From: a virus
Taxonomy: Duplodnaviria; Heunggongvirae; Uroviricota; Caudoviricetes
Strand: one strand, 5' to 3'
Virus record (IMG/VR): IMGVR_UViG_3300042922_000906
Location: 40,054 to 104,053 of that record
Length of the DNA stretch: 64,000 nucleotides
Numbering within the stretch: the stretch's first letter is position 1; each line of letters opens with the position of its first letter. The position numbers and the translations under genes are program-made. Positions 1-64,000 of the stretch are shown one piece after another. A model generated the notes under the pieces. The model was not told the origin of the DNA and made no database searches. It was given only the letters and a program-made list of their open reading frames with translations.

Positions 1-98
1 GGCGTGGAATGAGGTAAACGAGAGTTTAACACATAGTTATTTTTATAGATTGGTTGTGAATAAATAGTTTAAATAGAAGGTGGAATTCATATCATAAT

Positions 99-350
99 TT
101 GAAAGGATGGATAAAAATGATGTCAATGTATGAGTATGTAAGAGATATAGTTAAAAATAGCTATAGAGCAAAAGGAAATAATGAATTAGCTGGTATGATA
201 CATGATGAAATGAATAGATATTTTAAAACTGATAATATTCATGTGTTTGTGCAAGATGGGATTATACTGGTTTATGTTGCAGATTTAAAATTATGTGAGT
301 TTAAAACTGAAATAGGAAATGACTCTATGTGGGTAACAGAAGTCATATAA
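99..350 (+). CDS. hypothetical protein
   Basis: Six-frame ORF of 83 aa in the dominant + orientation. Has an upstream AGGTGG-like SD. No recognisable motif. Confidence 0.3.
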   Translation: MKGWIKMMSMYEYVRDIVKNSYRAKGNNELAGMIHDEMNRYFKTDNIHVFVQDGIILVYVADLKLCEFKTEIGNDSMWVTEVI

Positions 351-406
351 TAGTGCATGAAATAAGATATTTGTTAAAAGTGTATAACAGAAAGGCGGAA
401 ATAGTA

Positions 407-784
407 ATGGACGAAATTAAAATTAATCATGAAGCAATTAATAGAATTGCTAATGAAATTCAGCATGAATGGAATATAGAGTTTGCAGGATATGAAGGAA
501 AGATTATCTATAGACCTCATAGAGGAGGCACTGTATTTGATTCTTTAGAAGAAGCTAAAGAGTTTGATAGTATTCAAGAAATGAAAGAATATATAGTTAA
601 ACAATGGGATAATTATTTCTTAGTTGAAGATATTGTTATAATAGGCAAGCCTTTGAATGATAATAGAATCAATTGGAAAGATGTTAGATATGTTTGCTCA
701 AAAAGATTCGGTAATGAGGATAATATAGCTAAATACGGTACACCACAATGTATAGGATATTGTGCTACAGAGTATGTAAAATGA
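407..784 (+). CDS. hypothetical protein (start moved to the internal ATG at 407 behind an AAAGGCGGA SD)
   Basis: The tracked ORF 329..784 overlaps the previous gene. The in-frame ATG at 407 has a good SD. No motif recognised. Confidence 0.35.
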   Translation: MDEIKINHEAINRIANEIQHEWNIEFAGYEGKIIYRPHRGGTVFDSLEEAKEFDSIQEMKEYIVKQWDNYFLVEDIVIIGKPLNDNRINWKDVRYVCSKRFGNEDNIAKYGTPQCIGYCATEYVK

Positions 785-838
785 AGAAAATAAGGATGTA
801 CAGACCAATAAAATAAGAATTTTAAATGGAGGGGGTTT

Positions 839-1318
839 ATGTCTGAAGCAATTAAGACACAAGATATAAATGAGTTAGAATATGGTGCTCAATATAAACA
901 ACATATATTAGAACAATATAAGTTATATGTAGAAATGGCTGACAGAATAAGCCAAAGAAGAATAACATCAAATACATTCTTTGTAACACTTACATCTTTA
1001 ATACTCACAACCTACGGAGTCATAAAGTCTTCATTATTTGTGCCAAGTATTTGTATTTTATTTGCTGGAGTGCTTTTATCGTTTTCTTGGTATAATATAG
1101 TAAATAGTTATAAACAAATTAACTCAGTAAAATGGCATTTAGTACATGAAATCGAAAAGTCGTTACCAATATGCCCATATACTTACGAATGGATAAAAGC
1201 AGGAGAAGGTAAAGTAAAAAAGAAATATAATCCTACGAGCCATATAGAAAAAAAATTACCATTAATATTTGGCTTGATATTTTTGGTACTTTTAATAAAC
1301 AGTATATTTACATATTAG
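839..1318 (+). CDS. small polytopic membrane protein (about 3 TM), candidate effector partner of the downstream TIR protein
   Basis: SD GGAGGGGG lies before the ATG. Hydrophobic helices: FFVTLTSLILTTYGVI, FVPSICILFAGVLLSFSWYNIV and a C-terminal LPLIFGLIFLVLLINSIF. It ends 18 nt before the TIR gene. Confidence 0.5.
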   Translation: MSEAIKTQDINELEYGAQYKQHILEQYKLYVEMADRISQRRITSNTFFVTLTSLILTTYGVIKSSLFVPSICILFAGVLLSFSWYNIVNSYKQINSVKWHLVHEIEKSLPICPYTYEWIKAGEGKVKKKYNPTSHIEKKLPLIFGLIFLVLLINSIFTY

Positions 1319-1335
1319 AAAGTGAGGTCTTTAGT

Positions 1336-1746
1336 ATGCCAGACTTAAAAACTTATGACTTATTTATAAGTCACGCTTGGGATTACAATAGTGAATATTA
1401 TAATCTAGAAAGAATGTTAAAGGACGCACCATATTTTTATTTTAGAAATTATAGTGTACCTCAACATGATAGTTTGCAAGTTAATACCGACTATGCTCTT
1501 GATGATGGACTATGGAAACAAATTAGACCAGTAAACACTGTATTAATTTTATCTGGAATGTATTACAATCATAGAAAATGGATTCAGAGAGAAATAGAGA
1601 TTGCTCAAGCTCTAAATAAACCAATAATTGGTGTTATTCCTTGGGGGCAAGAGAGAATTCCATCGGAAGTAAGTGGAGTTGCGAAAACAATGGTTCATTG
1701 GAACACATCATCAATAATTGATGCAATAAGAAATTACTCAATATAA
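1336..1746 (+). CDS. standalone TIR-domain protein (ThsB-like, putative NADase)
   Basis: N-terminal beta-A motif YDLFISHAWDY. An alphaC-like motif RKWIQREIEIA gives the W-x3-E arrangement typical of catalytic TIR NADases. A beta-D-like PIIGVIPWG is also present. Length 136 aa. Confidence 0.6.
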   Translation: MPDLKTYDLFISHAWDYNSEYYNLERMLKDAPYFYFRNYSVPQHDSLQVNTDYALDDGLWKQIRPVNTVLILSGMYYNHRKWIQREIEIAQALNKPIIGVIPWGQERIPSEVSGVAKTMVHWNTSSIIDAIRNYSI

Positions 1747-1751
1747 GCCAA

Positions 1752-1773
1752 TTGCTCCTATTATTAGGAGCAA
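1752..1773 (+). terminator. hairpin with an 8-bp stem (TTGCTCCT/AGGAGCAA) downstream of the TIR gene; no U-tract
   Basis: Perfect inverted repeat read directly from the sequence. May act as a terminator or an RNA stability element. Confidence 0.3.
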
Positions 1774-1822
1774 TATACATAAGGAATTAAAATACTATTT
1801 ATTATGTTTTGGAGGAAATATT

Positions 1823-2047
1823 ATGGCTTGGGAAGATGGAAATGTCAGTAGTGTAGAAGTCCTTATTATTGCAGGAGATACGTTATTTGATAGAAAAAAT
1901 TATAAACATGCTGTAAGAAAGTATCAGGAGGCATATAATAGTGCAATGTGTATTAAAAATGAAAAAACACGAAAATCATTAGCTATGTTGGCTGGAGATA
2001 AATTAAAAGAGGCACAAAGATTACGTGATATAGAAATAAGTGAATAA
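1823..2047 (+). CDS. hypothetical small helical protein
   Basis: ORF of 74 aa. The ATACATAAGGA motif at 1785-1795 precedes it. Confidence 0.35.
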   Translation: MAWEDGNVSSVEVLIIAGDTLFDRKNYKHAVRKYQEAYNSAMCIKNEKTRKSLAMLAGDKLKEAQRLRDIEISE

Positions 2048-2204
2048 TCTATATTACATTAACTAAATAAAATCCAAAATTTGTTATTTAAATGTTAATT
2101 GTTTTATTTCTGCCCTCTCTTATCCAAAATACTAACTATTCAATCCCTATTATATGCTGTACAATAATTTTGTAAACACTAATTTAGAGAGGATTGCAGC
2201 AGAT

Positions 2205-2924
2205 ATGGAAAAAATTAAAGTAATCGTTGCAGATGATAATGAAGTAATTTTAGAAGTCATGAAAGAATTAATTAACGGGCAAACGGATATGGAGGTTATA
2301 GGCGAATATAATAACGGGGAATCGGCTTATGAAGCAATAATAAAAATGCAACCTGATGTTATTATTTTGGATATATTAATGCCTATATGGGATGGATTAG
2401 AAGTATTAAAGCAGCTAAGAAATAATTATAACAAGAAAATTACTAAAATAGTTTTTTCAAGTGAGGCAAAAGAAGTTCAAAGAAAATTGGCAGATGGTGT
2501 TTTAGATGATGTATATTACTTTACAAAACCCTTTAAATTTGAGTTGTTTATTGAAAGAATTAAAATGGCATATTATGAGAGCAGTAAAAAGGATGCTGAA
2601 CATATAATTCATGAGTTTTTAGAAGGACTAGTGTTAACTGAATCAGGAAAGAAATATATATCACAAAGTGTAATGCTTCTGATCAATGATAGAACTTTAT
2701 TAACCAAGGATTTTTGTACAATTATCGCCAACAAGGAAGGGACTACTTGGAACAATATTCAAAGAAAAATAAGATATTCAATAGAACTTGCTTATAAGAG
2801 TTCTGAAAGTAGTAAATTGAATACTGCATTTGGACAATCAACATTAGGAACATTTAAAATGGACTTAAATATCAAAACTATGTTATTACATTTTAGTGAT
2901 AAGGTAAGTAAAATGATGGCCTGA
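2205..2924 (+). CDS. spo0A: Spo0A-like response regulator (receiver domain plus Spo0A_C-like DNA-binding domain)
   Basis: From the ATG at 2205 the N-terminus reads MEKIKVIVADDNEVILEVMKELINGQTDMEVIGEYNNGESAYEAIIKMQPDVIILDILMPIWDGLEVLKQL. This parallels B. subtilis Spo0A MEKIKVCVADDNREL...PDVLVLDIIMPHLDGLAVLERL, including the phospho-acceptor Asp. The C-terminus IIHEFLEG...RKIRYSIELAY...AFGQST resembles the Spo0A_C core (IIHEIGVP...RVERAIRHAIEVAW...LFGYT). Confidence 0.7.
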   Translation: MEKIKVIVADDNEVILEVMKELINGQTDMEVIGEYNNGESAYEAIIKMQPDVIILDILMPIWDGLEVLKQLRNNYNKKITKIVFSSEAKEVQRKLADGVLDDVYYFTKPFKFELFIERIKMAYYESSKKDAEHIIHEFLEGLVLTESGKKYISQSVMLLINDRTLLTKDFCTIIANKEGTTWNNIQRKIRYSIELAYKSSESSKLNTAFGQSTLGTFKMDLNIKTMLLHFSDKVSKMMA

Positions 2925-3395
2925 TGTAGATGGAAGAAACAGTAAAGAAACAATTAAAGTTTTTTAAATTAATTGTTTTAAGCAAAATGCCTATATGTAA
3001 ATGATTGCTTCTGAGTGGATGGTTATACTCAACTGTTTTACCTGTTTCTAACAATTAAGCCCTATTTACAGACAAAAGAAACTGATATACAATTGAAATT
3101 AATAAAGCTTTGAAACATAGTAACGGTACGATTTTGGAAAGATTATACTATAAAAAATTAAAGGAGTGAACTTTTAAATTATACATAAGGAATACAATTG
3201 TTAATCTTAAGAAATCGGGAATAAAACTTCCATTTACACTAATACTATGAAAATATTAACACCCTCAAATTTTATATCTTTACAATAATTTTGTTCGAGT
3301 ATATAATGGAAAAAGAACAAGTGTTCGATTTTATAAATAAGAGGTGAGCGAAAAATGTTATGTAAACTGTGGAAATATTGTAATAGGGGGTTAAA

Positions 3396-3779
3396 ATGGT
3401 TAGAGAGATTACGATGAATGAATTTGAGCAAATTATGAATGCTGCTAATGGAAACTATTTATGCACAACATTTTTCGGGTCGATAGTTGAATCCAAAACT
3501 TATAGAGGGTTTGATTTTCTAAGTGGAAGTAATGGTACTTACCTGTTTAGAGATATACTAGACGATGATTTTGAATTTAATATTGAAAAAATTAAAATAA
3601 TAACTATTGTTCATGATTATGAAAAGGACGAGGAGGAAAATCAAATTTCATTATTGTTTAGAAATGGAGATTCTTTAATAATTAATTTCTATATGAATGA
3701 TATGAATAAATTAATAAATAAGGACAAAAAGAAAGACCGTGTGCTTGTATGCGCAGCAGGTCAATATTCACTCAATTAA
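3396..3779 (+). CDS. hypothetical protein
   Basis: ORF of 127 aa with a GGGGG SD. No motif recognised. Confidence 0.35.
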   Translation: MVREITMNEFEQIMNAANGNYLCTTFFGSIVESKTYRGFDFLSGSNGTYLFRDILDDDFEFNIEKIKIITIVHDYEKDEEENQISLLFRNGDSLIINFYMNDMNKLINKDKKKDRVLVCAAGQYSLN

Positions 3780-3860
3780 AAGTATAAAGATAAGTTTATA
3801 AGTTGTCAAGGTGTGGTGGCAACTTATAAATACTATTAACTAAAACATTATAATATATTA

Positions 3861-3889
3861 TTGACAATGGACTGTATATTTGATAAAAT
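3861..3889 (+). promoter_or_regulatory. sigma-A-type promoter (TTGACA, 17 nt spacer, TAAAAT) upstream of def
   Basis: Consensus -35 at 3861-3866 and a -10 at 3884-3889. The ATACATAAGGA motif at 3950-3960 follows. Confidence 0.5.
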
Positions 3890-3970
3890 TTATACATAAT
3901 AAGGAAATAAAATCGCTGTTTTAAAGGGTATTGAAATTAAAATAAAATAATACATAAGGAGTGTTGTTAT

Positions 3971-4432
3971 ATGAAAATTGTAATAGAGGAAAAAGAACTT
4001 AGGGAAAAATGTATAGAGGTAAATGATAGTGATAAGCCGAAAGAAATAAACGAATTAATAAGTGAAATGATCAAAACAATGATTGAAAATCAAGGCGTGG
4101 GAATAGCTGCTCCACAAGTAGGAATCAATAAAAGATTATTTATTGCGGTTATTGATAAAAAAATTGAAATATTTATTAATCCTGAAGTAATAGATAAAAG
4201 TGATGAAATGACAGAGGACACAGAAGGGTGTTTAAGTGTTCCTAACTGCTTTGGAACAGTCCCAAGACATAAAAATATTACAATAAAATATTGTAACGGC
4301 AGAGAGTTTATAGAACAAAAATTCGAAGGATTTAATGCTAGAGTGGTACAACATGAATATGATCATTTGGAAGGGATTTTATATACTGATAAGGCTGTTA
4401 ATATCCAAAGTAAAGAGTTGATTAAGGTTTAA
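3971..4432 (+). CDS. def: peptide deformylase
   Basis: All three PDF motifs are present: GVGIAAPQVG, EGCLSVP and QHEYDHLEG (HExxH). Confidence 0.85.
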   Translation: MKIVIEEKELREKCIEVNDSDKPKEINELISEMIKTMIENQGVGIAAPQVGINKRLFIAVIDKKIEIFINPEVIDKSDEMTEDTEGCLSVPNCFGTVPRHKNITIKYCNGREFIEQKFEGFNARVVQHEYDHLEGILYTDKAVNIQSKELIKV

Positions 4433-4468
4433 ACCAATAGAATTTGTGATTTAATGGGAGGTTTTATA

Positions 4469-4630
4469 ATGGATAAATTTAAAAAATGGTTAGATGAATC
4501 TATAGAAACTATAGAGGGTGCAATTAATGAATCTGGATGTAATAGCAGAGATTGGCTTAAAGACAGATTATATATGTTGAATCTTGTTAAAGAAAATTAC
4601 AATAAGTTTAACAATGATTCAATGAAATAG
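4469..4630 (+). CDS. small hypothetical protein (53 aa; not in the ORF track)
   Basis: GGGAGG SD lies 8 nt before the ATG. The open frame runs MDKFKKWLDESIETIEG... Confidence 0.3.
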   Translation: MDKFKKWLDESIETIEGAINESGCNSRDWLKDRLYMLNLVKENYNKFNNDSMK

Positions 4631-4656
4631 TGGTTTTAAGTTAAAGGAGATTAAAT

Positions 4657-4932
4657 ATGTTTACTTGGGATTTGGAAAAATGTGATATGGAAATATATGA
4701 ACATGGACATATGGTAATGATGTGTTGTATTCCTAATAAAGATTGTAATAATTTTATTGAAGAGATATCAAATATTATTGGTTATAAACTTGATTATTCA
4801 AATGCGGCTGGAAGAAATATAATTAAATGCTATGCAAAAGATTATGATAATGTATCAAAAATACTTCCTAATTTGGATAAATCACTGTTTACAAAATATA
4901 ACATGGACGATAGTGGATATAACTTTTATTAA
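4657..4932 (+). CDS. hypothetical Cys/His-containing protein
   Basis: ORF of 91 aa with an AAGGAG SD. Confidence 0.35.
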   Translation: MFTWDLEKCDMEIYEHGHMVMMCCIPNKDCNNFIEEISNIIGYKLDYSNAAGRNIIKCYAKDYDNVSKILPNLDKSLFTKYNMDDSGYNFY

Positions 4933-5055
4933 ATAGGCAAACAATACAGTAGATTTAAGTAAATTAATATAATAGGATGTTGTGTATGGGCAAATATCAA
5001 AACGTTCAAGAAATATTAAAAGGTGTGAATGTATTAGAGGAGGTGATTTATTTAA

Positions 5056-5289
5056 ATGATAATGAATATGACAATAACTAGAACATCAAATATAGATTAC
5101 GATTCCATGAAATATATCAATGATGGATTTATTAGTAAGTATTCAGCAGATTGGAATGACACAATAGAAATATTGGACATTAACAACGGAGAAATTAAAT
5201 TTATTCAAGTCAAAAATTTATCTTTATATGATCATAGGCTTATTATGTTTAGTGATCAATGGCATATTATAGAAGCATTAAGTAAATAA
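5056..5289 (+). CDS. hypothetical protein
   Basis: ORF of 77 aa with a GGAGG SD. Confidence 0.3.
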   Translation: MIMNMTITRTSNIDYDSMKYINDGFISKYSADWNDTIEILDINNGEIKFIQVKNLSLYDHRLIMFSDQWHIIEALSK

Positions 5290-5340
5290 CAGATTAGATT
5301 TTAAAGATAAGTAAAAATATGGTATGATGATTATATAGGA

Positions 5341-5643
5341 GTGGTGACTATGTTATTTCTTCAGGGGGAAAATCAAAAAGCAGTAGTATTTAATGAATTC
5401 GGTAGGTCTAACGATATCGTTATTCTATCTAATACATATTTGAGCATGGGAATTGATTATTACCAGTATGAATTTTTTGAAAATGCCAGAGAAATTTTTA
5501 AAGACATCTTAATTGAACAAGAAGTTAGATGGTTGTTGCTTTATACCAACGAATTAAAAGAGAACTTAAAAAAAGAAATTAACTGGATTATACAACTTGA
5601 AAAAGAAGGTATTATTGGTAATAGTATAATAGCTTGTAGATAG
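5341..5643 (+). CDS. hypothetical protein
   Basis: ORF of 100 aa. The start codon is ambiguous: GTG at 5341 or ATG at 5350. Confidence 0.3.
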   Translation: MVTMLFLQGENQKAVVFNEFGRSNDIVILSNTYLSMGIDYYQYEFFENAREIFKDILIEQEVRWLLLYTNELKENLKKEINWIIQLEKEGIIGNSIIACR

Positions 5644-5681
5644 ATAAAAATGATATTTTAAGTGGTAAGGAGATATAGATT

Positions 5682-6116
5682 ATGAAATTAGAAGATGCAA
5701 TAGAAATAGCGGCAAAGGCGCATAGGGGTCAATTAGATAAAGCAGGGCAACCATACATACTTCATCCATTACACGTAATGATGCAATGTAGACACAATGA
5801 AGATGTAAGAATAGTGGCAGTACTGCATGATGTAATTGAAGATGGAGTACAAGGTTATAGAGACTTTATAATTAATACTGGATTTAGACAAGAAATTATT
5901 GATGCTTTGGATTGTTTGACTCATGATAAAAAAGAGGACTACTTTGACTATATCAGCAGAATTAAAACCAATTCTTTAGCAAAGGAAGTAAAACTTTTAG
6001 ATTTAAAACATAATTGTGATCTAGAAAGGTTGCAAAAAGTTACTTATATAGATTTAAAAAGAGTTGCTAAATATAAAAAGGCTATTAATATTTTATTAGA
6101 TATTGAAGAAGATTGA
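5682..6116 (+). CDS. HD-domain (p)ppGpp hydrolase-like protein (small alarmone hydrolase / Mesh1-like)
   Basis: AHRGQLDKAGQPYILHPLHV...AVLHDVIEDG matches the RelA/SpoT-type HD hydrolase signature (H...HD...ED). Length 144 aa. Confidence 0.6.
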   Translation: MKLEDAIEIAAKAHRGQLDKAGQPYILHPLHVMMQCRHNEDVRIVAVLHDVIEDGVQGYRDFIINTGFRQEIIDALDCLTHDKKEDYFDYISRIKTNSLAKEVKLLDLKHNCDLERLQKVTYIDLKRVAKYKKAINILLDIEED

Positions 6117-6157
6117 AAATTTGAAATGGTTATTTTAAAAGGAGGCTAAAATTAATT

Positions 6158-6850
6158 ATGAGTGATATTGAAAAAGATTTAAAAAATTCAGCAGGAGATT
6201 ATGTGTATTCAGTTTCAAAAGGAATAGTTTCTAGTGTACCAGTTGCAGGTTCGGCAATATCGGAAATTCTATTTTCTGTTATATCTTCACCAATTGAAAA
6301 AAGAAAGAATGAGTGGATGATAAGGTTGTCTGAATCATTATTTGAATTAACGAAAAAAGTGGATAATTTTAATATTAATAATTTATCTGATAATGAGTTG
6401 TTTATAACCATAGTGTCACAAGCTACTCAAATTGCTTTAAGAAATCATCGACAAGAAAAACTAATGGCTTTAAGAAATGCTATAATTAATACTGCCTTGA
6501 ATATTAAAATTGCAGAAATAGAGCAAACAACATTTATTCAATTAGTAGATGAATTAAATATTTTACATTTAAGAATTTTATTGTTTTTCAAAAATCCTTC
6601 TCAATGGTTCATAGACAACAATGTTCGAAGACCCAATATTATTATGGGTTCTCCGCTTAGTATTTTAGAAATTGCATATAGTGATTTTTCAGATAATCAA
6701 CTTACAAATAGACTTATAAAAGATTTATATAATAGAGGATTATTTAGCACCGACAGCCTTGGCGGGATCATGACAGAAAGTGGGATATACGCAAGCAGAC
6801 TTACAGAGTATGGCCAGAGATTCTTAAACTATATAACTATAAATGATTGA
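6158..6850 (+). CDS. hypothetical protein (230 aa)
   Basis: ORF with a GGAGG SD. No motif recognised. Confidence 0.4.
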   Translation: MSDIEKDLKNSAGDYVYSVSKGIVSSVPVAGSAISEILFSVISSPIEKRKNEWMIRLSESLFELTKKVDNFNINNLSDNELFITIVSQATQIALRNHRQEKLMALRNAIINTALNIKIAEIEQTTFIQLVDELNILHLRILLFFKNPSQWFIDNNVRRPNIIMGSPLSILEIAYSDFSDNQLTNRLIKDLYNRGLFSTDSLGGIMTESGIYASRLTEYGQRFLNYITIND

Positions 6851-6856
6851 AACAAA

Positions 6857-7168
6857 TTGCGAGTTTTATTCACTTATAAAGAGGATGGATTAACTATGTT
6901 AGATTTTCATAATGTAAAAAGATATAAAAGATTTAACCTTCCAGAAGTTGATGGTGACAAATATTTAAGAAAAGATTTAGAAAAGTACATAATCATGCGT
7001 GATAATTTAATAAACAGCAAGAAAATTGATGTTAAAAAGCTGGAAGAACAAGAACTCAATTTTTTACAGGATGATTATAAATTCTTATGGGATTTTAGAG
7101 GTACAGGTGCAAGTAAGTTTATGGATTTAATTAAATTATATAAAGTGGAATGTAAGATTGCAGATTAG
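6857..7168 (+). CDS. hypothetical protein
   Basis: ORF of 103 aa. Confidence 0.3.
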   Translation: MRVLFTYKEDGLTMLDFHNVKRYKRFNLPEVDGDKYLRKDLEKYIIMRDNLINSKKIDVKKLEEQELNFLQDDYKFLWDFRGTGASKFMDLIKLYKVECKIAD

Positions 7169-7216
7169 CAAAGAGAACAGAAGATGATAAAATGTGAATT
7201 TTAAAAGGAGGGTCAT

Positions 7217-7399
7217 ATGGATATAGATAATATTACCATAATTGATTCAAACGATGGATGGGTTACCGTTTTCATTAACGGAGAACAATCTTATCAAAGC
7301 GAAAAAGAAAAGTTTAAATTTTCTGATTTAATTGGATGTCTACAAGTTAATTGGGATAAATTTAATGTAATACCAATGAGAAAGTTAATAAATGAATAA
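7217..7399 (+). CDS. hypothetical protein
   Basis: ORF of 60 aa with a GGAGGG SD. Confidence 0.3.
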   Translation: MDIDNITIIDSNDGWVTVFINGEQSYQSEKEKFKFSDLIGCLQVNWDKFNVIPMRKLINE

Positions 7400-7625
7400 A
7401 AAACGTATTTTAAAGGAGGATTATTATATGCAAGGGTTTACTGTCATATGCAATAAGTGTAGTAATCAAGCTAATCTAACAATAAAAAAATATGACGATA
7501 TGCCAGAGAATGTTTCATTTATAGAATCTGATAATGATACACTACAATTTTGCAAAAGCGATCATGATGTTGAAGAGATAGTATGCAAAAAATGTGGGAA
7601 TAAAGTAGTAAATGATTTTCGATAA
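7392..7625 (+). CDS. zinc-ribbon protein
   Basis: Two CxxC pairs (CNKCS...CKKCGNK). GGAGG SD. Confidence 0.35.
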   Translation: MNKKRILKEDYYMQGFTVICNKCSNQANLTIKKYDDMPENVSFIESDNDTLQFCKSDHDVEEIVCKKCGNKVVNDFR

Positions 7626-7703
7626 AAGACGGATTTTAAGCGCGGTACAAGTCTAATACGCACCAAATAAAAATTTTTATGAATCAAATAGGAGGATTAA
7701 TAA

Positions 7704-7922
7704 ATGAAAATAAGATTATTACAAAAAGAGTGTGACAATGGTAACTTGACTTGTAGGGATTGTACATATTACGAATCAGGAGATTCAAGTATTGGGCTTA
7801 ATGACGGCTGTACTCACCCGATTTTATATGATGAAGAAGGTAACATTATCGATGAGGTTGAAAGTCTAATTTTGGATTGTATAAACAACCCTAAACACTG
7901 CATCCTTTTAGAAAGGAAGTAA
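7704..7922 (+). CDS. Cys-rich hypothetical protein
   Basis: ORF of 72 aa with an AGGAGG SD. Confidence 0.35.
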   Translation: MKIRLLQKECDNGNLTCRDCTYYESGDSSIGLNDGCTHPILYDEEGNIIDEVESLILDCINNPKHCILLERK

Positions 7923-7923
7923 T

Positions 7924-8229
7924 ATGAACAATAAAGATAGGCGAGTATTTAATGCAATACGTGAGTACACACAAATATTTAAAGCTTTAAATCCTGCTGA
8001 TACTTATGCAAACTCAATTCATCAAGAAGCTAGCCATTATGCACATATGATTATTGAAGATTTGATTAGAAAACATTTAGCTGGACTTGATGTTACTCAA
8101 GAAATTGAATTATTAAAAGGAAACTATGAGAACTTTAGTTTAAAGTCAAAAGAACATAGTTTAAAACAAAAAAATTACAGTGATTTATTAGGCGATTTAA
8201 TGAAAAGCAACAGTGATTTTAAACAGTAA
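7924..8229 (+). CDS. hypothetical protein
   Basis: ORF of 101 aa abutting the previous stop codon. Confidence 0.35.
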   Translation: MNNKDRRVFNAIREYTQIFKALNPADTYANSIHQEASHYAHMIIEDLIRKHLAGLDVTQEIELLKGNYENFSLKSKEHSLKQKNYSDLLGDLMKSNSDFKQ

Positions 8230-8273
8230 AAATAATTCGCATAATGAATATTATCTGAAAGAAGGAACATTTT

Positions 8274-8645
8274 ATGAATAATGACATGGATAGCATATGT
8301 ATTGATATTATTGAGCAATTATTAATATTATTAAAAAATGATCCAGAACATGCATTGATTACTTATGGATTATTATCTGAGAAATTAAGTACTAAAATTA
8401 ATCCTCGTAATTTAGATTATCCTTTGGGTATTGTATCTGATGTATGTAAAGAATTAGGTATGCCATTATTAAGTACTCTTGTTGTTAGTAAGAGCACATA
8501 TATGCCTGGAACTGGGTATTTTAAATACTATTATCCCGATGCTAAAGAAGCTGAATATAATAATATTTTTAAAAGAAATGTAAAAGAGGTAAGAGAATAT
8601 AAACATTGGCATGAATTGGCTGAAGGTATGGGTATAAAAATTTAG
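8274..8645 (+). CDS. hypothetical protein
   Basis: ORF of 123 aa. Confidence 0.35.
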   Translation: MNNDMDSICIDIIEQLLILLKNDPEHALITYGLLSEKLSTKINPRNLDYPLGIVSDVCKELGMPLLSTLVVSKSTYMPGTGYFKYYYPDAKEAEYNNIFKRNVKEVREYKHWHELAEGMGIKI

Positions 8646-8674
8646 TTTTATTGGGTTATAGGAGGTAATATTAA

Positions 8675-8827
8675 ATGGAAGAATTATTAAAAGAATTACA
8701 AGAAAAACTTAATCAAGTAAAATCTACTTCTGCAAATTACTTATCAGATTATGAAGAAGGTTGCAGAGATGCAAGAATTGATATGCTGAAAGAAATTATT
8801 CTACTTGTTGAAAAGAAAATAATTTAG
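8675..8827 (+). CDS. small hypothetical protein (50 aa; not in the track)
   Basis: AGGAGG SD. A TTTAGTTTTATTGGG element lies upstream. Confidence 0.3.
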   Translation: MEELLKELQEKLNQVKSTSANYLSDYEEGCRDARIDMLKEIILLVEKKII

Positions 8828-8855
8828 TTTTATTGGGAAGTGGGAGGAAGAACAT

Positions 8856-9122
8856 ATGCAAGAAATCAAATATACAGAGAGCGAAAAGTTAAAAGCAATA
8901 TCAGAACAATCACAACTATGTGGTGAATTTTTAGAATGGTTGATGTCAAAGTACAATTTAATTGACAGAAATGAGAAATTTGAAACCCCTAGTATTCCAA
9001 TAGGCTTTTCATCATTTGTTAAAATTGATAATCTTTTGGCTGAATTTTTCGATATAGACATGAGTTTAGTGGAAAAGGAAAGAATACAAATGATTGAAGA
9101 AATGAGAAATAGAAATGGTTAA
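8856..9122 (+). CDS. hypothetical protein
   Basis: ORF of 88 aa with a GGGAGGAAG SD. Preceded by the second copy of TTTAGTTTTATTGGG. Confidence 0.35.
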   Translation: MQEIKYTESEKLKAISEQSQLCGEFLEWLMSKYNLIDRNEKFETPSIPIGFSSFVKIDNLLAEFFDIDMSLVEKERIQMIEEMRNRNG

Positions 9123-9297
9123 AATGAGTCAAAAAAGAACCTGTGAGGGATGTAAAGCATTAGACCAAAGGCAATATATAAATGATTGTCTGCTGGGTTA
9201 TAAATTTGATGAACATTTTAAACCACTAGAAATATGTCCGAAACCAAAGACGTATGAACAATATATTGAAAGTAAACAATGGTATGATAATAGATAA
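9115..9297 (+). CDS. Cys-containing hypothetical protein
   Basis: ORF of 60 aa. Confidence 0.3.
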   Translation: MVKMSQKRTCEGCKALDQRQYINDCLLGYKFDEHFKPLEICPKPKTYEQYIESKQWYDNR

Positions 9298-9340
9298 ATA
9301 TAAGCCAATAAATGTCTGATTTTAAAGGGATGAAAGAGTT

Positions 9341-9571
9341 ATGAATTTAATTACTAGACAGCAGGTTCGCAACTATATAAAAAATAAATCAAAAGTATAT
9401 ATTTTAGAGACTGATGAACTATGGAACGCAAGAGATTTTCACTATGCTATAATAGTCATAGGTTCTAAGGGGTTTTGGTTAAATGCATTTAAGAAGTATA
9501 GTATGGCAGTTAAATATTGTACCAAATTAGGACTAAAAATTGTAAACGATGGAGAAAGTAATTCAATTTAA
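9341..9571 (+). CDS. hypothetical protein
   Basis: ORF of 76 aa. Confidence 0.3.
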   Translation: MNLITRQQVRNYIKNKSKVYILETDELWNARDFHYAIIVIGSKGFWLNAFKKYSMAVKYCTKLGLKIVNDGESNSI

Positions 9572-9727
9572 TATTTCGCAGATCAAAATGCTGTGATTTA
9601 TTAAAATTATATTACTTACATAGTTACACTAGTAATTTACTCTGTACTCTGTTATATTTATTATGTAAACTATCCGATCTATGAGGTATATAATATGAGA
9701 ACATTTTTGCTTATTTTTGCTTAAATT

Positions 9728-10102
9728 GTGGGAATTATTTATTATCATCAGATAGTAACATTTTTTTATCGGTTTGGAAAAGAGCAGATTTATTTGTCAG
9801 AGCCAGAAGTAAATTCAATTGATAAAATAGTAAAGAATGATTCGTTAGCTGATATTCTAATTATCATAATGTTTTTAACTGAAGCAGCATTTTATCTTAT
9901 ATCTATGTTTTATTTTAGATATAAAATTAACACTTACATATCTTTATTTCTACTTATAAATTCTTCAATTGGAAATACCAAGTTAATAATTAGTTTAAAA
10001 TATAAAAAATCACTTCACTATTGGTTTTCAACATGGAACAAACTTATTAAAGTTGCGGCATTGGTTTATGTGATCGGTATATGCATATATCTGTTAATTT
10101 AA
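9728..10102 (+). CDS. hypothetical membrane protein
   Basis: Three to four hydrophobic helices. No clear SD. Confidence 0.25.
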   Translation: MGIIYYHQIVTFFYRFGKEQIYLSEPEVNSIDKIVKNDSLADILIIIMFLTEAAFYLISMFYFRYKINTYISLFLLINSSIGNTKLIISLKYKKSLHYWFSTWNKLIKVAALVYVIGICIYLLI

Positions 10103-10145
10103 TAAAAACTTAACTAAAATATTATAAAATAAATTGTAAAAATCT

Positions 10146-10175
10146 ATTGACAGTAAACTGGTAAAAATATATAAT
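10146..10175 (+). promoter_or_regulatory. sigma-A-type promoter (TTGACA, 18 nt spacer, TATAAT) with an upstream TTAACTAAAATATTATAAAATAAAT element
   Basis: Consensus hexamers. The upstream AT element also recurs at 15281 and 16331. Confidence 0.5.
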
Positions 10176-10213
10176 TAATTCAAGGTTGTAGTTGCAGGAA
10201 AATAACCATTGAA

Positions 10214-10435
10214 ATGGAGGTTTTATTGGGTATGGATATCAAAGATGTTTTTATTAGTAAAGCTAGAAAATATAATAATTATCAAGAGACAGTTTGTGTT
10301 AAAGATAGAAAATGTATAAATTGTACCAGATGGAGATTAAGTTTTCCATATACCTGTAATGACTATGATATGTATACAATCAAAGCAGAAACTTGTTTGA
10401 ATTATACAACAGAATCAAGGCCTGAAGTTGATTAA
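10214..10435 (+). CDS. Cys-rich hypothetical protein
   Basis: ORF of 73 aa. An alternative start at 10236 is possible. Confidence 0.3.
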   Translation: MEVLLGMDIKDVFISKARKYNNYQETVCVKDRKCINCTRWRLSFPYTCNDYDMYTIKAETCLNYTTESRPEVD

Positions 10436-10486
10436 GGTAATTAAAATATTCATTTTAAAGGTTAAATAGAAAGGATATGATTATAG

Positions 10487-11023
10487 ATGAAAGCAACTGG
10501 AATAGTTAGACGTATAGACGATTTAGGAAGAGTTGTAATACCTAGAGAAACACGGAGAGCATTAAGAATTAAAGAAGGAGATCCTCTGGAGATTTTTATT
10601 GAAGATGGTGGAGTAATATTAAAAAAATACAGACCATTTCAAGATTTAATGGAATTTTCAGAGAAGTACGCAGAGTCTTTACATAAAACCTCTGGACATA
10701 TTTGTTTCATTACTGATAGAGATACAATAATTTCTGTAAATGGTACATCTAAAAGAGATTTTCTTGAAAAACCTATTAGTGAGAAGTTGGAAAATATTAT
10801 TGATGAAAGACATTTGTTTATCACAAATACCGAACAGATAAATATAGTTAATGGTCAGAGCTTGAATTTTCATTCTATCATAATAAAACCAATTATGTCT
10901 GAAGGTGAAACCTGTGGTTCAGTAATACTTGCAAGTACAGTTAATAATATAGTTTTTGGAGAAGTTGAAATTAAACTTGTTGAAAATGCAGCCGATTTTT
11001 TAGGTAAACAACTAGAAGATTAA
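10487..11023 (+). CDS. spoVT: SpoVT-like regulator (AbrB-type swapped-hairpin N-domain plus GAF-like C-domain)
   Basis: The N-terminus GIVRRIDDLGRVVIPRETRRALRIKEGDPLEIF is the AbrB/SpoVT DNA-binding fold. Total length 178 aa with a C-terminal sensory domain, matching SpoVT architecture. Confidence 0.75.
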   Translation: MKATGIVRRIDDLGRVVIPRETRRALRIKEGDPLEIFIEDGGVILKKYRPFQDLMEFSEKYAESLHKTSGHICFITDRDTIISVNGTSKRDFLEKPISEKLENIIDERHLFITNTEQINIVNGQSLNFHSIIIKPIMSEGETCGSVILASTVNNIVFGEVEIKLVENAADFLGKQLED

Positions 11024-11069
11024 ACACTTAAAATCTCGTTTTTAATGACTAGTAAAGGTAGGTAGCAGA

Positions 11070-11648
11070 ATGTATCAGGCAATGCATGAAATATTAAATG
11101 AAGGTAAAATAGGTAAATATGTACTTCAAAAATTTGAGATTAATGATAGTAATAGATCATTCGGAAACCCTATCCCATATGGTAAATATATTAGACTTCA
11201 TGATGGAATGGACTGTATAATGTCTAATACATATATGGAAGAGAGAACCAACAGAGAATTTGTTTTGAAGGCAAATGGAGATGTTTTTATTGCAGGGTTG
11301 GGTATAGGATTAATAGTATTGCCTGTTCAAGATAAGGTTGAAGTTAAATCTATTACTATTCTTGAAAAGAGTCCTGAAGTAATTGAATTAGTTGGAAATC
11401 AGCTACTTTTAAACAATAAAGTTAAAATTATTCAAGGTGATGTTTTTGAATATGAATTTCCAAAAGGAACAAAATTCGATACAATATATTTTGATATTTG
11501 GAATTATGTGAATTCGGATGTTTATAAAGAAATGAAAGCATTGAAAAATAAATATAGAAAATATCGACTAAGTTCTAAAGAAAATCCTGATGTTTATATG
11601 AAGTGTTGGGCTGAGTATGAAGCAAAAACTGACAGGAGATTATATTGA
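11070..11648 (+). CDS. class I SAM-dependent methyltransferase-like protein
   Basis: A Gly-rich DVFIAGLGIGL motif is followed by an acidic residue (IYFD). Confidence 0.35.
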   Translation: MYQAMHEILNEGKIGKYVLQKFEINDSNRSFGNPIPYGKYIRLHDGMDCIMSNTYMEERTNREFVLKANGDVFIAGLGIGLIVLPVQDKVEVKSITILEKSPEVIELVGNQLLLNNKVKIIQGDVFEYEFPKGTKFDTIYFDIWNYVNSDVYKEMKALKNKYRKYRLSSKENPDVYMKCWAEYEAKTDRRLY

Positions 11649-11669
11649 GAATATATAAGATAGTTTTTA

Positions 11670-11984
11670 TTGGGAGAAAATATGGATATAGGGAACAAAC
11701 TAAAATCACTTAGAGAAAAAATAAATCTGACAACATATGATGTATCAAATGTATCTGGAATTTCACAATCAGTTATAAGTAAAATTGAAAATAATAACAG
11801 AAAGTTAGAAGATATAGAAATACTTGATAAAATATGTAATGCTTTAGGAATCGGACTAATCGAATTTCTTAAAGAAGATGAAACAGACATCAATGTATTA
11901 AGAGTTAATGAAGCTATTAAAGGGTTGAAAGAAGAACATATAGATTTAATAGTTAATATGGCGAATGCATTAAAAAATAAATAA
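11670..11984 (+). CDS. XRE-family helix-turn-helix transcriptional regulator
   Basis: LKSLREKINLTTYDVSNVSGISQSVISKIEN is a classic Cro/C1-type HTH. Confidence 0.7.
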   Translation: MGENMDIGNKLKSLREKINLTTYDVSNVSGISQSVISKIENNNRKLEDIEILDKICNALGIGLIEFLKEDETDINVLRVNEAIKGLKEEHIDLIVNMANALKNK

Positions 11985-12163
11985 ACCAATGAAACAGAAT
12001 TGGGTGATATTGTTGTTAACAAAATAATTTTTAATAGCAATGATAATAAATATAGTTTTGCCTTTCTTGGTAGCGGAATGCCAAAGTTCATAGAATAAAA
12101 TTAGTTTTTGAAGATAAATTAAATTCTTAAACTAAACTAATATAATAGTAGGTGTGAATTAAT

Positions 12164-13063
12164 ATGATATTGAACCAAAATAAACCTTTACCAGAGTTTG
12201 TAATAAATTTCTTAGACTATAAAAAGAATAATGAAAAATTAAGTGACAATACAATAATTGCTTATCAATTAGATATCTATTCTTTTTTAGAGTGGTTGAA
12301 AGAGTATTTCAATACTACTGAAGTATCTTTAAACTTGTTTAACAAATTAACCATTCAAGATGTAGTGAAATGGCAGCGAACACTAAAAAATCAAGCTTCA
12401 ACAGAAGGAAGAAAAATATCTAGCATAAGATTATTGTTTGATTACCTTAATAAATTTAAATTGGTTGATAATGATGTTATGCATAATATTAAGAAGCCTA
12501 AGATACCTAAAAAGCCAAGAAAACACTTGGATTTTGAAACCTCAAAAGAATTGATTCATGTAGCCGAGGTTGAAGGTAGTTTACGAGATGTCGCTATAAT
12601 CAAATTATTTTTGTATAGCGGTATGAGAATAAGCGAAATCACAAATCTTGACTTAGGTGATATAAAAGGTAATAGGGTATATATAAGAGCTGCCAAAGGT
12701 GAAAAAGATAGAATAGTCTATATTGACGAAGATGCAGTTCAGGCAATAAATAATTGGTTGGTAATAAGACCAAAAACAACATGTGATTCAATATTTGTTT
12801 TACATTACTTTAACAAAGAACCATATCGAATTACTGATGCATCAATAAGGAAGATGATTAAGAAATTTGCAGACATAATTGAAGTTGAATTTACTCCTCA
12901 TATCTTAAGACATACTTATGCAACAGATCAATTAGATGCTGGAACACCTTTACCATCAATTCAAAAAGCTTTAGGCCATAGTGATATAAAGACAACTCAA
13001 ATATATGCTCACACAACAGAAAAACAATTAATGCAAATGGCAGGAAAGGTAAAATACAAATAG
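12164..13063 (+). CDS. tyrosine site-specific recombinase / phage integrase (XerC/D-like)
   Basis: N-terminal SAM-like core-binding region. The C-terminal catalytic motifs HILRHTYAT...LGHSDIKTTQIYAH give the R...HxxR...Y tyrosine nucleophile arrangement. Confidence 0.85.
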   Translation: MILNQNKPLPEFVINFLDYKKNNEKLSDNTIIAYQLDIYSFLEWLKEYFNTTEVSLNLFNKLTIQDVVKWQRTLKNQASTEGRKISSIRLLFDYLNKFKLVDNDVMHNIKKPKIPKKPRKHLDFETSKELIHVAEVEGSLRDVAIIKLFLYSGMRISEITNLDLGDIKGNRVYIRAAKGEKDRIVYIDEDAVQAINNWLVIRPKTTCDSIFVLHYFNKEPYRITDASIRKMIKKFADIIEVEFTPHILRHTYATDQLDAGTPLPSIQKALGHSDIKTTQIYAHTTEKQLMQMAGKVKYK

Positions 13064-13121
13064 GCAATAAAATACAAGTTTTAGTGGAATTAATTAGTTT
13101 ATTCGAAAGGATGGTATGAAA

Positions 13122-13295
13122 ATGAAAAGATATTTTCAGATAGAAGGAGAAAGACAAGTTGTAGAATTGGATATATCAGATGGAAGTTTAGCTGCTACAG
13201 CTACACCAGAACAGTTAGGTCAGGCTATGAAAGTAGAACTTAAGGAAATTACAAATAGCCAGTATAGACGTTTGAGTGTTCAATTTGCTCAGTAA
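13122..13295 (+). CDS. small hypothetical protein (57 aa; not in the track)
   Basis: AAAGGATGG SD. The open frame runs MKRYFQIEGERQVVELD... Confidence 0.3.
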   Translation: MKRYFQIEGERQVVELDISDGSLAATATPEQLGQAMKVELKEITNSQYRRLSVQFAQ

Positions 13296-13692
13296 ATATG
13301 TCTTATGCGACGGAAGGGAAGTGTTTATATGATTGAATTTGATACACACATAGAAAAGAAAGACATAATAGAATTGGTAGTTATTGATGATGAGGTTGTT
13401 TTAAGCGCAGAGACCGATGATTAATTGTGCAATTTAAGAATAAGATAAAGGAGGAACAATACAATTGAAAGATTATTTAATCGGTTTTATTTCAGGAATT
13501 TTCCTGACATTTGGAATGCTGCTTTGGCTAGCTCATATAAGAATTTTGGGTATAGTTCTAATTTTTCTAGCATGGTTTTTAAGTGTAGTAGTTTTGGGAC
13601 ATTATAAATACATAAGAAAGGAAAATTAAATGAATTTTATTGACAAATTGGCAAATAAAAGTGCAATTTTAAAGAAAAAAGAATAAAAAATG

Positions 13693-13721
13693 TTGACAAA
13701 TTTTAATTACAATAATATAAT
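13693..13721 (+). promoter_or_regulatory. sigma-A-type promoter (TTGACA, 17 nt spacer, TATAAT)
   Basis: Consensus hexamers with the conserved spacer AATTTTAATTACAATAA. Confidence 0.55.
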
Positions 13722-13744
13722 ATAAAACAGGAGATATCGATTAA

Positions 13745-14248
13745 ATGTACAAATTAATGAAAAAGTTAGCAGGTATAATTGCTGCATACAAAGTAAATCG
13801 CTTAAAGGATTTCTCAACATTAGAAAATGCTTTGTTAAAAAAGAAAAAGAAGCATGTAAAAGTAACTAGAGAAGATGCGTTGTCTGTATATAGTTATATT
13901 TATACTGGATTATTATTAGAATTATTTATTTTATTTGTAATATCTATAATTGCAATTATTCTTAATATAATTATACCAACAATTGCAATACTAATACCTT
14001 TTTTAGTATTTAGGTTTATATTTAAAGGCAATCATTTAAATGGTTATTATAGGTGTTTAATATTTACAACAAGTTATATAATTCTTGCCGCCTTTATTTC
14101 AAGTCTAATAATACCAGCAAGTTTAAATTTATTGTTAAAATTTATTTGTTATGTTAGTATAGGGCTAGGATTAGAGTTGATTTCATTGACGAGCTGGTTT
14201 AATAAAATTTTAGATCAGATAAATAGATTTAATATTAATAAGACATAG
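13745..14248 (+). CDS. AgrB-like polytopic membrane protein (tentative)
   Basis: Four hydrophobic helices. A His-x6-Cys arrangement (KGNHLNGYYRC) follows TM2, as in the AgrB catalytic H77/C84 pair. Confidence 0.3.
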   Translation: MYKLMKKLAGIIAAYKVNRLKDFSTLENALLKKKKKHVKVTREDALSVYSYIYTGLLLELFILFVISIIAIILNIIIPTIAILIPFLVFRFIFKGNHLNGYYRCLIFTTSYIILAAFISSLIIPASLNLLLKFICYVSIGLGLELISLTSWFNKILDQINRFNINKT

Positions 14249-14267
14249 TTATTTGGGGGAAGAATAA

Positions 14268-15050
14268 ATGCAAGAGATATTATTAGATTTACGAGACATG
14301 TTATGCTTTTCTATACCAGAAGCTATTTTTATCACAATTATGACATATATTCTTTTAAAAAAGTATAATATGCTAGATAAGTATAAAATAAAATCAACCT
14401 TAATAAATTTATTATTTCCTGCATTAATTTCATCAATTGTATTAACTCTATTAGGACTTTTAAATATCGGCTTAATGGCAAAGATAATTGGCTTATTGGT
14501 ATTTTATTTAATATTACTATATTTAATCAGTTCAACATCATATCAAAAAATACATTGGTTAGGTTTAAAAGTGTTAATGAGTTTTATCACATCATTTTTT
14601 ATAGCAATGATGATTGAATATCTAAGTCTGCTTTTATTAATGACTCTTATAAAGATCGACCCGACGAAACTAATGATGAATGATGAGATGTTTTATACTA
14701 AGCTAACAACATCTTTAGTTTGGATAGTTATAGAAATATGTTTAATTTTCATTCTTTATTTTAAAAAGGATAATAAAATAAGCTATTTATTAAACATTGT
14801 ATTTAAAAACAAGAAGTTATTGTATTTTGGAATAGTTTTAATAACGATTAATATTTTGTTAATTCTTGAATTTATTAAATTAACTCTATATAACAATATA
14901 TTTGTAAATACAAGTATTAATGAACAAATTTGTGTAACATTAGGTATTGTATTAGTTCTACCATTATTGACTGTGCTTTTAATGAATTTTGTAGTATCTG
15001 CTTTAATTAAGCAACAAAATTACTATGAACAGTTATATCATTTAAAATGA
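14268..15050 (+). CDS. polytopic membrane protein (6-7 TM), possibly an AgrC-type sensor module lacking a kinase domain
   Basis: 260 aa, almost entirely hydrophobic helices. No H-box or ATP-binding motifs are present. Confidence 0.35.
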   Translation: MQEILLDLRDMLCFSIPEAIFITIMTYILLKKYNMLDKYKIKSTLINLLFPALISSIVLTLLGLLNIGLMAKIIGLLVFYLILLYLISSTSYQKIHWLGLKVLMSFITSFFIAMMIEYLSLLLLMTLIKIDPTKLMMNDEMFYTKLTTSLVWIVIEICLIFILYFKKDNKISYLLNIVFKNKKLLYFGIVLITINILLILEFIKLTLYNNIFVNTSINEQICVTLGIVLVLPLLTVLLMNFVVSALIKQQNYYEQLYHLK

Positions 15051-15090
15051 TATTTATATATAGCTGTTATTAAAATTTGGAGGTGGAAAA

Positions 15091-15183
15091 ATGGACGCAC
15101 TTTTAATCGAAGCAATAGTTGCTCAACCTGCTGATTGTTGGATTCTCTGGTATAAAGAAGAAACTCCAGATTGCTTGAAATAA
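15091..15183 (+). CDS. 30-aa Cys-containing peptide (candidate AgrD-like autoinducer precursor)
   Basis: GGAGGTGG SD lies 7 nt before the ATG. The peptide MDALLIEAIVAQPADCWILWYKEETPDCLK has an amphipathic N-terminus, a Cys-Trp-rich core and a charged tail. It is not in the ORF track because it is under 60 aa. Confidence 0.4.
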   Translation: MDALLIEAIVAQPADCWILWYKEETPDCLK

Positions 15184-15230
15184 CCCGAACTAAAATATTA
15201 TAGCAAAAATACATAAGGGTTAAATAAAAA

Positions 15231-15265
15231 CTCTAGGATAATTACCTAGAGTTTTTATTTTTTTT
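15231..15265 (+). terminator. Rho-independent terminator
   Basis: Stem CTCTAGG/CCTAGAG with a 7-nt loop, followed by TTTTTATTTTTTTT. Confidence 0.8.
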
Positions 15266-15304
15266 ATGAGAATCATAATTTAACTAAAATATTATAAAAT
15301 AAAT

Positions 15305-15334
15305 ATTGACATTTTGAAATTATTATAATATAAT
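15305..15334 (+). promoter_or_regulatory. sigma-A-type promoter (TTGACA, 18 nt spacer, TATAAT) with an upstream TTAACTAAAATATTATAAAATAAAT element
   Basis: Consensus hexamers. The same upstream element occurs at 10111. Confidence 0.55.
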
Positions 15335-15397
15335 TTTATCATACAAAATTTACAAAAACAACAAGCCGTTTGCAGATAAGTAAGGGAGTGTAGGACT

Positions 15398-16300
15398 ATG
15401 AAAACTTTTTATGACAAATTTAAATCATACAATAAACCGATCTACGAAAATAAAAATTGGATTGATATGAAAGAAGTATCCAGACTAGTTAATTTAGCCA
15501 AAGGTAATCGAAATACTTCTCAATTTCTAACAGATATGAATTTGACATGTGAAACAGAACAAATTATTGATATGATAAATGGCCGGTATAATTCTTGTAT
15601 AAGACTACATCACTTGAAAAAGATTGCAAAAGCATCTGAAGGAAGAGTGGATTTTGATCAGCTAAATGCTATATTTAAATTTATGGAAAATAATTCTTTG
15701 GATGAATTAAAGAATATTAATATCGAGCGTAGTGATATTTGTCAAGTTAATCTTGGCGAAGCGCTTGACAATGAGCATGGTGGCATAAAGATGTGCGTGG
15801 TTATTTCAAATAATAAAGGAAATGGTTCAAGTGCAACTTTTCAATTAATCCCTTTGTCTTCATCTATCGGGAAAAATTACATTCCTTCACATGTGCCTGT
15901 GGGTTTGGAATCAGGAATATTAAAACCTTCTGTAGCAATGATTGAACAACTTAGAGTTAAAACAAAGGCAAGTCTTTTATTTGATGGTGAGATAATTAAA
16001 GTCGGAAAAGTATCTGAAGCAACCATGATAAAAATAGAATCAGCGATTAAAAAGCAGTTTGGTATGATTAGTCTTAATTTTAATCCAAGATTTGCGGAAG
16101 AAATGGTAAGAGCAATATTAGGAGTTATGAATGTAGTTGAAGATGATGATAATCTTGTTATAGCTAAAAACCTCTTATGGAAAGATCTTGAAGCTTATTG
16201 TGCAGATTATGATAAGGATGCCAAATCAATTTTTAATGAGTTTACAACTAAAATTGCGCGCGGTGAACCTGTTTTTAAGAGATTCTGTCTTGTCGGCTGA
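15398..16300 (+). CDS. MazF/PemK-fold endoribonuclease-domain protein with N- and C-terminal extensions
   Basis: The central region GDICQVNLGEALDNEHGGIKMCVVISNN...FQLIPLSSS...PSHVPV parallels the MazF core (GDIvlvdF.P..GsEq.g.RPavVls...vvPiTs). Confidence 0.5.
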   Translation: MKTFYDKFKSYNKPIYENKNWIDMKEVSRLVNLAKGNRNTSQFLTDMNLTCETEQIIDMINGRYNSCIRLHHLKKIAKASEGRVDFDQLNAIFKFMENNSLDELKNINIERSDICQVNLGEALDNEHGGIKMCVVISNNKGNGSSATFQLIPLSSSIGKNYIPSHVPVGLESGILKPSVAMIEQLRVKTKASLLFDGEIIKVGKVSEATMIKIESAIKKQFGMISLNFNPRFAEEMVRAILGVMNVVEDDDNLVIAKNLLWKDLEAYCADYDKDAKSIFNEFTTKIARGEPVFKRFCLVG

Positions 16301-16438
16301 GTTTCAGAGCTAAATAGAAAATAAATAGTTTAACTAAAATAAAATAAAATTGCTTGAATATGATGTTATGATATGTTAAAATATAGGATATAATATTAAT
16401 ATGATATTATTATATTATTTTAGAAAGGGAAAATCAAG

Positions 16439-17764
16439 ATGAAAGCTAACAAAGAAGAACTTATAAATGTATTATATCCTGCAATAGAACGGTCAAGAAG
16501 AAACAATGAAGTAAAAGATGTAAATTATTTAAAAGATAAATTAGCAGAACATAATATAGGAATTGGAAAGGTTCAGGGTATTTATGACACAAATATTCCT
16601 TTAGAAACATTATCTAATGCCGACTTATACTTGTTTACTAAATATTTGTTTGAAACAACTAAAAATGAAACAATTAACATTACAAATTGGTTTTATGATG
16701 AAGAAATAAAAACTCATGATCAACATACTGAAGATGTATTTTATAAAGATAACAAGATTATTTTATATGATGTAAGTCAAACTTCGGAGTATGAATATTT
16801 AGTATCGAAAATGACTTATGTTGAAATGAGTAATATTATTAATCAGAAATTATTAACATATAATTATCGTACTCAGAGAGAAGCAAGAATAGTTTATTTT
16901 GGAAATGAATTTATTAAAAGACCTGAAGTAAAGTCAAATAAGATTATGGACATGTTTGAGATGATGAAAACAGGTTTTGAAGCCAATTTGATATCTCTTA
17001 ACATTCGTAAAATTGGGACAGAAAAATTTGTATATGATGAAAAGAAGCGAATTTTGATTATCGAAGTTGATAATGATAATACTTTTTTGGACATAATTGA
17101 TGGTTTTCATAGGTGGCTTGCAGCAACAGCTTGCATAATGAACAATCCAAGTAATCAAGGATATTTTCATGCTAAAATATATAATATGACAGAAAGTAAA
17201 GCACAAAGCTATTTAGCAAGAGAAGAGAAAGCATCACCAATGAATTTATCTCATGTTGCAGGTTATGATAATAGAGATGCTTATGTAACATTTACCAAAG
17301 ATATTAATTCTTATGGTGAGAATAGAAAAAGTAATGAATTATTTGGTATGATAGCGCTTGATGATATTGAGTATTTGTCACAGAATAAATATACTACTGT
17401 TGAGGTGTTTTCAAAAGGATTGAAGCATAATTTTAAATTTAAAGATATGAATGCCAGAGAATTAGGAAAGTTACAAGATTTTTTTGTTAAATATTTTAAT
17501 GAATTATTAGGTATTTTACAGGAGAAGTATTCAGGTGAAAATAGCGTTATCTTTGAAAAGAAAATTTTTATCGGTTATATCGCTTTGGGCAGCAAATTAA
17601 TAAACAAGAATGATTGGAAATTATTATTAGAGCAGGCGCTTTCTTCGATAGATTTTTCAAGATCGAGTGATTGGGAAAATATAGGTTTATTCAAAGATGA
17701 TGTTAATAATAGTAATGTGAAACTGATAAGTAATTATTTTAAGAAAGAAGTTGGTGTGGATTAA
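16439..17764 (+). CDS. ParB/Srx-fold (DGQHR / DUF262-like) domain protein
   Basis: TQREARIV (GERRxRA-like) followed by LDIIDGFHRWLAA (a DGxHR box). Length 441 aa. Confidence 0.4.
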   Translation: MKANKEELINVLYPAIERSRRNNEVKDVNYLKDKLAEHNIGIGKVQGIYDTNIPLETLSNADLYLFTKYLFETTKNETINITNWFYDEEIKTHDQHTEDVFYKDNKIILYDVSQTSEYEYLVSKMTYVEMSNIINQKLLTYNYRTQREARIVYFGNEFIKRPEVKSNKIMDMFEMMKTGFEANLISLNIRKIGTEKFVYDEKKRILIIEVDNDNTFLDIIDGFHRWLAATACIMNNPSNQGYFHAKIYNMTESKAQSYLAREEKASPMNLSHVAGYDNRDAYVTFTKDINSYGENRKSNELFGMIALDDIEYLSQNKYTTVEVFSKGLKHNFKFKDMNARELGKLQDFFVKYFNELLGILQEKYSGENSVIFEKKIFIGYIALGSKLINKNDWKLLLEQALSSIDFSRSSDWENIGLFKDDVNNSNVKLISNYFKKEVGVD

Positions 17765-18699
17765 TGTATAATAAAGAGATTAAGGAAAAGTTTATTAATG
17801 AACACTATAACACCGAAGAAAGTAAAAAAGTAGTTGAGTGTGCTTTTAATAATTATAGTAAAATTGAAGAACAATATGATACTGATCTATATCATTTCAA
17901 TTTTTATCAAAGAAATGAATTGCTTATGAATCTATCTTCGTCTAGTATAAAGGCAATAAGAAAAGATTATAATTATATTCAAAGTTATGTACGGTGGGCA
18001 GAAAATAGGGGAATGTGTCCTCTTAATATGGCTTTTATAGATTTGTCAACTAATGAATTAAAACAATTTGTTTCAAATGCAAAGAAAGATCAATTTATTA
18101 AAAACAGAGAAGAATTATATAATAATTTTTTACCTAAGATACATAATGTAATAGACAAGGCCATGATAATATTAATATATGAGGGTGTGCTAGGTAAGGA
18201 AGCTGTTGATCTAGTTAATTTTACTAAAGAGAATATAGAATTTGATAAACAACGATTTATATTTAATACGAAAAAGGGAACAAGAATTATTCCTAACATT
18301 GATCAGCAATCAATAGATATACTAAAAAAATCAATTAGTGAGACAATTTACGAACTAGACAATGGTAATTCTAATGCTAAAGCACCAACTAGAAATTTAG
18401 CTAATTCAGATTATATTGTAAGACCAATTATTGGTTTTGAAGATAAAATTAATAGAATGGGTGTTATAACTAAGTTTTCAAAAATAAAGATTTGGACTGA
18501 AAAACGGTATATAAAACCAAAAAGTATTCATTATTCAGGGATGTTTGATAAGTTAAGAAATATTGAAATTAGTGAAAAAAGAGATTTAGTTACTTATGAT
18601 TATGAAGATGTTTTAACATTATATGGATATAATGCAAAGCAATCAGCACATTTAAAATTGGATTATGAATATTTTTGTGAGATGTTTTACGGAGAATAA
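17764..18699 (+). CDS. hypothetical protein translationally coupled to the ParB-like gene (TAATG overlap)
   Basis: ORF of 311 aa whose start overlaps the upstream stop. Confidence 0.4.
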   Translation: MYNKEIKEKFINEHYNTEESKKVVECAFNNYSKIEEQYDTDLYHFNFYQRNELLMNLSSSSIKAIRKDYNYIQSYVRWAENRGMCPLNMAFIDLSTNELKQFVSNAKKDQFIKNREELYNNFLPKIHNVIDKAMIILIYEGVLGKEAVDLVNFTKENIEFDKQRFIFNTKKGTRIIPNIDQQSIDILKKSISETIYELDNGNSNAKAPTRNLANSDYIVRPIIGFEDKINRMGVITKFSKIKIWTEKRYIKPKSIHYSGMFDKLRNIEISEKRDLVTYDYEDVLTLYGYNAKQSAHLKLDYEYFCEMFYGE

Positions 18700-18709
18700 T
18701 GAATTCTCC
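18691..18709 (+). terminator. hairpin (GGAGAAT/ATTCTCC) overlapping the stop codon; weak terminator candidate
   Basis: Perfect 7-bp inverted repeat. An A/T-rich tail follows. Confidence 0.3.
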
Positions 18710-18815
18710 ATATTTAAATAAAATATTATAATAATATTTGTAAATAATGGAGGTGATGTTTTTTCTTTTTTTTACTATTAATATCTAATTAAAATTTTAT
18801 GTAAGGGGATAAAAT

Positions 18816-19052
18816 ATGATTAATAAAATGTATTACACGATTATGGATGATTGTGGAGAATATACAGATGATTGTGGGGTTTATAGTATTAAGGGCGTTT
18901 ACACTTATCATAGTAGAAAACGATATGATGACGGTAAAATATTACTGGCTACCACTAAAGAAATGGCTGAAAAATGGAAGGATGCGTTGGAGAAAGATAT
19001 TCATAAGGTTGGGTTGATTAGAAAGTTTGAAATTGTTGAGATAGAGATATAG
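18816..19052 (+). CDS. hypothetical protein
   Basis: ORF of 78 aa with a GGGGA SD. Confidence 0.35.
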   Translation: MINKMYYTIMDDCGEYTDDCGVYSIKGVYTYHSRKRYDDGKILLATTKEMAEKWKDALEKDIHKVGLIRKFEIVEIEI

Positions 19053-19080
19053 AGATATGAAAATACATAAGGAAGTGAAA

Positions 19081-19686
19081 ATGATATATGTTTCTTTGAT
19101 ATGTTTAATTTTTATTGGAGTTTACTCAGCCAACTATTCATTAAATTCAAATAGCACTCTTAAACACAATATTATAATAGATGAACATATAAGAGAAAAA
19201 ATTAATTATTCAAACCAAATTTTAATAAAAGAATTTGAAATTCGACAACTCAAAATCAATAATTCCAACCTAACAAAAGAAGTGAATAAGTTAAAAGAAG
19301 AACATAAACAATTTGAAACGTCAAGAGGAGTGATTGATAATGGCTATAAGGTGAAAGTTACAGCTTATACACTCTCGGAAGATTCTTGTGGTAAAAGTAA
19401 ACTACATCCTGAATACGGAATTACGGCATCAGGATACAGTCTTAAAGGACAGACACTAGAGACAGCTAGAACAATAGCAGTAGACCCAAAGGTTATACCA
19501 ATGGGTAGTAAAGTTAGAATTTTATTTAAAGACAAAGAATTCAGTTATCTTAACGGAGAATACACAGCAAGAGATACAGGGAGATTGATTAAAAATAATA
19601 AAATTGATCTGTATTATGGAGAAGAAAATGATAATGAGGCTAGACTATTTGGTGTAAGAGAAGCCTATATTGAAGTAATTAACTAA
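19081..19686 (+). CDS. secreted 3D-domain protein (YuiC/YabE-like cell-wall-binding or lytic-transglycosylase fold)
   Basis: Signal peptide MIYVSLICLIFIGVYSA. The 3D-domain segment reads KVKVTAYTLSEDSCGKSKL...GYSLKGQTLETARTIAVDP...YTARDTG...IDLYY. The start is set at the ATG behind the ATACATAAGGAAG motif. Confidence 0.65.
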   Translation: MIYVSLICLIFIGVYSANYSLNSNSTLKHNIIIDEHIREKINYSNQILIKEFEIRQLKINNSNLTKEVNKLKEEHKQFETSRGVIDNGYKVKVTAYTLSEDSCGKSKLHPEYGITASGYSLKGQTLETARTIAVDPKVIPMGSKVRILFKDKEFSYLNGEYTARDTGRLIKNNKIDLYYGEENDNEARLFGVREAYIEVIN

Positions 19687-19726
19687 GTAATAGAATATAA
19701 GGTCAAAATCTGTCGAACGATTGTTC

Positions 19727-19755
19727 TTTTATATTATTGACAATGTTAAACTACA
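19727..19755 (+). promoter_or_regulatory. sigma-A-type promoter (TTGACA, 17 nt spacer, TATAAT)
   Basis: Consensus hexamers with the conserved spacer ATGTTAAACTACAATAA. Confidence 0.55.
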
Positions 19756-19811
19756 ATAATATAATATAAATATAACCAATCAAAACAGCAAGTTAAAGCG
19801 CAAGAAAGGAT

Positions 19812-20177
19812 ATGGTGAATTATATGGAAAAACTATTTAAATGTATCGTGTGTGGAAAAATTTTTGAGGGGGTAGATGCAGAAGAAAAATGTGATACCCA
19901 TGAAAAAAATTGCCAAAAAACTATTTATTTTAAAGATGATTTTAGTAGTGAGGTTATAAGCTATAAGAATACAGTTAAGTTTGACTATGCCGAAGAAACA
20001 AAAAGAAACCAATGTCATGTTTTAAAATGCGATGTACCAAGATTGGGAAGTAAATTTGAAGGTAAAAAAATAGAATTTAATGTCACCGATAATGGTTTGG
20101 AAAGTATAATAAAGTGTCTTGAACCAGAGGCATATGAAAGGATTATGGGGACTCAAAGGAAGGAAGATGAGGAATGA
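19812..20177 (+). CDS. zinc-finger protein (CxxC...CDTH...C)
   Basis: CIVCGKIFEGVDAEEKCDTHEKNC is the visible zinc-binding arrangement. Confidence 0.4.
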   Translation: MVNYMEKLFKCIVCGKIFEGVDAEEKCDTHEKNCQKTIYFKDDFSSEVISYKNTVKFDYAEETKRNQCHVLKCDVPRLGSKFEGKKIEFNVTDNGLESIIKCLEPEAYERIMGTQRKEDEE

Positions 20178-20213
20178 GAATTTAAAGCGTGATTTTATCA
20201 GGAGGCTATTTGA

Positions 20214-20414
20214 ATGGAAACAATTATATTCTTTGAAGTTGAACCGAAATGTATAAACCAACGATATAGAATAAGAGAGTCAGCAGAAACATGTTGTAGA
20301 TTTTCAGGTAATATATGCAGAGATGGAAATTTACGTTGCGGAAAATATAGTGAAAATCTTAATGAAGGAAAAACAATTGAGAACAAAAATAGAAAAGATT
20401 GGTGGACAGTATAA
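20214..20414 (+). CDS. hypothetical Cys-rich protein
   Basis: ORF of 66 aa. Confidence 0.3.
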   Translation: METIIFFEVEPKCINQRYRIRESAETCCRFSGNICRDGNLRCGKYSENLNEGKTIENKNRKDWWTV

Positions 20415-20450
20415 AATCTCTATTTTAAAGAAAAAGAAAGTGATAATAAC

Positions 20451-20948
20451 ATGATAAAAATAGTTGAAGGAAATATATTAGATGCAAATGAAAAACTGAT
20501 ATGTCAGCAAGTGAACTGTCAGGGTGTAATGGGTTCTGGATTAGCAAAGCAACTTAAAGATAAATATCCAAAGTTATATCCTTCATATAAGAAATTTTGT
20601 GAAGGTTGTAAAGATAATAATCCAAGAACATTATTGGGAGAGTTTCAAACTGTGCCTATGCCTGATGGAAAAGTAATAGTTAATTTGTTTGGTCAATTTG
20701 ACTTTGGAAGAGATAAAAAATATACAGATTATGATGCATTAAGAAATAGTTTAGAAAATATATTATTTGTTGCAAAAGAATGTGGAAATGATTCAATTGC
20801 TATTCCTTATAATCTAGGCTGTGGATTAGCTGGTGGTGATTGGAATATAGTTTACAAAATAATTGAAGATGTGTTTCAAGATTATGATGTAACTATTTAT
20901 TACCTAATAGGTAATAAAAATCATGTTTTAAGCAGAGGATTAAAATAA
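20451..20948 (+). CDS. macro-domain protein (ADP-ribose binding / ADP-ribosyl hydrolase family)
   Basis: Begins GNILDANEKLICQQVNCQGVMGSGLAKQLK, the N..(V/A)N..G.MG.G(L/I)A signature of macro domains. Length 165 aa. Confidence 0.65.
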   Translation: MIKIVEGNILDANEKLICQQVNCQGVMGSGLAKQLKDKYPKLYPSYKKFCEGCKDNNPRTLLGEFQTVPMPDGKVIVNLFGQFDFGRDKKYTDYDALRNSLENILFVAKECGNDSIAIPYNLGCGLAGGDWNIVYKIIEDVFQDYDVTIYYLIGNKNHVLSRGLK

Positions 20949-21409
20949 TGGACAAGATTAAATGTATTTTTATGGGATGGATAATGTTTAAGCATTATTA
21001 TTGTAAAACAAATAGCGATTATAGTTATTCTAGAGGTTTTTATTACACTGATAAACCAACAATTGCAGATAATGCATGGTTTAAAAAAGAAGAAAATTTC
21101 TATAAATGTGAAATTGAAAAGCCACCATTTGAAATAAATGAAAAAGTGTATATTCCAGAATTAGACCTAACTGTGCTTATAACTGATAGAATCAGATCGA
21201 TAGATGGTTCAGTGGTATTCAAAACCAATTATGAGATTAAAATTATTGAAGATGAGTGTACTATTGAGTCATTGGCAGAAGCGACAAAAAACATTGAACA
21301 AGAAACGGGAAAGTATAATGATTGGATAAGTTCTCAAAAATCTAGCTATAAAAAAAGTGGTATCAATTTTGGATGTAAAGTAAAAGAATATATAAAAACT
21401 GTGTTTTAA
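20948..21409 (+). CDS. hypothetical protein
   Basis: ORF of 153 aa overlapping the previous stop. Confidence 0.35.
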   Translation: MDKIKCIFMGWIMFKHYYCKTNSDYSYSRGFYYTDKPTIADNAWFKKEENFYKCEIEKPPFEINEKVYIPELDLTVLITDRIRSIDGSVVFKTNYEIKIIEDECTIESLAEATKNIEQETGKYNDWISSQKSSYKKSGINFGCKVKEYIKTVF

Positions 21410-21422
21410 ATGGAGGAAGATT

Positions 21423-21737
21423 ATGATCAATCCATTACCTTGGAAATTTTCAAAAAGTATTTCTGGAGAACAAAAATATAATGTTATATTTGATGTAAAT
21501 GATAAAGAATGTGTGTTACATGTTAATGACTATGAATTATCAGATGAAAATGCTGAGTATATAATTAAAGCTTGCAATATGTTTCCCGAAGTTGTAGAAG
21601 CTCTTAGAATGGTGTTACATGATACAATGAATGGTCATTTATCAGATAAGGCTGAAGAAATCATGTGTAGAGCTTATAGTGTATTGAATAAGAACAATAT
21701 AAAAGTACCAAATTTTTATGATAAACAAAACATTTAA
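21423..21737 (+). CDS. hypothetical protein
   Basis: ORF of 104 aa with a GGAGG SD. Confidence 0.35.
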   Translation: MINPLPWKFSKSISGEQKYNVIFDVNDKECVLHVNDYELSDENAEYIIKACNMFPEVVEALRMVLHDTMNGHLSDKAEEIMCRAYSVLNKNNIKVPNFYDKQNI

Positions 21738-21927
21738 AAAACTGTGTTTTTATTGTGGCGGTAATGTAAAGCTATTTTACTTAATTAGAATTTGGAATGA
21801 GTGGAATCCTCCATTGCGATATGAAAAGGTCGTATGGGATGAAAAGTTTGTGAAGAAGTTTGAATGGATATAAAAATCACTTTTAATTATCACAAAATTA
21901 AAATATTATAAAATAAAAGGAGATTGA

Positions 21928-22377
21928 ATGATGGATAAATTAACAAAATCACTTAAATGTTCTTTCTGTGGTAAATCTCAAAACCAAGTTAAGAGATTGA
22001 TTGCGGGGCCGGGTATTTATATATGTGATGAATGTGTAGATTTGTGTTCAGAAATTATTGAAGAAGAATCTGATATAAAAGTAGATGATTTACTTGATGA
22101 TGTACCGACTCCAAGCATAATTAAAAAATATCTTGATCAGCATGTTATAGGACAAGAAGAAGCTAAAAAATCATTAAGTGTAGCTGTTTATAATCACTAC
22201 AAAAGAATAAATTCTTTAAAGAAAAAGAAAAAATCAGATGATGTAGAAATTCAGAAAAGCAATATACTCATGATCGGTACTACGGGTATAGGAAAAACTG
22301 AATTGGCTAGAACAATAGCGAAAATGCTAAAACTTCCCTTTGCTATTGCTGATGCCACTACGTTAACGGAAGCAGGG
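21928..22377 (+). CDS. clpX: ClpX ATP-dependent protease ATPase subunit, exon 1 (zinc-binding domain plus Walker A)
   Basis: Zinc-binding domain [30 protein letters not shown] and Walker [17 protein letters not shown]. The frame ends ...[10 protein letters not shown] followed by TA, at the intron boundary. Confidence 0.8.
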
Positions 22378-23549
22378 TAAAGGTTTTAAAAAATATTTCA
22401 TATTTTATTCGCATTATTCAAAATTAAGGACGGTAAAGATATATAAGTGATATTGTAAACTATAATTCAGCTATGGAAGATTATATAAATAAACATTTGT
22501 CATTAAGCAAGTTAGCAGAAATTTATAAAATCTCTAGATATAAGCTAACAAAATTATTAAATAAGAATGGTATCAAGATTAGGAATCATAATATTGTTGA
22601 TGTGAACTATAAGGTTGATAATTGCTACTTTGATAAAATTAATACCGAATCAAAAGCGTATTGGCTTGGATTTATTTATGCAGATGGATGTATTAATACG
22701 AGTGGGAATAGTTTAAGATTTTCAATTGAATTAGCCGATTACGATTTTAACCATTTAAAAAAATTTAGAAAAGCAATTAAATCTAATCATCCAATTACTG
22801 AAAGACAAAATAGCAAAAGAAATACATGCAATATTTCAATTAATAGTCGAAACATTGTAAATAAACTAATAGACATTGGATGTGTTACAAATAAAACATA
22901 TAATGGATTTATAGACCCAAACATTTTAAAAACAACAGAAATGAAAATTGCTTTTATTAGAGGTTATTTAGATGGAAATGGTTATATTGACAAGGGTGAC
23001 AAGTATAGAATTGTATTCACATTACAATCAGAAAAATTGGTTGAAGATTTAAATATAATGATAAGAGAGTTAAAAATACATACAAGAATACAAAAAGATC
23101 AAGAATATTTTAGAATACATATTGAAAGAAAAAATGATTTTTATCAACTATTAAATCTAATATATAAAAATGCGAGTATATATTTAGATAGAAAATATGA
23201 AATATTTTTAAGAAGAACAATGCCGTTTGGTCAAGAAACTGACCAAATAATTAGTGCGAAATTAAGCTGGGAAGTCCTTCCAAACATGTACGAACATAAA
23301 GGTAATGTTTTAGGATAATCAGAACCGAAGGCTAATTTTAAAAGATTAGTCAGGGGCAGAGCATAGAGATTGAAATTATATATTCCATTAATATATAAAA
23401 TATAATATCTCCACGAGGTCGCACTACCTAACCTTATATTATAAAAATTTATGGAATTTGATGATTAATATAAGTATGGTAAAAAGATATGCCGAACAAG
23501 TTTGTAATGAACTTGAGGTAAAGATAAAAAGCTTTACGATAACAAATTG
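22378..23549 (+). mobile_element. group I intron interrupting clpX (approx. 1172 nt; 5' exon ends in U, intron ends in G)
   Basis: Joining 22377 to 23550 gives ...[41 protein letters not shown], matching the ClpX consensus across the junction. The insert carries a free-standing LAGLIDADG ORF and about 230 nt of 3' structured sequence. Confidence 0.6.
22473..23318 (+). CDS. LAGLIDADG homing endonuclease (double-motif, intron-encoded)
   Basis: Two dodecapeptide motifs are present: WLGFIYADGCI and IRGYLDGNGYI. Length 281 aa. Confidence 0.75.
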   Translation: MEDYINKHLSLSKLAEIYKISRYKLTKLLNKNGIKIRNHNIVDVNYKVDNCYFDKINTESKAYWLGFIYADGCINTSGNSLRFSIELADYDFNHLKKFRKAIKSNHPITERQNSKRNTCNISINSRNIVNKLIDIGCVTNKTYNGFIDPNILKTTEMKIAFIRGYLDGNGYIDKGDKYRIVFTLQSEKLVEDLNIMIRELKIHTRIQKDQEYFRIHIERKNDFYQLLNLIYKNASIYLDRKYEIFLRRTMPFGQETDQIISAKLSWEVLPNMYEHKGNVLG

Positions 23550-24352
23550 ATGTCGGAGATGACGTAGAAAACATATTGTTAAAACTTCTGCAAGCAGCGG
23601 ACTTTGATGAAGAGCTAGCACAGAAAGGGATTATCTATATTGATGAAATTGATAAAATTGCACGAAAAGGTGAAAATACATCAATTACAAGAGATGTTAA
23701 TGGTGAGGGAGTACAACATGCGTTATTAAAAATACTTGAAGGTACAGTAGCAAGAGTTCCACCACAGGGAGGACGTAAACACCCTCATCAGGAGTGTATT
23801 GAAATAGATACAAGTAATATTCTGTTTATTTGCGGTGGTGCATTTGATGGTATTGATAAGATACTTTCTCAAAAAAATAAGACTGAAAAGAGTATAGGGT
23901 TTGGTGCTTCAGTAAGCAGTAAAATAGAAAACAATAATACAAATTTATTAGAAACAATTGAACCTCATGATTTTGTGAAGTATGGTTTAGTGCCAGAATT
24001 AGTTGGAAGATTACCTGTGATAACTACACTGCAACCATTAGATAAAAATGCGTTATTAAGAATATTAACTGAACCTAAAAATGCAATAGTTAAGCAATAT
24101 CAGAAATTGCTTAATATTGACAATGTTAACCTCGAATTTGAAAATGATGCACTGGAGGAAATTGTTAATAAAGCAATTGAAAGAAAGACTGGTGCTAGAG
24201 GTTTAAGAGGAATACTGGAAAGTGTTATGAAGAATGTTATGTTTGAAATCCCCGATATAAAAAATGCAAAGAAAGTTGTTATTACAAAAGGTGTTGTATT
24301 AGGGCTAGAAAATTCAGTTATTTATGATAGTAAGAATAAAGTTATTGCATAG
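23550..24352 (+). CDS. clpX: ClpX ATPase, exon 2 (Walker B / sensor / C-terminal domain)
   Basis: [10 protein letters not shown] (Walker B), [11 protein letters not shown] and [11 protein letters not shown] all match ClpX. The exon starts at the A of the codon TAT. Confidence 0.8.
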
Positions 24353-24365
24353 AAAGGATAAAAAT

Positions 24366-24917
24366 ATGAAATCAGCTATATCTATTAATCAAAGTGATAA
24401 ACATGCAATCAAAACTTTAAGCGACCACCTTTATGACCTGATTATCAATTTGGATAAAAAGTTTAATAAAATCATATTTGTTTGTATCGGTACAGATCGA
24501 AGTACAGGCGATTCGCTTGCTCCAATAGTAGGTAGTAAAATACATAAGAAATACAATGTTTATGGAACTCTTGAAAATCCAGATCATGCAAAAAATCTAG
24601 AAGAAACTATGAATATGATTGATACTAAAAACAATCTCATTATTGCAATTGATGCCTGTTTAGGTAAGTCGGAGAATGTTGGTAATATTAATATTCATAA
24701 CGGTTCGCTAAAGCCTGGTTCTGCTGTTGGCAAAGATTTAATGGCGGTTGGTGATATTAGTATATCTGGAATAGTTAATTTCAGCGGCTTTATGGACTTC
24801 CTTATACTACAAAATACTAGATTAAGCATTGTAATGAATTTGAGTAATATTATATCAAAAGTTATTTGTAAAACTATGAAGCAAGTAAATAAGGAAAATA
24901 TAAAAAAGAGTGCTTAA
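24366..24917 (+). CDS. yyaC: YyaC-family sporulation protein (GPR-like protease fold)
   Basis: IIFVCIGTDRSTGDSLAPIVG...GTLENPDHAKN...IIAIDACLGK...GSLKPGSAVGKDL...ISISGIVNFSGFMDFLILQNTRLSIVMN aligns along its whole length with B. subtilis YyaC. The start is set at the ATG behind an AAAGGA SD. Confidence 0.8.
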   Translation: MKSAISINQSDKHAIKTLSDHLYDLIINLDKKFNKIIFVCIGTDRSTGDSLAPIVGSKIHKKYNVYGTLENPDHAKNLEETMNMIDTKNNLIIAIDACLGKSENVGNINIHNGSLKPGSAVGKDLMAVGDISISGIVNFSGFMDFLILQNTRLSIVMNLSNIISKVICKTMKQVNKENIKKSA

Positions 24918-24950
24918 AATGTACCTTTTATAGAGTAGAGGAAAAATATC

Positions 24951-25412
24951 ATGATATTTTGGTTGGTTGTAAGTGGAATTTATTATTTTTTAGGATGGAT
25001 ATTATTTATTTACTATTATAGTGATTTTTATAGTGAAGAATGGGCTGTGGGTTCTTTTTTTGGTAGCTTGTTTGGTTTGTGGTTTTTATGGTTTATCCCT
25101 TACGCTTTGAAAAACTTTAAAGGAAATAAGCCTAAAATGAATTTCGAAAAATTATTTAATAAATATAAAATTATTGTAGAAAACCATAAAAAATCAAATG
25201 AACAAGGGATTATATTTTATACAGATTACGATGGGAATGCTTATGTTTATTATAATTTTCCCGAAGAAGATTATTGCGCAATGATTGAAATAAATACTAA
25301 AATTATTAATTCCAAGACTGTAGAGAAAATTATTTCTAAATTAAAAAAGTGGGCAGATAATGAGAATAGGAAAAACGTAAGGATTAGAGTATATAAAAAT
25401 TTAAGTCTTTAA
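24951..25412 (+). CDS. hypothetical membrane-anchored protein
   Basis: Two N-terminal TM helices. Length 153 aa. Confidence 0.35.
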   Translation: MIFWLVVSGIYYFLGWILFIYYYSDFYSEEWAVGSFFGSLFGLWFLWFIPYALKNFKGNKPKMNFEKLFNKYKIIVENHKKSNEQGIIFYTDYDGNAYVYYNFPEEDYCAMIEINTKIINSKTVEKIISKLKKWADNENRKNVRIRVYKNLSL

Positions 25413-25446
25413 AATACATCATTAAGTTCCTAAAAGCGAGGTAAGT

Positions 25447-25764
25447 ATGTTAGACACATATTCAAATACAAATCTAAAAAACAATAATAATTTCAATTAT
25501 AATATTAACGCTGTTAGTGGAACTATTAGAAAATCTCATTCCAAAAGCATTATTACGATGGTTAAATTAGATGATACACTTCTTGATAAAATAAATCCAA
25601 AATATACAACAATAGAAAGAAGATATTCAAGCAAAAGTGATTATGATGGATATAATCATGCGATTGATTATCCTGTAGTTATATTACAGGTGATGTTATG
25701 TGGAGAAAATAAATGTCTTGTAGAGTTTGTTAAACAAGAAAATTTTGAAGATGAGGGATATTAA
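25447..25764 (+). CDS. hypothetical protein
   Basis: ORF of 105 aa. Confidence 0.3.
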   Translation: MLDTYSNTNLKNNNNFNYNINAVSGTIRKSHSKSIITMVKLDDTLLDKINPKYTTIERRYSSKSDYDGYNHAIDYPVVILQVMLCGENKCLVEFVKQENFEDEGY

Positions 25765-25814
25765 ATACAAGCCTATAATTCTTCAATGCTAAAATATTAC
25801 AATAGGAGGTATGT

Positions 25815-26717
25815 ATGTACAAAACTGTGAAAAGATTAGATAGTAGTGAGGGGAATGTATGGAAATACATATTTGAATTTGAAAATGCAATAGCTGAAGC
25901 AGTGTTATATAAATATGATTCTTTTAATGAACGTACTGTTATATGTTGTTCAGTGCAAAGTGGATGTCCAATAGGTTGTACATTTTGTGGTACAGGTAAA
26001 AGATTTATTAGGAATCTATCAAATGAAGAAATTCTTAGTCAAATTACTTATATACTAAAGGATATGAACATTGAAGGAGTCAATAGTTCTAGTAAAAAAT
26101 TTCAGATCATGTTTATGAGTATGGGAGAACCAATGCTTAATTTTAAAGAAGTAGAAAGGGCTATTAGAAGTTTGCACATATTATATCCTAATGCTGACCT
26201 ATTAATGTCTACTATTGGTGTAGATAATGATGATGTTTTCAGAAATATTATAGAATTATCAAAAGATATACATAAGGTAGGGTTACAATTTTCAATACAT
26301 AAATCATGTGATGCTGATCGAAATGAATTAATACCATATAAAAATAAGATGAGTTTATACAAGCTAAGAGATGCAGGATTATTATGGTGGAAAGAGACAG
26401 GTAGAAAACCGTATTTAAATTATTGCGTAGATGGAACAAATAATAAGCATAGTGATTTTTTAAAATTGTATATGAATTTTAGTCCACTTGCATTCTGCTT
26501 TACATTTAGTGTGGTTTGTAGTGCCGATGAAACAATGAAAAAAGCAGGATTTAGAAATTTAGAATCAATTCAAAAATTTCAAGAATATTTCTTAGACAGA
26601 GGATATGATTGCAGAATATTTAATCCAGCAGGTCAAGATGATATTGGTGGAGGATGCGGACAATTATTTTATGTGCAGCAATGGTTAAAGGACTATAAGA
26701 AGACCGATAAAATATAA
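25815..26717 (+). CDS. radical SAM RNA methyltransferase of the RlmN/Cfr family (N-terminally minimal)
   Basis: CCSVQSGCPIGCTFCGTGK parallels the RlmN CVSSQVGCALACTFCSTGQ cluster. MFMSMGEPMLN parallels VFMGMGEPLLN. The C-terminal DDIGGGCGQL parallels DDIDAACGQL, the methyl-carrier Cys. At 300 aa it lacks the roughly 75-aa N-terminal accessory domain. Confidence 0.65.
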   Translation: MYKTVKRLDSSEGNVWKYIFEFENAIAEAVLYKYDSFNERTVICCSVQSGCPIGCTFCGTGKRFIRNLSNEEILSQITYILKDMNIEGVNSSSKKFQIMFMSMGEPMLNFKEVERAIRSLHILYPNADLLMSTIGVDNDDVFRNIIELSKDIHKVGLQFSIHKSCDADRNELIPYKNKMSLYKLRDAGLLWWKETGRKPYLNYCVDGTNNKHSDFLKLYMNFSPLAFCFTFSVVCSADETMKKAGFRNLESIQKFQEYFLDRGYDCRIFNPAGQDDIGGGCGQLFYVQQWLKDYKKTDKI

Positions 26718-26734
26718 ATTTTAAAGGCTGAAAT

Positions 26735-27316
26735 GTGAGGTGTAAAATGGATTATAAAGCAATGTGTATTCATCAAGGATACGTACCTTCAACTTGTACT
26801 ATGGAAGGTCAAATGTGTTGGTTACTAGTTAATAGTCAAGGAGATCCATGTAAAGGATGTAATGAAAATAGAAGTAAATGTGGCGGCAGGTACGCTCCTT
26901 ATGAAAATAAAGATTATAGATTTATGTGCTTCTTAGATAAGTGGGATGAGATAGATAGAAAACAACGTGAAGAGAATGAAAAGAGACATAGAGAAATAAT
27001 CGAAAAAAGAAAAGATGGACATTTAAATGGATATACTAGAACCATTTTAGAAGTTAAATGGGAATTATTACATAAGAATAATCATATCGAAGTATTAGTT
27101 AAAGATTTAGTAGATGAAAAGGTTTATATTGCGAAATGTAGAGACATAGTTGAGATGTTACATGTCATAAAGCTTTCTTGTAGTAAATACAATGTGGAAC
27201 AAATTCATGTAGAAACTACTGCATGGGGACAATCTATTTATAATGAATTAAATAATAACATAAAAGACATAGATATTGTTCCATTAAAATATGTAAAAAT
27301 GGATTTATTTAATTAA
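26735..27316 (+). CDS. Cys-rich hypothetical protein
   Basis: ORF of 193 aa. Multiple Cys residues cluster in the N-terminal 60 aa. Confidence 0.35.
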   Translation: MRCKMDYKAMCIHQGYVPSTCTMEGQMCWLLVNSQGDPCKGCNENRSKCGGRYAPYENKDYRFMCFLDKWDEIDRKQREENEKRHREIIEKRKDGHLNGYTRTILEVKWELLHKNNHIEVLVKDLVDEKVYIAKCRDIVEMLHVIKLSCSKYNVEQIHVETTAWGQSIYNELNNNIKDIDIVPLKYVKMDLFN

Positions 27317-27337
27317 ATTAAAGGAGAATATTATAAT

Positions 27338-27679
27338 ATGAAAAGTTTTAATAATCTAAGTGAAGAAGAAAAATATTTATTTGAAGCGATAATGTCTGCT
27401 AGAAAAGTTCAAGAATTTCTTTGGGGCGAATGTAATGGTAGGTGGGGAATAGAAGAATGGAAAAGAATGTTCAGAAAAAGAATGGTTAAAATTGATGATA
27501 TTGATGTTAATAACCCTCATGCATTGGTTGAACTTAGAAAAAGAATTCTTCAAAATACAGCTTTAGGGATTGCATTGTTGAAAATTATTGATAATCCTGA
27601 AATTATGGTTAATTTGAAGAATGATCATTGTACTATCCCTTCTAACTTACCCCAATATGCAGAATCAACAAACCAATAA
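27338..27679 (+). CDS. hypothetical protein
   Basis: ORF of 113 aa with a GGAG SD. Confidence 0.35.
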   Translation: MKSFNNLSEEEKYLFEAIMSARKVQEFLWGECNGRWGIEEWKRMFRKRMVKIDDIDVNNPHALVELRKRILQNTALGIALLKIIDNPEIMVNLKNDHCTIPSNLPQYAESTNQ

Positions 27680-27706
27680 AAGCAACTGTTAGGTACTGGA
27701 GAAACT

Positions 27707-28012
27707 ATGATAATAAAAATCAAAAGCTTATTTTACAAGTGGAATGACTATTCTAGATGTCCAAAATGTAAAAGTAAAAAACAGAAAGAAACAAATATTG
27801 ATAGGCTTGTCGGATACGGTTCTGAAATTTTGGAATATGATATATTTTGTGCGGAGTGTGGACAATATTTAAATCATTATGCTTTTGGGCATTTTGAAAT
27901 ACCTGAAACCAAAACAGAAAATTTAAAATGGCTATGGTGTTGTGGTAAACCTGTAAGCATTAAAGGATACATAAGGACGATAATTGAAAGTATTAAGGTA
28001 ATTTTTGGATAA
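27707..28012 (+). CDS. zinc-ribbon protein
   Basis: CPKCKSK...CAECGQY is the visible zinc-ribbon arrangement. Confidence 0.35.
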   Translation: MIIKIKSLFYKWNDYSRCPKCKSKKQKETNIDRLVGYGSEILEYDIFCAECGQYLNHYAFGHFEIPETKTENLKWLWCCGKPVSIKGYIRTIIESIKVIFG

Positions 28013-28044
28013 TAAGAATATTATAAAGGAGTTGATTATTATAT

Positions 28045-28302
28045 ATGACAGATGCATTTAAATTTAATCTTACGTGTTTTAAAGAATCGGGAAAGTATTA
28101 CAATAAAAATACAATAGATGTACCAAAATATTTTACGTCCATGTACCAAGTTACAGATTGCATCAGACTTATGATTAATGCAGGTCAATTATCACCAAAC
28201 TTTTATTACCTTGTAGACTCAGATACAGTTGATTTTGCGTACCCTTGCCTTATTACTATAGACAGTATCAATACACCTAGAATACCATATCAAAAAATAT
28301 AG
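28045..28302 (+). CDS. hypothetical protein
   Basis: ORF of 85 aa with an AGGAG SD. Confidence 0.3.
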   Translation: MTDAFKFNLTCFKESGKYYNKNTIDVPKYFTSMYQVTDCIRLMINAGQLSPNFYYLVDSDTVDFAYPCLITIDSINTPRIPYQKI

Positions 28303-28313
28303 GAGGAATTAGT

Positions 28314-28463
28314 ATGACACATGGACAAGGCATTCAAAAGGCAATTTTAATTATCGAATCTCAGAAGGGTTTTGCAAAACTTTCAAAAAACAGTGAGAAA
28401 GCACTTGCACAGCTTGATGAAATCATAGAACATCTTAAGTTTGTAGGTCAGTTTTATATGTGA
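28314..28463 (+). CDS. small hypothetical protein (49 aa; not in the track)
   Basis: AGGAGG SD lies 7 nt before the ATG. Confidence 0.3.
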   Translation: MTHGQGIQKAILIIESQKGFAKLSKNSEKALAQLDEIIEHLKFVGQFYM

Positions 28464-28495
28464 TGCAAAAGAAACCAATAGAATTATCGTTTTTA

Positions 28496-29068
28496 TCAAA
28501 AAATAAATGGAATAATCTTATACTTACATTTTTTCATATATTCTTTGTATTCTTCTCCATAAAAATCAATTAATTTATCTTCCTCTTTGTCAACCATTAA
28601 CCGGCTAACAGGAATATACATAGCGACTATACCCACAGCTAACAAATATGGAGATGCTAGAATAAATCCAATACCTTCAAAAAAGAAACTAGAGTATATA
28701 GGATGACGCACAATAGAGTAGACACCCGAAGTAATTAACTCAGCATTTGTGTTAGGAGTGCTTGAATCTGCCCAGTTGGTGTTTAATTGCTTTAAAGCGA
28801 AAAAATGAAATGCAAAAGCTATTCCCAATATTATGAAAGAATGTGTAATATGTTTATAAAAAAATGAATATGTAAATTTATAACAAAGATATAGATTTGA
28901 TGTGACAGCAACTATTATAACTATGATTAGAGCTATATCTTTCCAAGTGGTTTTAGTTTTAGATTGAGCTTTTTTCTTATTCTTGTACGAAGTCATGAAT
29001 TGGGTAACAACCATAGCGATCATTAATGTCAAAGCAATTAATCCTAATACAATATCCAACATAATCAT
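28496..29068 (-). CDS. membrane methyltransferase of the ICMT/PEMT family
   Basis: Multi-TM protein with the RHPIY motif and a C-terminal E...E region typical of isoprenylcysteine carboxyl / phospholipid methyltransferases. It is the only well-supported minus-strand gene. Confidence 0.55.
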   Translation of the reverse strand: MIMLDIVLGLIALTLMIAMVVTQFMTSYKNKKKAQSKTKTTWKDIALIIVIIVAVTSNLYLCYKFTYSFFYKHITHSFIILGIAFAFHFFALKQLNTNWADSSTPNTNAELITSGVYSIVRHPIYSSFFFEGIGFILASPYLLAVGIVAMYIPVSRLMVDKEEDKLIDFYGEEYKEYMKKCKYKIIPFIF

Positions 29069-29217
29069 TACCTCTAAATTGAAATTTATGTGTATTATAT
29101 TAAACTACAACCTCAATGTCAAATAAATACATAAAAATTCCTCTTTATTTATTTAAAACAATGACATATAATAATATCATAAAACGAACAAATGTTCGAA
29201 AATAGGAGCTGATTAAT

Positions 29218-29526
29218 ATGCCATTTGGCTATGAAGTAAAAGAGCAGGAGAAGAAAAATAATGAGATGCATTTTTCTGGTTATAAAAAGAAATATGTAGA
29301 TGTTCAATGTTTATATACTAAAGAGCCTAAAGTTATCCCTTTAATTATTTATTTTGATGAGTATCATAAGTATGAAGTCGATAAAGTTATTGATGTGAGA
29401 AAAGGCGCGTCTTTAAAAGTTGGAGGACAAGGTTTAAGATTTACTGTAAGAGTATGTGGGAAAGAAACTTTTCTTTTCTACGATAGCTGTGATAATAAAT
29501 GGTTTGTGGAAGAAAAGCCGAAGTAA
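29218..29526 (+). CDS. hypothetical protein
   Basis: ORF of 102 aa with an AGGAG SD. Confidence 0.35.
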   Translation: MPFGYEVKEQEKKNNEMHFSGYKKKYVDVQCLYTKEPKVIPLIIYFDEYHKYEVDKVIDVRKGASLKVGGQGLRFTVRVCGKETFLFYDSCDNKWFVEEKPK

Positions 29527-29535
29527 ATAGAAAGG

Positions 29536-29760
29536 ATGATTATTATAAATAATTCAAGTGAATGTTTGAAGTGTGGTTTAGAAAAATTAAAGAAAGAGTT
29601 TGAGGATATAAGGTTAAAACATCAAATTGAAGGATTGAAATATAAAACTGTAATAAATTCTAATGGTTTTTTCCATGAGTTGATGCTAAATAGCCTACAG
29701 GATGATATATTTATTACTATTTTAAAAGCTAGAGGTTATGATGTAATTAAAAAATTTTAA
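29536..29760 (+). CDS. hypothetical protein
   Basis: ORF of 74 aa. Confidence 0.3.
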   Translation: MIIINNSSECLKCGLEKLKKEFEDIRLKHQIEGLKYKTVINSNGFFHELMLNSLQDDIFITILKARGYDVIKKF

Positions 29761-29803
29761 CCTGTAAGGTTAATTATTAATATACATAAAAGGAGAAAAT
29801 TTT

Positions 29804-30094
29804 ATGAGAGATGGCGAACCTTGTAATCACAAAGGATGTCTAAGTCATATTTCGCACCCATGTGAAGGCTGTGGAAGAATTGCAGGAAGAAATATATTAG
29901 AATCCAAGAATGAAGTAGAAGCCTATTTTAATTTGAAGGATATTAATAATGCATGTATGTCTAAACGTGAAATGTATAAGGCACTTTCAGGCAAATCTGT
30001 TAAATGTACTTATATTGAAAAAGATGAAATGGGATTATTTGCGGTTGAATTACAAGATAATAATACTTATATTCTTGATCAGCTAACGCTATAA
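29804..30094 (+). CDS. Cys/His zinc-binding hypothetical protein
   Basis: CNHKGCLSHISHPCEGCG is the visible zinc-binding arrangement. AGGAG SD. Confidence 0.35.
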   Translation: MRDGEPCNHKGCLSHISHPCEGCGRIAGRNILESKNEVEAYFNLKDINNACMSKREMYKALSGKSVKCTYIEKDEMGLFAVELQDNNTYILDQLTL

Positions 30095-30132
30095 ATTGAC
30101 ATTTTATGTTCTAAGAAAGGACGTGAAATTAG

Positions 30133-30336
30133 TTGGATAATTGGAATTTCAATGAAAAGATGATATTTATGTGGAGTTTAGTTTTAGTATTGATGCTTTT
30201 AGATTTGTTTATACCTAATTCTTTCTATTTAAATTTTATCAATCAAGAACATGTTTTTAAAGATTTATTGTTTATCATTGTATTTGCAGGATTAATTGGA
30301 AGTATAATCTGTAAATTTACCAGAAAGGAAGACTAA
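30133..30336 (+). CDS. small membrane protein (2 TM)
   Basis: ORF of 67 aa with two hydrophobic helices. Confidence 0.3.
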   Translation: MDNWNFNEKMIFMWSLVLVLMLLDLFIPNSFYLNFINQEHVFKDLLFIIVFAGLIGSIICKFTRKED

Positions 30337-30337
30337 A

Positions 30338-30505
30338 TTGATTTGTAAAAGATGCAATAATATAATATGTTTGTGTGCATTTTCAGAGGGTAATTGTAAA
30401 ATTTGTAACAAAAAAATAATAACATCACATATTCCATGTCATGATGTATGCAAGGAATGTAGTTTGAAAAATAATGTATGTGAGCAATGTGGTGAGTCGT
30501 TATGA
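30338..30505 (+). CDS. Cys-rich 55-aa protein with a TTG start
   Basis: AAAGGAAG SD lies 5 nt before the TTG. Ten Cys residues are arranged as CxxC-type pairs. Not in the track. Confidence 0.35.
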   Translation: MICKRCNNIICLCAFSEGNCKICNKKIITSHIPCHDVCKECSLKNNVCEQCGESL

Positions 30506-30939
30506 TAATCGAATATACATATTCTCAAAATGATTTAAAAAGAGATGTTATGGCTGTAAATGGTTGAAACTTAACCAGTATGACAGTTGGAATGGTAGGT
30601 GTGAATGTGAGTTTAATAAAGTAAAGTTTAGGCAAAGAAGTATTACTGATAAAGCACCACCTTACCATTTTTTATCCAATATGAAGTATATCTAATTTCC
30701 ATTATGAACTCTGCTAAAGACTCACTTTCAAAACACTCATTACAAACAAATCCTTTTTCTTTTTCACGAATCATATATACATATGTTCTAATATCTAATT
30801 TATTGTCCATATTAAACCTCATTAACAACTTCTGTCTGCATTTTTACAACCTGGTAGTTGTTCCTATTCCTGTTAAGATTTTAAAGGAAAAATAGGCATT
30901 AAAATCAGAATTTTATTGGGTAATTGGAAGGAGTACTTT

Positions 30940-31161
30940 ATGGCTAAATTATATAAAGTAGAGATGTATATATTAGATATAAATGAATCGCATAAAGATA
31001 TTTGTGAGCTTTGTGATAATATGTCTATTGATTTAGATTTAGTCTATTTACAGCCGTTTGATCAACAGGTGAGGCAGCTTGATTGGCATGATGAAATTGA
31101 CTTAAATAAAACTGGTTGCACAAAAGCAACTTATGAAAAATATTTTAAAGATAATTCTTGA
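30940..31161 (+). CDS. hypothetical protein (start moved to the ATG behind the GGAAGGAG SD)
   Basis: The tracked ORF begins at an upstream TTG. The ATG at 30940 has the strong SD. Confidence 0.35.
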   Translation: MAKLYKVEMYILDINESHKDICELCDNMSIDLDLVYLQPFDQQVRQLDWHDEIDLNKTGCTKATYEKYFKDNS

Positions 31162-31186
31162 CAATTTTTAACTACAATATTATAAT
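31158..31186 (+). promoter_or_regulatory. sigma-A-type promoter (TTGACA, 17 nt spacer, TATAAT)
   Basis: Consensus hexamers with the conserved spacer ATTTTTAACTACAATAT. Confidence 0.55.
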
Positions 31187-31304
31187 ATAATTGTGGTTGA
31201 GAAAATGAATTTTAAATGTATTTTTTAATGCATAAAGAGTTTTAAAGCATGTTAAGAGTGCATTAGGCAAAAAAGTTTATTTACTAATAAAGCGAGGTGA
31301 GAGA

Positions 31305-31535
31305 TTGAGAAATTGGATTAAAGTAGCAATAGGGTTGTTTATAATATTTTTTCTATTTGCTAATCCCTATACAAGAATGATCGTTTTGTTTTTACTTCCA
31401 TTAGGTTCAGGCTTTGATGATTTAATTGAAATAGTAGCTTTGGTTTTATTGATAATATTAGGTATCTATAAAATCATAGAGAATTGGGATTACATAGTTG
31501 ATTGGTTTAAATATGATTATAAAAATAAATATTGA
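31305..31535 (+). CDS. small membrane protein
   Basis: ORF of 76 aa with two TM helices. Confidence 0.3.
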   Translation: MRNWIKVAIGLFIIFFLFANPYTRMIVLFLLPLGSGFDDLIEIVALVLLIILGIYKIIENWDYIVDWFKYDYKNKY

Positions 31536-32476
31536 TTAGGAGAATAAAAATGAAAAATATTAAAAAGTTATTGGTTTTAGTTTTAATAATTGTGTTAAGT
31601 ATAAGTTTTACAGGATGTTATCACTGGAGTGAAGTAAGTTCAAATCAAATAGGTTTACAAATGGATGATGGAGTAACAATATCCAAGGTTGTAAATTCTG
31701 GAAGATATACAGATTGGGGTTGGTTTGCAAATATTGAAAAGATAGATACATCTGCAAAGACCGTAATATGGGAAGACCCTGATATGTGGACTTCAGACAA
31801 GCAACCAGTTAAGTTTAAAATTTCTGTTACATATTCAAGAAGTAGAGATGAAAAGGCAGCTAAAATATTATGGGAAAAATATAATTCTGAGGCCACAGAT
31901 GACAAAACACTACAGCAACTTGTTACGACTCGAATTCCAAGAGTAGCAAAACAAGTAACTACAAGTATGACACTAGACCAGATGTTGGGAATTACTTCTG
32001 AAAATTCAGCAGCCAACACCAATGAAGAAAAGGGAAGAGAACTGCTTCAAGATAATATGTCAAAATTATTAAAAGAAGAGTTAAGTGAATGTGGTATTGA
32101 TTTGTTAGATGTAGGTGTTAATGATATAGGCGTGGACGAAGATTATGCTAAACAGCTTAAAGAAAAAGCAGTATCTAAAGTAGCTTCAGAGGTTTCAAAA
32201 GAAAAAACTGCACAATTAAATGAACAGTTAAACCAAGAAAAAGCACAAACACTTATTGATCAAGAAGTTGCAAACAGAAAAAACAATGTGTTGGGTAAAG
32301 AAAACGAAATTTATTTAACAAATCCGAGAGCGTATGAACTGGAAAGATTAAGATTACTAAAAGATGTAATCGGGGATAGTGATAAAATCTATTTTGTTCC
32401 ATCTGATGCAGATTTGAATTTGGTATTGTCGGGTTCTGGTAATGTTAGCGTCCCGATAGATAATAAAGAAAAGTAG
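31532..32476 (+). CDS. lipoprotein with a coiled-coil C-terminal half
   Basis: Signal peptide plus a lipobox (LVLIIVLSISFTGC). Length 314 aa. Confidence 0.5.
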   Translation: MIRRIKMKNIKKLLVLVLIIVLSISFTGCYHWSEVSSNQIGLQMDDGVTISKVVNSGRYTDWGWFANIEKIDTSAKTVIWEDPDMWTSDKQPVKFKISVTYSRSRDEKAAKILWEKYNSEATDDKTLQQLVTTRIPRVAKQVTTSMTLDQMLGITSENSAANTNEEKGRELLQDNMSKLLKEELSECGIDLLDVGVNDIGVDEDYAKQLKEKAVSKVASEVSKEKTAQLNEQLNQEKAQTLIDQEVANRKNNVLGKENEIYLTNPRAYELERLRLLKDVIGDSDKIYFVPSDADLNLVLSGSGNVSVPIDNKEK

Positions 32477-32704
32477 AATAATATAGTATATCGTTTGTAG
32501 GTAACGTATAACCTTCAATCCATAAGGATGTAACAAAATGGCTAATGTGCATGACTTTGACTCATGAAATAGAGTTTCGATTACTCTCATCCTTGCCAAT
32601 AACATCGTGTAATTGCTGTTGTGCTTTGTTATTCATGTGTACCCTCCTTTTTTTGAAAGCGTTTGTAGGTATCGCTTGAGAAATCAGAATAACCTTCAGA
32701 TATA

Positions 32705-32780
32705 TTGCGGATTAGCCAAGTAGGTAAGGCAGTAGATTTTGATTCTATCATACTCAGGTTCAAGTCCTGAATCCGTAGCC
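32705..32780 (+). tRNA. tRNA-Gln (anticodon UUG), CCA encoded
   Basis: Hand-folded cloverleaf. Acceptor stem TGCGGAT/ATCCGTA with a U1:A72 pair and G73, as in bacterial tRNA-Gln. U8 is present. The D-arm has GG in its loop. Anticodon stem GTAGA/TCTAT with loop TTTTGAT (U33, UUG, A37). T-arm TCAGG-TTCAAGT-CCTGA. The 3' CCA lies at 32778-32780. Confidence 0.8.
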
Positions 32781-33156
32781 AATTAATTTAATAAAGGTGA
32801 CTGAAAGTTTAGGGTTAAGGCTTAGACAAAACCAATAAACGATGATGAGTAACGAGGGTGACAGCTTATATGTCTTGAATATACCTAAAGTGGGTATCTA
32901 GGAAGATTAGTTGAAATGATACATACTACTTCCAAAAACTATAATAATTTGACGTGATACTGTGTCTAGGATATTTTGAATATTACTAGAATCGTGAAAA
33001 TTGGAGTTACTAATTAAGTCGGCCGAAGTAGTCAATATAAGTGAACGTGCTATATAAGCTAAATGGTTCTACCTGTATTAAATTAAATACCATAAAATGG
33101 ACATTTTAATGTGTGATTAAATAAAATATTATACATAAGGAAGGAAATAGAAAAAA

Positions 33157-34440
33157 ATGAAAGAATTATTAGAGGTTAAAATACTAATTGATAAGATTGC
33201 AGAGACATCTAGTAGGAATGAAAAAGAAGCAATACTAAAAGATTATAAAGCAGTTCCACTATTTAGAGAAATTTTATACTTTGTTTATTCACCATATATT
33301 CTTACAGGAATAAGCAAGAAGAAAATATCTAAACAGGTTGGTATGATTAATGGTTTTAGTAAACCACAAAACATAAAAGAATTAATGGATTATCTAAGAA
33401 TACATAATTCTGGTAGAGATGTTGATATATCAACATGTGAATGCTTTTATACAAACTTTGATAATGAACTTCAAGACTTTATTAAAAAGATTGTTACTAA
33501 AGATGTGGTTATTGGAATTACTGCCGACAGTATAAATAAGGCATTTGGTGAAGAGTTTATTCCAACATTTGATGTTATGTTGGCAAAGAAATATGATGAA
33601 CATAAAGACAAAGTTAAAGGGAATTTTGTAATAACTCAGAAACTTGACGGAAATAGAATTGTGCTTATTAAAGAGAACGGTTTGATAAAAACATTCACTA
33701 GACAGGGAAAACAATATGAAGGTTTGGAAGAAATAGAATCTGACTTTAAAGATATTCCAATTGATAATATTGTATTTGATGGCGAATTAATTGCTGATGT
33801 AAAAGGAAGTACACATGAAATATATACTGAAACTACAAGTAAGGCAAGAAGTAAGGGAAGCAATAAAACAGGATTGTTATTTTATGTGTTTGATGTTTTA
33901 CCTTTGAAAGAATTTCAAAGTGGCAAATCAAATTTAAATGCCATACAAAGAAAATTGAACTTGAGTGATATTTTTAATAAATTTACTTTGCAACATTGTA
34001 TTGAGGTTAAACCATTATATACTGGCTCTGATGTTACTCAAATCGATAAGTGGATGGAATATGCTAATCAAAACGCATGGGAAGGTTTAATGATTAATCT
34101 TGATAAGCCCTATGTTTGTAAGAGAACAGATTCTATTTTAAAAGTTAAAGGCATGAATACATGCGATCTGAAAGTAATAGGTTTCGAAGAAGGAACTGGA
34201 AGAAATGAAGGAAAACTAGGTGCTTTGTTGGTAGGTTATAAGGGTTATACAGTTGGTGTTGGTAGCGGATTTACTGATGCAGACAGAGATTATATTTGGA
34301 ATCATTTAAAAGAATATGATGGTAAAATAGTTGAAATCCAATATTTCGAAGAATCTAAAAACCAAGATGGTGGATTATCATTAAGATTTCCTGTATTCCT
34401 TAGAAAGAGAGAAGAAGGTAAGGAAGTGAGTTATAATTAA
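33157..34440 (+). CDS. ATP-dependent DNA ligase
   Basis: Motif I QKLDGNR (KxDG), motif III VFDGELI, motif IV WEGLMI and motif V ILKVKG are all present, with a C-terminal OB-fold region. Length 427 aa. Confidence 0.85.
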   Translation: MKELLEVKILIDKIAETSSRNEKEAILKDYKAVPLFREILYFVYSPYILTGISKKKISKQVGMINGFSKPQNIKELMDYLRIHNSGRDVDISTCECFYTNFDNELQDFIKKIVTKDVVIGITADSINKAFGEEFIPTFDVMLAKKYDEHKDKVKGNFVITQKLDGNRIVLIKENGLIKTFTRQGKQYEGLEEIESDFKDIPIDNIVFDGELIADVKGSTHEIYTETTSKARSKGSNKTGLLFYVFDVLPLKEFQSGKSNLNAIQRKLNLSDIFNKFTLQHCIEVKPLYTGSDVTQIDKWMEYANQNAWEGLMINLDKPYVCKRTDSILKVKGMNTCDLKVIGFEEGTGRNEGKLGALLVGYKGYTVGVGSGFTDADRDYIWNHLKEYDGKIVEIQYFEESKNQDGGLSLRFPVFLRKREEGKEVSYN

Positions 34441-34442
34441 TA

Positions 34443-35093
34443 ATGAAGTGTGAAGTATGTAATTCAGAAGATAGAGTTTGTTTTAATAAAATTACGCAAA
34501 AATATCTTTGTGGGAGACATAGACAACAAGTAAGTAAAAATGGAAAAGTATTACTTTATACATGCTATGATAAAAATAATATAATAACATATAATGATTG
34601 TGCTGAAATAGTATTGCTTGATAAAAATTATGTTGAAATTGCGAGAGCGAAGATATCTTTAAATAGAATAGAAAAAGTAAAACTATATAGTTGGCGTCTA
34701 CAAGACTATAATAATCCAAAAGATTCTTATGTTGTAGCGAAACACAATAAACAAGCAATTTTATTACATAGATATTTATTAGATGCTAAAGAAAATGAAG
34801 TTGTTGATCATATTAACAGAGATAAATTAAATAATTTAGATGAAAATCTAAGAAAAGTTTGTACATCAGAGAATCAAGTTAATAAAGGTATAATGTCAAA
34901 TAATACTTCTGGCGTTACAGGTGTAACTTGGGATAGGTTAAGAGATAAATGGAAAGTTTCACTAAATATTTATAATAAATGTTATAACTTAGGAAGATAT
35001 GATAACTTTGATGATGCTGTAAGAGTTAGATTAGATGCAGAAAAGTTGTATCATAAAGAATTTATCCCAATTGAAAGACAAGAACATACATAA
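34443..35093 (+). CDS. HNH homing endonuclease with a C-terminal AP2 DNA-binding domain
   Basis: HNH core VVDHINRDKLNNLDENLRKVCTSENQ. AP2 segment SGVTGVTWDRLRDKWKVSL...LGRYDNFDDAVRVRLDAEKLYH. The gene abuts the DNA ligase stop. Confidence 0.8.
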   Translation: MKCEVCNSEDRVCFNKITQKYLCGRHRQQVSKNGKVLLYTCYDKNNIITYNDCAEIVLLDKNYVEIARAKISLNRIEKVKLYSWRLQDYNNPKDSYVVAKHNKQAILLHRYLLDAKENEVVDHINRDKLNNLDENLRKVCTSENQVNKGIMSNNTSGVTGVTWDRLRDKWKVSLNIYNKCYNLGRYDNFDDAVRVRLDAEKLYHKEFIPIERQEHT

Positions 35094-35164
35094 GAAAAAT
35101 AATAGGTGTAGAGTAAAGTAAGTTATAAACTAAAATATAATAATACATAAGAGAGGGTAAAAAC

Positions 35165-37210
35165 ATGGAAATTAAAAATTTTAAAGCAGCATTACAAGAG
35201 AACTTTAAACAGATGACAAAAGAAGCCACACACTTATTCGAGGTATCTTTAGATAAGGATGAACTCTGGAATCTTTACTTGGATAGTTTTCCAGAAGGTA
35301 CAAACGAAATTTATCGAGAAAGAAGGGAATATGATTGCAGTGCTTGTAGACAGTTTATAAAGAATATTGGAAATGCTGTTGTAATCAAAGACAATGAAGT
35401 TAAAACAATTTGGGATTTTAATACAAATGGCACAACGTTTCAACCTGTAGTTGATGCTCTGTCAGCATTTGTAAAGTCTAAAACAATTACAGACATTTGG
35501 GTAAGCAAACTTAAGAAGATTGGAACAGATAAAAACTTTGAAGAGTTGGTAGATGGAAAAATAATTGAATGGCAGCATTTACATTTAGAATTACCAGATA
35601 AGTTTGTTGATAGAAGTGGTAGGTCTGAAGGAGACATTAAAGGTAGCTTTAGAGATACAAGAAATGTTTTCAAGAGATCATTGGATGAAATCACAGAAGA
35701 CAGCATCCTTACTGTACTAGAACTCATATCATCAAATACTTTATACAAAGGCGAAGAGTGGAAAGGTGTATTGACTGAGTTTCTAAAATATAAGAAAGAA
35801 TATGAAAAGTTACAGACCTTAAAAGAAAAGGATAACTATACTTGGGAACAGTCTGTAAAGGCAGGTATTGCTATAGGAAGAATAAGAAATCATAGCATAG
35901 GTACTCTTTTAGTAAATATTAGTGAAGGTATAGATTTGGATACAGCAGTAAGAAAGTATGAAGTTATTGTTGCTCCATCAAACTATAAAAGACCAAAAGC
36001 AATATTTACACAAAAGATGTTGGAAGATGCTAGAAAGACTCTAGAAGATTTGGGTTATATGGATTCATTGAGTAGAAGATATGCTACTTTAGATGATATA
36101 ACTGTAAATAATATATTATTCTCAAATAAAGATTCAGCTAAGAGAATTAGTGGTTCTGATATCTTTGCTGAAATGTCTCAAAATGTTGTTTTGAATCCGA
36201 AGAAATTTTCCAAGGCAGAAGAAGTCTCAATTAATCATTTTGTTGCTAATATCTTACCGACAGCAAAAGAGATTGAAATATTCTTAGAAAATAGACATTC
36301 AAACAATATGGTTTCATTAATTGCACCTGAAAATAAAAATAGTAAGACCATGTTTAAATGGGATAATGGTTTTAGTTGGGCATATTCAGGTAATATAACT
36401 GATAGTTCAATGAAGGAAAATGTTAAGTCTGCTGGAGGTAAGGTGGATGGAGTGCTGAGATTTTCTATTCAATGGAATGATGTAGAAAATGATAGAAATG
36501 ATTTGGATGCTCATTGTATTGAGCCAAATAGAAATGAAATTTATTTTAGTCGTAAAGTTAATCCATATACAACAGGTCAATTAGATGTTGATATTATTCA
36601 TCCTGTAAATGGAAAGGCAGCCGTTGAAAATATAACATGGACTGACAAAAACAGAATGTCGGAAGGTATATATAAATTCTTTGTAAATTGTTATTCAAAT
36701 AATGGTGGAAGAAGTGGATTTAGAGCTGAAATCGAGTTTGATGGTCAAATTTATTCTTTTGAGTATAATGGGGAATTAAGAGGTGGAGAAAATGTTCAAG
36801 TAGCAGAAGTAACATTTAATAAAGGCACTGGATTTTCAATTTTGGAAAAGTTACCATCAAATGTTTCTTCTAAAGAAGTTTGGAATCTCAAAACAAATAA
36901 GTTTGTTCCTGTGTCGGTAGTTTGTTATTCCCCTAATTATTGGAATGAACAGGATAATATTGGTCATAGACATTATTTTTTTATGCTTAAAGATTGTATT
37001 AATCCAGAGAAGCCAAACGGATTCTATAATGAGTTTTTGAAACAAGAATTAGTTGAACATAAGAGAGTATTTGAAGCTCTTGGAGGGAAAATGGCTGTAA
37101 AGGATGTTAATGATCAGTTATCAGGAATAGGCTTTAGTTCAACTAAAAGAAATGATTTATTAGTAAAAGTCAAAGGTCAGACTGAAAGAGTATTTAAAAT
37201 AAAATTTTAA
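35165..37210 (+). CDS. large hypothetical protein (681 aa)
   Basis: Long uninterrupted frame behind an ATACATAAGAGAGG motif. No family recognised by eye. Confidence 0.5.
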
Positions 37211-37234
37211 TATAGTAAAGGAGATCAAAATATT

Positions 37235-37618
37235 ATGAGTGAAAAAATGTTTGAAACAGCGGTAAAAAATAAGTTAAGATATCCATTTAAAGGATTGATA
37301 TCTACAGAGGACTTATTTGATTTATCACCAAGGGATTTAGATTCAATCTTTAAGTCATTAAATTCTCAAGTAAAGAAAGTACAGGAAGAAAGTTTACTTG
37401 ATACTAAAACAAAAGAAGACGAAACACTTAATACTATGATAGAAATTGTAAGATATATTGTTGGTATTAAGTTAGCGGAAGAAAATGCAAGACTTCGTGC
37501 AAAAGAACAAAGAGAAAAGAAACAAAAGATCATGGAAATTATGGCTGCTAAACAGAATGCTGATTTAGAGAGTAAATCAATAGAAGACCTTCAGACCATG
37601 CTTAATGACCTTGGCTAA
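37235..37618 (+). CDS. hypothetical coiled-coil protein
   Basis: ORF of 127 aa with an AAGGAG SD. Confidence 0.4.
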   Translation: MSEKMFETAVKNKLRYPFKGLISTEDLFDLSPRDLDSIFKSLNSQVKKVQEESLLDTKTKEDETLNTMIEIVRYIVGIKLAEENARLRAKEQREKKQKIMEIMAAKQNADLESKSIEDLQTMLNDLG

Positions 37619-37624
37619 TTAGAA

Positions 37625-37650
37625 GGAGGGGATTTACCCCTCCTATATAT
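37625..37650 (+). terminator. GC-rich hairpin (GGAGGGG/CCCCTCC) followed by TATATAT; terminator candidate
   Basis: Perfect 7-bp GC stem with a 5-nt loop, directly after the stop of 37235..37618. Confidence 0.45.
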
Positions 37651-37741
37651 GGGGCGTACAGGTGTATGTTATTCAGGTAGGTTTGATTCCTATAAAAAAG
37701 TGGTGTTGAATTGCAAGTCGGTTCGAGTCCGATACGTTCCT
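37651..37741 (+). tRNA. tRNA-like element (canonical T-arm and acceptor pairing; D-arm non-canonical, possible pseudo-tRNA)
   Basis: T-arm GTCGG-TTCGAGT-CCGAT with the GGTTCGAGTCC signature. A 7-bp acceptor pairing GGGGCGT/ACGTTCC is possible with two G-U pairs. A possible anticodon arm is GTAGG-TTTGATT-CCTAT. No acceptable D-stem was found. Confidence 0.3.
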
Positions 37742-37790
37742 AAAAATTATGTTTTTAATGGCAATTAGAATAAAAAGAAAGGGTGTTTTT

Positions 37791-38030
37791 ATGTATCAAG
37801 TAAAAGAACCAGATGGTGAGTTATTTAATACAAAAGGTGATACTTTAGAATTTGAAGATGATTTTATGGATAGTGGATTTGATGATTATATTGTCGAAAT
37901 GCTTCGTTCGGAGGGCGCAAATCATAATTACATATCTTATATAAGATCAGAGATTGAAGATTTAGAAGCTGGAGATGATTTTGTTGTTGAATATATTGGA
38001 AAGGAATTGTTTACTGTTACTAGATATTAA
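37791..38030 (+). CDS. hypothetical acidic protein (start moved to the ATG behind AAAGGGTG)
   Basis: The tracked ORF starts upstream at 37749. The ATG at 37791 has the SD. Confidence 0.35.
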   Translation: MYQVKEPDGELFNTKGDTLEFEDDFMDSGFDDYIVEMLRSEGANHNYISYIRSEIEDLEAGDDFVVEYIGKELFTVTRY

Positions 38031-38052
38031 TATTAAAGATAATGAGGTTAAT

Positions 38053-38424
38053 ATGAAACAGCATATTGAAGTACAACAACTTAATGAATTGACATCGGAG
38101 CAATTTAAGAAATTAATGGAATTAGGTAGAAATCCATTTGTAAATCGAATTGCACTTAAAAGTGAATTTAAATGGGATGTTGAAGAAAGATATTATATTG
38201 AGGCAGCATATAGTATGAACATTGGAGCAATGATTGAGTTGTTATGTAATTCTGATTTTTGTTTTCCAAGTATAGGATTAACTGAATCATGTATAGTACA
38301 TGAATTAATTGTTGTTGGAGTTTATTGCAGAAGTGGTTCAGAAAAATATCGTGGAAAATGTTTTGAAGGTAACGATCTGGTTGATGCTTTATGGAATGCC
38401 GTAAAACTAGTACTTTCAGAGTAG
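38053..38424 (+). CDS. hypothetical protein (start moved to the ATG behind AATGAGG)
   Basis: The tracked ORF 37975..38424 overlaps the upstream gene. An in-frame ATG lies at 38053. Confidence 0.4.
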   Translation: MKQHIEVQQLNELTSEQFKKLMELGRNPFVNRIALKSEFKWDVEERYYIEAAYSMNIGAMIELLCNSDFCFPSIGLTESCIVHELIVVGVYCRSGSEKYRGKCFEGNDLVDALWNAVKLVLSE

Positions 38425-38481
38425 GTTTTTACCACATGAAATCTGCCTTTTAAGTGTTATTAATTAAACATTTGGAATAAT

Positions 38482-38510
38482 AAAAATACTTCTTTACAAA
38501 TTTAAACTGC
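38482..38510 (+). promoter_or_regulatory. sigma-A-type promoter (TTTACA, 17 nt spacer, TATAAT)
   Basis: Near-consensus hexamers with the conserved spacer AATTTAAACTGCAATAT. Confidence 0.5.
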
Positions 38511-38550
38511 AATATTATAATATAAATATAAAAAAGAAAAGAGAACGAAA

Positions 38551-38931
38551 ATGAAAAAAGAACTATGGGATGGAAAAGATTTTTATGGTCATGTAGGTGA
38601 AACTACACCATTTCTTGTAGATAAAGAATATCTGCAAGTCGGCGATGTTGTTGAAAAATTTCATAAATCAAAATCATATGGAGAAAGTTATGTTGTAAAG
38701 GGCAATGGTGAGTACTTCATCATGGGAATTATGTGTGATTGTAATAACAAAAATGGAGAAATTAGTGGTTGGCATATCAAAATAATTAAAAAATATTATG
38801 AAGTAAAAAATCTAGAAAGACATGATGGAATAATAATGATATATTGTACTAATTCCAAAAAAGCCGAAATTAGTGAATTTACCAATGAAGAGCTGATAAA
38901 TGAACTTCAGAAAAGATTAAGTACATTCTAA
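38551..38931 (+). CDS. hypothetical protein
   Basis: ORF of 126 aa. Confidence 0.4.
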   Translation: MKKELWDGKDFYGHVGETTPFLVDKEYLQVGDVVEKFHKSKSYGESYVVKGNGEYFIMGIMCDCNNKNGEISGWHIKIIKKYYEVKNLERHDGIIMIYCTNSKKAEISEFTNEELINELQKRLSTF

Positions 38932-39078
38932 GTGCTTTAAATTAAAAGAATATAATATAAGGTGGGAGTGATTATGACTATATATCATGCAGAACCCAAT
39001 ATGAAGAGAGTTACTTCATATTATATTATCAAAGGAATTTTAGTTACAAAAATATATTATAGGAAGGATACATAAGAA

Positions 39079-40383
39079 ATGAGTTATAACGCTTATATAA
39101 CAAAAATCAAGAATATAAGAAAACATACAAATGCAGACAGATTACAAGTAGGTGAATGTTTTGAAAACTTTGTTATTGTTAGTATGGATACACGAGACAA
39201 TGAACTAGGAGTGTACTTCCCAACTGATGGACGGTTAGGTACTGAATACTGTGAATCCAACAATCTACTAAGAAAGAAAGACGAAAATGGTAATAATATT
39301 GGCGGTTATTTAGAACCCGAAAAAAGACATATATCATCGTTGAAATTTCGTGGTGAAAAATCAGATGGTTTATTTATGCCACTAAAGAGCCTCGAAAACT
39401 TTTGTAATATTTCAGATTTAAAAGAAGGAGATATTATTACAACTTTAAATGGAACTTTAATATGTGAAAAATACATACCAAAATCTAATAGAAGAAATAA
39501 TGCTCTAACTAACAATAAAGAAAAGAAGAAGCTTATAGATAAAATATCTTATCCTATGTTTGAAGAACATATAGATACATCACAACTGGCATATAATTTG
39601 AATCAATTCAAACAGGGTGATTTATGTTATATAACTCTTAAAATGCATGGTACATCTCAAAGAACAGCTTATACTATTCAAGAGTTTCTAAAAAAAAGGA
39701 ATTTAATCCAAAGAATATTTAAGTTAAAAAATAAAATAAATAAGTCATGGCAATATGTTAGTGGCACAAGACGTTGTATTTTAATGAATTTTGATAATGG
39801 ATTTTATGGAAATGACTTGTTCAGAAAAACATTCCATGATTACTTTGTTGGGAAGTTATATAAGGGCGAAGAAGTGTTTTATGAAGTTGTTGGATATGTA
39901 AATGAAAATACTACCATCATGCCAGAATGCAATAATAAAAAAACCAATGATAAAGAATTTATCAAGCAATATGGAGAAACAACAAGATTTACATATGGAT
40001 GTGGTGTAGGTCAAAGTGATATTTATGTTTATAGAATAACCAAAACAGATGAAGATGGGAATATTGTTGAATATCCTTGGCATTTAGTCAAGTTGAGATG
40101 TGACCAAATGGGAGTTAAACATGTTCCAGAATTTGATAAATTTATATATTCTACTCAAGAAGATTTGATGAATCGAGTTAATGTATATGTAGATGGAACT
40201 GACCCAATAGGCAAAACTCATGTTAGAGAAGGTGTGGTTATAAGAATAGAAAACAGAGAAAAATTTTCTGCCTTTAAACATAAGAATTTTAATTTTAAAG
40301 TATTAGAAGGAATTATCAAAGCAAATGATGTTTTAGATATGGAGGAGGCTAATAGTGAAGAATTATCAACAAATAATGAATAG
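39079..40383 (+). CDS. RNA ligase (Rnl2-type nucleotidyltransferase motifs with an N-terminal OB-like domain)
   Basis: Motif I LKMHGTSQ (KxHG as in T4 Rnl2 KIHG), motif IV REGVVIRIEN (EGxV) and motif V AFKHKNF (K..K). The N-terminus IRKHTNADRLQVGEC is OB / tRNA-binding-like. Confidence 0.6.
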   Translation: MSYNAYITKIKNIRKHTNADRLQVGECFENFVIVSMDTRDNELGVYFPTDGRLGTEYCESNNLLRKKDENGNNIGGYLEPEKRHISSLKFRGEKSDGLFMPLKSLENFCNISDLKEGDIITTLNGTLICEKYIPKSNRRNNALTNNKEKKKLIDKISYPMFEEHIDTSQLAYNLNQFKQGDLCYITLKMHGTSQRTAYTIQEFLKKRNLIQRIFKLKNKINKSWQYVSGTRRCILMNFDNGFYGNDLFRKTFHDYFVGKLYKGEEVFYEVVGYVNENTTIMPECNNKKTNDKEFIKQYGETTRFTYGCGVGQSDIYVYRITKTDEDGNIVEYPWHLVKLRCDQMGVKHVPEFDKFIYSTQEDLMNRVNVYVDGTDPIGKTHVREGVVIRIENREKFSAFKHKNFNFKVLEGIIKANDVLDMEEANSEELSTNNE

Positions 40384-41155
40384 ACTTCAGGAGCATTATA
40401 GTGAAGTTGAAAATATGGGATATGAAATTGTAGGAGTGTTTCTTCAAGGTAGCCAGAATTATGATTTAGCTTATAAAAATAGTGATATAGATAGTAAGGC
40501 TATATTGCTTCCAAAATTCAATGATTTTGTATTAAATAATAAGGTAGTAAGCATAACTCATGTGATGAAAAATAATGAACATATAGATTTGAAAGATATT
40601 AGATTAATGTTTGATTGCTTTAAGAAACAGAATATAAACTTTGTGGAAATTCTATTTTCAAAATATAAAATTATTAATCCTAAGTATGAAAAGTTTATGC
40701 AAAAGCTATTTGACAATAATGAAAAGATAGCAAGATATAATAATTATGCTTCTTTAAACTGCATCAGTGGAACTACTATGGAGAAGTATAAGGCACTAGA
40801 ACATCCATATCCTACACTTATAGATAAGATTGAAAAATATGGGTACGACCCAAAACAGTTGCATCACATTATCAGACTTAATGAATTTATCAAAAGATAT
40901 CTAGCAGGAGAAAAATATTCCGATTGTTTAGTATCGAAGAATAAAGAATATTTAATTGGAGTTAAGAAAGGTATTCACACTTTAGAAGAAGCAAGAGCAT
41001 TAGCAAAGACACTATCTGATGATACTTATCAAATAAAAACTAATTACATGAATAATAATCCAGTTCGAATTGTTAAAGAATGTGAAGATATTTTAAATGG
41101 TGTCTTGTTGGATATAATGAAGCACAACTTTAAATGTGAGTTAAGTGAGGTTTGA
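40355..41155 (+). CDS. pol-beta-superfamily nucleotidyltransferase
   Basis: GVFLQGSQNYDLAYKNSDIDSKAI gives the hG[GS] ... DxD arrangement. Confidence 0.5.
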   Translation: MKNYQQIMNRLQEHYSEVENMGYEIVGVFLQGSQNYDLAYKNSDIDSKAILLPKFNDFVLNNKVVSITHVMKNNEHIDLKDIRLMFDCFKKQNINFVEILFSKYKIINPKYEKFMQKLFDNNEKIARYNNYASLNCISGTTMEKYKALEHPYPTLIDKIEKYGYDPKQLHHIIRLNEFIKRYLAGEKYSDCLVSKNKEYLIGVKKGIHTLEEARALAKTLSDDTYQIKTNYMNNNPVRIVKECEDILNGVLLDIMKHNFKCELSEV

Positions 41156-42059
41156 AATGAATAAGTTTATTATGATGGTTGGACTTCCTGCAAGTGGTAA
41201 ATCTACTATTGCAGAAGAACTATCGAGAGAAGAAAATGCTATTGTTCATGCTTCAGATAGATTAAGGAAAGAGTTATTTGGAGATGAAAATGCAAATGAT
41301 AAAAATGTTGAGCTATTTAAAGAGTTACATAAGAGAATTAAAAATGATTTAAGTGAAGGCAAAAATGTAATTTATGATGCTACAAACATAAACTATAAGC
41401 GCAGGAAAGCTTTTCTTGAAGAATTGAAGAACATCAGTTGTAAAAAGATTTGTTATTTAATTGCTACTCCATATGAAGAGTGTTTGGAGCAAAATAAACT
41501 CAGAGAAAGATTCGTTCCAGAGCATGTAATTAAAAAAATGTATCTTGGTTTTTATATTCCTCAATATTATGAAGGTTGGGATAAAATTGAAATCGTTTAT
41601 ACTAGAAATAGTGGGAAACGAATTACAGATTTATTGCAACGTTTAAAAGAAATAGACCAAGAAAATAAACATCACACTTTAACTATAGGAAATCATTGTT
41701 CACAATGTTTAAATTACATTGAAAAGAAAGTAGATGACATTAATTTATCTTATGCAGCTTTATTGCATGATATAGGGAAGGAGTTTACCAAAGAATATAA
41801 AAACTCAAAAGGCGAAGATACTATCGAAGCACATTATTTTCAACATCACTTAGTATCTGCTTATGATTCACTATTTTATTTGGATGGTGCTCAGAACTCT
41901 AACTTTATTTTAATAGAAACAGTTGCTTTAATTATGTGGCATATGCAACCATTCTTTATAGAAACTGAAAAAGCCAAGAAAAAGTTTATAAGATTGGTTG
42001 GTCAAGAGTTTTATGATAAGTTGATGATTTTACATGAGGCAGATAAGATGGCTCATTAG
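41145..42059 (+). CDS. P-loop polynucleotide kinase fused to an HD phosphohydrolase (Pnkp-like RNA end-healing enzyme)
   Basis: N-terminal Walker A MMVGLPASGKST and VIYDATN, as in T4 Pnk. The C-terminal HD domain reads HH...ALLHDIGK...H...D. Confidence 0.6.
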   Translation: MRFEMNKFIMMVGLPASGKSTIAEELSREENAIVHASDRLRKELFGDENANDKNVELFKELHKRIKNDLSEGKNVIYDATNINYKRRKAFLEELKNISCKKICYLIATPYEECLEQNKLRERFVPEHVIKKMYLGFYIPQYYEGWDKIEIVYTRNSGKRITDLLQRLKEIDQENKHHTLTIGNHCSQCLNYIEKKVDDINLSYAALLHDIGKEFTKEYKNSKGEDTIEAHYFQHHLVSAYDSLFYLDGAQNSNFILIETVALIMWHMQPFFIETEKAKKKFIRLVGQEFYDKLMILHEADKMAH

Positions 42060-42122
42060 GTAATAAAATACTATTTTTATAGAGTTAATTAAAATAATAT
42101 ACAAGAAAGGGAGAAAAAGTTT

Positions 42123-42335
42123 ATGCTTAAAAAGGTAGTAATTACAAACGGAAAGTTCTATATTGGTGAGAATAAAACCAGCAAGGACGGACAAAGAGAA
42201 TATTGTGTAACTTCTAAAATTGAAGAAGCAAAATTGTTTAACTTTTACTGGTTGATTGCTTCTAAAAGAACATGGCTGAAGGGTATAAGAAATCTATTTG
42301 GAAACGAATATAATTTTGCTAAAATCGGAGGATGA
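42123..42335 (+). CDS. hypothetical protein
   Basis: ORF of 70 aa with a GGGAG SD. Confidence 0.3.
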   Translation: MLKKVVITNGKFYIGENKTSKDGQREYCVTSKIEEAKLFNFYWLIASKRTWLKGIRNLFGNEYNFAKIGG

Positions 42336-42610
42336 TAAAAATGAAAAAGAAATTAATTAATTGTTTGGCGAGTTTAATGTTAATTCTTTCATTAACTGCA
42401 TGTAATTCAGTTACAAGAAATTTAGGTGGTACAATGACCGTTGAGCTTGATCAAGGAAAGAAGTTAGTTAATTGTACTTGGAAGGAAGATGAATTTTGGT
42501 ATTTGATCAGAGATATGAAAGAAGATGAAAAAGCCGATACTTACGAGTTTATCGAAAAAAGTAATATGGGTGTGCTAGAAGGAAAAGTAGTTATCATAGA
42601 AAAGAAATAA
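42332..42610 (+). CDS. small lipoprotein
   Basis: Signal peptide plus lipobox LMLILSLTAC. Confidence 0.45.
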   Translation: MIKMKKKLINCLASLMLILSLTACNSVTRNLGGTMTVELDQGKKLVNCTWKEDEFWYLIRDMKEDEKADTYEFIEKSNMGVLEGKVVIIEKK

Positions 42611-42633
42611 TAATATGCGAAAGAGGTGTTGTT

Positions 42634-43251
42634 ATGAATCAAAACAATTTTATTGGTATAGCTCTAGATGAGCTATATAGGATATTTGAAATCCTAAACA
42701 AAGAATATTATTCGGAAAAATTAACTTATCCTATGATCACAATTCAAAAAACTAAAAGAAGTGGAAATTTAGGATGGTTTACACTGGATAGAGTTTGGGA
42801 AAAGAAAGATACTGAAGATAAGAGATTTGAAATAAATATTTGTGCTGAATATCTTGGTAGAGATATGTATGATGTAGTCGATACGTTGCAGCATGAAATG
42901 GTTCATTATGCTAATAAAATTTCAGATGTTAAAGATTGTAATGGACAGGTGCATAATAAAAAGTTTAAAACCCTTGCAGAAAGTGTAGGATTGATAGTTG
43001 AGAAAAGTAAGAAGTATGGATATGGACATACTACATGTTCAGATCAATTTAAAAAGTTTATAGATGAAAGTATTCAACCTAATATTGAATGTTTTGCTTA
43101 TTTTAGAAATGTGCCACCAAAGGAAAACACTCCTAAAGAAAAGACACAGTTTACTTATATTTGTCCGAATTGTGAAGAAAAGATTAAGGCCAAAGCCGAT
43201 AAACATATAATATGTGGAGATTGTCAAGTTGAATTTATAATGAAAGAATGA
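42634..43251 (+). CDS. SprT-like zinc metallopeptidase domain protein with a C-terminal zinc ribbon
   Basis: HEMVHYAN is the HExxH motif. The C-terminal zinc ribbon reads CPNCEEK...CGDCQ. Confidence 0.55.
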   Translation: MNQNNFIGIALDELYRIFEILNKEYYSEKLTYPMITIQKTKRSGNLGWFTLDRVWEKKDTEDKRFEINICAEYLGRDMYDVVDTLQHEMVHYANKISDVKDCNGQVHNKKFKTLAESVGLIVEKSKKYGYGHTTCSDQFKKFIDESIQPNIECFAYFRNVPPKENTPKEKTQFTYICPNCEEKIKAKADKHIICGDCQVEFIMKE

Positions 43252-43288
43252 TCGATTGAAGATAAGTTATTATAATACATAAGGAGTA

Positions 43289-43843
43289 TTGAAGATGAAA
43301 AAGGTTTTAGCAGGAGTAGGAATTTTTGTAGGAATAATATTAATCATAGGAATAATATCTGCATCTACTATCTGGAGTCATAGAAACACTGCTGTAGCAA
43401 TAGAGGAAAGAGTTAATGCACAATATGTTGCAAACAAGTCAAACTATGACAATATGTGGAAACGCTTTAAAGAAATGAGTCAAGTTACAGAGCTACAGGC
43501 AACACAAGTTAAAGATGTGTACGAAGGGTTAATAGCTGGGCGCTATGAGGATACAGATTTACTTTTTAAGATGGTTAAAGAAGATAATCCAAAGCTTGAT
43601 ACTAGTGTATATACACAATTACAAAGGGAAATTTCTTCAGGTAGACAGCAATTTGATAATAATCAAAAACAAATAGCTGATATAGTAAGAGAATATAATA
43701 CTTACATAAGAAAACATATAATAATGACCTATTTAACAAATAGAGAACCTATGGATATAAATCTGTTTATCGTAACCTCAGAAGAGACAGAAAATACCTT
43801 TAAAGATAAAAAAGCTGATGAGATTAATCTATTAGGAAAGTAG
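43289..43843 (+). CDS. LemA-family membrane protein
   Basis: N-terminal TM helix, then a helical domain with YNTYIRKHIIMTYL (compare LemA YNTSIRQFPNNIIANMF). The ATACATAAGGAG motif lies upstream. Confidence 0.55.
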   Translation: MKMKKVLAGVGIFVGIILIIGIISASTIWSHRNTAVAIEERVNAQYVANKSNYDNMWKRFKEMSQVTELQATQVKDVYEGLIAGRYEDTDLLFKMVKEDNPKLDTSVYTQLQREISSGRQQFDNNQKQIADIVREYNTYIRKHIIMTYLTNREPMDINLFIVTSEETENTFKDKKADEINLLGK

Positions 43844-43852
43844 GGTAAAAGT

Positions 43853-44965
43853 ATGTTATATATTCTACCATGCATAATTCTGATGATAGTAGCCTTTGTA
43901 TATGCATTTTTTATAGATAGAAATTGGATTAAAGCGATAATCATATCATTAATTTCAATACTTTTAACTTTAATCATTGTATCAGTTGATTACTCAAGTC
44001 AAGTATACGATGAGGAAGTTTGGTCGGGTACAGTTGTAGACTGGCAACATACAGAAGAATATGATGAATGGGTAGTTCCTACTTACGATGAAGATGGTAA
44101 TCAGACAGGTGGAGGATATTATCAGCATTATGATGCGGTAAATTGCATAAAAACATCTGATAATGGTTGGATAAATATAAATGTTGCTCCTGATGGAACA
44201 AAGTTTGATGATAAATATCCGAATTACACAAGTGATTTGAAAAGATATTGGCCATTGGGTTCTCCTAGTGCCTCAGTACATTCTTATAAAAACAAAGTCC
44301 AGTCATCTTATAGCATATATAGGCACAAAGACATAGATTTAAATAAATATCCTGATCTACCTGACTATCCTAAAAATGTTGATAGATATATCAATATTAA
44401 TAGAATACTTGGATTTGTACCAAATAAAGATACAGCATTAAAGTTATTAGCAAAATCTAACGCCGAAATGAATAAATTTATTCCTGATCCCGAAAAACAA
44501 GGCAAAATGCGCTCATGGAAACAAGTTAATTTAATATTTGTTAATGTGGGAGATTATAAACCTGAAGATTATGGTTTTGCTTTACAAGATAAATGGGAAG
44601 GTGGAAACAAGAATGATTTTATTGTTTCATTCAGTATGGATTCGAATGGAAACGTTAAGTGGGTATATCCTTTCTCTTGGAGTGAAGTTGAAATTCTCAA
44701 ACTAGAAATAAGAGATTATATGTTAAATACAAAACTAATTAGTGATTTTGTTCCTGTGGTCGAAGATGTATCTAAAATGGTTATTGATAAATTTGAAAGA
44801 AAACAATTTGCTGACTTCAATTATCTCCAGATAGAAGTAAGTAATGTAGCTAGTGTACTTATTTGGATATTTAATACGATTTTAGGTATTTTTATATTTG
44901 TAATTAAGGATGAAAGAAATTATAGGAGACATCGAACTTCAAATTACAATGTGAGGTTCTGGTGA
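43853..44965 (+). CDS. membrane protein (2 N-terminal TM helices plus a large extracytoplasmic domain)
   Basis: 370 aa following LemA, as in bacterial LemA-partner pairs. Confidence 0.4.
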   Translation: MLYILPCIILMIVAFVYAFFIDRNWIKAIIISLISILLTLIIVSVDYSSQVYDEEVWSGTVVDWQHTEEYDEWVVPTYDEDGNQTGGGYYQHYDAVNCIKTSDNGWININVAPDGTKFDDKYPNYTSDLKRYWPLGSPSASVHSYKNKVQSSYSIYRHKDIDLNKYPDLPDYPKNVDRYININRILGFVPNKDTALKLLAKSNAEMNKFIPDPEKQGKMRSWKQVNLIFVNVGDYKPEDYGFALQDKWEGGNKNDFIVSFSMDSNGNVKWVYPFSWSEVEILKLEIRDYMLNTKLISDFVPVVEDVSKMVIDKFERKQFADFNYLQIEVSNVASVLIWIFNTILGIFIFVIKDERNYRRHRTSNYNVRFW

Positions 44966-45006
44966 ATAAAACATTAATTTTAAAGTGTTAAATTAGGGGG
45001 GATAAT

Positions 45007-45492
45007 TTGATGAAAGAAATATTAGTATGGGGAAATCCAGTTAAAGATTTTGAAAGATTAAGCATAAGTCCAAAGTGTACTTGGAGTGGCAAAAGTAATT
45101 CAGATGTAGAAATGCATGTATATGAGGTATCTGATAATGAATTTGAGACATTATGTAAAGATGCTGAAATAGATATAGAAGATACATGGATAGATTGCGC
45201 TTGGAGAAATGCTGAAGGTTCAAATATGGGAGTAGTTTCTGTAAGATATAACATTAATAAACATTACATAAAGGCATGGGATGGTGCTGGAAGAGAAGAT
45301 ATTACAGAACAAAATAAAAATGAGAAACCAGAAGATCGTTATTATCCTGAAAGAAAATATTATAACCTACTTGAATATTTCTGTGATGAAATTGGAGCTG
45401 GACAGCCACGTAACGTATGTGCATTAGCTGTAGATTTGGCCAAACAAAACGGTATTACTATAGGTGAGTTGTTTAATAAGTTTCAAGGATAA
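45007..45492 (+). CDS. hypothetical protein
   Basis: ORF of 161 aa with a GGGGGG SD. Confidence 0.35.
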   Translation: MMKEILVWGNPVKDFERLSISPKCTWSGKSNSDVEMHVYEVSDNEFETLCKDAEIDIEDTWIDCAWRNAEGSNMGVVSVRYNINKHYIKAWDGAGREDITEQNKNEKPEDRYYPERKYYNLLEYFCDEIGAGQPRNVCALAVDLAKQNGITIGELFNKFQG

Positions 45493-45661
45493 ATTTTGCT
45501 TTGGTGTCGGAATAGGTAGACGATCTTAAATATGTCGGAGTAGGCGATACTTCGTTAGAGAATGTAAGGAATAACTGCTACATATGCTGAAGGTTATTTA
45601 TGTAAGGTGCAAATCCTTATCTAAAGCAATTAAAACTTGATTTGATGGGGGAGAAAATGTT

Positions 45662-45886
45662 ATGAAAAGAATTGGTATATTCCAAGCGGTGGACATTTGT
45701 GATTACAATACTACTAATTATAAAAAGATGGATTTATATATTGATAAGGGTGAATTAGGCTTTAGACTAATATGTAATAATTGTCAACCTATTTGTTCAG
45801 GTCATTTCACCAAATTAAGCGGTTTAGAATATTTAGGGTATATGTTGGTTGTTGGAAGTATAAAAGTCAACGGAACAATAGAGTAA
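45662..45886 (+). CDS. Cys-containing hypothetical protein
   Basis: ORF of 74 aa with a GGGGGAG SD. Confidence 0.3.
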   Translation: MKRIGIFQAVDICDYNTTNYKKMDLYIDKGELGFRLICNNCQPICSGHFTKLSGLEYLGYMLVVGSIKVNGTIE

Positions 45887-45919
45887 ATAAAACACTGATT
45901 TTAATTGGAGGAAAGAAGT

Positions 45920-46066
45920 ATGAGTTATAAAAGAAGTCAAACAAGATATAAAGTTAGAAAAGAAAAGATCAAACAGGAATTAAAAGATTTTAGTTCGGTA
46001 ACAGAAACCAATGGGATTTTAATTGGAAAAAGCCTGTGCGAAATATATGAAGTACTCAAAATATAG
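45920..46066 (+). CDS. small basic protein (48 aa; not in the track)
   Basis: GGAGG SD lies 9 nt before the ATG. Confidence 0.3.
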   Translation: MSYKRSQTRYKVRKEKIKQELKDFSSVTETNGILIGKSLCEIYEVLKI

Positions 46067-46077
46067 TTTTTAATAGA

Positions 46078-46107
46078 TTGACAATATTCAATCTAAAATA
46101 TTATAAT
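46078..46107 (+). promoter_or_regulatory. sigma-A-type promoter (TTGACA, 18 nt spacer, TATAAT)
   Basis: Consensus hexamers. Confidence 0.5.
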
Positions 46108-46126
46108 ATAAAAGGAATATAAATGA

Positions 46127-46609
46127 ATGGAAAAGTTTTTTATAGTTACAGAGAAATCAGGATTACATAAGGAATATAGTGATTATCTAAAAAGTGTTAA
46201 AGAGGTAAATGAGTTATATAAAGCATTTTCAGATATGTTTGATATTAAAGCTACTAATTATCTAGCATATAGTGATCATTTATATATAATTCCTACAGAA
46301 GATGATTTGATACACTTTGACAAGTCATTGGGAAAAGAAGTAAGCCAAGGATTAAGACCTTTTAAGAGAAATTCCACCATAAATAAGGAATGGACTAAAT
46401 CGATTAAATCAAAAAAATACAAAGTACTTCGTAGTCCATTAGTACAGTTTTATTTCAAGAATTGTAGTAATTCACGATATAGGATATTTGAAAACAAGGA
46501 TGCAATCTATTGCTCTTATGAAAATGATTATGATGTAGATATTCCTGAAGGCTTTACTGAAATCAAAGCTAGCGAGTTTTATAAAGTGATTGAAGATTCG
46601 GAGGAATAA
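46127..46609 (+). CDS. hypothetical protein
   Basis: ORF of 160 aa. Confidence 0.35.
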   Translation: MEKFFIVTEKSGLHKEYSDYLKSVKEVNELYKAFSDMFDIKATNYLAYSDHLYIIPTEDDLIHFDKSLGKEVSQGLRPFKRNSTINKEWTKSIKSKKYKVLRSPLVQFYFKNCSNSRYRIFENKDAIYCSYENDYDVDIPEGFTEIKASEFYKVIEDSEE

Positions 46610-46610
46610 G

Positions 46611-47000
46611 ATGAAGTCTTATACAAAAAGAGGTAAAAACTATAAAAACTTAAAATTTCCAATCACAAGTAAAGTAACAGGTAGACAATATATTGTAGAA
46701 ATTTATCCTTATGGAATGAACGATGATAGATATTTAGAAGGCTGCTTTGTTACTTTGTATTTAAAAAGATTCCTATTAAAAAAAGAAGTCAAACATTATT
46801 TCTGTAACAATGATAAGGGACAAATTACAATTTCACCCATCTGCAATCCTAAAATTAAAACAGATTATGAATATTCCTTAATAGGAATGACGAAGTGCAT
46901 TGTAGATAGATATGAAGAATCTATAGTGGCTGCTATAAAAACAAGTAGTCAACTAGAGAATGACTACAAAGAATTTGAAAATTGGAATGGTGAAGTTTGA
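46611..47000 (+). CDS. hypothetical protein (start moved to the ATG behind the GGAGG SD)
   Basis: The tracked ORF starts at 46590 inside the previous gene. The ATG at 46611 immediately follows the stop. Confidence 0.35.
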   Translation: MKSYTKRGKNYKNLKFPITSKVTGRQYIVEIYPYGMNDDRYLEGCFVTLYLKRFLLKKEVKHYFCNNDKGQITISPICNPKIKTDYEYSLIGMTKCIVDRYEESIVAAIKTSSQLENDYKEFENWNGEV

Positions 47001-47027
47001 AGCCATTAAAAGAATTGTTTTATTACA

Positions 47028-47306
47028 ATGAAAGGAGTAAAAGAATTGCAGCATTATCAAGAAGCAAATGGTTTCAAGATTGGCGATATAGTATATAGAT
47101 TGAATCATTATACCGTTGAAGAAGCTTACATACAAGATATATTTGATGATTATTATAGTGATGATGAAAATTATATTTGCAAATGGGTGAAAACGAATAA
47201 AGGCTATGACCATTTAAGTGATATTTATACAAATAGGGTATATGCAGAAAGAAAAATACAAGAGAAAAAGGAAACTTATGATAGATATGTTACAAGAGGA
47301 TATTAA
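47028..47306 (+). CDS. hypothetical protein
   Basis: ORF of 92 aa with an AAAGGAG SD. Confidence 0.35.
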   Translation: MKGVKELQHYQEANGFKIGDIVYRLNHYTVEEAYIQDIFDDYYSDDENYICKWVKTNKGYDHLSDIYTNRVYAERKIQEKKETYDRYVTRGY

Positions 47307-47341
47307 GACAATAAAAGTGTGGTTTTAATGGGAGGTAAACA

Positions 47342-47530
47342 TTGAGGAAAATTGTAGAAATTGATAAATGTAATCATTGCAGGTATTTCGATAATAGTTG
47401 GGGAACAAGATGTTTTCATTCAAACGTGACAAAACCTCATCCAGAAGGTTGTATACCAAAGCCATTGAAAAGAGCAGACTATATGGTTGATATTCCAGAT
47501 TGGTGTCCGCTAGAAACAATAAGGCAATAA
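47342..47530 (+). CDS. Cys/His-rich small protein
   Basis: CNHCRYF...CFH...C...C is the visible arrangement. Upstream GGGAGG. Either TTG at 47342 or the next ATG could be the start. Confidence 0.3.
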   Translation: MRKIVEIDKCNHCRYFDNSWGTRCFHSNVTKPHPEGCIPKPLKRADYMVDIPDWCPLETIRQ

Positions 47531-47564
47531 AAGGATTATTTCAAATACCAAGAAAGGAGAGCAT

Positions 47565-47915
47565 ATGAAATATAACAACCGTAATATGGAAAGTTTTAAT
47601 ATTCAAGTTGAATTAGGCGGCGAATTTAAGAAAGCAAATAAGTTGAAAGATTTCAAAAGAAATGAGAAGCATGTTGCTGATTTGCTAAAAAAGAACAATA
47701 TACATAACTGGGTGTTTTGTGAAGCTGTATTGAATGATCTTGTAATAATAAATACTTGTGCAAACAACATTGAAGAAATTAATAATCTATTTATTAATGT
47801 GAAGAGTCTATTTAAAAAAGTAAGTATCGGCGTATTTTATCACGAATTTGGTGATTTCGATTATAATGAACAGACCTTTGAAGAATGTTTAGATGCTAAT
47901 TTATTTAGTAAGTAA
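47565..47915 (+). CDS. hypothetical protein
   Basis: ORF of 116 aa with an AAAGGAGAG SD. Confidence 0.35.
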   Translation: MKYNNRNMESFNIQVELGGEFKKANKLKDFKRNEKHVADLLKKNNIHNWVFCEAVLNDLVIINTCANNIEEINNLFINVKSLFKKVSIGVFYHEFGDFDYNEQTFEECLDANLFSK

Positions 47916-47931
47916 TACTTAGGGGTGAAAA

Positions 47932-48111
47932 ATGAAAGAAACAGATAAAATTGAACACATATTGATAAATTTGTTGGATATTGTTGACACCTTAACAACT
48001 GTTTTGAGTGCATCAATTAAAGGAAACGTCTACACAAATCCAGAACGAAAACCATTATATGAATGCGAAGAACGCATAAGAAGGATAAGACAAGATTTGT
48101 TGAGGGATTAA
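47932..48111 (+). CDS. small hypothetical protein (59 aa; not in the track)
   Basis: AGGGGTG SD lies 6 nt before the ATG. Confidence 0.3.
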   Translation: MKETDKIEHILINLLDIVDTLTTVLSASIKGNVYTNPERKPLYECEERIRRIRQDLLRD

Positions 48112-48142
48112 AATAAGTATTTTAAGTGAAAGGATATAATAT

Positions 48143-48346
48143 ATGTTTAAGTATTATTTTATAAGTAAAGTCTTTCCGATTTTAGGTGGATTCTTATTCG
48201 GATTTTTTGGTCTAGGTGGCATATTCAAAACAACAATAAATCACGCTGCCGATGCAATTATTGGTGGGATTGGATTAATGCTAATGATTTCTGCAATATA
48301 TGCGGCATATAAGATAGATAGAAACATCCAAAAGTATAATCCATAG
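48143..48346 (+). CDS. small membrane protein (2 TM, Gly-zipper)
   Basis: ORF of 67 aa containing GGFLFGFFGLGGI. Confidence 0.35.
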   Translation: MFKYYFISKVFPILGGFLFGFFGLGGIFKTTINHAADAIIGGIGLMLMISAIYAAYKIDRNIQKYNP

Positions 48347-48354
48347 GAGGTTTT

Positions 48355-48609
48355 ATGATAGAAAAATATAAAGTCAATGAATTAGGTAAAGTTAGTATTA
48401 TTCCAAGAGAAGATGGATTGTCACAAATATTAATAATTCAAGGGGTTATTAACGATAAGCCTGCCTCACTAGTTTTTAATAAAGCTAATTTAAATGCAAG
48501 TATTATTTGCAAATCAGAAGTCAATAAAATAACGAACGTTACATTAACAATTAATGCAGAGATTTTTGAGGATGAAAATGAAACATTTTTTACTATGGTG
48601 CAAATATAA
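48355..48609 (+). CDS. hypothetical protein
   Basis: ORF of 84 aa with a GGAGG SD. Confidence 0.35.
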   Translation: MIEKYKVNELGKVSIIPREDGLSQILIIQGVINDKPASLVFNKANLNASIICKSEVNKITNVTLTINAEIFEDENETFFTMVQI

Positions 48610-48636
48610 TGATTTTATGTGACGAAGGGAGAAAAT

Positions 48637-49419
48637 ATGATAAAAGTTAATGGTTTTCTTGTTGGAAACGAGTGTTTTCCTAATAATGAAAGGATATTAA
48701 AAATAAATGATTTTGGTGATAAATACTTTGATATTGAATTTAAGTACGAAACAGATATTGACATTTCTATTTTAATAATGGTCAAGAAGTACCTAGATGA
48801 TACATATCCTAATTCATACATACATTTAATAATGAAGTATGTTCCATACTCAAGAATGGATAGAAAAATTGAAGGATATATGTTCAGCCTTAAGTATTTT
48901 TGTCAGCTAATAAATGATTTACATTTTAGTGATGTTCAGGTATTAGATACACACTCAAATGTAACAACTGCTTTACTTGATAGATGTACGGAAATGAGCA
49001 TTCAAGATAATATCAGTAGAATATTTTCAAATATTCATATTGATTATGTTTTTTATCCTGATAACGGAGCAATGAAAAGATATAGTGAAATTCTTAAAAT
49101 TCCAGTACCATACTTCTACGGAAATAAGAAAAGAAATCTTAATACTGGTGAAATTGTCGGCTATGAATTAGTAGATTGTCCAGACATTAAGGATAAAGAT
49201 ATTTTAATAATAGATGACTTGTGTGCAAAAGGATTTACATTCTATAATGCAGCACAAAAGTTAAAAGACAATGGAGCTAATAATATTAATTTATATGTAT
49301 CTCATTGTGAAAATTCTATTTATCAAGGACAATTACTGAAATCTGATCTAATTAAGACCATATTTACAACTGATTCAATTTTAACTGATTGGTCAAGTAA
49401 AATATTATATAATGTCTAA
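48637..49419 (+). CDS. ribose-phosphate pyrophosphokinase-family enzyme (Prs-like; candidate ADP-ribose pyrophosphokinase of a phage NAD+ pathway)
   Basis: KYVPYSRMDRK parallels the Prs segment IPYFGYARQDRK. ILIIDDLCAKGFTF is the C-terminal PRPP-binding loop. The start is set at the ATG behind a GAAGGGAG SD. Confidence 0.65.
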   Translation: MIKVNGFLVGNECFPNNERILKINDFGDKYFDIEFKYETDIDISILIMVKKYLDDTYPNSYIHLIMKYVPYSRMDRKIEGYMFSLKYFCQLINDLHFSDVQVLDTHSNVTTALLDRCTEMSIQDNISRIFSNIHIDYVFYPDNGAMKRYSEILKIPVPYFYGNKKRNLNTGEIVGYELVDCPDIKDKDILIIDDLCAKGFTFYNAAQKLKDNGANNINLYVSHCENSIYQGQLLKSDLIKTIFTTDSILTDWSSKILYNV

Positions 49420-49440
49420 CAAGAATAAGAGGAGAAAAGA

Positions 49441-50925
49441 ATGAATAAAAATTATATCTATCCAGCAACATTATTGTGTGACTTTTACAAGGTGTCTCAT
49501 AGAGAACAATATCCAAAGGGAACAGAGATTGTATACAGTACATGGATACCAAGAGCAAGTAGAATAACTGGAATTGACAAGGTAGTTGCTTTTGGGTTTC
49601 AAGCATTTATTAAAGAATATATCATTAAATATTTTAATGACAATTTCTTTAATAGGCCAAAGAATGAAGTAATAGAAGAATACATAAGGGTTATAAAAAA
49701 TACATTAGGTATACAAAATCCAGATGCTAGTCATATCGAAGAATTATATGATTTAGGGTATATGCCTATTAAGATTAAAGCGGTTAAAGAAGGTACTTTA
49801 GTTCCTTTGCGAGTACCAATGTTGACAATTGAAAATACTGAACTTAGATTCTTCTGGTTAACAAACTATCTGGAAACACTCATGTCTTGTGCTATGTGGA
49901 TACCATCCACCAGTGCAACAATAGCATTTGAATATAGAAAAATACTTGAAAAATATGCAAAGGAAACTGTAGGTAATATTGAAGGAGTTCAATTCCAAGG
50001 TCATGATTTTAGTATGAGGGGTATGGGTGCATTAGATTCAGCAAAAGTTAGTGGAGCTGGACATTTACTTTCATTTGTAGGTACAGATACAATTCCTGCA
50101 ATACTATTTACCGAAGAATTCTATAATGCAAATATTGAACAAGAATTAATAGGCACTTCAATACCAGCTACCGAACATTCAGTACAATGTGCTTATGGAA
50201 GAGACGAGTTCTCATCTTATAAAAGAATTATTACTGAAATATATCCAAGTGGTTTTGTTTCAATTGTTAGTGACACATGGGACTTGTGGAAGGTATTAAC
50301 CGATGTTGTTGCTAAATTAAAGACAGAGATAATGTCTAGAGACGGTAGAGTAGTAATTAGACCAGATAGCGGTGATCCAGTAAAAATTATTTGTGGAGAC
50401 CCCAAATCAGATAATGAACTTGAAAGAAAAGGTGTGGTTGAAGTTCTATGGGATATTTTTGGTGGAACTATCACAGCGAAAGGCTATAAGCAGCTTGAAA
50501 CACATATCGGATGTATTTATGGAGATGCCATAACCCTTGAAAGGGCAACCGCAATATGCGAAGGGTTAAAAGCTAAAGGATTCGCTTCAACAAATACAGT
50601 GTATGGTATTGGCTCATTTACATATCAGTATAATACAAGAGATACTTTTGGATTTGCTTTGAAATCTACGCATGTTGTCATTGATGGTATAGATCAAAAT
50701 ATTTATAAAGACCCTGCGACAGATAAAGATAAGATTAAAAAATCATTGATAGGTAGAGCGTGTGTATTAAATGACAGAGGGTATATTCATACCATAGACG
50801 GATTATCAATAGTACAACAGAGTAATTGTAGAGCGGATATTCTTGAAGATCTTTTTGTTGACGGTGAATTACTGAGAGATGAAAACTTTATCGATATTAG
50901 AAATAGATTGTTATCAAATCTTTAA
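49441..50925 (+). CDS. nadV: nicotinamide phosphoribosyltransferase family (NadV/Nampt-like)
   Basis: 494 aa. The N-terminus YPATLLCDFYKVSHREQYP reads as the conserved Nampt start, and GTDT and related motifs are present. Confidence 0.75.
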   Translation: MNKNYIYPATLLCDFYKVSHREQYPKGTEIVYSTWIPRASRITGIDKVVAFGFQAFIKEYIIKYFNDNFFNRPKNEVIEEYIRVIKNTLGIQNPDASHIEELYDLGYMPIKIKAVKEGTLVPLRVPMLTIENTELRFFWLTNYLETLMSCAMWIPSTSATIAFEYRKILEKYAKETVGNIEGVQFQGHDFSMRGMGALDSAKVSGAGHLLSFVGTDTIPAILFTEEFYNANIEQELIGTSIPATEHSVQCAYGRDEFSSYKRIITEIYPSGFVSIVSDTWDLWKVLTDVVAKLKTEIMSRDGRVVIRPDSGDPVKIICGDPKSDNELERKGVVEVLWDIFGGTITAKGYKQLETHIGCIYGDAITLERATAICEGLKAKGFASTNTVYGIGSFTYQYNTRDTFGFALKSTHVVIDGIDQNIYKDPATDKDKIKKSLIGRACVLNDRGYIHTIDGLSIVQQSNCRADILEDLFVDGELLRDENFIDIRNRLLSNL

Positions 50926-51172
50926 TTAACATATTATAATACAAACAGCAATAAGTATGGTGGGTTTTATGGATGAAAAGTTAGCAAAAGATATTTACGA
51001 TTGTGATGAATGTCCATTGCATGAGAATGATTGTAAAGGTGTAATTGGGACACCTAATGGTTATATTGAACCTCCATGCACTTCTTGGAGTGATGACACT
51101 TTAGTTTATAAAGGTATGTATGAATATTAATATGAGTAATAATAAAGTTTTACACCCTGAAAGGAGCAATTT

Positions 51173-51535
51173 ATGAATAATAATCATAAACAAAAAGTTT
51201 ATTCGGTTTTAGACCGTCTTACAAAAAATGAATTAGATAATTACATAAAAGATAGAAGCATTAGTGTTGAGAAAAATGAGATATTTGAATTGTTAAGTAA
51301 GGTTAAGAAACCAGAAACTTATGTGCAAGGGTGGTGTCAAAAGATAAGTGATGGATTTCAAAATTCTCTATCATCTTATTATAAATTGGGTCAGGCAAGT
51401 ATTATATCATTTGTTCTTGAATGTTTCTATGATGATAAATATAAGATTAAGGATTTACAAGATTATCTGAGATGTATGTTTAAAGATGATATTGAGCTTA
51501 AAGAAATGGTTTATGATTTTATGAAAGATTTTTAG
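51173..51535 (+). CDS. hypothetical protein
   Basis: ORF of 120 aa with an AAAGGAG SD. Confidence 0.35.
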   Translation: MNNNHKQKVYSVLDRLTKNELDNYIKDRSISVEKNEIFELLSKVKKPETYVQGWCQKISDGFQNSLSSYYKLGQASIISFVLECFYDDKYKIKDLQDYLRCMFKDDIELKEMVYDFMKDF

Positions 51536-51572
51536 CAGTTAAAATTTTGATTTAAAAGGGAAGGAGTAGTTT

Positions 51573-51866
51573 ATGAAAAAGGCATTGTATTACAAAGAAT
51601 ATTATTCACCTGTAGCCTATGGATATAAACCAGATCATAAAGTTAAATCATATTTTAAGTTTATAATGGTTTTTGACCTTAAAGAAGGATTAAGATTTAC
51701 AGCATGTGTTCCTAATTTTTCATATTGTTGTAGAAATCCTATTAGAACGGTACTAAGAGTATTGGAACATGAAAGCATAGGTATGGCTAAATATAATAAA
51801 ATAAAAGAAGATACAAGGGCTTGTGGTTTATATAAGAAATTGGATTGCAAGCCAATCAAACTTTGA
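51573..51866 (+). CDS. Cys-rich hypothetical protein
   Basis: ORF of 97 aa with a GGAGTAG SD. Confidence 0.35.
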   Translation: MKKALYYKEYYSPVAYGYKPDHKVKSYFKFIMVFDLKEGLRFTACVPNFSYCCRNPIRTVLRVLEHESIGMAKYNKIKEDTRACGLYKKLDCKPIKL

Positions 51867-51903
51867 TACAAAAATAAAGATTATAGTACATAAGGAAATT
51901 AAT

Positions 51904-52446
51904 GTGGAGAAATTTAATAAATATAAAGTAGTAGATGATTATGTAATTATCTACATTCATCGAAGAGATAAAACAATTATTGAAACAATAATAGATGTAG
52001 AAGATTTAGATAGACTTAAAGAGTTAAATTTGTATTGGCACACTTATTATGATAAGAAGTTAAGACATTATTATGTGCAAGCAACAGAGTATATGGGTGT
52101 ATTTGATGGTAAACCTAAATATAGAATGTGGTATTTACATAGAGTTGTTATGAATGCTGGTAAAAAGGAATATGTTGACCATGAAGATCATGATACATTA
52201 AATAATAGAAAATTCAATTTGCGTTTAACTAAGCAATTATATAATACTAAAAATAGAAGTGGAAGAAATTCCAATAATAAAAGTGGTTATCGTAATGTAT
52301 CATGGGTTGATGGAAAATGGGTTGTACAAATACAAATTGATGGTAAAAATACTTGTCTAGGAAGATTTACAGATGTCGATAAAGCTGGTAAATTCGCTGA
52401 AGAAATGAGGCAGAAATATTATGGCAAATTTGCAGGTAATAGTTAA
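51904..52446 (+). CDS. HNH homing endonuclease with an AP2 domain (GTG start behind ACATAAGGAAATT)
   Basis: HNH core YVDHEDHDTLNNRKFNLRLTKQLYNTKNR. AP2 segment SGYRNVSWVDGKWVVQIQIDGKNTCLGRFTDVDKAGKFAEEMRQKYYG. Confidence 0.75.
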   Translation: MEKFNKYKVVDDYVIIYIHRRDKTIIETIIDVEDLDRLKELNLYWHTYYDKKLRHYYVQATEYMGVFDGKPKYRMWYLHRVVMNAGKKEYVDHEDHDTLNNRKFNLRLTKQLYNTKNRSGRNSNNKSGYRNVSWVDGKWVVQIQIDGKNTCLGRFTDVDKAGKFAEEMRQKYYGKFAGNS

Positions 52447-52469
52447 TAGTAACGTGAAAGGACTTTTAT

Positions 52470-53180
52470 ATGAATATATTTTTAAAAAACATAATAAAGA
52501 AATATCTAGATTTTAATGAATACCTGCAACAAATAAATGTTAAAGATTTTGATCAATTTTCAAGACAAGAACTAATTGAATTTACCAAAATTTTAAGGCA
52601 GCATACACATTTAAGATATATTACATCAGATATAGACAAGATCATAGCAAATAAAAAACTTGAAGAATATCCAGAGTTATTAGGCGTACATAATTATCCT
52701 GAAATAAAGGAAATTGATTTTCTTTCTGAAGAAGATAAAGTTAATCTTGATAAATCATTGTGTTCTTTAGGATATAGTTCTTACATTTATAAAGGTTCAA
52801 CTTTATGGAGAAATGTGAGTAATACATGGTCGGAAGATGTACAGGACAAAATATTTAAGTTTCTATTAGAAAAAGGGATTGTTGAAAGACACTATAAAAT
52901 TCACCCATGCTGTTTTGACAAGGTTATATCTCAAGTTGTTGTAAATAATTTTATGACATTTTTCAATCTACATGATGAAAATGGAATAATACCAAAAGAA
53001 AAATATTTTGAAAATGAAGAATTTATTTATTCTATGATGAATGAATCTGAAGGCTGCTGTGATGATTGTGATAATGATTATGAAATCACCAAAGACATGA
53101 TTGAAGAAGCTATAAATAATACTTGGCAACATCTGTATAAAGTTGTGAAAACAAGAGATAAATCATTGGATGATAAGTAA
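52470..53180 (+). CDS. hypothetical protein
   Basis: ORF of 236 aa. Confidence 0.4.
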   Translation: MNIFLKNIIKKYLDFNEYLQQINVKDFDQFSRQELIEFTKILRQHTHLRYITSDIDKIIANKKLEEYPELLGVHNYPEIKEIDFLSEEDKVNLDKSLCSLGYSSYIYKGSTLWRNVSNTWSEDVQDKIFKFLLEKGIVERHYKIHPCCFDKVISQVVVNNFMTFFNLHDENGIIPKEKYFENEEFIYSMMNESEGCCDDCDNDYEITKDMIEEAINNTWQHLYKVVKTRDKSLDDK

Positions 53181-53193
53181 CTAAGGAGTATGT

Positions 53194-53460
53194 ATGAGTG
53201 AATTAAAGGAATTGCAAAAACGTCTTGAAAATGAAAGAGATATTAATAATGCTTTAATCTGTAATATTGAAGAAATGGCAGAATTAATTAAGGTATTATG
53301 CAAATATTTGAGAAATAGTAGTAAATTTTCAATGGGTGATTTAACTGAAGAACTTGCACATAATTTATTAATGACAAATGTTGTTAAAAATAGGTTTAAC
53401 ATTTCAGATGAGGAGATTGAAAATGAACAACTGTCGGCATTAAGAAAATGTTTTAAGTAA
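53194..53460 (+). CDS. hypothetical protein
   Basis: ORF of 88 aa with an AGGAG SD. Confidence 0.35.
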   Translation: MSELKELQKRLENERDINNALICNIEEMAELIKVLCKYLRNSSKFSMGDLTEELAHNLLMTNVVKNRFNISDEEIENEQLSALRKCFK

Positions 53461-53485
53461 TTAAGTGGAGTAATGGAGGTGAGAT

Positions 53486-53653
53486 ATGAATATAATAACT
53501 TGGATTTTACAAGGCGCAGGAACGCTATCTGTTTTATATTTTATATTTGGTGGAATCAAAGAAGTAAAGAAAGCATTGGTATATGGATGGGTGGCAGTTA
53601 TTGTAGTACTAATAATGGTTAGTGTGATGGGATACAATTTTATAACTAATTAA
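53486..53653 (+). CDS. small membrane protein (55 aa, 2 TM; not in the track)
   Basis: GGAGGTGAG SD lies 5 nt before the ATG. Confidence 0.35.
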   Translation: MNIITWILQGAGTLSVLYFIFGGIKEVKKALVYGWVAVIVVLIMVSVMGYNFITN

Positions 53654-53682
53654 GTTAGATAAATATTGAAAGGAGCAATGTA

Positions 53683-54732
53683 TTGAAATCAAATATTTTT
53701 ATTCCGCAAAAAATCAATGTTGGTTTTCAAAATAGAGATGATACGTATACTGGTAAGTTAGCTTACATTATCTATTTTGACCAAAAGGGAGTATTAAGAA
53801 AAGAAACTTCATGGCAAGGCTGGAGAGATAAGAAAATTGATAATTTAATTCATGAAAATACTCCAACATCAGGATTTGTTCTTAATAAAAAGGCTGGAGG
53901 ATATGATACTGGATGGAATCATAGACAGACTTATTGTAGGGTGTATGACCCTAGAGATTTTGAGTTTGAGATAACTATACCTAATTTGTTGTATATATTA
54001 GAGAATACAAATTCAATCAAAGGTAAAGGTTTAGAAGGTGAATTTGTTTATGGATGGGAGGGTAAGGATTTAATATTAATTCCTGTGAATTCTCCAGATT
54101 ACAAAGAACTTTCTGAATTTAATGAGAAAATTCATTCCAAAAACTTTATTCTAGCCAAAGATTTGATTTTAGGTGCTATATATAAGTTCAAAAGTAATAG
54201 AGATTTAATCTATATGGGAAGATTTCAAGAATCAAATGATGAAAATAAAGAAGTCAATTCTTATTTCTTTTACAATGAAAATCGTTATTCAGGTTTTGAG
54301 ATATTTAAATCTGTTAGTGGTATGATTATTGAATGTGTAAACGATCAATGTGTTGGTAATTATGCAGAATTAATGGATAAATTAACAAAATCCAGTTATT
54401 ATTCCGAGCGTGACCAAAAGCAAGACAAATACATCCCTTATACATTAGAACAATTCAAAGAACATTTGCATAATTGTTATTATCGTGAGCATTTTTATAA
54501 TGTTGATGGTACCAAGTACTTTATTACTAAATATAGGGATTATTACTACTATTATAACAATAACTGTCCAGTTAAGTATGATATTTATAATAAAAACCAA
54601 TGTGATGAAAAATTAGATAGCGAGATATCTATTGAAAGAGTATTTGAAAAATATAAACCATATTATTTAACAACATATAAACCTAATGGAGAAATAATTA
54701 AGGAGTGGAGAAAATATGAACAATCCAAATGA
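53683..54732 (+). CDS. hypothetical protein (349 aa, TTG start behind AAAGGAG)
   Basis: Long open frame. No motif recognised. Confidence 0.4.
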   Translation: MKSNIFIPQKINVGFQNRDDTYTGKLAYIIYFDQKGVLRKETSWQGWRDKKIDNLIHENTPTSGFVLNKKAGGYDTGWNHRQTYCRVYDPRDFEFEITIPNLLYILENTNSIKGKGLEGEFVYGWEGKDLILIPVNSPDYKELSEFNEKIHSKNFILAKDLILGAIYKFKSNRDLIYMGRFQESNDENKEVNSYFFYNENRYSGFEIFKSVSGMIIECVNDQCVGNYAELMDKLTKSSYYSERDQKQDKYIPYTLEQFKEHLHNCYYREHFYNVDGTKYFITKYRDYYYYYNNNCPVKYDIYNKNQCDEKLDSEISIERVFEKYKPYYLTTYKPNGEIIKEWRKYEQSK

Positions 54733-55126
54733 TGAAAAAATCTTGCAACTAAGAGATCAAATTAAAGTAAAGAAAGAAAAGCTTAAAAATAAAAAGAAGT
54801 TTATTCCTGTTACAAATTGTTCAATTGAGGTAGATGGAGTAAGAAACAATCTCCAAGTGTTAACAAAAGAACTATTAATTTCATTGGCAGTTAAATTAAA
54901 TGCTTATAAAATGTCTGCTGAAGATTTGGGGTTAGCAGATGAATATACTATATCTGGTTATAAACTTGAAGATTGGATAACAGATATTAAGTTAAAACTT
55001 GAGGTTATAGCTCAGAGGGAAGAAGAATCTAAACTTCAGGCATTAGAGACCAAATTACATGTTTTACTTTCTAATGATAAGAAGGTTGAACTTGAAATTA
55101 GTGAGATTGAATCAATGTTGAAATAG
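54716..55126 (+). CDS. coiled-coil hypothetical protein
   Basis: ORF of 136 aa overlapping the previous gene by 17 nt. Confidence 0.35.
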   Translation: MNNPNDEKILQLRDQIKVKKEKLKNKKKFIPVTNCSIEVDGVRNNLQVLTKELLISLAVKLNAYKMSAEDLGLADEYTISGYKLEDWITDIKLKLEVIAQREEESKLQALETKLHVLLSNDKKVELEISEIESMLK

Positions 55127-55150
55127 TCGTATACATATGGGAGGGCAGTA

Positions 55151-55438
55151 ATGTCAAACTTTGAAACCATAGAAGAAAGAGTTCAGCATTTGCTGGAAAC
55201 TTATCCTTCAACCAGAGAATCAGATCATGCTTTATATATCAAATATTTCAAACAGTATATACATAATGAGTTTAATGAAATTAACTTTATTCAAGCCGCA
55301 CAAAGTTTTGAAGGGTTATCAAGAGCGAGGCGTAGAGTGCAAGAGAAATATCCTGAATTAACCGATGAAGCAACTGTTATAAAACGTACTGAATTAGAAC
55401 AACAATATAAAGATTATTATTCAGGTAATTTTAATTAA
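55151..55438 (+). CDS. hypothetical protein
   Basis: ORF of 95 aa with a GGGAGGG SD. Confidence 0.35.
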   Translation: MSNFETIEERVQHLLETYPSTRESDHALYIKYFKQYIHNEFNEINFIQAAQSFEGLSRARRRVQEKYPELTDEATVIKRTELEQQYKDYYSGNFN

Positions 55439-55456
55439 AATATTATAATATAATTA

Positions 55457-55485
55457 TTGACAAGTTTTGATTGCTTATGTATAAT
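55457..55485 (+). promoter_or_regulatory. sigma-A-type promoter (TTGACA, 17 nt spacer, TATAAT)
   Basis: Consensus hexamers. Confidence 0.5.
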
Positions 55486-55585
55486 AAAATCGAGGATTAT
55501 GTCCTTTAAAGATTTTAAACTGAAACATTATAATATAAAAACAAAGTTAGCGGTTCGCAACCAATAGCGAGAAAGAGGTAAATAA

Positions 55586-55810
55586 ATGGCAAATGGAATT
55601 TTTACAATTGAAACTACAGGTAAAGAAATTAAGGGAAAAGAAGTAAAGGTTGTAGCAGAAGGAGTAGCTGATGAGGAACTTGGCGAAGTTGTAAAGTTTT
55701 CAGATTTGTTTAAGGCATTTGAAGGACAGTATGTTAATTTTTCAATTAAGGTTACTGCAAAGTTAGAAGATAAGTTTGAAGCACCTGAAGATGAGGAGAA
55801 TAAGGGATAA
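55586..55810 (+). CDS. hypothetical acidic protein
   Basis: ORF of 74 aa with an AGAGG SD. Confidence 0.35.
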   Translation: MANGIFTIETTGKEIKGKEVKVVAEGVADEELGEVVKFSDLFKAFEGQYVNFSIKVTAKLEDKFEAPEDEENKG

Positions 55811-55811
55811 T

Positions 55812-56102
55812 ATGTTAAAAAAGAAAAATCAAATTGTGGTTCTTACAGAAGAACAAAAAGTTCAGAATGTTATTAATCATTATAGTTCAGAATTGGCGTC
55901 ATTACAGAATGAATCTGACAATATACTGGATGTATTTAAAAATACTGTAAAAAGACTTGAAAATATTAATTCTAAGATTGATAGTAAAGTATCGAGTATT
56001 GAGATGCAGATGGAGAAGATGGCAGAAATAAAAGCTGCGTTAGTGGATTCAAAAGCAGCTAATGAAAAAGTTAAAGCTAGGTTTGTAGATTTCTTAGCAT
56101 AA
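55812..56102 (+). CDS. coiled-coil hypothetical protein (start at the internal ATG)
   Basis: The tracked ORF starts at 55776 inside the upstream gene. The ATG at 55812 follows its stop. Confidence 0.3.
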   Translation: MLKKKNQIVVLTEEQKVQNVINHYSSELASLQNESDNILDVFKNTVKRLENINSKIDSKVSSIEMQMEKMAEIKAALVDSKAANEKVKARFVDFLA

Positions 56103-56154
56103 TACATAAGAAAGGAAAGTAAAATAATGCAAGCATTTAGAAAGGAGGTTTACA

Positions 56155-56742
56155 TTGGATAGACTAAAAATTTTTGAAACAGAATTAGGATACATAAGGA
56201 ATGGGAAGATTAGAGAGTTTGTAGAAAAAGCATTAAACAAATTGCCAGATTATTTCTTTACAATGGCCGCAAGTACATCAGGTAGATTTCATCCTAAATT
56301 CAGTTTAGGAGAAGGTGGTTTGGTAAGACACACACAGGCAGCTGTGAGAATTGCCGTTGATCTAACTAGTTTAGAAATGATGAAATATACAGATATAGAA
56401 AAGGATATAATTATAGCTGCCCTTATACTACACGATGGTATGAAGTGTGGTGAGAATGGTACTGGAACGGTTTTGTTGCATCCAACTATTATGGCAGCTT
56501 TTATTGATGAAAATTCTGAACTAAGCACAATGTTAGAATCTGAAATTCTTGATAAAATTAAGGGATGTATTTCAAGCCATATGGGTGAATGGGCATATGA
56601 TTATAAAGATAAGTTTAAGAAAAATCAATTACTTCCTAAACCAAAGAATAAACTTGAAAGTATAGTTCATCTGTCAGATTATTTATCTTCAAGAAAATAT
56701 TTATCAGAATTTGATTTTGATTTAGCTGTTCCAAGACGTTAA
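56155..56742 (+). CDS. HD-domain phosphohydrolase (TTG start behind AAGGAGG)
   Basis: ALILHDGMK gives the HD motif, with downstream His and Asp residues. Confidence 0.5.
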   Translation: MDRLKIFETELGYIRNGKIREFVEKALNKLPDYFFTMAASTSGRFHPKFSLGEGGLVRHTQAAVRIAVDLTSLEMMKYTDIEKDIIIAALILHDGMKCGENGTGTVLLHPTIMAAFIDENSELSTMLESEILDKIKGCISSHMGEWAYDYKDKFKKNQLLPKPKNKLESIVHLSDYLSSRKYLSEFDFDLAVPRR

Positions 56743-56786
56743 CTACAATAATATAATAATATATAAGAAAGAGGTAATGAATTAAT

Positions 56787-58019
56787 ATGGCAAAAAAAGA
56801 AGAAAAGTTAGCTCTAAAAAAAGGTAAGGCTCAATTTATGCTTGTTGGAGAAGCAAAGGTTGGAGATTATACTTTCACAATTGATAAGGAGTCTGATAAG
56901 TCAGATTGGATTTACAATCAAATGAATGTCGGTGTTGATTGTGGAAATGGTAATGTAATCTATGCTGATATGATGGGTGGATATGGTTCTGAAAGAGACA
57001 ATGTAGTTTATGTTCATGGTACAAAAGATAAAGACGGTAAGACAGTAGAAGATTTTGAAAATAAATTTACTATTGATTGGGACGATAGGGATAATGAAGA
57101 TATCTTAGCAACAGTTGGAGAATCATGTTATATCAAGGTGGGTCTTGAAAAAGATGCTAAAGATAAAACATTTACAAAAAAATTTCTATCAGCTTATGAT
57201 GCTATTGAATATATTCAGCAACATCTTGAAAGCGGAATGGTTATAAATGTAAAAGGTAATTTAAAGTATCAACCATACAACGATAGTGTTAATGTTAAAA
57301 AGGAAATTACTTCAATATTCTTATCTAAAGCTAAACCCGAAGAATATAAGGCAGTATTTACTCAGACCATTCTTTGTGATGGAGATTCTGTGGGAAAGGT
57401 AGATAAGGAAAAGGCAGCATTCCCTATAACCGCATATGTAGTTGATTATGTTGGAAAATACGAAGGACAGGAAATAAAGAAGAGTCTTGCATTTTCAAAG
57501 ACATTTGAGCTTGAAATTGATAAGGCAAAACCTGAAAATACTAAGAAACTTATTCAGAAAATGTTCACACCTGCTAAAAAAAATACTCTAGTTGAAACAA
57601 CCATAGAAGGGGAGTTTCTTGAAGGTGCTAGTGTTGTTAATATCACAATTGATGATTTGCCAGATGATATTAAAGAACTAATTGAACTCAATGTACTTAC
57701 CGAGGAAGAAGCCTTAAATAAGTGTGCTATTGGTGGAAATAAAGAAAAGAGAATGATTATAAAGAAACCACATATTACTTTTGAAGGTGAAGGAGATACA
57801 AAAGTTCCTGTTCTTGCAATCAATAAAGATAAGTATAAAGAAGATGATCTGGTTTTTTTATCTCAATTTATCGACGAAAATGATGAACCACCATTTGAAG
57901 AAGAAGAGAAAAAGGAAACTAAAACAAACAAATCATCAAATACATCTAAAAATTCAAAACCAGAAGAAACCGAAGAAGATACTAGTGAAGATGATTGGAT
58001 GAAATTATTGGATGATTAA
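56787..58019 (+). CDS. putative ssDNA-binding protein with an acidic C-terminal tail
   Basis: 410 aa ending ...EETEEDTSEDDWMKLLDD. It heads the helicase/primase module. The family call is weak. Confidence 0.3.
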   Translation: MAKKEEKLALKKGKAQFMLVGEAKVGDYTFTIDKESDKSDWIYNQMNVGVDCGNGNVIYADMMGGYGSERDNVVYVHGTKDKDGKTVEDFENKFTIDWDDRDNEDILATVGESCYIKVGLEKDAKDKTFTKKFLSAYDAIEYIQQHLESGMVINVKGNLKYQPYNDSVNVKKEITSIFLSKAKPEEYKAVFTQTILCDGDSVGKVDKEKAAFPITAYVVDYVGKYEGQEIKKSLAFSKTFELEIDKAKPENTKKLIQKMFTPAKKNTLVETTIEGEFLEGASVVNITIDDLPDDIKELIELNVLTEEEALNKCAIGGNKEKRMIIKKPHITFEGEGDTKVPVLAINKDKYKEDDLVFLSQFIDENDEPPFEEEEKKETKTNKSSNTSKNSKPEETEEDTSEDDWMKLLDD

Positions 58020-58020
58020 T

Positions 58021-58048
58021 AGTAAGAAGGATCAATCCCCTTCTTACT
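58021..58048 (+). terminator. 10-bp perfect hairpin (AGTAAGAAGG/CCTTCTTACT) after the stop; terminator candidate without a clear U-tract
   Basis: Inverted repeat read directly from the sequence. Confidence 0.35.
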
Positions 58049-58070
58049 ATCCAAAATATTCTGGTGATAT

Positions 58071-58763
58071 ATGGGGAGATTAAAAGATTTAACAGGAATG
58101 AAATTTGATAGACTTACTGTAATTGAAAGAGATGGTAGTAATGCGCATAAAAAAGCAACTTGGTTTTGTAAATGTAACTGCAATGGTAATATTAAGTCTT
58201 ACATTGGTTCACAATTATTAAATGAAAACACAAAATCATGTGGATGTTTACAAAAGGAAAAAGCATCTCAATCAAATAAAAAATTTAATATATATGATTT
58301 ATCAAGCAAATATGGTGTAGGTTGGACTACAAATACAAACAAAGAATTTTATTTTGATTTAGAAGATTATGATAAGATAAAAGATTATTGTTGGTTTGAA
58401 CAGAATGAATACATTGTTACTAAATGTAATAATATAACATTATTTCAACATCGTTTAATTATGGATGCACCAGATGATAAATCTATAGACCATATATATC
58501 ATAAAACTTATGATAATAGAAAATCAGAATTAAGACTGTGTACAATTAGTCAAAATGGTTGCAACATGATAAAACCAAGTGATAATACTTCGGGAATTAA
58601 AGGTGTAAGATGGCACAATAGAGATTGTATATGGGAAGCGTTTATTGTGGTAAATAGAAAATATATACATCTTGGTAGATTCAATATATTTAAAGAAGCA
58701 GTAAAAGTGCGTAAAGAAGCAGAGGCATTATATCATGGAGAATTTAGATATAAAGTGAAATAA
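58071..58763 (+). CDS. HNH homing endonuclease with an AP2 domain
   Basis: HNH core SIDHIYHKTYDNRKSELRLCTISQNGCN. AP2 segment SGIKGVRWHNRDCIWEAFIVVNRKYIHLGRFNIFKEAVKVRKEAEALYHGEF. Confidence 0.8.
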   Translation: MGRLKDLTGMKFDRLTVIERDGSNAHKKATWFCKCNCNGNIKSYIGSQLLNENTKSCGCLQKEKASQSNKKFNIYDLSSKYGVGWTTNTNKEFYFDLEDYDKIKDYCWFEQNEYIVTKCNNITLFQHRLIMDAPDDKSIDHIYHKTYDNRKSELRLCTISQNGCNMIKPSDNTSGIKGVRWHNRDCIWEAFIVVNRKYIHLGRFNIFKEAVKVRKEAEALYHGEFRYKVK

Positions 58764-58790
58764 TATAATATGAAAAGAGGTAAATAATTA

Positions 58791-59768
58791 ATGGCATTTA
58801 GAAAAGCCGGTGAAAAGAAAATAGGTGGTAAATTTTTAGTATTTGGTGACACAGCTTCTGGTAAAAGTTTTTTTACACTTACATTTCCTAAAGTAGCAAG
58901 TATAGATAGTGAAGCAGGTGTAGCTCATTATGAAGGTAGAGATATTGAAATTGCAGGTAAAAAATATAATAATCTTGTAATGGTGGATAATACAGCAGAC
59001 CTTGATGAACTAGAAGATAATATTGATGCACTTTCTGATGGGGATTATGATGGGCAAATTGAAACATTATCTATAGACAGTGAAACTAAGTTCTATAATA
59101 CAATGCAGGTTGGAGCGATGGAGGTAGAAGAACGTAGAGCAAGAAAAACTGGCGCTGATGTAGATGATCAAACAGTTAGTACTAGACAATGGGGTCGAAT
59201 CAAACTAATAAATATGAAGCTTCAACAAGTTAAAATTGATTTGTCAGCAAAAGGGATAAATGTAATTTCTGTAGCTCAAGGAACTGATGAAAGAGATAAA
59301 AAAGATAGTGATAAAATTATTGGTGAAAAACCAGATATGCACAAATCAGCTAAATTTGATTATGATACCATTCTAAGATTTTATAAAGAAAAAGATAAGA
59401 AAACAAGTGAAATTAGATACTTGACAGAAGTCTTAAAAGATAGAACAGAGGTTACTAAAGAAGGGCAAATTTTAGAAAATTGCACATTTGATATTTGGAA
59501 GAATTATTATGCAAAGAAAAATAATCTAGAATCTATGAAAACTACATATGCAAAAGATTTAAAATCATCTACTGAAAGCATGATTGATGATGCGGATAAA
59601 GCTGAAGAATTAGTTAAGAAAATAAAAAATCTTCTTAAAACTACATCGGCAGATAATCAAAAAGCAATTGGTAAGAAAATGAGAGATTTAGAAATTAACA
59701 TCAAAGACCTTTCCCTCAATCCTTCAGAAAAACTTACTGAAGTCCTGAAATTTGCCGAAGCACTGTAA
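58791..59768 (+). CDS. P-loop ATPase (phage AAA_24 / Sak4-like RecA-fold candidate)
   Basis: Walker A KFLVFGDTASGKS, and a Walker B-like LSIDSE. Confidence 0.4.
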   Translation: MAFRKAGEKKIGGKFLVFGDTASGKSFFTLTFPKVASIDSEAGVAHYEGRDIEIAGKKYNNLVMVDNTADLDELEDNIDALSDGDYDGQIETLSIDSETKFYNTMQVGAMEVEERRARKTGADVDDQTVSTRQWGRIKLINMKLQQVKIDLSAKGINVISVAQGTDERDKKDSDKIIGEKPDMHKSAKFDYDTILRFYKEKDKKTSEIRYLTEVLKDRTEVTKEGQILENCTFDIWKNYYAKKNNLESMKTTYAKDLKSSTESMIDDADKAEELVKKIKNLLKTTSADNQKAIGKKMRDLEINIKDLSLNPSEKLTEVLKFAEAL

Positions 59769-59801
59769 TTCACATCTAAATATTATAAGGGGTTAGTAGA
59801 T

Positions 59802-60317
59802 ATGCTAATCCCTTATAATTCTACAATAGGGAGTGATAAATTGGAAGAAACAAAGAAACGTAAAATGACGAGAACCGAAAAAAATGCTGACTGGCTAGAT
59901 TTATGTGAATATGTTAAAAACATCATATTAGGATACGATGACACAATGGTAATGCCTAAACACTTAATATTTAGATTACAAGGTATGTTTAAAGGTCAAT
60001 TCTTAGGAAATAACAATCTTGATATAAACGCATGGTACGATTACAAAACTATTTTATTAACATTTAAATTCTGCAAAGGTGAAATATTACAAGGTTTTGA
60101 AAAAAATAAGTCATCGTTTACAGATGAAAATCATCGTATTAATTTTATGATGAAGATCATAGATGGTGAACTAAATAATGTGGTAATGAGATTGAAAAAA
60201 GCTAAAAAGTCAGAAGAAAAAACTGAAAATTTACAATTAGATAATCAAATCCATGAAACTGCCGAGTATATACCAAAAAGTAAGATTGTTAATAAAGAAC
60301 TGGAGGAATTGTGGTAA
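59802..60317 (+). CDS. hypothetical protein (possible helicase accessory or loader)
   Basis: ORF of 171 aa whose stop overlaps the helicase start (TAAATG). Confidence 0.35.
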   Translation: MLIPYNSTIGSDKLEETKKRKMTRTEKNADWLDLCEYVKNIILGYDDTMVMPKHLIFRLQGMFKGQFLGNNNLDINAWYDYKTILLTFKFCKGEILQGFEKNKSSFTDENHRINFMMKIIDGELNNVVMRLKKAKKSEEKTENLQLDNQIHETAEYIPKSKIVNKELEELW

Positions 60318-61859
60318 ATGGCAGCAACTAATACAAAAAAGAGAACTACAACTTCTGCAAAAAATAAAACAAAGAAAGAATTAACACCTTACGAAACAGA
60401 ACTTTTATTGGCTGCTACTAAAGTGAAGGAATTTAAATTATCGGCTGAAGCCAATATAGTGTCTATATTTTATAGAAATCCAGAATTATTATATGCTTAT
60501 GATAATCTGAAACTTGAAGATTTCACAAATAATATTTGGAAAGTATTTTTTACAATTGCTCATGACATTATTATAAAAGAAAAAAAGCAATCTCTTGATG
60601 AAATTACTGTCGGTTTATATCTTGAAAAACATGACAAACTCAAAGCTAAGTATGAGGAATACGGTGGATATGACACTATTGAAAAAGCTAAAGAATATGT
60701 AAAAGAAGAAAATATGACAGGATACATAAATGAACTTCATAAGTGGAATGCGATATTACAACTACTTAAAATGAAGTTTCCTGTATATGATAAATTAAGT
60801 GAATTTGCGGATATGAACGCTGAAGAAATTTATGCTTCATATGAATCAAAACTTAATCATATTTTCGTAAATGTTGAAGGAGAAGTAAAGAGTTATAATA
60901 TCGCTTACAATATAAAAGGCTTAATTGAAAAATTAGATGAAGGATTAGCGGTAGGTTTACCTTACTATAATTTGCCTATGATTACAAAAGAGACAGGTGG
61001 TATGTTGTGTGGAAATATAACTTTAATAGGAGCATTGTCAAATGTAGGTAAATCTACATTTGCGAGAAACGGAATATTACAAAGTATAGTTGAAAAAAAT
61101 GAAAAAATTGTAATCATGTTAAATGAAGATGGATTAGAAAAATGGCAGCGTGAATATCTTGTGTGGGTAGCAAATAATATTTATAAATTTGACTTGCAAA
61201 AATATGTAGTGAGAGATGGCAAGTATTCACCAGAAGTAAAAGAAATTCTTTACAAAAGTGCAGAGTGGATTGAAAAACAAGAAGAAAATAAAACTATTAC
61301 AATTATACCTTTTAAAAGATATAAGACATCTCTAGCAATAAAAATAATAAAAAAATATGCTAGTTTGGGTGTAACTCAATTTATGATTGATACATTTAAG
61401 AATGATGCTGGAAAAGTATCAGATAATGCTTGGCTAGATATGATGCAGAATATGGTTGAATTGTATGATGTCGTAAAGCCTGATAGTAAAAATCTACATT
61501 TGACCTGTACATTTCAATTAGAAAAAGGTAAAACTGCACGACAAAGATACTATTCTCAAGATAATATTGGAATGAGTAAAAATATGATTGACCCCGTATC
61601 GACATGTGTAATGCTAAGAAATTTATTTGAGGATGAAAACACAGGTGGGTTAAAAGAGTTAAAAGTATTTAGACTTGAAGGTAAAAACGGGCGTACTAAA
61701 ATTCCTGTGCAATTAAATAGAGATAAAAAATATCAAATTGCATTTATTATCAAAAATAGAGAAGGGTCAGCAAATGAATATCAAATTGTGTTAGAACATG
61801 ATCTGTCAAGAAACACCCTTAAAGAAATTGGTATAGTATCTGTTCCAGTTGATTTTTAA
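60318..61859 (+). CDS. DnaB-family replicative DNA helicase
   Basis: N-terminal helical domain. The C-terminal RecA-like domain has Walker A ITLIGALSNVGKSTFARN and Walker B FMIDTF. Confidence 0.6.
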   Translation: MAATNTKKRTTTSAKNKTKKELTPYETELLLAATKVKEFKLSAEANIVSIFYRNPELLYAYDNLKLEDFTNNIWKVFFTIAHDIIIKEKKQSLDEITVGLYLEKHDKLKAKYEEYGGYDTIEKAKEYVKEENMTGYINELHKWNAILQLLKMKFPVYDKLSEFADMNAEEIYASYESKLNHIFVNVEGEVKSYNIAYNIKGLIEKLDEGLAVGLPYYNLPMITKETGGMLCGNITLIGALSNVGKSTFARNGILQSIVEKNEKIVIMLNEDGLEKWQREYLVWVANNIYKFDLQKYVVRDGKYSPEVKEILYKSAEWIEKQEENKTITIIPFKRYKTSLAIKIIKKYASLGVTQFMIDTFKNDAGKVSDNAWLDMMQNMVELYDVVKPDSKNLHLTCTFQLEKGKTARQRYYSQDNIGMSKNMIDPVSTCVMLRNLFEDENTGGLKELKVFRLEGKNGRTKIPVQLNRDKKYQIAFIIKNREGSANEYQIVLEHDLSRNTLKEIGIVSVPVDF

Positions 61860-61877
61860 AGTAGGTGATTATAATAA

Positions 61878-62954
61878 ATGGACATTACTTCTTTAAAACA
61901 ATACATAGTAGATAATGACAAAGTAGAATTAATAATCAACGATTTATGCTGTCATGGATTTAAAGAATATAATAAAGAGTATCGTTGCGGTTTACCTAAT
62001 CATCGATCTACCTCAACAATTGCAATTAATAAAGAAACATTATCAGTAAAAATTTTTACACCAGATGATAAAACAATCAGAGGTGATATTGTAACTTTAG
62101 TAATGTATATCAAAGATGCCAAATTTATTGAAGCAAATAAATACATTCACAATTTGATGGGTTTAGAATATAAATTTAACTTTAAAGAAAAAGGCGAAGA
62201 AAAGCCAGACCCATTAGCAGTTTTTAAAAAAGTCAAAAGAAGAAAATATCAAGTAAATTTAGATGATATTGAAATTTATGATGAAGAAATTATAAAGGAA
62301 TATATTCCATTACCACATATACTTTGGATTCGAGAAGGAATTCTACCATTTACATGTGAAAAATTTAATATTGGATACAGCGCGGATAAAAAGCGAATCA
62401 TTATACCTGAACGTTATTGGTGTGGGGAAGAAACAGATTATCTTGGAATTATGGGGCGCACAACCATAGAGTCTTATGATATTCTTGATATTCCCAAATA
62501 TTTTCCATTGAAATCTTTCTCTAAATCAATAAATCTATATGGGTTACAAGAGAATTATGACAGTATTCAAAAAGCTGGTTACTGTGTTGTTGCTGAAAGT
62601 CAGAAATCTGTATTAAAAAGACATAGTAGAAAAGATGAGACAGTTGTCTCTATTGGTTGTCATGATATTTCTGACGAACAAGTTAAAATTCTAATAGGCC
62701 TTAATATTGAAATCATAATTGCTTTTGATAAAGGAGTAACTTTACAACACATAAGATATACTTGTGAAAAATTCTATGGACTCAAAGCGGTTTCATACAT
62801 ATGGGATAAATATGATGTTATAGAAAACAAACAAGCGCCCATGGATTTACCAGATAAAACTTATAAATATATGCTTAAATATAAAGTTAAATATGATGAA
62901 AAGGAACATAAGGAATATTTGAAAGAAAGGGAAAAGAATGAGAAAAGATTATAA
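61878..62954 (+). CDS. DnaG-type DNA primase (zinc-binding N-terminus plus TOPRIM)
   Basis: N-terminal CCHGFKEYNKEYRCGLPNH. TOPRIM-like VVAESQKSV...IIIAFDKG. Confidence 0.5.
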   Translation: MDITSLKQYIVDNDKVELIINDLCCHGFKEYNKEYRCGLPNHRSTSTIAINKETLSVKIFTPDDKTIRGDIVTLVMYIKDAKFIEANKYIHNLMGLEYKFNFKEKGEEKPDPLAVFKKVKRRKYQVNLDDIEIYDEEIIKEYIPLPHILWIREGILPFTCEKFNIGYSADKKRIIIPERYWCGEETDYLGIMGRTTIESYDILDIPKYFPLKSFSKSINLYGLQENYDSIQKAGYCVVAESQKSVLKRHSRKDETVVSIGCHDISDEQVKILIGLNIEIIIAFDKGVTLQHIRYTCEKFYGLKAVSYIWDKYDVIENKQAPMDLPDKTYKYMLKYKVKYDEKEHKEYLKEREKNEKRL

Positions 62955-64000
62955 AGAAATTCAAGAAATTGCAAAGAAGATGAATTGTACAGATATATAT
63001 TCATGGAGCAAATATAACACATATATAGGAGATAAATATATTTATTTTCTAAAATATATTTTAAAAATACCAGAAGATAGAAATGATTCAATATATGCTC
63101 CCATGGGAACAGCTTCTCACGATAGCCTAGAAAGCTTTTACTTAGATAAATTTACTCAAGAGCAAATGTCTGAATACTTTGAAGAAAAGCTTTTTGAATT
63201 TACCGTAGGAGGATTAAAATATGATAGAAGTGATGACGAAAAGAATAAGAAAATTGGTGATAAATATGAAGCGTGCTTAAGACACTTTTTTATAAATCAT
63301 CACAGAATTAAAGGTAAACCATTGTTAGAAATATTTATACCTATAAAAATTAAAAACATTCTTTTTCAGGGTTATATAGATTTTATACATAAAGAAGTTC
63401 GTGAAAACAAAGATTTTTATATAGTTACAGATTTTAAAACATCATCAATCTATAAAGGTGAAAAATATGAAAAAGAGAAAGGTCAGCTAATTTTATATGG
63501 GTTGGGTATTCATCAAAAATTAAATATTCCACTTAACCAAATTATTATAAGATGGGCATTTCTTAAATATGTAGAAGTCGAATGTTTACAAGCTAATGGT
63601 AAATGGAAGTCAAGAATAATTGAAAGAAATGATATTGGTGGTAGTTTAGAATCAAGTGCAAAGATGTGGTTAAAAAAATCATCAATTAAACCATCTGAAG
63701 ATGACATAGAGAAATATTTAGAAAGAATCAAACAAGAGAATGCACTAGATTGCCTACCTAATGATGTTAAAGATAAATTTGAAATTAAAGACTGTTATGT
63801 TGAAGTTTCCTTGACTGACGAAAGTATTAAAGAATTAACTGATAATATTGTTAGTACTGTCAAAGAAATTAAGGAGAAAGAAGAAGAGTATGGCAAGACC
63901 AAGAATAGCAGACTGTGGTGGCAGGAAGTTACAGATAAAGAAAGTTATTTTATGAGCAATCTTAGTGGATATAGTTCAAAAATCCATCTTCCATATAAAG
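62928..64000 (+). CDS. PD-(D/E)xK nuclease (RecB/Cas4-like exonuclease), partial; runs off the window end
   Basis: QGYIDFIHKE (motif II Asp), YEKEKGQLILYGLG (E.K plus QhxxY). The frame is open to position 64000. Confidence 0.5.

Follow-up and report, generated by a model that had tools for sequence, protein, structure and literature searches.

A predicted three-gene RNA repair cassette with an Rnl5-type ligase, a divergent RlaP-like nucleotidyltransferase and a kinase-HD fusion protein in a large phage of gut Firmicutes

Mending cut RNA is one of the classic counter-defences of phages, and in T4 the end-healing enzyme Pnkp and the RNA ligase Rnl1 reverse the damage caused by the PrrC nuclease. 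T4 Pnkp consists of an N-terminal P-loop 5'-kinase followed by a 3'-end phosphoesterase domain, the latter a DxDxT (HAD) phosphatase, and acts in a heal-then-seal logic with Rnl1 (and Rnl2); T4 also encodes an RlaP, NrdC.11, and these genes are scattered in its genome. RlaP, the RNA ligase-associating Pol-beta, was named for its linkage to RNA ligases (PMC12776372), and RlaP-linked RNA repair operons have already been described computationally (Burroughs and Aravind 2016, as cited in PMC12776372). In the Pseudomonas RtcB-RlaP-RtcA operons, a PF10127-lineage Pol-beta nucleotidyltransferase lies between RNA repair genes, and its role is given there as the predicted restoration of nucleotides lost from the 3' end prior to ligation (PMC12776372). 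According to this 2025 preprint, two Pseudomonas RlaP enzymes extend RNA 3'-OH ends by one or two nucleotides, require the 3'-OH while refusing 3'-phosphate RNA and DNA, and yield a product compatible with ligases joining 5'-phosphate ends; for RtcB operons, a chemical mismatch between the RlaP product and RtcB was noted (PMC12776372). The HD-Pnk of the bacterium Runella slithyformis is described as combining an HD 2',3'-phosphoesterase and a 5'-OH polynucleotide kinase in one protein, encoded by a gene that adjoins and overlaps that of an ATP-dependent ligase (PMC6097658). In the Pnkp-Hen1 system of Clostridium thermocellum, Pnkp combines kinase, phosphoesterase and ligase for RNA repair. Characterised Rnl5 ligases seal duplex nicks with an RNA 3'-OH strand, DraRnl of Deinococcus requires two or more terminal ribonucleotides, and Deinococcus lacking DraRnl is radiation-sensitive (PMC4408790, PMC5397189).

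The cassette described here lies in a 64,000-nucleotide window (the whole stretch of DNA that was analysed) from a large phage of gut Firmicutes and belongs to a type that earlier work had predicted, revealing no new principle. It shares the heal-then-seal logic of T4, from which it differs by an HD domain in place of the HAD phosphatase, a predicted Rnl5-type ligase instead of Rnl1 and Rnl2, and an RlaP-like gene located within the operon. In common with the RlaP operons, it places a Pol-beta nucleotidyltransferase (ORF2) between RNA repair genes; in contrast to them, this enzyme represents a divergent clade and its partner (ORF1) belongs to a ligase type whose members seal a 3'-OH end to a 5'-phosphate end. 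The kinase-HD protein (ORF3) shows the reverse order of Runella HD-Pnk, in which the HD domain is N-terminal, and the Runella cluster, which is bacterial and not phage-borne, contains Tpt1 and a methyltransferase-HIT gene where the cassette has its RlaP-like gene. C. thermocellum Pnkp, which provides the closest solved kinase domain, differs in its calcineurin-like phosphoesterase and in carrying its ligase (Rnl4) in the same polypeptide with a requirement for Hen1, whereas the cassette encodes an HD domain and a separate Rnl5-type ligase gene. The first-pass annotation had regarded the cassette as a non-canonical variant. An HD domain does replace the HAD phosphatase, but the additional nucleotidyltransferase is no oddity, and since linkage of the RlaP type to RNA ligases was already described, the term overstates the novelty.

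Three plus-strand ORFs lie, as previously placed, at 39079-40383, 40355-41155 and 41145-42059, the last of these being a 304-aa reading from a GTG codon (Table 1). Chance ORFs of such length are expected 1e-15 to 3e-8 times in 64 kb, as computed from the window composition (28% G+C, stop probability 0.096 per codon). The most likely start of ORF2 is GTG 40355, because the ribosome-binding site GGAGGAGG is located 6 nt upstream and homologues have N-termini of equal length; the alternative start at ATG 40376 would yield 259 aa. For ORF3, the most likely start is ATG 41157 and not the GTG of the mechanical ORF, because of the GAGG 6 nt upstream and because most aligned homologues, which typically open with M-x-K-F/L-I-M-M, begin there. 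The three genes had been proposed to overlap consecutively, which applies to ORF1 and ORF2 (29 nt); ORF3, which begins 1 nt past the ORF2 stop, abuts its neighbour without overlap. Each gene thus overlaps or abuts the next and has its own ribosome-binding site, and no internal terminator was found within the cassette. The scan for promoters and terminators performed no better than on shuffled sequence, despite one good -35/-10 match at 38493-38521. Rfam searches identified two tRNAs and nothing else; both are tRNA-Gln genes located 6 kb upstream of the cassette, and a separate ATP-dependent DNA ligase is encoded 5 kb upstream.

Table 1. Coordinates of the cassette genes, domains and ribosome-binding sites, counted from the first nucleotide of the window.
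Feature	Position	Strand	Remark
Ligase ribosome-binding site GGAAGGA	39062..39068	+	10 nt 5' of ligase ATG; read from sequence
ORF1, predicted ATP-dependent RNA ligase, Rnl5 architecture, 434 aa	39079..40383	+	
Ligase N-terminal OB domain, aa 1-133, signature Rnl5 N-domain	39079..39477	+	
Lys188 codon, motif I (KMHG), predicted adenylylation lysine	39640..39642	+	invariant, 34 homologues
ORF2 ribosome-binding site GGAGGAGG	40341..40348	+	within ORF1 3' end; read from sequence
ORF2, RlaP-like Pol-beta nucleotidyltransferase, 266 aa	40355..41155	+	
ORF3 ribosome-binding site GAGG	41147..41150	+	6 nt 5' of ATG 41157; read from sequence
ORF3, predicted polynucleotide 5'-kinase fused to C-terminal HD phosphohydrolase, 300 aa	41157..42059	+	
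ORF3 kinase domain, aa 1-140	41157..41576	+	residues invariant, 33 homologues
ORF3 HD domain, aa about 165-300	41649..42056	+	invariant metal-ligand set

ORF1 matches the RNA ligase family phrog_968 (1e-70) and TIGR02306 (DRB0094; 2e-10) and scores 26.5 bits on PF09414 (cut-off 27) and 21 bits on PF21189. Many of its close homologues are assigned to PF09414, the Thrax3 ligase scores 28.1 bits, and homologues exceed the PF21189 cut-off. The residues of ligase motifs I, III, IV and V, namely K188 (LKMHG), E269, E384-G385 (REGVVI) and K400-H-K402, are present and invariant in 34 homologues; motifs I and IV read as originally quoted, while motif V is KHK and not K.HK. The lysine of KMHG aligns with motif I, namely with K170 (VKLDG) of the Naegleria ligase NgrRnl and with KIDG of a canonical short Rnl5 ligase. 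Single-sequence searches of the PDB with ORF1 returned only noise. A profile of the N-terminal domain had NgrRnl residues 5-120 as its sole PDB match (E 8e-11), in agreement with the OB-like domain noted earlier. The AlphaFold2 model (pLDDT 80.7) was best matched by NgrRnl over its full length in Foldseek (E 5e-15), whereas the match to T4 Rnl2 (E 3e-7) was limited to the nucleotidyltransferase domain (about 290 columns). Past motif V (residues 400-402 of 434) the model continues with just a single helix (404-416) and a tail that is acidic and disordered, with no C-terminal domain. ORF1 had been classified as Rnl2-type; with an N-terminal OB domain, a full-length match to NgrRnl and no signature C-terminal helical domain, membership in the Rnl2 family (T4 Rnl2, REL1) was rejected, and sequence and model assign ORF1 to the Rnl5 type. 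Like DraRnl and NgrRnl, it would comprise an N-terminal OB and a nucleotidyltransferase domain without a C-terminal appendage, but it exceeds them in length by about 90 aa: insertions follow motifs I and III, residues 134-154 form a disordered linker, and the C-terminal helix is additional. Its sequence identity to them is only about 15%. An EMAP-type tRNA-binding OB fold had also been considered for the N-terminal domain, based on weak Foldseek matches to PheRS and YtpR (E 3e-3 to 6e-3) and two source annotations, and was dropped as no match was found at the sequence level.

In ORF3, the motifs GLPASGKST and YDATN highlighted by the first-pass annotation are present and invariant in the family alignment, and the P-loop G9-T17, the general base D34, R37, D74 and R116 are invariant in 33 homologues. 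Profile searches assigned ORF3 to AAA_33 (7e-22), bacter_Pnkp (1.5e-13) and the polynucleotide kinase family phrog_505 (4e-23), and the kinase domain of C. thermocellum Pnkp gave the best PDB match of the kinase (6e-20), with T4 Pnk at 4e-9 and Pnkp1 at 7e-9. D34 aligns with D38 of the C. thermocellum enzyme (Asn in the 4mde mutant chains), and the catalytic Asp/Arg of SSDxLR matches Pnkp and T4 Pnk. These matches, set against a Zeta_toxin score of 23.2 bits (cut-off 22.3), argue for a Pnkp-type kinase and not a generic AAA protein or zeta toxin. The tRNA kinase PSTK is also near (1e-13), which makes an RNA substrate likely. The kinase is fused, as first reported, to a C-terminal HD domain: the matches to T4 Pnk end at about residue 132, the T4-type DxDxT (HAD) phosphatase is absent, and the full ligand set H173, H204-D205, H230, H262 and D296, invariant across homologues, follows the kinase (HD PF01966, 28.1 bits; cut-off 22). 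Class II tRNA nucleotidyltransferases contain the HD-type region most similar to this domain (TIGR02692, 2e-5; PDB 3wfp, 2e-7), and Cas3-HD nucleases gave weak matches. HD domains are functionally broad, and the HD domain of the E. coli CCA enzyme has phosphodiesterase activity. Together with this precedent, the fusion to a Pnk and the analogy to Runella HD-Pnk suggest that the ORF3 HD domain acts as a 2',3'-cyclic phosphodiesterase or 3'-phosphatase on RNA ends.

[quoted passage not shown] Although ORF2 itself scores 16.9 bits on PF10127 (RlaP), below the Pfam gathering cut-off of 23, 4 of 30 close relatives and 20 of 39 diverse ones match RlaP at E <= 0.01 (best 6.6e-8), and no other family is matched repeatedly among them. 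ORF2 also matches phrog_388 (1e-14), and hhalign aligned it with T4 NrdC.11, which itself scores 46.6 bits on PF10127, over 198 columns covering both domains (E 2e-5; probability 77%, not decisive). Family profiles of ORF2 found no match in the PDB copy searched, in which the PfRlaP structure is absent. The AlphaFold2 model (pLDDT 91.8) has phage nucleotidyltransferases as its best viral fold matches (TM up to 0.84). By sequence, ORF2 is probably a diverged RlaP enzyme, in a clade below the Pfam cut-off.

The cassette abounds in phages and prophages of Clostridia and Bacilli from the gut, and its homologues number in the thousands. Among 33 viral loci anchored on the nucleotidyltransferase, counted after dereplication, a kinase-HD gene was present in 32 and an ATP-dependent RNA ligase in 29, so that co-location of homologues is near-universal in related viral loci. 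Anchoring on the ligase instead recovered kinase-HD in 39 and the nucleotidyltransferase in 20 of 50 loci. The partner ligase varies in sister loci between long Rnl5, short Rnl5, Rnl1-type and small Rnl2-like enzymes, and this swapping around a conserved nucleotidyltransferase/kinase-HD pair indicates a shared pathway and not chance adjacency. Furthermore, one 974-aa protein fuses kinase, nucleotidyltransferase and HD domains, and in other fusion proteins the nucleotidyltransferase is combined with a calcineurin-like phosphoesterase or with an HD-like N-terminal region. The isolated Lysinibacillus phage LC76P1 carries this three-gene set in the same order.

With these domain identities, intact catalytic residues, tight packing, conserved co-location and fusions observed, we consider it probable that the cassette constitutes a single, translationally coupled module for the repair of RNA breaks in four steps, the enzymatic activities, step order and substrate being predictions. 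After cleavage by a metal-independent ribonuclease, the HD domain of ORF3 would hydrolyse the resulting 2',3'-cyclic phosphate or 3'-phosphate to a 3'-OH, and the N-terminal kinase domain of ORF3 would phosphorylate the 5'-OH end. The RlaP-like ORF2 would then restore lost nucleotides, and ORF1, adenylylated on Lys188, would seal the 3'-OH and 5'-phosphate ends. If the chemistry of Pseudomonas RlaP (3'-OH in, ligatable product out) applies, the four activities fit end to end, and the 3'-OH product of RlaP would be directly ligatable by a ligase of this type. The cassette is compact, and its predicted chemistry is coherent in that every product is the substrate of the next enzyme; it would thereby avoid the RlaP/RtcB mismatch left open by the preprint (PMC12776372). 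The core of the first-pass reading, a single RNA heal-and-seal cassette on the T4 Pnkp logic with an added 3'-end rebuilder, holds in the alignment of motif I, the class of the kinase and the co-location of homologues.

Among the alternatives, the one that survives best, though improbable, is DNA break repair with a short patch of ribonucleotides, as known from bacterial LigD, in which the kinase-HD protein would clean 5'-OH/3'-phosphate DNA ends, the nucleotidyltransferase would add 1-2 ribonucleotides and the Rnl5 ligase would seal. The preference of Rnl5 ligases for an RNA-terminated 3'-OH strand and the radiation sensitivity upon DraRnl deletion (PMC4408790, PMC5397189) would fit such a role, as would the description of Runella HD-Pnk as a DNA/RNA end-healing enzyme in a title cited by PMC6097658. 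However, Pseudomonas RlaP left DNA 3' ends unextended in every context tested (PMC12776372), sister loci substitute Rnl1-type ligases, a family tailored to single-strand RNA breaks (PMC4408790), and the phage already has its separate DNA ligase. Routine RNA maturation, for example rebuilding of tRNA 3' ends (CCA-type) or processing of phage tRNAs, appears less probable still: CCA repair requires neither a ligase nor a 5' kinase, ORF2 lacks a significant match to CCA-adding enzymes (best fold match, E about 0.02), and only 8 of 54 related loci have tRNA genes <=5 kb from the cassette, even though the ORF3 HD domain is nearest to that of class II tRNA nucleotidyltransferases, two tRNA-Gln genes lie upstream and some relatives adjoin tRNA arrays. 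We regard it as very unlikely that the nucleotidyltransferase and the HD domain make or degrade immune second messengers, with the adjacent ligase being secondary. Among solved structures, the ORF2 model is indeed best matched by the Hailong oligodeoxyadenylate synthase HalB (E 8e-6) and kanamycin nucleotidyltransferase, and HD domains include nucleotide phosphohydrolases; yet the TM-scores to HalB reach only 0.35-0.45, compared with 0.6-0.84 for phage RlaP-type nucleotidyltransferases, the sequence homology of ORF2 is to RlaP, PADLOC assigned no defence system and returned nothing for ORF2, and conserved linkage ties it to a polynucleotide kinase and to four types of RNA ligase. That three independent accessory genes merely lie side by side, as the general mosaicism of phage genomes and the separation of the nucleotidyltransferase homologue by about 20 kb from the ligase/kinase-HD pair in Tsamsa-like Bacillus phages might suggest, is hardly credible given the near-universal co-location after dereplication, the ligase swapping around a fixed pair and the multi-domain fusions.

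For the RNA repair module favoured here, the least certain part is the substrate, for which our best guess is a tRNA, or another RNA of the translation machinery, that a defence nuclease of the host has cleaved. By analogy with T4, it is plausible that the cassette counters anticodon nucleases of the PrrC type, as suggested at first. The ligase type does not imply an anticodon-loop target, because known Rnl5 ligases seal duplex nicks and loss of DraRnl radiosensitises its host. The scarcity of tRNA genes near related cassettes (8 of 54 loci) also speaks against the favoured reading. A more specific proposal, which we offer tentatively and with some doubt, is that the nucleotidyltransferase and kinase-HD core constitutes a dedicated 'heal, rebuild, seal' system that puts back the nucleotides excised by RloC- or PaOrf2-like anticodon nucleases in Firmicutes, with the long Rnl5 acting on broken tRNA and not on duplex nicks. 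If true, this would be the first natural pathway to feed the RlaP product directly into a compatible ligase. The roles of RlaP are only now under test, and the cassette is suited to asking whether nucleotide restoration prior to ligation rescues tRNA function and what the natural role of Rnl5 ligases is. Its abundance and its presence in the cultured phage LC76P1 make it a practical test system.

The three-gene cassette belongs to an already known kind of system, and is predicted from its sequence to work in the manner of T4 Pnkp/Rnl1 and of the repair operons with RlaP that Burroughs and Aravind described, for which PMC7824862 and PMC12776372 give summaries. Its worth lies in being a compact, testable system. 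The first-pass annotation had proposed an Rnl2-type RNA ligase (ORF1), a nucleotidyltransferase (ORF2) and a kinase-HD fusion (ORF3). This outline stands, and all motifs cited for the three proteins were found in the sequence, but the Rnl2 assignment of the ligase does not hold.

At about 28% G+C the window is AT-rich, and its + strand carries almost all long ORFs. The chance expectation for open frames of the three lengths in 64 kb is 1e-15 to 3e-8, if each codon is a stop with probability 0.096, and each of the three proteins has thousands of homologues. ORF1 has the ribosome-binding site GGAAGGA. The most likely start of ORF2 is GTG 40355, based on a GGAGGAGG site 6 nt upstream and the same N-terminal length in homologues, and gives an overlap of 29 nt with ORF1. 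For ORF3, ATG 41157 is the most likely start, 1 nt past the ORF2 stop: it has a GAGG site 6 nt upstream, and the majority of aligned homologues start there. A terminator scan found no terminator-like sites on the coding strand within the cassette. The 147-nt gap immediately upstream of the ligase gene contains an ORF of 33 codons, which has AAGGTGGGAG as a strong ribosome-binding site.

Features of the cassette and its surroundings in the window
Feature	Position	Strand	Details
Upstream 33-codon ORF	38975-39076		
ORF1, ligase	39079-40383	+	434 aa
ORF2, nucleotidyltransferase	40355-41155	+	266 aa
ORF3, kinase-HD, as called	41145-42059	+	304 aa
ATP-dependent DNA ligase, then directly HNH endonuclease-like ORF	33157-35093		ligase phrog_114, 1e-93
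Two tRNA-Gln (UUG) genes	32524-32598, 32706-32781		separated by 110 nt, cassette about 6 kb further downstream
300-aa ORF	15398-16300		PemK/MazF-like toxin domain, residues 110-221, 3e-15
Phosphoribosyltransferase/PRPP-synthetase-like ORF beside nicotinamide phosphoribosyltransferase	48619-50925		latter phrog_448, 2e-192
Six further genes, jointly: two tyrosine recombinase/integrase-like, LAGLIDADG endonuclease, radical SAM, SPFH/Band 7, SprT-like	12164-13063, 17764-18699, 22473-23318, 25815-26717, 31532-32476, 42634-43251		

ORF1 is an Rnl5-type rather than an Rnl2-type ligase. The Rnl5 family, whose structural prototype is the Naegleria ligase NgrRnl, is defined by an N-domain and the lack of a C-terminal appendage (PMC4408790), and ORF1 has both features. 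Its AlphaFold2 model (pLDDT 80.7) matches NgrRnl over its full length, across about 420 columns (E 5e-15), whereas the match to T4 Rnl2 is confined to the nucleotidyltransferase domain (3e-7). When residues 1-133 were searched as a profile against the PDB, NgrRnl residues 5-120 were the sole match (8e-11). In Pfam, residues 6-102 match the PHA02142 OB-fold domain (PF21189) and residues 184-398 match RNA_ligase (PF09414) at 26.5 bits against a cut-off of 27; both families are assigned to many close homologues, and the Thrax3 ligase exceeds both cut-offs. Further matches are the NCBIfam model of DRB0094 (Deinococcus RNA ligase) and the PHROGs RNA ligase family phrog_968 (1e-70). Invariant in 34 homologues are K188 (KMHG), E269, E384-G385 (REGVVI) and K400/K402. 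The proposed motif I lysine, K188, indeed aligns with that of NgrRnl, and also with KIDG in a canonical Rnl5 of 359 aa from a sister locus. ORF1 exceeds NgrRnl in length by about 90 residues; extra segments are inserted behind motif I and motif III, and the linker between its domains is disordered.

ORF2 is probably a divergent member of RlaP, the Pol-beta nucleotidyltransferase family named after its linkage to RNA ligases. It scores 16.9 bits on PF10127, under the cut-off of 23, and 1e-14 on phrog_388. Searching its profile against 1.8 billion cluster representatives yielded 2455 clusters at E <= 1e-3, and RlaP was matched by 20 of 39 diverse relatives (E <= 0.01) with no second family recurring. 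Furthermore, hhalign aligned ORF2 with NrdC.11, the T4 RlaP (so named in PMC12776372), over 198 columns (probability 77%, E 2e-5); NrdC.11 itself scores 46.6 bits on PF10127 and belongs to that family. Homologue alignments show no variation at G32-S33 and D44-x-D46, and almost none at D81. Among solved structures, the ORF2 model (pLDDT 91.8) best matches HalB and kanamycin nucleotidyltransferase (about 1e-5, with a TM of about 0.4), and it fits predicted phage nucleotidyltransferase structures much better (TM up to 0.84). Four relatives (P0395, P0405, P0463 and P0442) carry intein-like insertions of ~340 aa precisely inside the conserved GYD|KQLHH, a position which suggests that this motif is functionally important. 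The P0442 insert resembles an intein, with an N-terminal Cys and LAGLIDADG-like segments. Two Pseudomonas RlaPs extend RNA 3'-OH ends by one or two NMP or dNMP and are inactive on 3'-phosphate RNA and on DNA (PMC12776372).

The N-terminal 140 residues of ORF3 contain a P-loop (G9-T17), D34, R37, D74 and R116, all invariant in the homologue alignment, with D34 aligned to the general base D38 of Pnkp. The top solved relative is the Clostridium thermocellum Pnkp kinase domain (6e-20), followed by the tRNA kinase PSTK (1e-13), T4 Pnk (4e-9) and Pnkp1; a zeta toxin was only a marginal match, in keeping with the kinase originally proposed. In its C-terminal half, ORF3 carries an HD domain (28.1 bits, Pfam cut-off 22) with invariant H173, H204-D205, H230, H262 and D296, and the closest relatives of this domain are the HD-type regions of class II tRNA nucleotidyltransferases. 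By its kinase domain ORF3 belongs to the polynucleotide kinase clade, and by its C-terminal half to the HD superfamily. It is neither a T4-type Pnkp, which shares its layout with a HAD phosphatase in place of HD, nor a Runella-type HD-Pnk, in which the domain order is opposite.

The co-location expected of such a cassette was confirmed in loci fetched around nucleotidyltransferase and ligase homologues, in which ORFs were called and scored with profiles built in this analysis; the anchor proteins were then dereplicated at 95% identity. On viral contigs, 32 of the 33 nucleotidyltransferase-anchored clusters contain the kinase-HD and 29 an ATP RNA ligase, while 50 ligase-anchored clusters contain the kinase-HD in 39 and the nucleotidyltransferase in 20 cases. 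The more divergent nucleotidyltransferases of bacterial genome contigs (51 clusters) are accompanied by kinase-HD in 20 and by ATP RNA ligase in 23. Ligase, nucleotidyltransferase, kinase-HD is the most frequent gene order. The ligases of the 29 viral loci, with types confirmed by Pfam, comprise 23 long Rnl5, two short Rnl5, two Rnl1 and two small Rnl2-like types. Fusions include a 974-aa kinase, nucleotidyltransferase and HD protein, a nucleotidyltransferase with a calcineurin-like phosphoesterase, and an HD-like N-terminus with a nucleotidyltransferase (jointly represented by P0442, P0366, P0425, P0502, P0503, P0367, P0375, P0379 and P0384). These fusions, together with the exchange of ligase types next to a constant nucleotidyltransferase/kinase-HD pair, argue that the three proteins would act in one pathway.

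The cultured Lysinibacillus phage LC76P1 (L090, OP172811.1 13783-17096) encodes the full cassette in the order of the window; its annotation labels each of the three products a hypothetical protein. In Tsamsa-like Bacillus phages the ligase and kinase-HD genes remain paired, and the nucleotidyltransferase is found about 20 kb away from them. A search of a phage-genome collection gave the closest ORF2 homologue (37% identity) in the human-gut Phage Phass-1 ('code 15' clade; L089, OQ749652.1), where it adjoins a tRNA array and the annotation of the locus lists no kinase or ligase nearby. Many gut-phage contigs (L040, L044, L023 and similar) carry a DUF2828/DUF7788 protein and a class V aminotransferase upstream of the cassette and a PAPS-reductase-like protein downstream. 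At another locus, a PARP-like ADP-ribosyltransferase (L019:3755-4972) lies immediately upstream of the nucleotidyltransferase.

The predicted activities fit end to end. The HD domain would provide the 3'-OH required by RlaP and ligase alike, the kinase would provide the 5'-phosphate, the RlaP-like protein could replace lost nucleotides, and the ligase would seal the RNA ends. 5'-phosphate ligases, unlike RtcB, accept the RlaP product (PMC12776372). The substrate is the main uncertainty of this mechanism. Repair of DNA through a ribonucleotide patch is a real rival, as characterised Rnl5 ligases favour nicked duplexes whose 3'-OH strand consists of RNA (PMC4408790) and the Deinococcus Rnl5 ligase DraRnl influences radiation resistance, but it is weakened by the failure of RlaP to extend DNA and by the Rnl1-type ligases that serve as substitutes in sister loci.

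The source of the window is a large phage; a contig of 140.8 kb encodes the same proteins, and relatives are found on contigs of 100-215 kb. Related sequences have gut Clostridia, Oscillospiraceae, Lachnospiraceae and Bacilli as their hosts, and some cassette copies are likely prophages, being located in complete chromosomes. The two tyrosine recombinase/integrase-like genes hint that the phage is temperate or plasmid-like. Genes near the cassette include an HNH endonuclease, a SprT-like protein, a DnaB-like helicase and an ATP-dependent DNA ligase, which provides the phage with a separate DNA ligase. The nearby nicotinamide phosphoribosyltransferase and the phosphoribosyltransferase/PRPP-synthetase-like ORF look like an NAD+ salvage pair.

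What the first reader, a model, noticed from the sequence alone, without database searches (positions are those of the whole stretch)
48637..50925. NAD+ salvage or reconstitution pair (Prs-like pyrophosphokinase plus NadV/Nampt-like phosphoribosyltransferase)
Adjacent genes encode a PRPP-synthetase-fold enzyme (VPYSRMDRK, IIDDLCAKGFTF) and a 494-aa Nampt-family enzyme. Phages use such pairs either for classical NAD+ salvage (NadV with a PRPP supply) or, as recently described, for an NAD+ reconstitution pathway. In that pathway a Prs-like ADP-ribose pyrophosphokinase and a Nampt-like transferase rebuild NAD+ from ADPR plus nicotinamide, neutralising NAD+-depleting immunity (TIR, SIR2, SEFIR). 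This window also carries its own TIR gene, so a conflict-related role is plausible.
Basis: partly seen in the sequence, partly recalled or inferred. Interest (0 to 1): 0.7.

Follow-up and report, generated by a model that had tools for sequence, protein, structure and literature searches.

The report
Phage NARP1 operon (Adps plus Namat)
Two adjacent phage genes encode the known two-enzyme NARP1 pathway, which rebuilds NAD+ from ADP-ribose and nicotinamide after a bacterial defence has cleaved it; this is a clear but ordinary new example of a system found in about 4% of sequenced phages.

Summary
Window 48637-49419 (+, 260 aa) and 49441-50925 (+, 494 aa) are real, tightly linked genes, each with its own ribosome-binding site.

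The 494-aa protein is a Namat, not a plain NadV/Nampt. It is 67% identical to the crystallised SPbetaL1 Namat (PDB 9W5W/9W5X). All 21 NAD+-contacting residues are identical, including the adenine clamp motif GSFTYQYNTRD and Arg41.

The 260-aa protein is an Adps, not a Prs:
- It scores below every NCBIfam Prs cut-off.
- It is 42% identical to SPbetaL1 Adps and about 20% identical to canonical Prs.
- It groups with both biochemically validated Adps enzymes; the split from seven canonical Prs has 100% bootstrap support.
- It lacks the Prs C-terminal module.
- It keeps the catalytic Lys, the TG(E/D)I hairpin and the Phe cap.
- Its ribose-5-phosphate loop is altered (DDLCAKGFT versus DDMIDTGGT).

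No NMN adenylyltransferase domain was found among window ORFs of at least 120 aa. No Macro gene lies inside the operon.

Verdict: a two-gene NARP1 in an uncultivated, 28% GC phage whose exact Adps protein is also recorded on a 140.8-kb contig, probably infecting a spore-forming Firmicute. It is a new member of a known kind, and interest is low.

The more interesting result is a side observation in related loci: PncA-Adps-Namat-like-NadE clusters in which the nicotinamide-specifying Asp is replaced.

The parts
48625..48631 (+). Ribosome-binding site AAGGGAG, 5 nt upstream of the adps start codon
   Evidence: Read directly from the sequence.
48637..49419 (+). adps: ADP-ribose pyrophosphokinase (Prs-like, 260 aa). 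Predicted reaction: ADPR + ATP -> ADPR-PP + AMP.
   Evidence: ORF. phrog_619 at 222.8 bits, but TIGR01251 at 83.8 bits against a cut-off of 113. Best phage hit is SPbetaL1 Adps at 42% identity and 177 bits; E. coli Prs gives 22% and 43.5 bits. Lies in the Adps clade with 100% bootstrap. Has K164, the TGEIV hairpin, F202, PP loop DDLCAKGFT and a truncated C-terminus.
49427..49434 (+). Ribosome-binding site AAGAGGAG, 6 nt upstream of the namat start codon, inside the 21-nt spacer between the two genes
   Evidence: Read directly from the sequence.
49441..50925 (+). namat: nicotinamide ADP-ribose transferase (Nampt-like, 494 aa). Predicted reaction: ADPR-PP + nicotinamide -> NAD+ + PPi.
   Evidence: 755 bits to PDB 9W5W/9W5X, the SPbetaL1 Namat, at 67% identity. 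All 21 NAD+ contact residues are identical, including R41, F393, Y397, T399, R400 and D401, the catalytic-core residues F190, R193, D216, R307 and D309, and His246. The SCH motif GSFTYQYNTRD contrasts with Xanthomonas Nampt GMGGALLQKVDRD.
20451..20948 (+). Unlinked Macro-domain gene (165 aa). Possible accessory only: a candidate ADPR-1''-phosphate phosphatase (Adpp-like) that could feed ADPR to Adps. It could equally be a DarG-like de-ADP-ribosylase.
   Evidence: PF01661 E 5.7e-9. phrog_335 'phosphatase' at 177 bits. 34% identical over its full length to Vibrio phage Dax gp176, which sits between the Prs-like and Nampt-like genes of that phage. Also matches the PADLOC DarG macro model at 87 bits. 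Its role is not established.

Best explanation
The pair is a two-gene NAD+ reconstitution pathway 1 (NARP1).

When an NAD+-depleting host defence (TIR, SIR2 or SEFIR effectors) cleaves NAD+ into ADP-ribose and nicotinamide, two reactions follow:
1. The 260-aa Adps transfers the beta,gamma-pyrophosphate of ATP onto the terminal ribose of ADPR, giving ADPR-PP.
2. The 494-aa Namat displaces that pyrophosphate with nicotinamide, giving NAD+ directly. No NMN intermediate or adenylyltransferase is needed.

Shown here: gene identity, gene adjacency, clade membership, and conservation of the published catalytic and specificity residues. Inferred by homology to SPbetaL1, FADO, ICP1 and Paenibacillus foliorum enzymes that were tested experimentally: the two reactions themselves and the counter-defence role.
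For: 1. Namat identity.
- 67% identity and 755 bits to SPbetaL1 Namat, whose structure with NAD+ is 9W5W.
- 21 of 21 published NAD+ contact residues are identical.
- The diagnostic motif GSX-phi-X-phi-X-phi-TRD with aromatic X is present as GSFTYQYNTRD, identical to SPbetaL1. The clamp-loop (SCL) Arg is present.
- Xanthomonas Nampt has GMGGALLQKVDRD at that place.
- The next-best phage hits include FADO (65.7%), whose NARP1 deletion sensitises it to DSR2.
- P. foliorum Namat, which is 71.9% identical to SPbetaL1 Namat, is enzymatically validated.

2. Adps identity.
- It falls below all Prs cut-offs.
- Its best hit among 50,697 phage records is SPbetaL1 Adps.
- In an NJ tree it is bracketed by the two biochemically validated Adps (SPbetaL1, ICP1) and separated from 7 canonical Prs in 100% of 300 bootstraps.
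- The catalytic Lys (ICP1 K185) is K164. Arg87, His121, Asp161 and Asp212/213 are conserved. The TG(E/D)I hairpin and the Phe221 cap are conserved in the Adps sequences and absent in E. coli Prs. The C-terminal alpha11-alpha12 module is absent.
- These features hold across 115 homologues.

3. Architecture. The genes are co-oriented and 21 nt apart. In the literature 97% of Adps-clade genes have a Namat neighbour.

4. No NMNAT or NUDIX domain was found among window ORFs of at least 120 aa.
Against: - Nothing was measured. The Adps is only 42% identical to the nearest enzyme with demonstrated activity.
- Its PP loop (A197, K198, F200) differs from both validated enzymes (SPbetaL1 S-F-G-G, ICP1 D-G-A-A). 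ICP1 Phe92, which stacks on the ADPR adenine, is Ile here, although it is Glu in the active SPbetaL1 enzyme.
- SPbetaL1 Namat still makes NMN from PRPP in vitro, so some classical Nampt activity is likely.
- Roughly 77 kb of the parent genome lies outside the window and could not be inspected. An NMNAT, NadR or PnuC elsewhere cannot be excluded.
- Many chromosomal, NrtR-linked adps-namat operons exist in bacteria. The pathway is therefore not intrinsically an anti-defence device.
Confidence: 0.88

Rival explanations
1. Classical nicotinamide salvage. The Prs-like enzyme makes PRPP and the Nampt-like enzyme makes NMN. A host or distal phage NMN adenylyltransferase then completes NAD+ (NARP2-like logic, or plain metabolic boosting).
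For: Database models name the proteins ribose-phosphate pyrophosphokinase and nicotinate/nicotinamide phosphoribosyltransferase. SPbetaL1 Namat retains about half of human Nampt activity on PRPP in vitro. The rest of the genome was not seen.
Against: - The full adenine clamp is present. It has little effect on PRPP chemistry and is specifically required for ADPR-PP-driven NAD+ synthesis.
- The Prs-like protein fails all Prs cut-offs, has an altered ribose-5-phosphate loop and falls in the Adps clade.
- SPbetaL1 Adps gave no measurable product in the control reaction run to test for Prs activity.
- No NMNAT was found in the window.
- The NARP1 discovery preprint (Osterman 2024) found no phage carrying both NARP1 and NARP2.
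Confidence: 0.04
2. Same chemistry, different purpose. The pair recycles ADPR produced by the phage's own or the host's normal NAD+-consuming enzymes (for example the phage TIR-like protein or ADP-ribosyltransferases). It would be a housekeeping economy measure rather than a counter-defence.
For: Adps-namat pairs are common in bacterial chromosomes next to the ADPR-sensing regulator NrtR: 59 of the 80 best loci. The closest bacterial Adps homologues (55% identity) sit in a chromosomal NAD operon. The window also carries a TIR-like gene and a Macro gene.
Against: In the tested phages (SPbetaL1, FADO, Bas63, ICP1-type) the pathway is needed specifically to overcome NAD+-depleting defences, and it does not raise NAD+ in defence-free cells. 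The window Namat is closest to those phage enzymes. No NrtR homologue was seen in the window.
Confidence: 0.08

Closest known systems
NARP1 of Bacillus phage SPbetaL1 (Adps WIT26982.1 / Namat WIT26983.1; Namat structures 9W5W, 9W5X)
   Same: Same gene order and orientation. Namat is 67% identical, with all NAD+ contacts and the clamp motif identical. Adps is 42% identical, with the same RMDR motif, catalytic Lys, TGEI hairpin, Phe cap and truncated C-terminus.
   Different: The genes are 21 nt apart instead of abutting. PP loop is DDLCAKGFT versus DDLSSFGGT. The host phage is unrelated at the DNA level (no megablast match). GC content is 28%.
Adps of Vibrio phage ICP1 (structures in apo, substrate and product states; PMC13586617)
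   Same: Same clade (100% bootstrap). F18, R87, H121, D161, K185, D212/D213 and F221 equivalents are all conserved. There is no alpha11-alpha12 module.
   Different: Only 27% identical. ICP1 D216, G217, A218 and A219 correspond to A, K, G and F here. Phe92 corresponds to Ile.
NARP1-AP (Adps-Adpp-Namat, Vibrio phage Gary type)
   Same: The window encodes a Macro protein 34% identical to the Macro gene that sits between the Prs-like and Nampt-like genes of Vibrio phage Dax.
   Different: The Macro gene is 28 kb away, not within two genes of the pair, so the published operational definition is not met. FADO, a phage with validated NARP1, has the same unlinked arrangement.
NARP2 (KVP40 Nampt + Nmnat)
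   Same: It uses a Nampt-family enzyme and nicotinamide.
   Different: NARP2 Nampt prefers PRPP and needs an Nmnat partner. Here the enzyme has the Namat clamp, an Adps partner, and no Nmnat in the window.
Bacterial nrtR-prs-nadV operons (Rodionov 2008) and bacterial NARP1 (Paenibacillus foliorum)
   Same: Homologous gene pair. Paenibacillus and Cohnella Namat are 65-68% identical to the window protein and carry the same clamp motif. P. foliorum enzymes regenerate NAD+ from ADPR and nicotinamide.
   Different: The bacterial pairs are chromosomal and usually adjacent to the ADPR-responsive repressor NrtR. The window pair sits among phage genes with no NrtR.
Canonical Prs (TIGR01251) and Nampt/NadV
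   Same: Same folds and the same core chemistry: pyrophosphoryl transfer from ATP, and nicotinamide displacement of pyrophosphate.
   Different: The acceptor or donor carries an extra AMP moiety. The Prs regulatory and filament elements are lost. An adenine clamp is gained.

Membership tests
NARP1 | adps and namat genes adjacent and co-oriented | tested here: met
   48637-49419 and 49441-50925, both on the + strand, with a 21-nt spacer.
NARP1 / Namat | Nampt-like catalytic core (SPbetaL1 F189, R192, D215, R306, D308 and the catalytic His) | tested here: met
   F190, R193, D216, R307 and D309 are identical, and the His of the conserved ATEHS segment is His246.
NARP1 / Namat | Clamp-helix motif GSX-phi-X-phi-X-phi-TRD with aromatic X (adenine stacking) | tested here: met
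   GSFTYQYNTRD at residues 391-401, identical to SPbetaL1. Xanthomonas Nampt has GMGGALLQKVDRD.
NARP1 / Namat | Clamp-loop stacking residue (Arg, Lys or Tyr at the third loop position) | tested here: met
   Arg41 aligns with SPbetaL1 Arg40.
NARP1 / Adps | Member of the Adps clade, separate from prokaryotic Prs | tested here: met
   NJ tree with 23 sequences, 257 columns and 300 bootstraps. The Adps versus Prs split has 100% support, and the window + SPbetaL1 subclade has 95%. The Prs sample is small (7 sequences, one of them partial).
NARP1 / Adps | Catalytic beta-hairpin Lys (ICP1 K185) and acceptor-groove residues R87, H121, D161, D212, D213 | tested here: met
   K164, R73, H106, D142, D193 and D194. 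All are at least 99% conserved in 115 homologues.
NARP1 / Adps | Loss of the Prs C-terminal alpha11-alpha12 module | tested here: met
   The protein ends 28 residues before the E. coli Prs C-terminus. Among homologues the median extension is 2 residues.
NARP1 / Adps | Adps-type PP loop for ATP donor binding | tested here: inconclusive
   DDLCAKGFTF keeps DD, G, T and the Phe cap. It differs from both validated enzymes at three positions. The loop is also variable between SPbetaL1 and ICP1.
NARP1 | ADPR + ATP -> ADPR-PP, then ADPR-PP + nicotinamide -> NAD+ | not testable with these tools
   Requires enzyme assays.
NARP1 | Rescues phage from NAD+-depleting defences | not testable with these tools
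   Requires plaque and NAD+ assays.
Canonical Prs (TIGR01251 and NCBIfam Prs equivalogs) | Score at or above the curated cut-off | tested here: not met
   83.8 bits versus 113. The equivalog models give 79 or less against cut-offs of 296-536.
Canonical Prs | Ribose-5-phosphate loop DD(M/I)IDTGGT | tested here: not met
   DDLCAKGFT. The Asp, Thr and second Gly of the loop are replaced by Ala, Lys and Phe.
NARP2 | Nampt partnered with an NMN adenylyltransferase in the same genome | tested here: inconclusive
   No NMNAT or NUDIX domain hit among window ORFs of at least 120 aa. About 77 kb of the parent genome was not available.
NARP1-AP | Macro-domain phosphatase within two genes of the NARP1 pair | tested here: not met
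   The seven small ORFs scanned on either side of the pair have no PHROG match. The only Macro gene found is at 20451-20948.

The most novel reading that the evidence does not exclude
The phage may run an extended, split version of the pathway. The unlinked Poa1p-like Macro protein (20451-20948) would dephosphorylate ADPR-1''-phosphate, the product of aRES-type defences, into ADPR for the Adps/Namat pair 28 kb away. That would give NARP1-AP-like breadth without operon linkage. If so, operon-based surveys would under-count NARP1-AP, because FADO-like Bacillus phages show the same unlinked co-occurrence.
Probability: 0.25. Interest if true: 0.4.

Novelty: new member of a known kind. Interest (0 to 1): 0.25.

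Why it matters
For the window itself the value is correct annotation. Pipelines would call these genes 'ribose-phosphate pyrophosphokinase' and 'nicotinate phosphoribosyltransferase', whereas they are a counter-defence module. It predicts that this uncultivated, probably Clostridia-infecting phage can overcome Thoeris type I, DSR, SIR2-HerA and SEFIR-type immunity.

It also extends validated-type NARP1 into a low-GC phage lineage that has no DNA-level (megablast) match among 50,697 phage records.

The wider point comes from relatives. Adps-namat pairs are abundant in bacterial chromosomes under the ADPR sensor NrtR. A PncA/NadE-linked form with a substituted nicotinamide-binding Asp hints at an undescribed deamido route.

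Tried and rejected
- Megablast of the pair against INPHARED gave no match, so the phage could not be named.
- The look-up of encoding contigs returned only 22-kb, 11-kb and 3.8-kb contigs, not the 140,832-bp contig listed for the identical Adps. IMG/VR holds no copy; the best match there is 63% identical. The rest of the genome therefore could not be checked for an NMNAT.
- PDB entry 9KE8 is a close Nampt-like relative (547 bits) with GAQTYQRNTRD instead of the aromatic clamp. It could not be traced to a paper, so it was not used as a comparator.
- A literature search for '8xMP' found nothing relevant.
- The promoter scan found 58 sites against 52.6 expected, so it is uninformative overall. 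No terminator-like site was found between 46000 and 53500.
- Rfam at gathering thresholds found only the two tRNAs, and no intron model in the split ClpX region.
- The first tree script timed out and the second failed on saturated distances. The third, with capped Kimura distances, worked.
- Structure prediction was considered and not run. At 67% identity to a solved Namat, and with PRPS-fold hits for Adps, it could not discriminate further.
- The GTG 48619 start was rejected in favour of ATG 48637, on the basis of the ribosome-binding site and independent gene calls.
Full report
**Observation.** The window is 26-32% GC, and the large majority of ORFs of 70 aa or more lie on the + strand. At the reported place there are two + strand ORFs: 48637-49419 (260 aa from the ATG) and 49441-50925 (494 aa). 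AAGGGAG lies 5 nt before ATG 48637, and AAGAGGAG lies 6 nt before ATG 49441. The GTG 48619 start listed by the ORF finder is therefore unlikely. Gene calls on two independent assemblies that carry identical proteins also give 260 aa. The quoted peptide strings are present. The first protein matches Pribosyltran and Pribosyl_synth; the second matches NAMPT_N and NAPRTase.

**The 494-aa protein is a Namat.** Its best solved relatives are 9W5W and 9W5X (755 bits). These are the NAD+- and nicotinamide-bound structures of SPbetaL1 Namat. Identity to that protein is 67%.
- The structure paper lists the residues that contact NAD+. It defines a 'selectivity clamp' made of a loop residue (Arg40) and a helix motif GSX-phi-X-phi-X-phi-TRD with aromatic X. 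The clamp is what makes the enzyme use ADPR-PP rather than PRPP, and its mutation abolishes counter-defence while sparing NMN synthesis.
- All 21 listed positions are identical in the window protein, and the motif GSFTYQYNTRD is letter-for-letter the SPbetaL1 one.
- Xanthomonas Nampt has GMGGALLQKVDRD at the same place.
- Among phage records the closest Namat homologues are in Alicyclobacillus and Bacillus phages. They include SPbetaL1 and FADO, both with experimentally validated NARP1.

**The 260-aa protein is an Adps.**
- It scores 83.8 bits on TIGR01251 against a cut-off of 113. It scores far below every Prs equivalog model, but 222.8 bits on phrog_619.
- Of 1275 phage records with a match, the best is SPbetaL1 Adps itself: 42% identity and 177 bits. 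E. coli Prs gives 22% and 43.5 bits. The best solved Prs, from archaea, gives 55 bits.
- The ICP1 Adps structure paper names the functional residues and family signatures. In the window protein, Phe18, Arg87, His121, Asp161, Lys185, Asp212, Asp213 and the Phe221 cap are all conserved. They correspond to F14, R73, H106, D142, K164, D193, D194 and F202.
- The hairpin motif TG(E/D)I is shared with the SPbetaL1, ICP1 and Dax Adps sequences and is absent in E. coli Prs.
- The protein stops 28 residues before the end of E. coli Prs, so it lacks the alpha11-alpha12 filament and regulatory module.
- The canonical ribose-5-phosphate loop DDMIDTGGT reads DDLCAKGFT.
- These features are conserved across 115 full-length homologues from metagenomes.
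- I built a neighbour-joining tree with two validated Adps, a third phage Adps (Vibrio phage Dax), six metagenomic relatives, six bacterial Adps-like proteins and seven canonical Prs. It separates Adps-type from Prs in 100% of 300 bootstraps. The window protein groups with SPbetaL1 Adps at 95% support. The Prs sample is small, so this is a placement test and not a full phylogeny.

**Pathway assignment.** NARP1 is defined by an Adps next to a Namat. Adps makes ADPR-PP from ADPR and ATP. Namat joins ADPR-PP to nicotinamide to give NAD+. This lets phages escape type I Thoeris, DSR1, DSR2, SIR2-HerA and SEFIR.
- NARP2 needs an Nmnat. I scanned all window ORFs of at least 100 aa as two pooled sets, and those of at least 120 aa in the first half individually. 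No NMN adenylyltransferase or NUDIX domain appeared.
- The published NARP1-AP variant has a Macro phosphatase within the operon. Here the seven small ORFs I scanned on either side of the pair have no PHROG match, so the pair is the plain two-gene form.
- No terminator-like site lies between 46000 and 53500, and a perfect TTGACA-18-TATAAT lies at 46078-46107. The pair is therefore probably part of a longer + strand transcription unit. This is weak evidence, because promoter-like sites are not enriched overall.

**Rivals.** Classical Prs + NadV salvage is disfavoured by every specificity test above. It is not strictly excluded, because SPbetaL1 Namat keeps PRPP activity in vitro and about 77 kb of the genome was not seen. 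A housekeeping ADPR-recycling role with the same chemistry is possible, given the bacterial distribution described below. However, the nearest characterised relatives are phage counter-defence modules.

**Genomic setting.** The DNA of the pair has no megablast match in INPHARED. Identical proteins occur on Logan and JGI metagenome contigs, and the Adps is recorded on a 140,832-bp contig.
- Phage identity is supported by PHROG hits to conserved phage proteins, a DnaB-like helicase and a Sak4-like annealase.
- Host-like genes point to a spore-forming Firmicute host, as do the 28% GC and the closest bacterial Adps homologue, in Oceanirhabdus seepicola (Clostridia). These genes are a Spo0A-like regulator, a SpoVT-like protein, AgrB, DUF1256, peptide deformylase, ClpX, an SPFH protein, and tyrosine recombinase/integrase-family genes.
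It belongs to the MTH538/ThsB TIR-like family, lies next to an 8xMP membrane-protein gene, and is 47 kb from the pair.
- A Macro gene at 20451-20948 belongs to the Poa1p-like 'phosphatase' PHROG. It is 34% identical to the Macro gene that lies between the Prs-like and Nampt-like genes of Vibrio phage Dax. It also matches the DarG macro domain, so its role is open.
- FADO has the same unlinked Macro plus NARP1 arrangement.

- Of the best 80 loci, 79 carry the clamp motif, 68 have an Adps-like gene within 6 kb, and 59 have an NrtR homologue.
- These are the 'nrtR-prs-nadV' operons of Rodionov 2008. Their extra prs paralogue was unexplained then, and their repressor is released by ADPR. Neither the Osterman 2024 preprint (the NARP1 discovery paper) nor the Namat structure paper mentions NrtR by name.
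- Separately, two clostridial chromosomal loci and six large IMG/VR viral contigs carry the cluster PncA-like, Adps-like, Namat-like and NadE; one viral contig also has a Macro gene in front.
- In all eight, the Asp that hydrogen-bonds the nicotinamide amide (SPbetaL1 D215) is Ser or Ala. In all 83 loci examined without PncA and NadE, it is Asp.
- SPbetaL1 D215 should correspond to human NAMPT D219. The human D219S mutant is tabulated as switching substrate affinity. The equivalence is my inference from the shared nicotinamide-binding role.
- This suggests a deamido route: nicotinic acid + ADPR-PP gives NaAD, and NadE then makes NAD+. I found no paper in the held library describing it. It is an untested idea.

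**Verdict.** The finding is real and the reconstitution reading is right. It is a standard NARP1, a system reported in 4.3% of phage genomes and already characterised structurally. It is a new member of a known kind, and interest is 0.25.

Noticed in passing
L011 7421-12112; L013 7426-12110; L095-L100 (for example L100 8966-13200, L096 9426-13791): Two clostridial chromosomes and six large IMG/VR viral contigs carry PncA-like, Adps-like, Namat-like and NadE genes. The chromosomal loci also have NrtR, and L100 has a Macro gene in front. In all 8, the nicotinamide-binding Asp (SPbetaL1 D215) is Ser or Ala and A242 is Ser. In 83 loci without PncA and NadE it is always Asp. This could be a deamido NARP1 that makes NaAD from nicotinic acid + ADPR-PP and is finished by NadE. 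No paper in the held library describes it.
   Followed up: partly
L014-L093: Adps-namat pairs with the full Namat clamp motif are common in bacterial chromosomes (Paenibacillus, Cohnella, many Bacteroidota). 59 of the 80 best loci include an NrtR homologue. These look like the 'nrtR-prs-nadV' operons of Rodionov 2008, reinterpreted as ADPR-induced ADPR recycling.
   Followed up: partly
window 839-1746: An 8xMP octameric membrane-protein gene (839-1318, E 2e-36) lies directly upstream of a 136-aa ThsB/MTH538-type TIR-like gene (1336-1746, E 1e-13; phrog_6988). This may be a phage-borne two-gene TIR module. Its function is unknown.
   Followed up: partly
window 20451-20948: A Macro-domain protein that matches phrog_335 'phosphatase', is Poa1p-like, is 34% identical to the operon-embedded Macro of Vibrio phage Dax, and also gives 87 bits to the DarG macro domain. 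It lies 28 kb from NARP1, as in Bacillus phage FADO.
   Followed up: partly
window 21928-24352: ClpX appears split. The N-terminal zinc finger plus the start of the AAA domain is at 21928-22380. A LAGLIDADG endonuclease ORF is at 22473-23318. The AAA_2/D2-small C-terminal part is at 23576-24352. All three are in different frames. Rfam found no intron at gathering thresholds.
   Followed up: partly
window 2154-2924, 10487-11023, 13745-14248, 24324-24917: The phage carries sporulation and quorum-sensing-type host regulators: a Spo0A-like response regulator, a SpoVT-like protein, AgrB and DUF1256.
   Followed up: no
window 33157-34440 and 39079-42059: An ATP-dependent DNA ligase, and an apparent RNA-repair cassette made of an RNA ligase, a nucleotidyltransferase (phrog_388) and a kinase/HD phosphatase-like protein. 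The cassette may counter anticodon nucleases.
   Followed up: no
window 32524-32781: Two tandem tRNA-Gln(UUG) genes about 110 nt apart.
   Followed up: no
window 15398-16300: A 300-aa protein with a PemK/MazF toxin domain in residues 110-221 and extra N- and C-terminal regions. No separate MazE antitoxin was identified; the only MazE_antitoxin-domain hit is the N-terminal domain of the SpoVT-like protein at 10487-11023.
   Followed up: no
window 46078-46107: A perfect sigma-70 consensus (TTGACA, 18 nt, TATAAT) lies just upstream of ORF 46127. With no terminator-like site up to 53500, it may drive the unit that contains the NARP1 pair.
   Followed up: no
window 49441-50925: The NCBIfam equivalog NF006629 'nicotinate phosphoribosyltransferase' is passed at 552 bits (cut-off 405). 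Standard annotation would therefore misname this Namat.
   Followed up: yes
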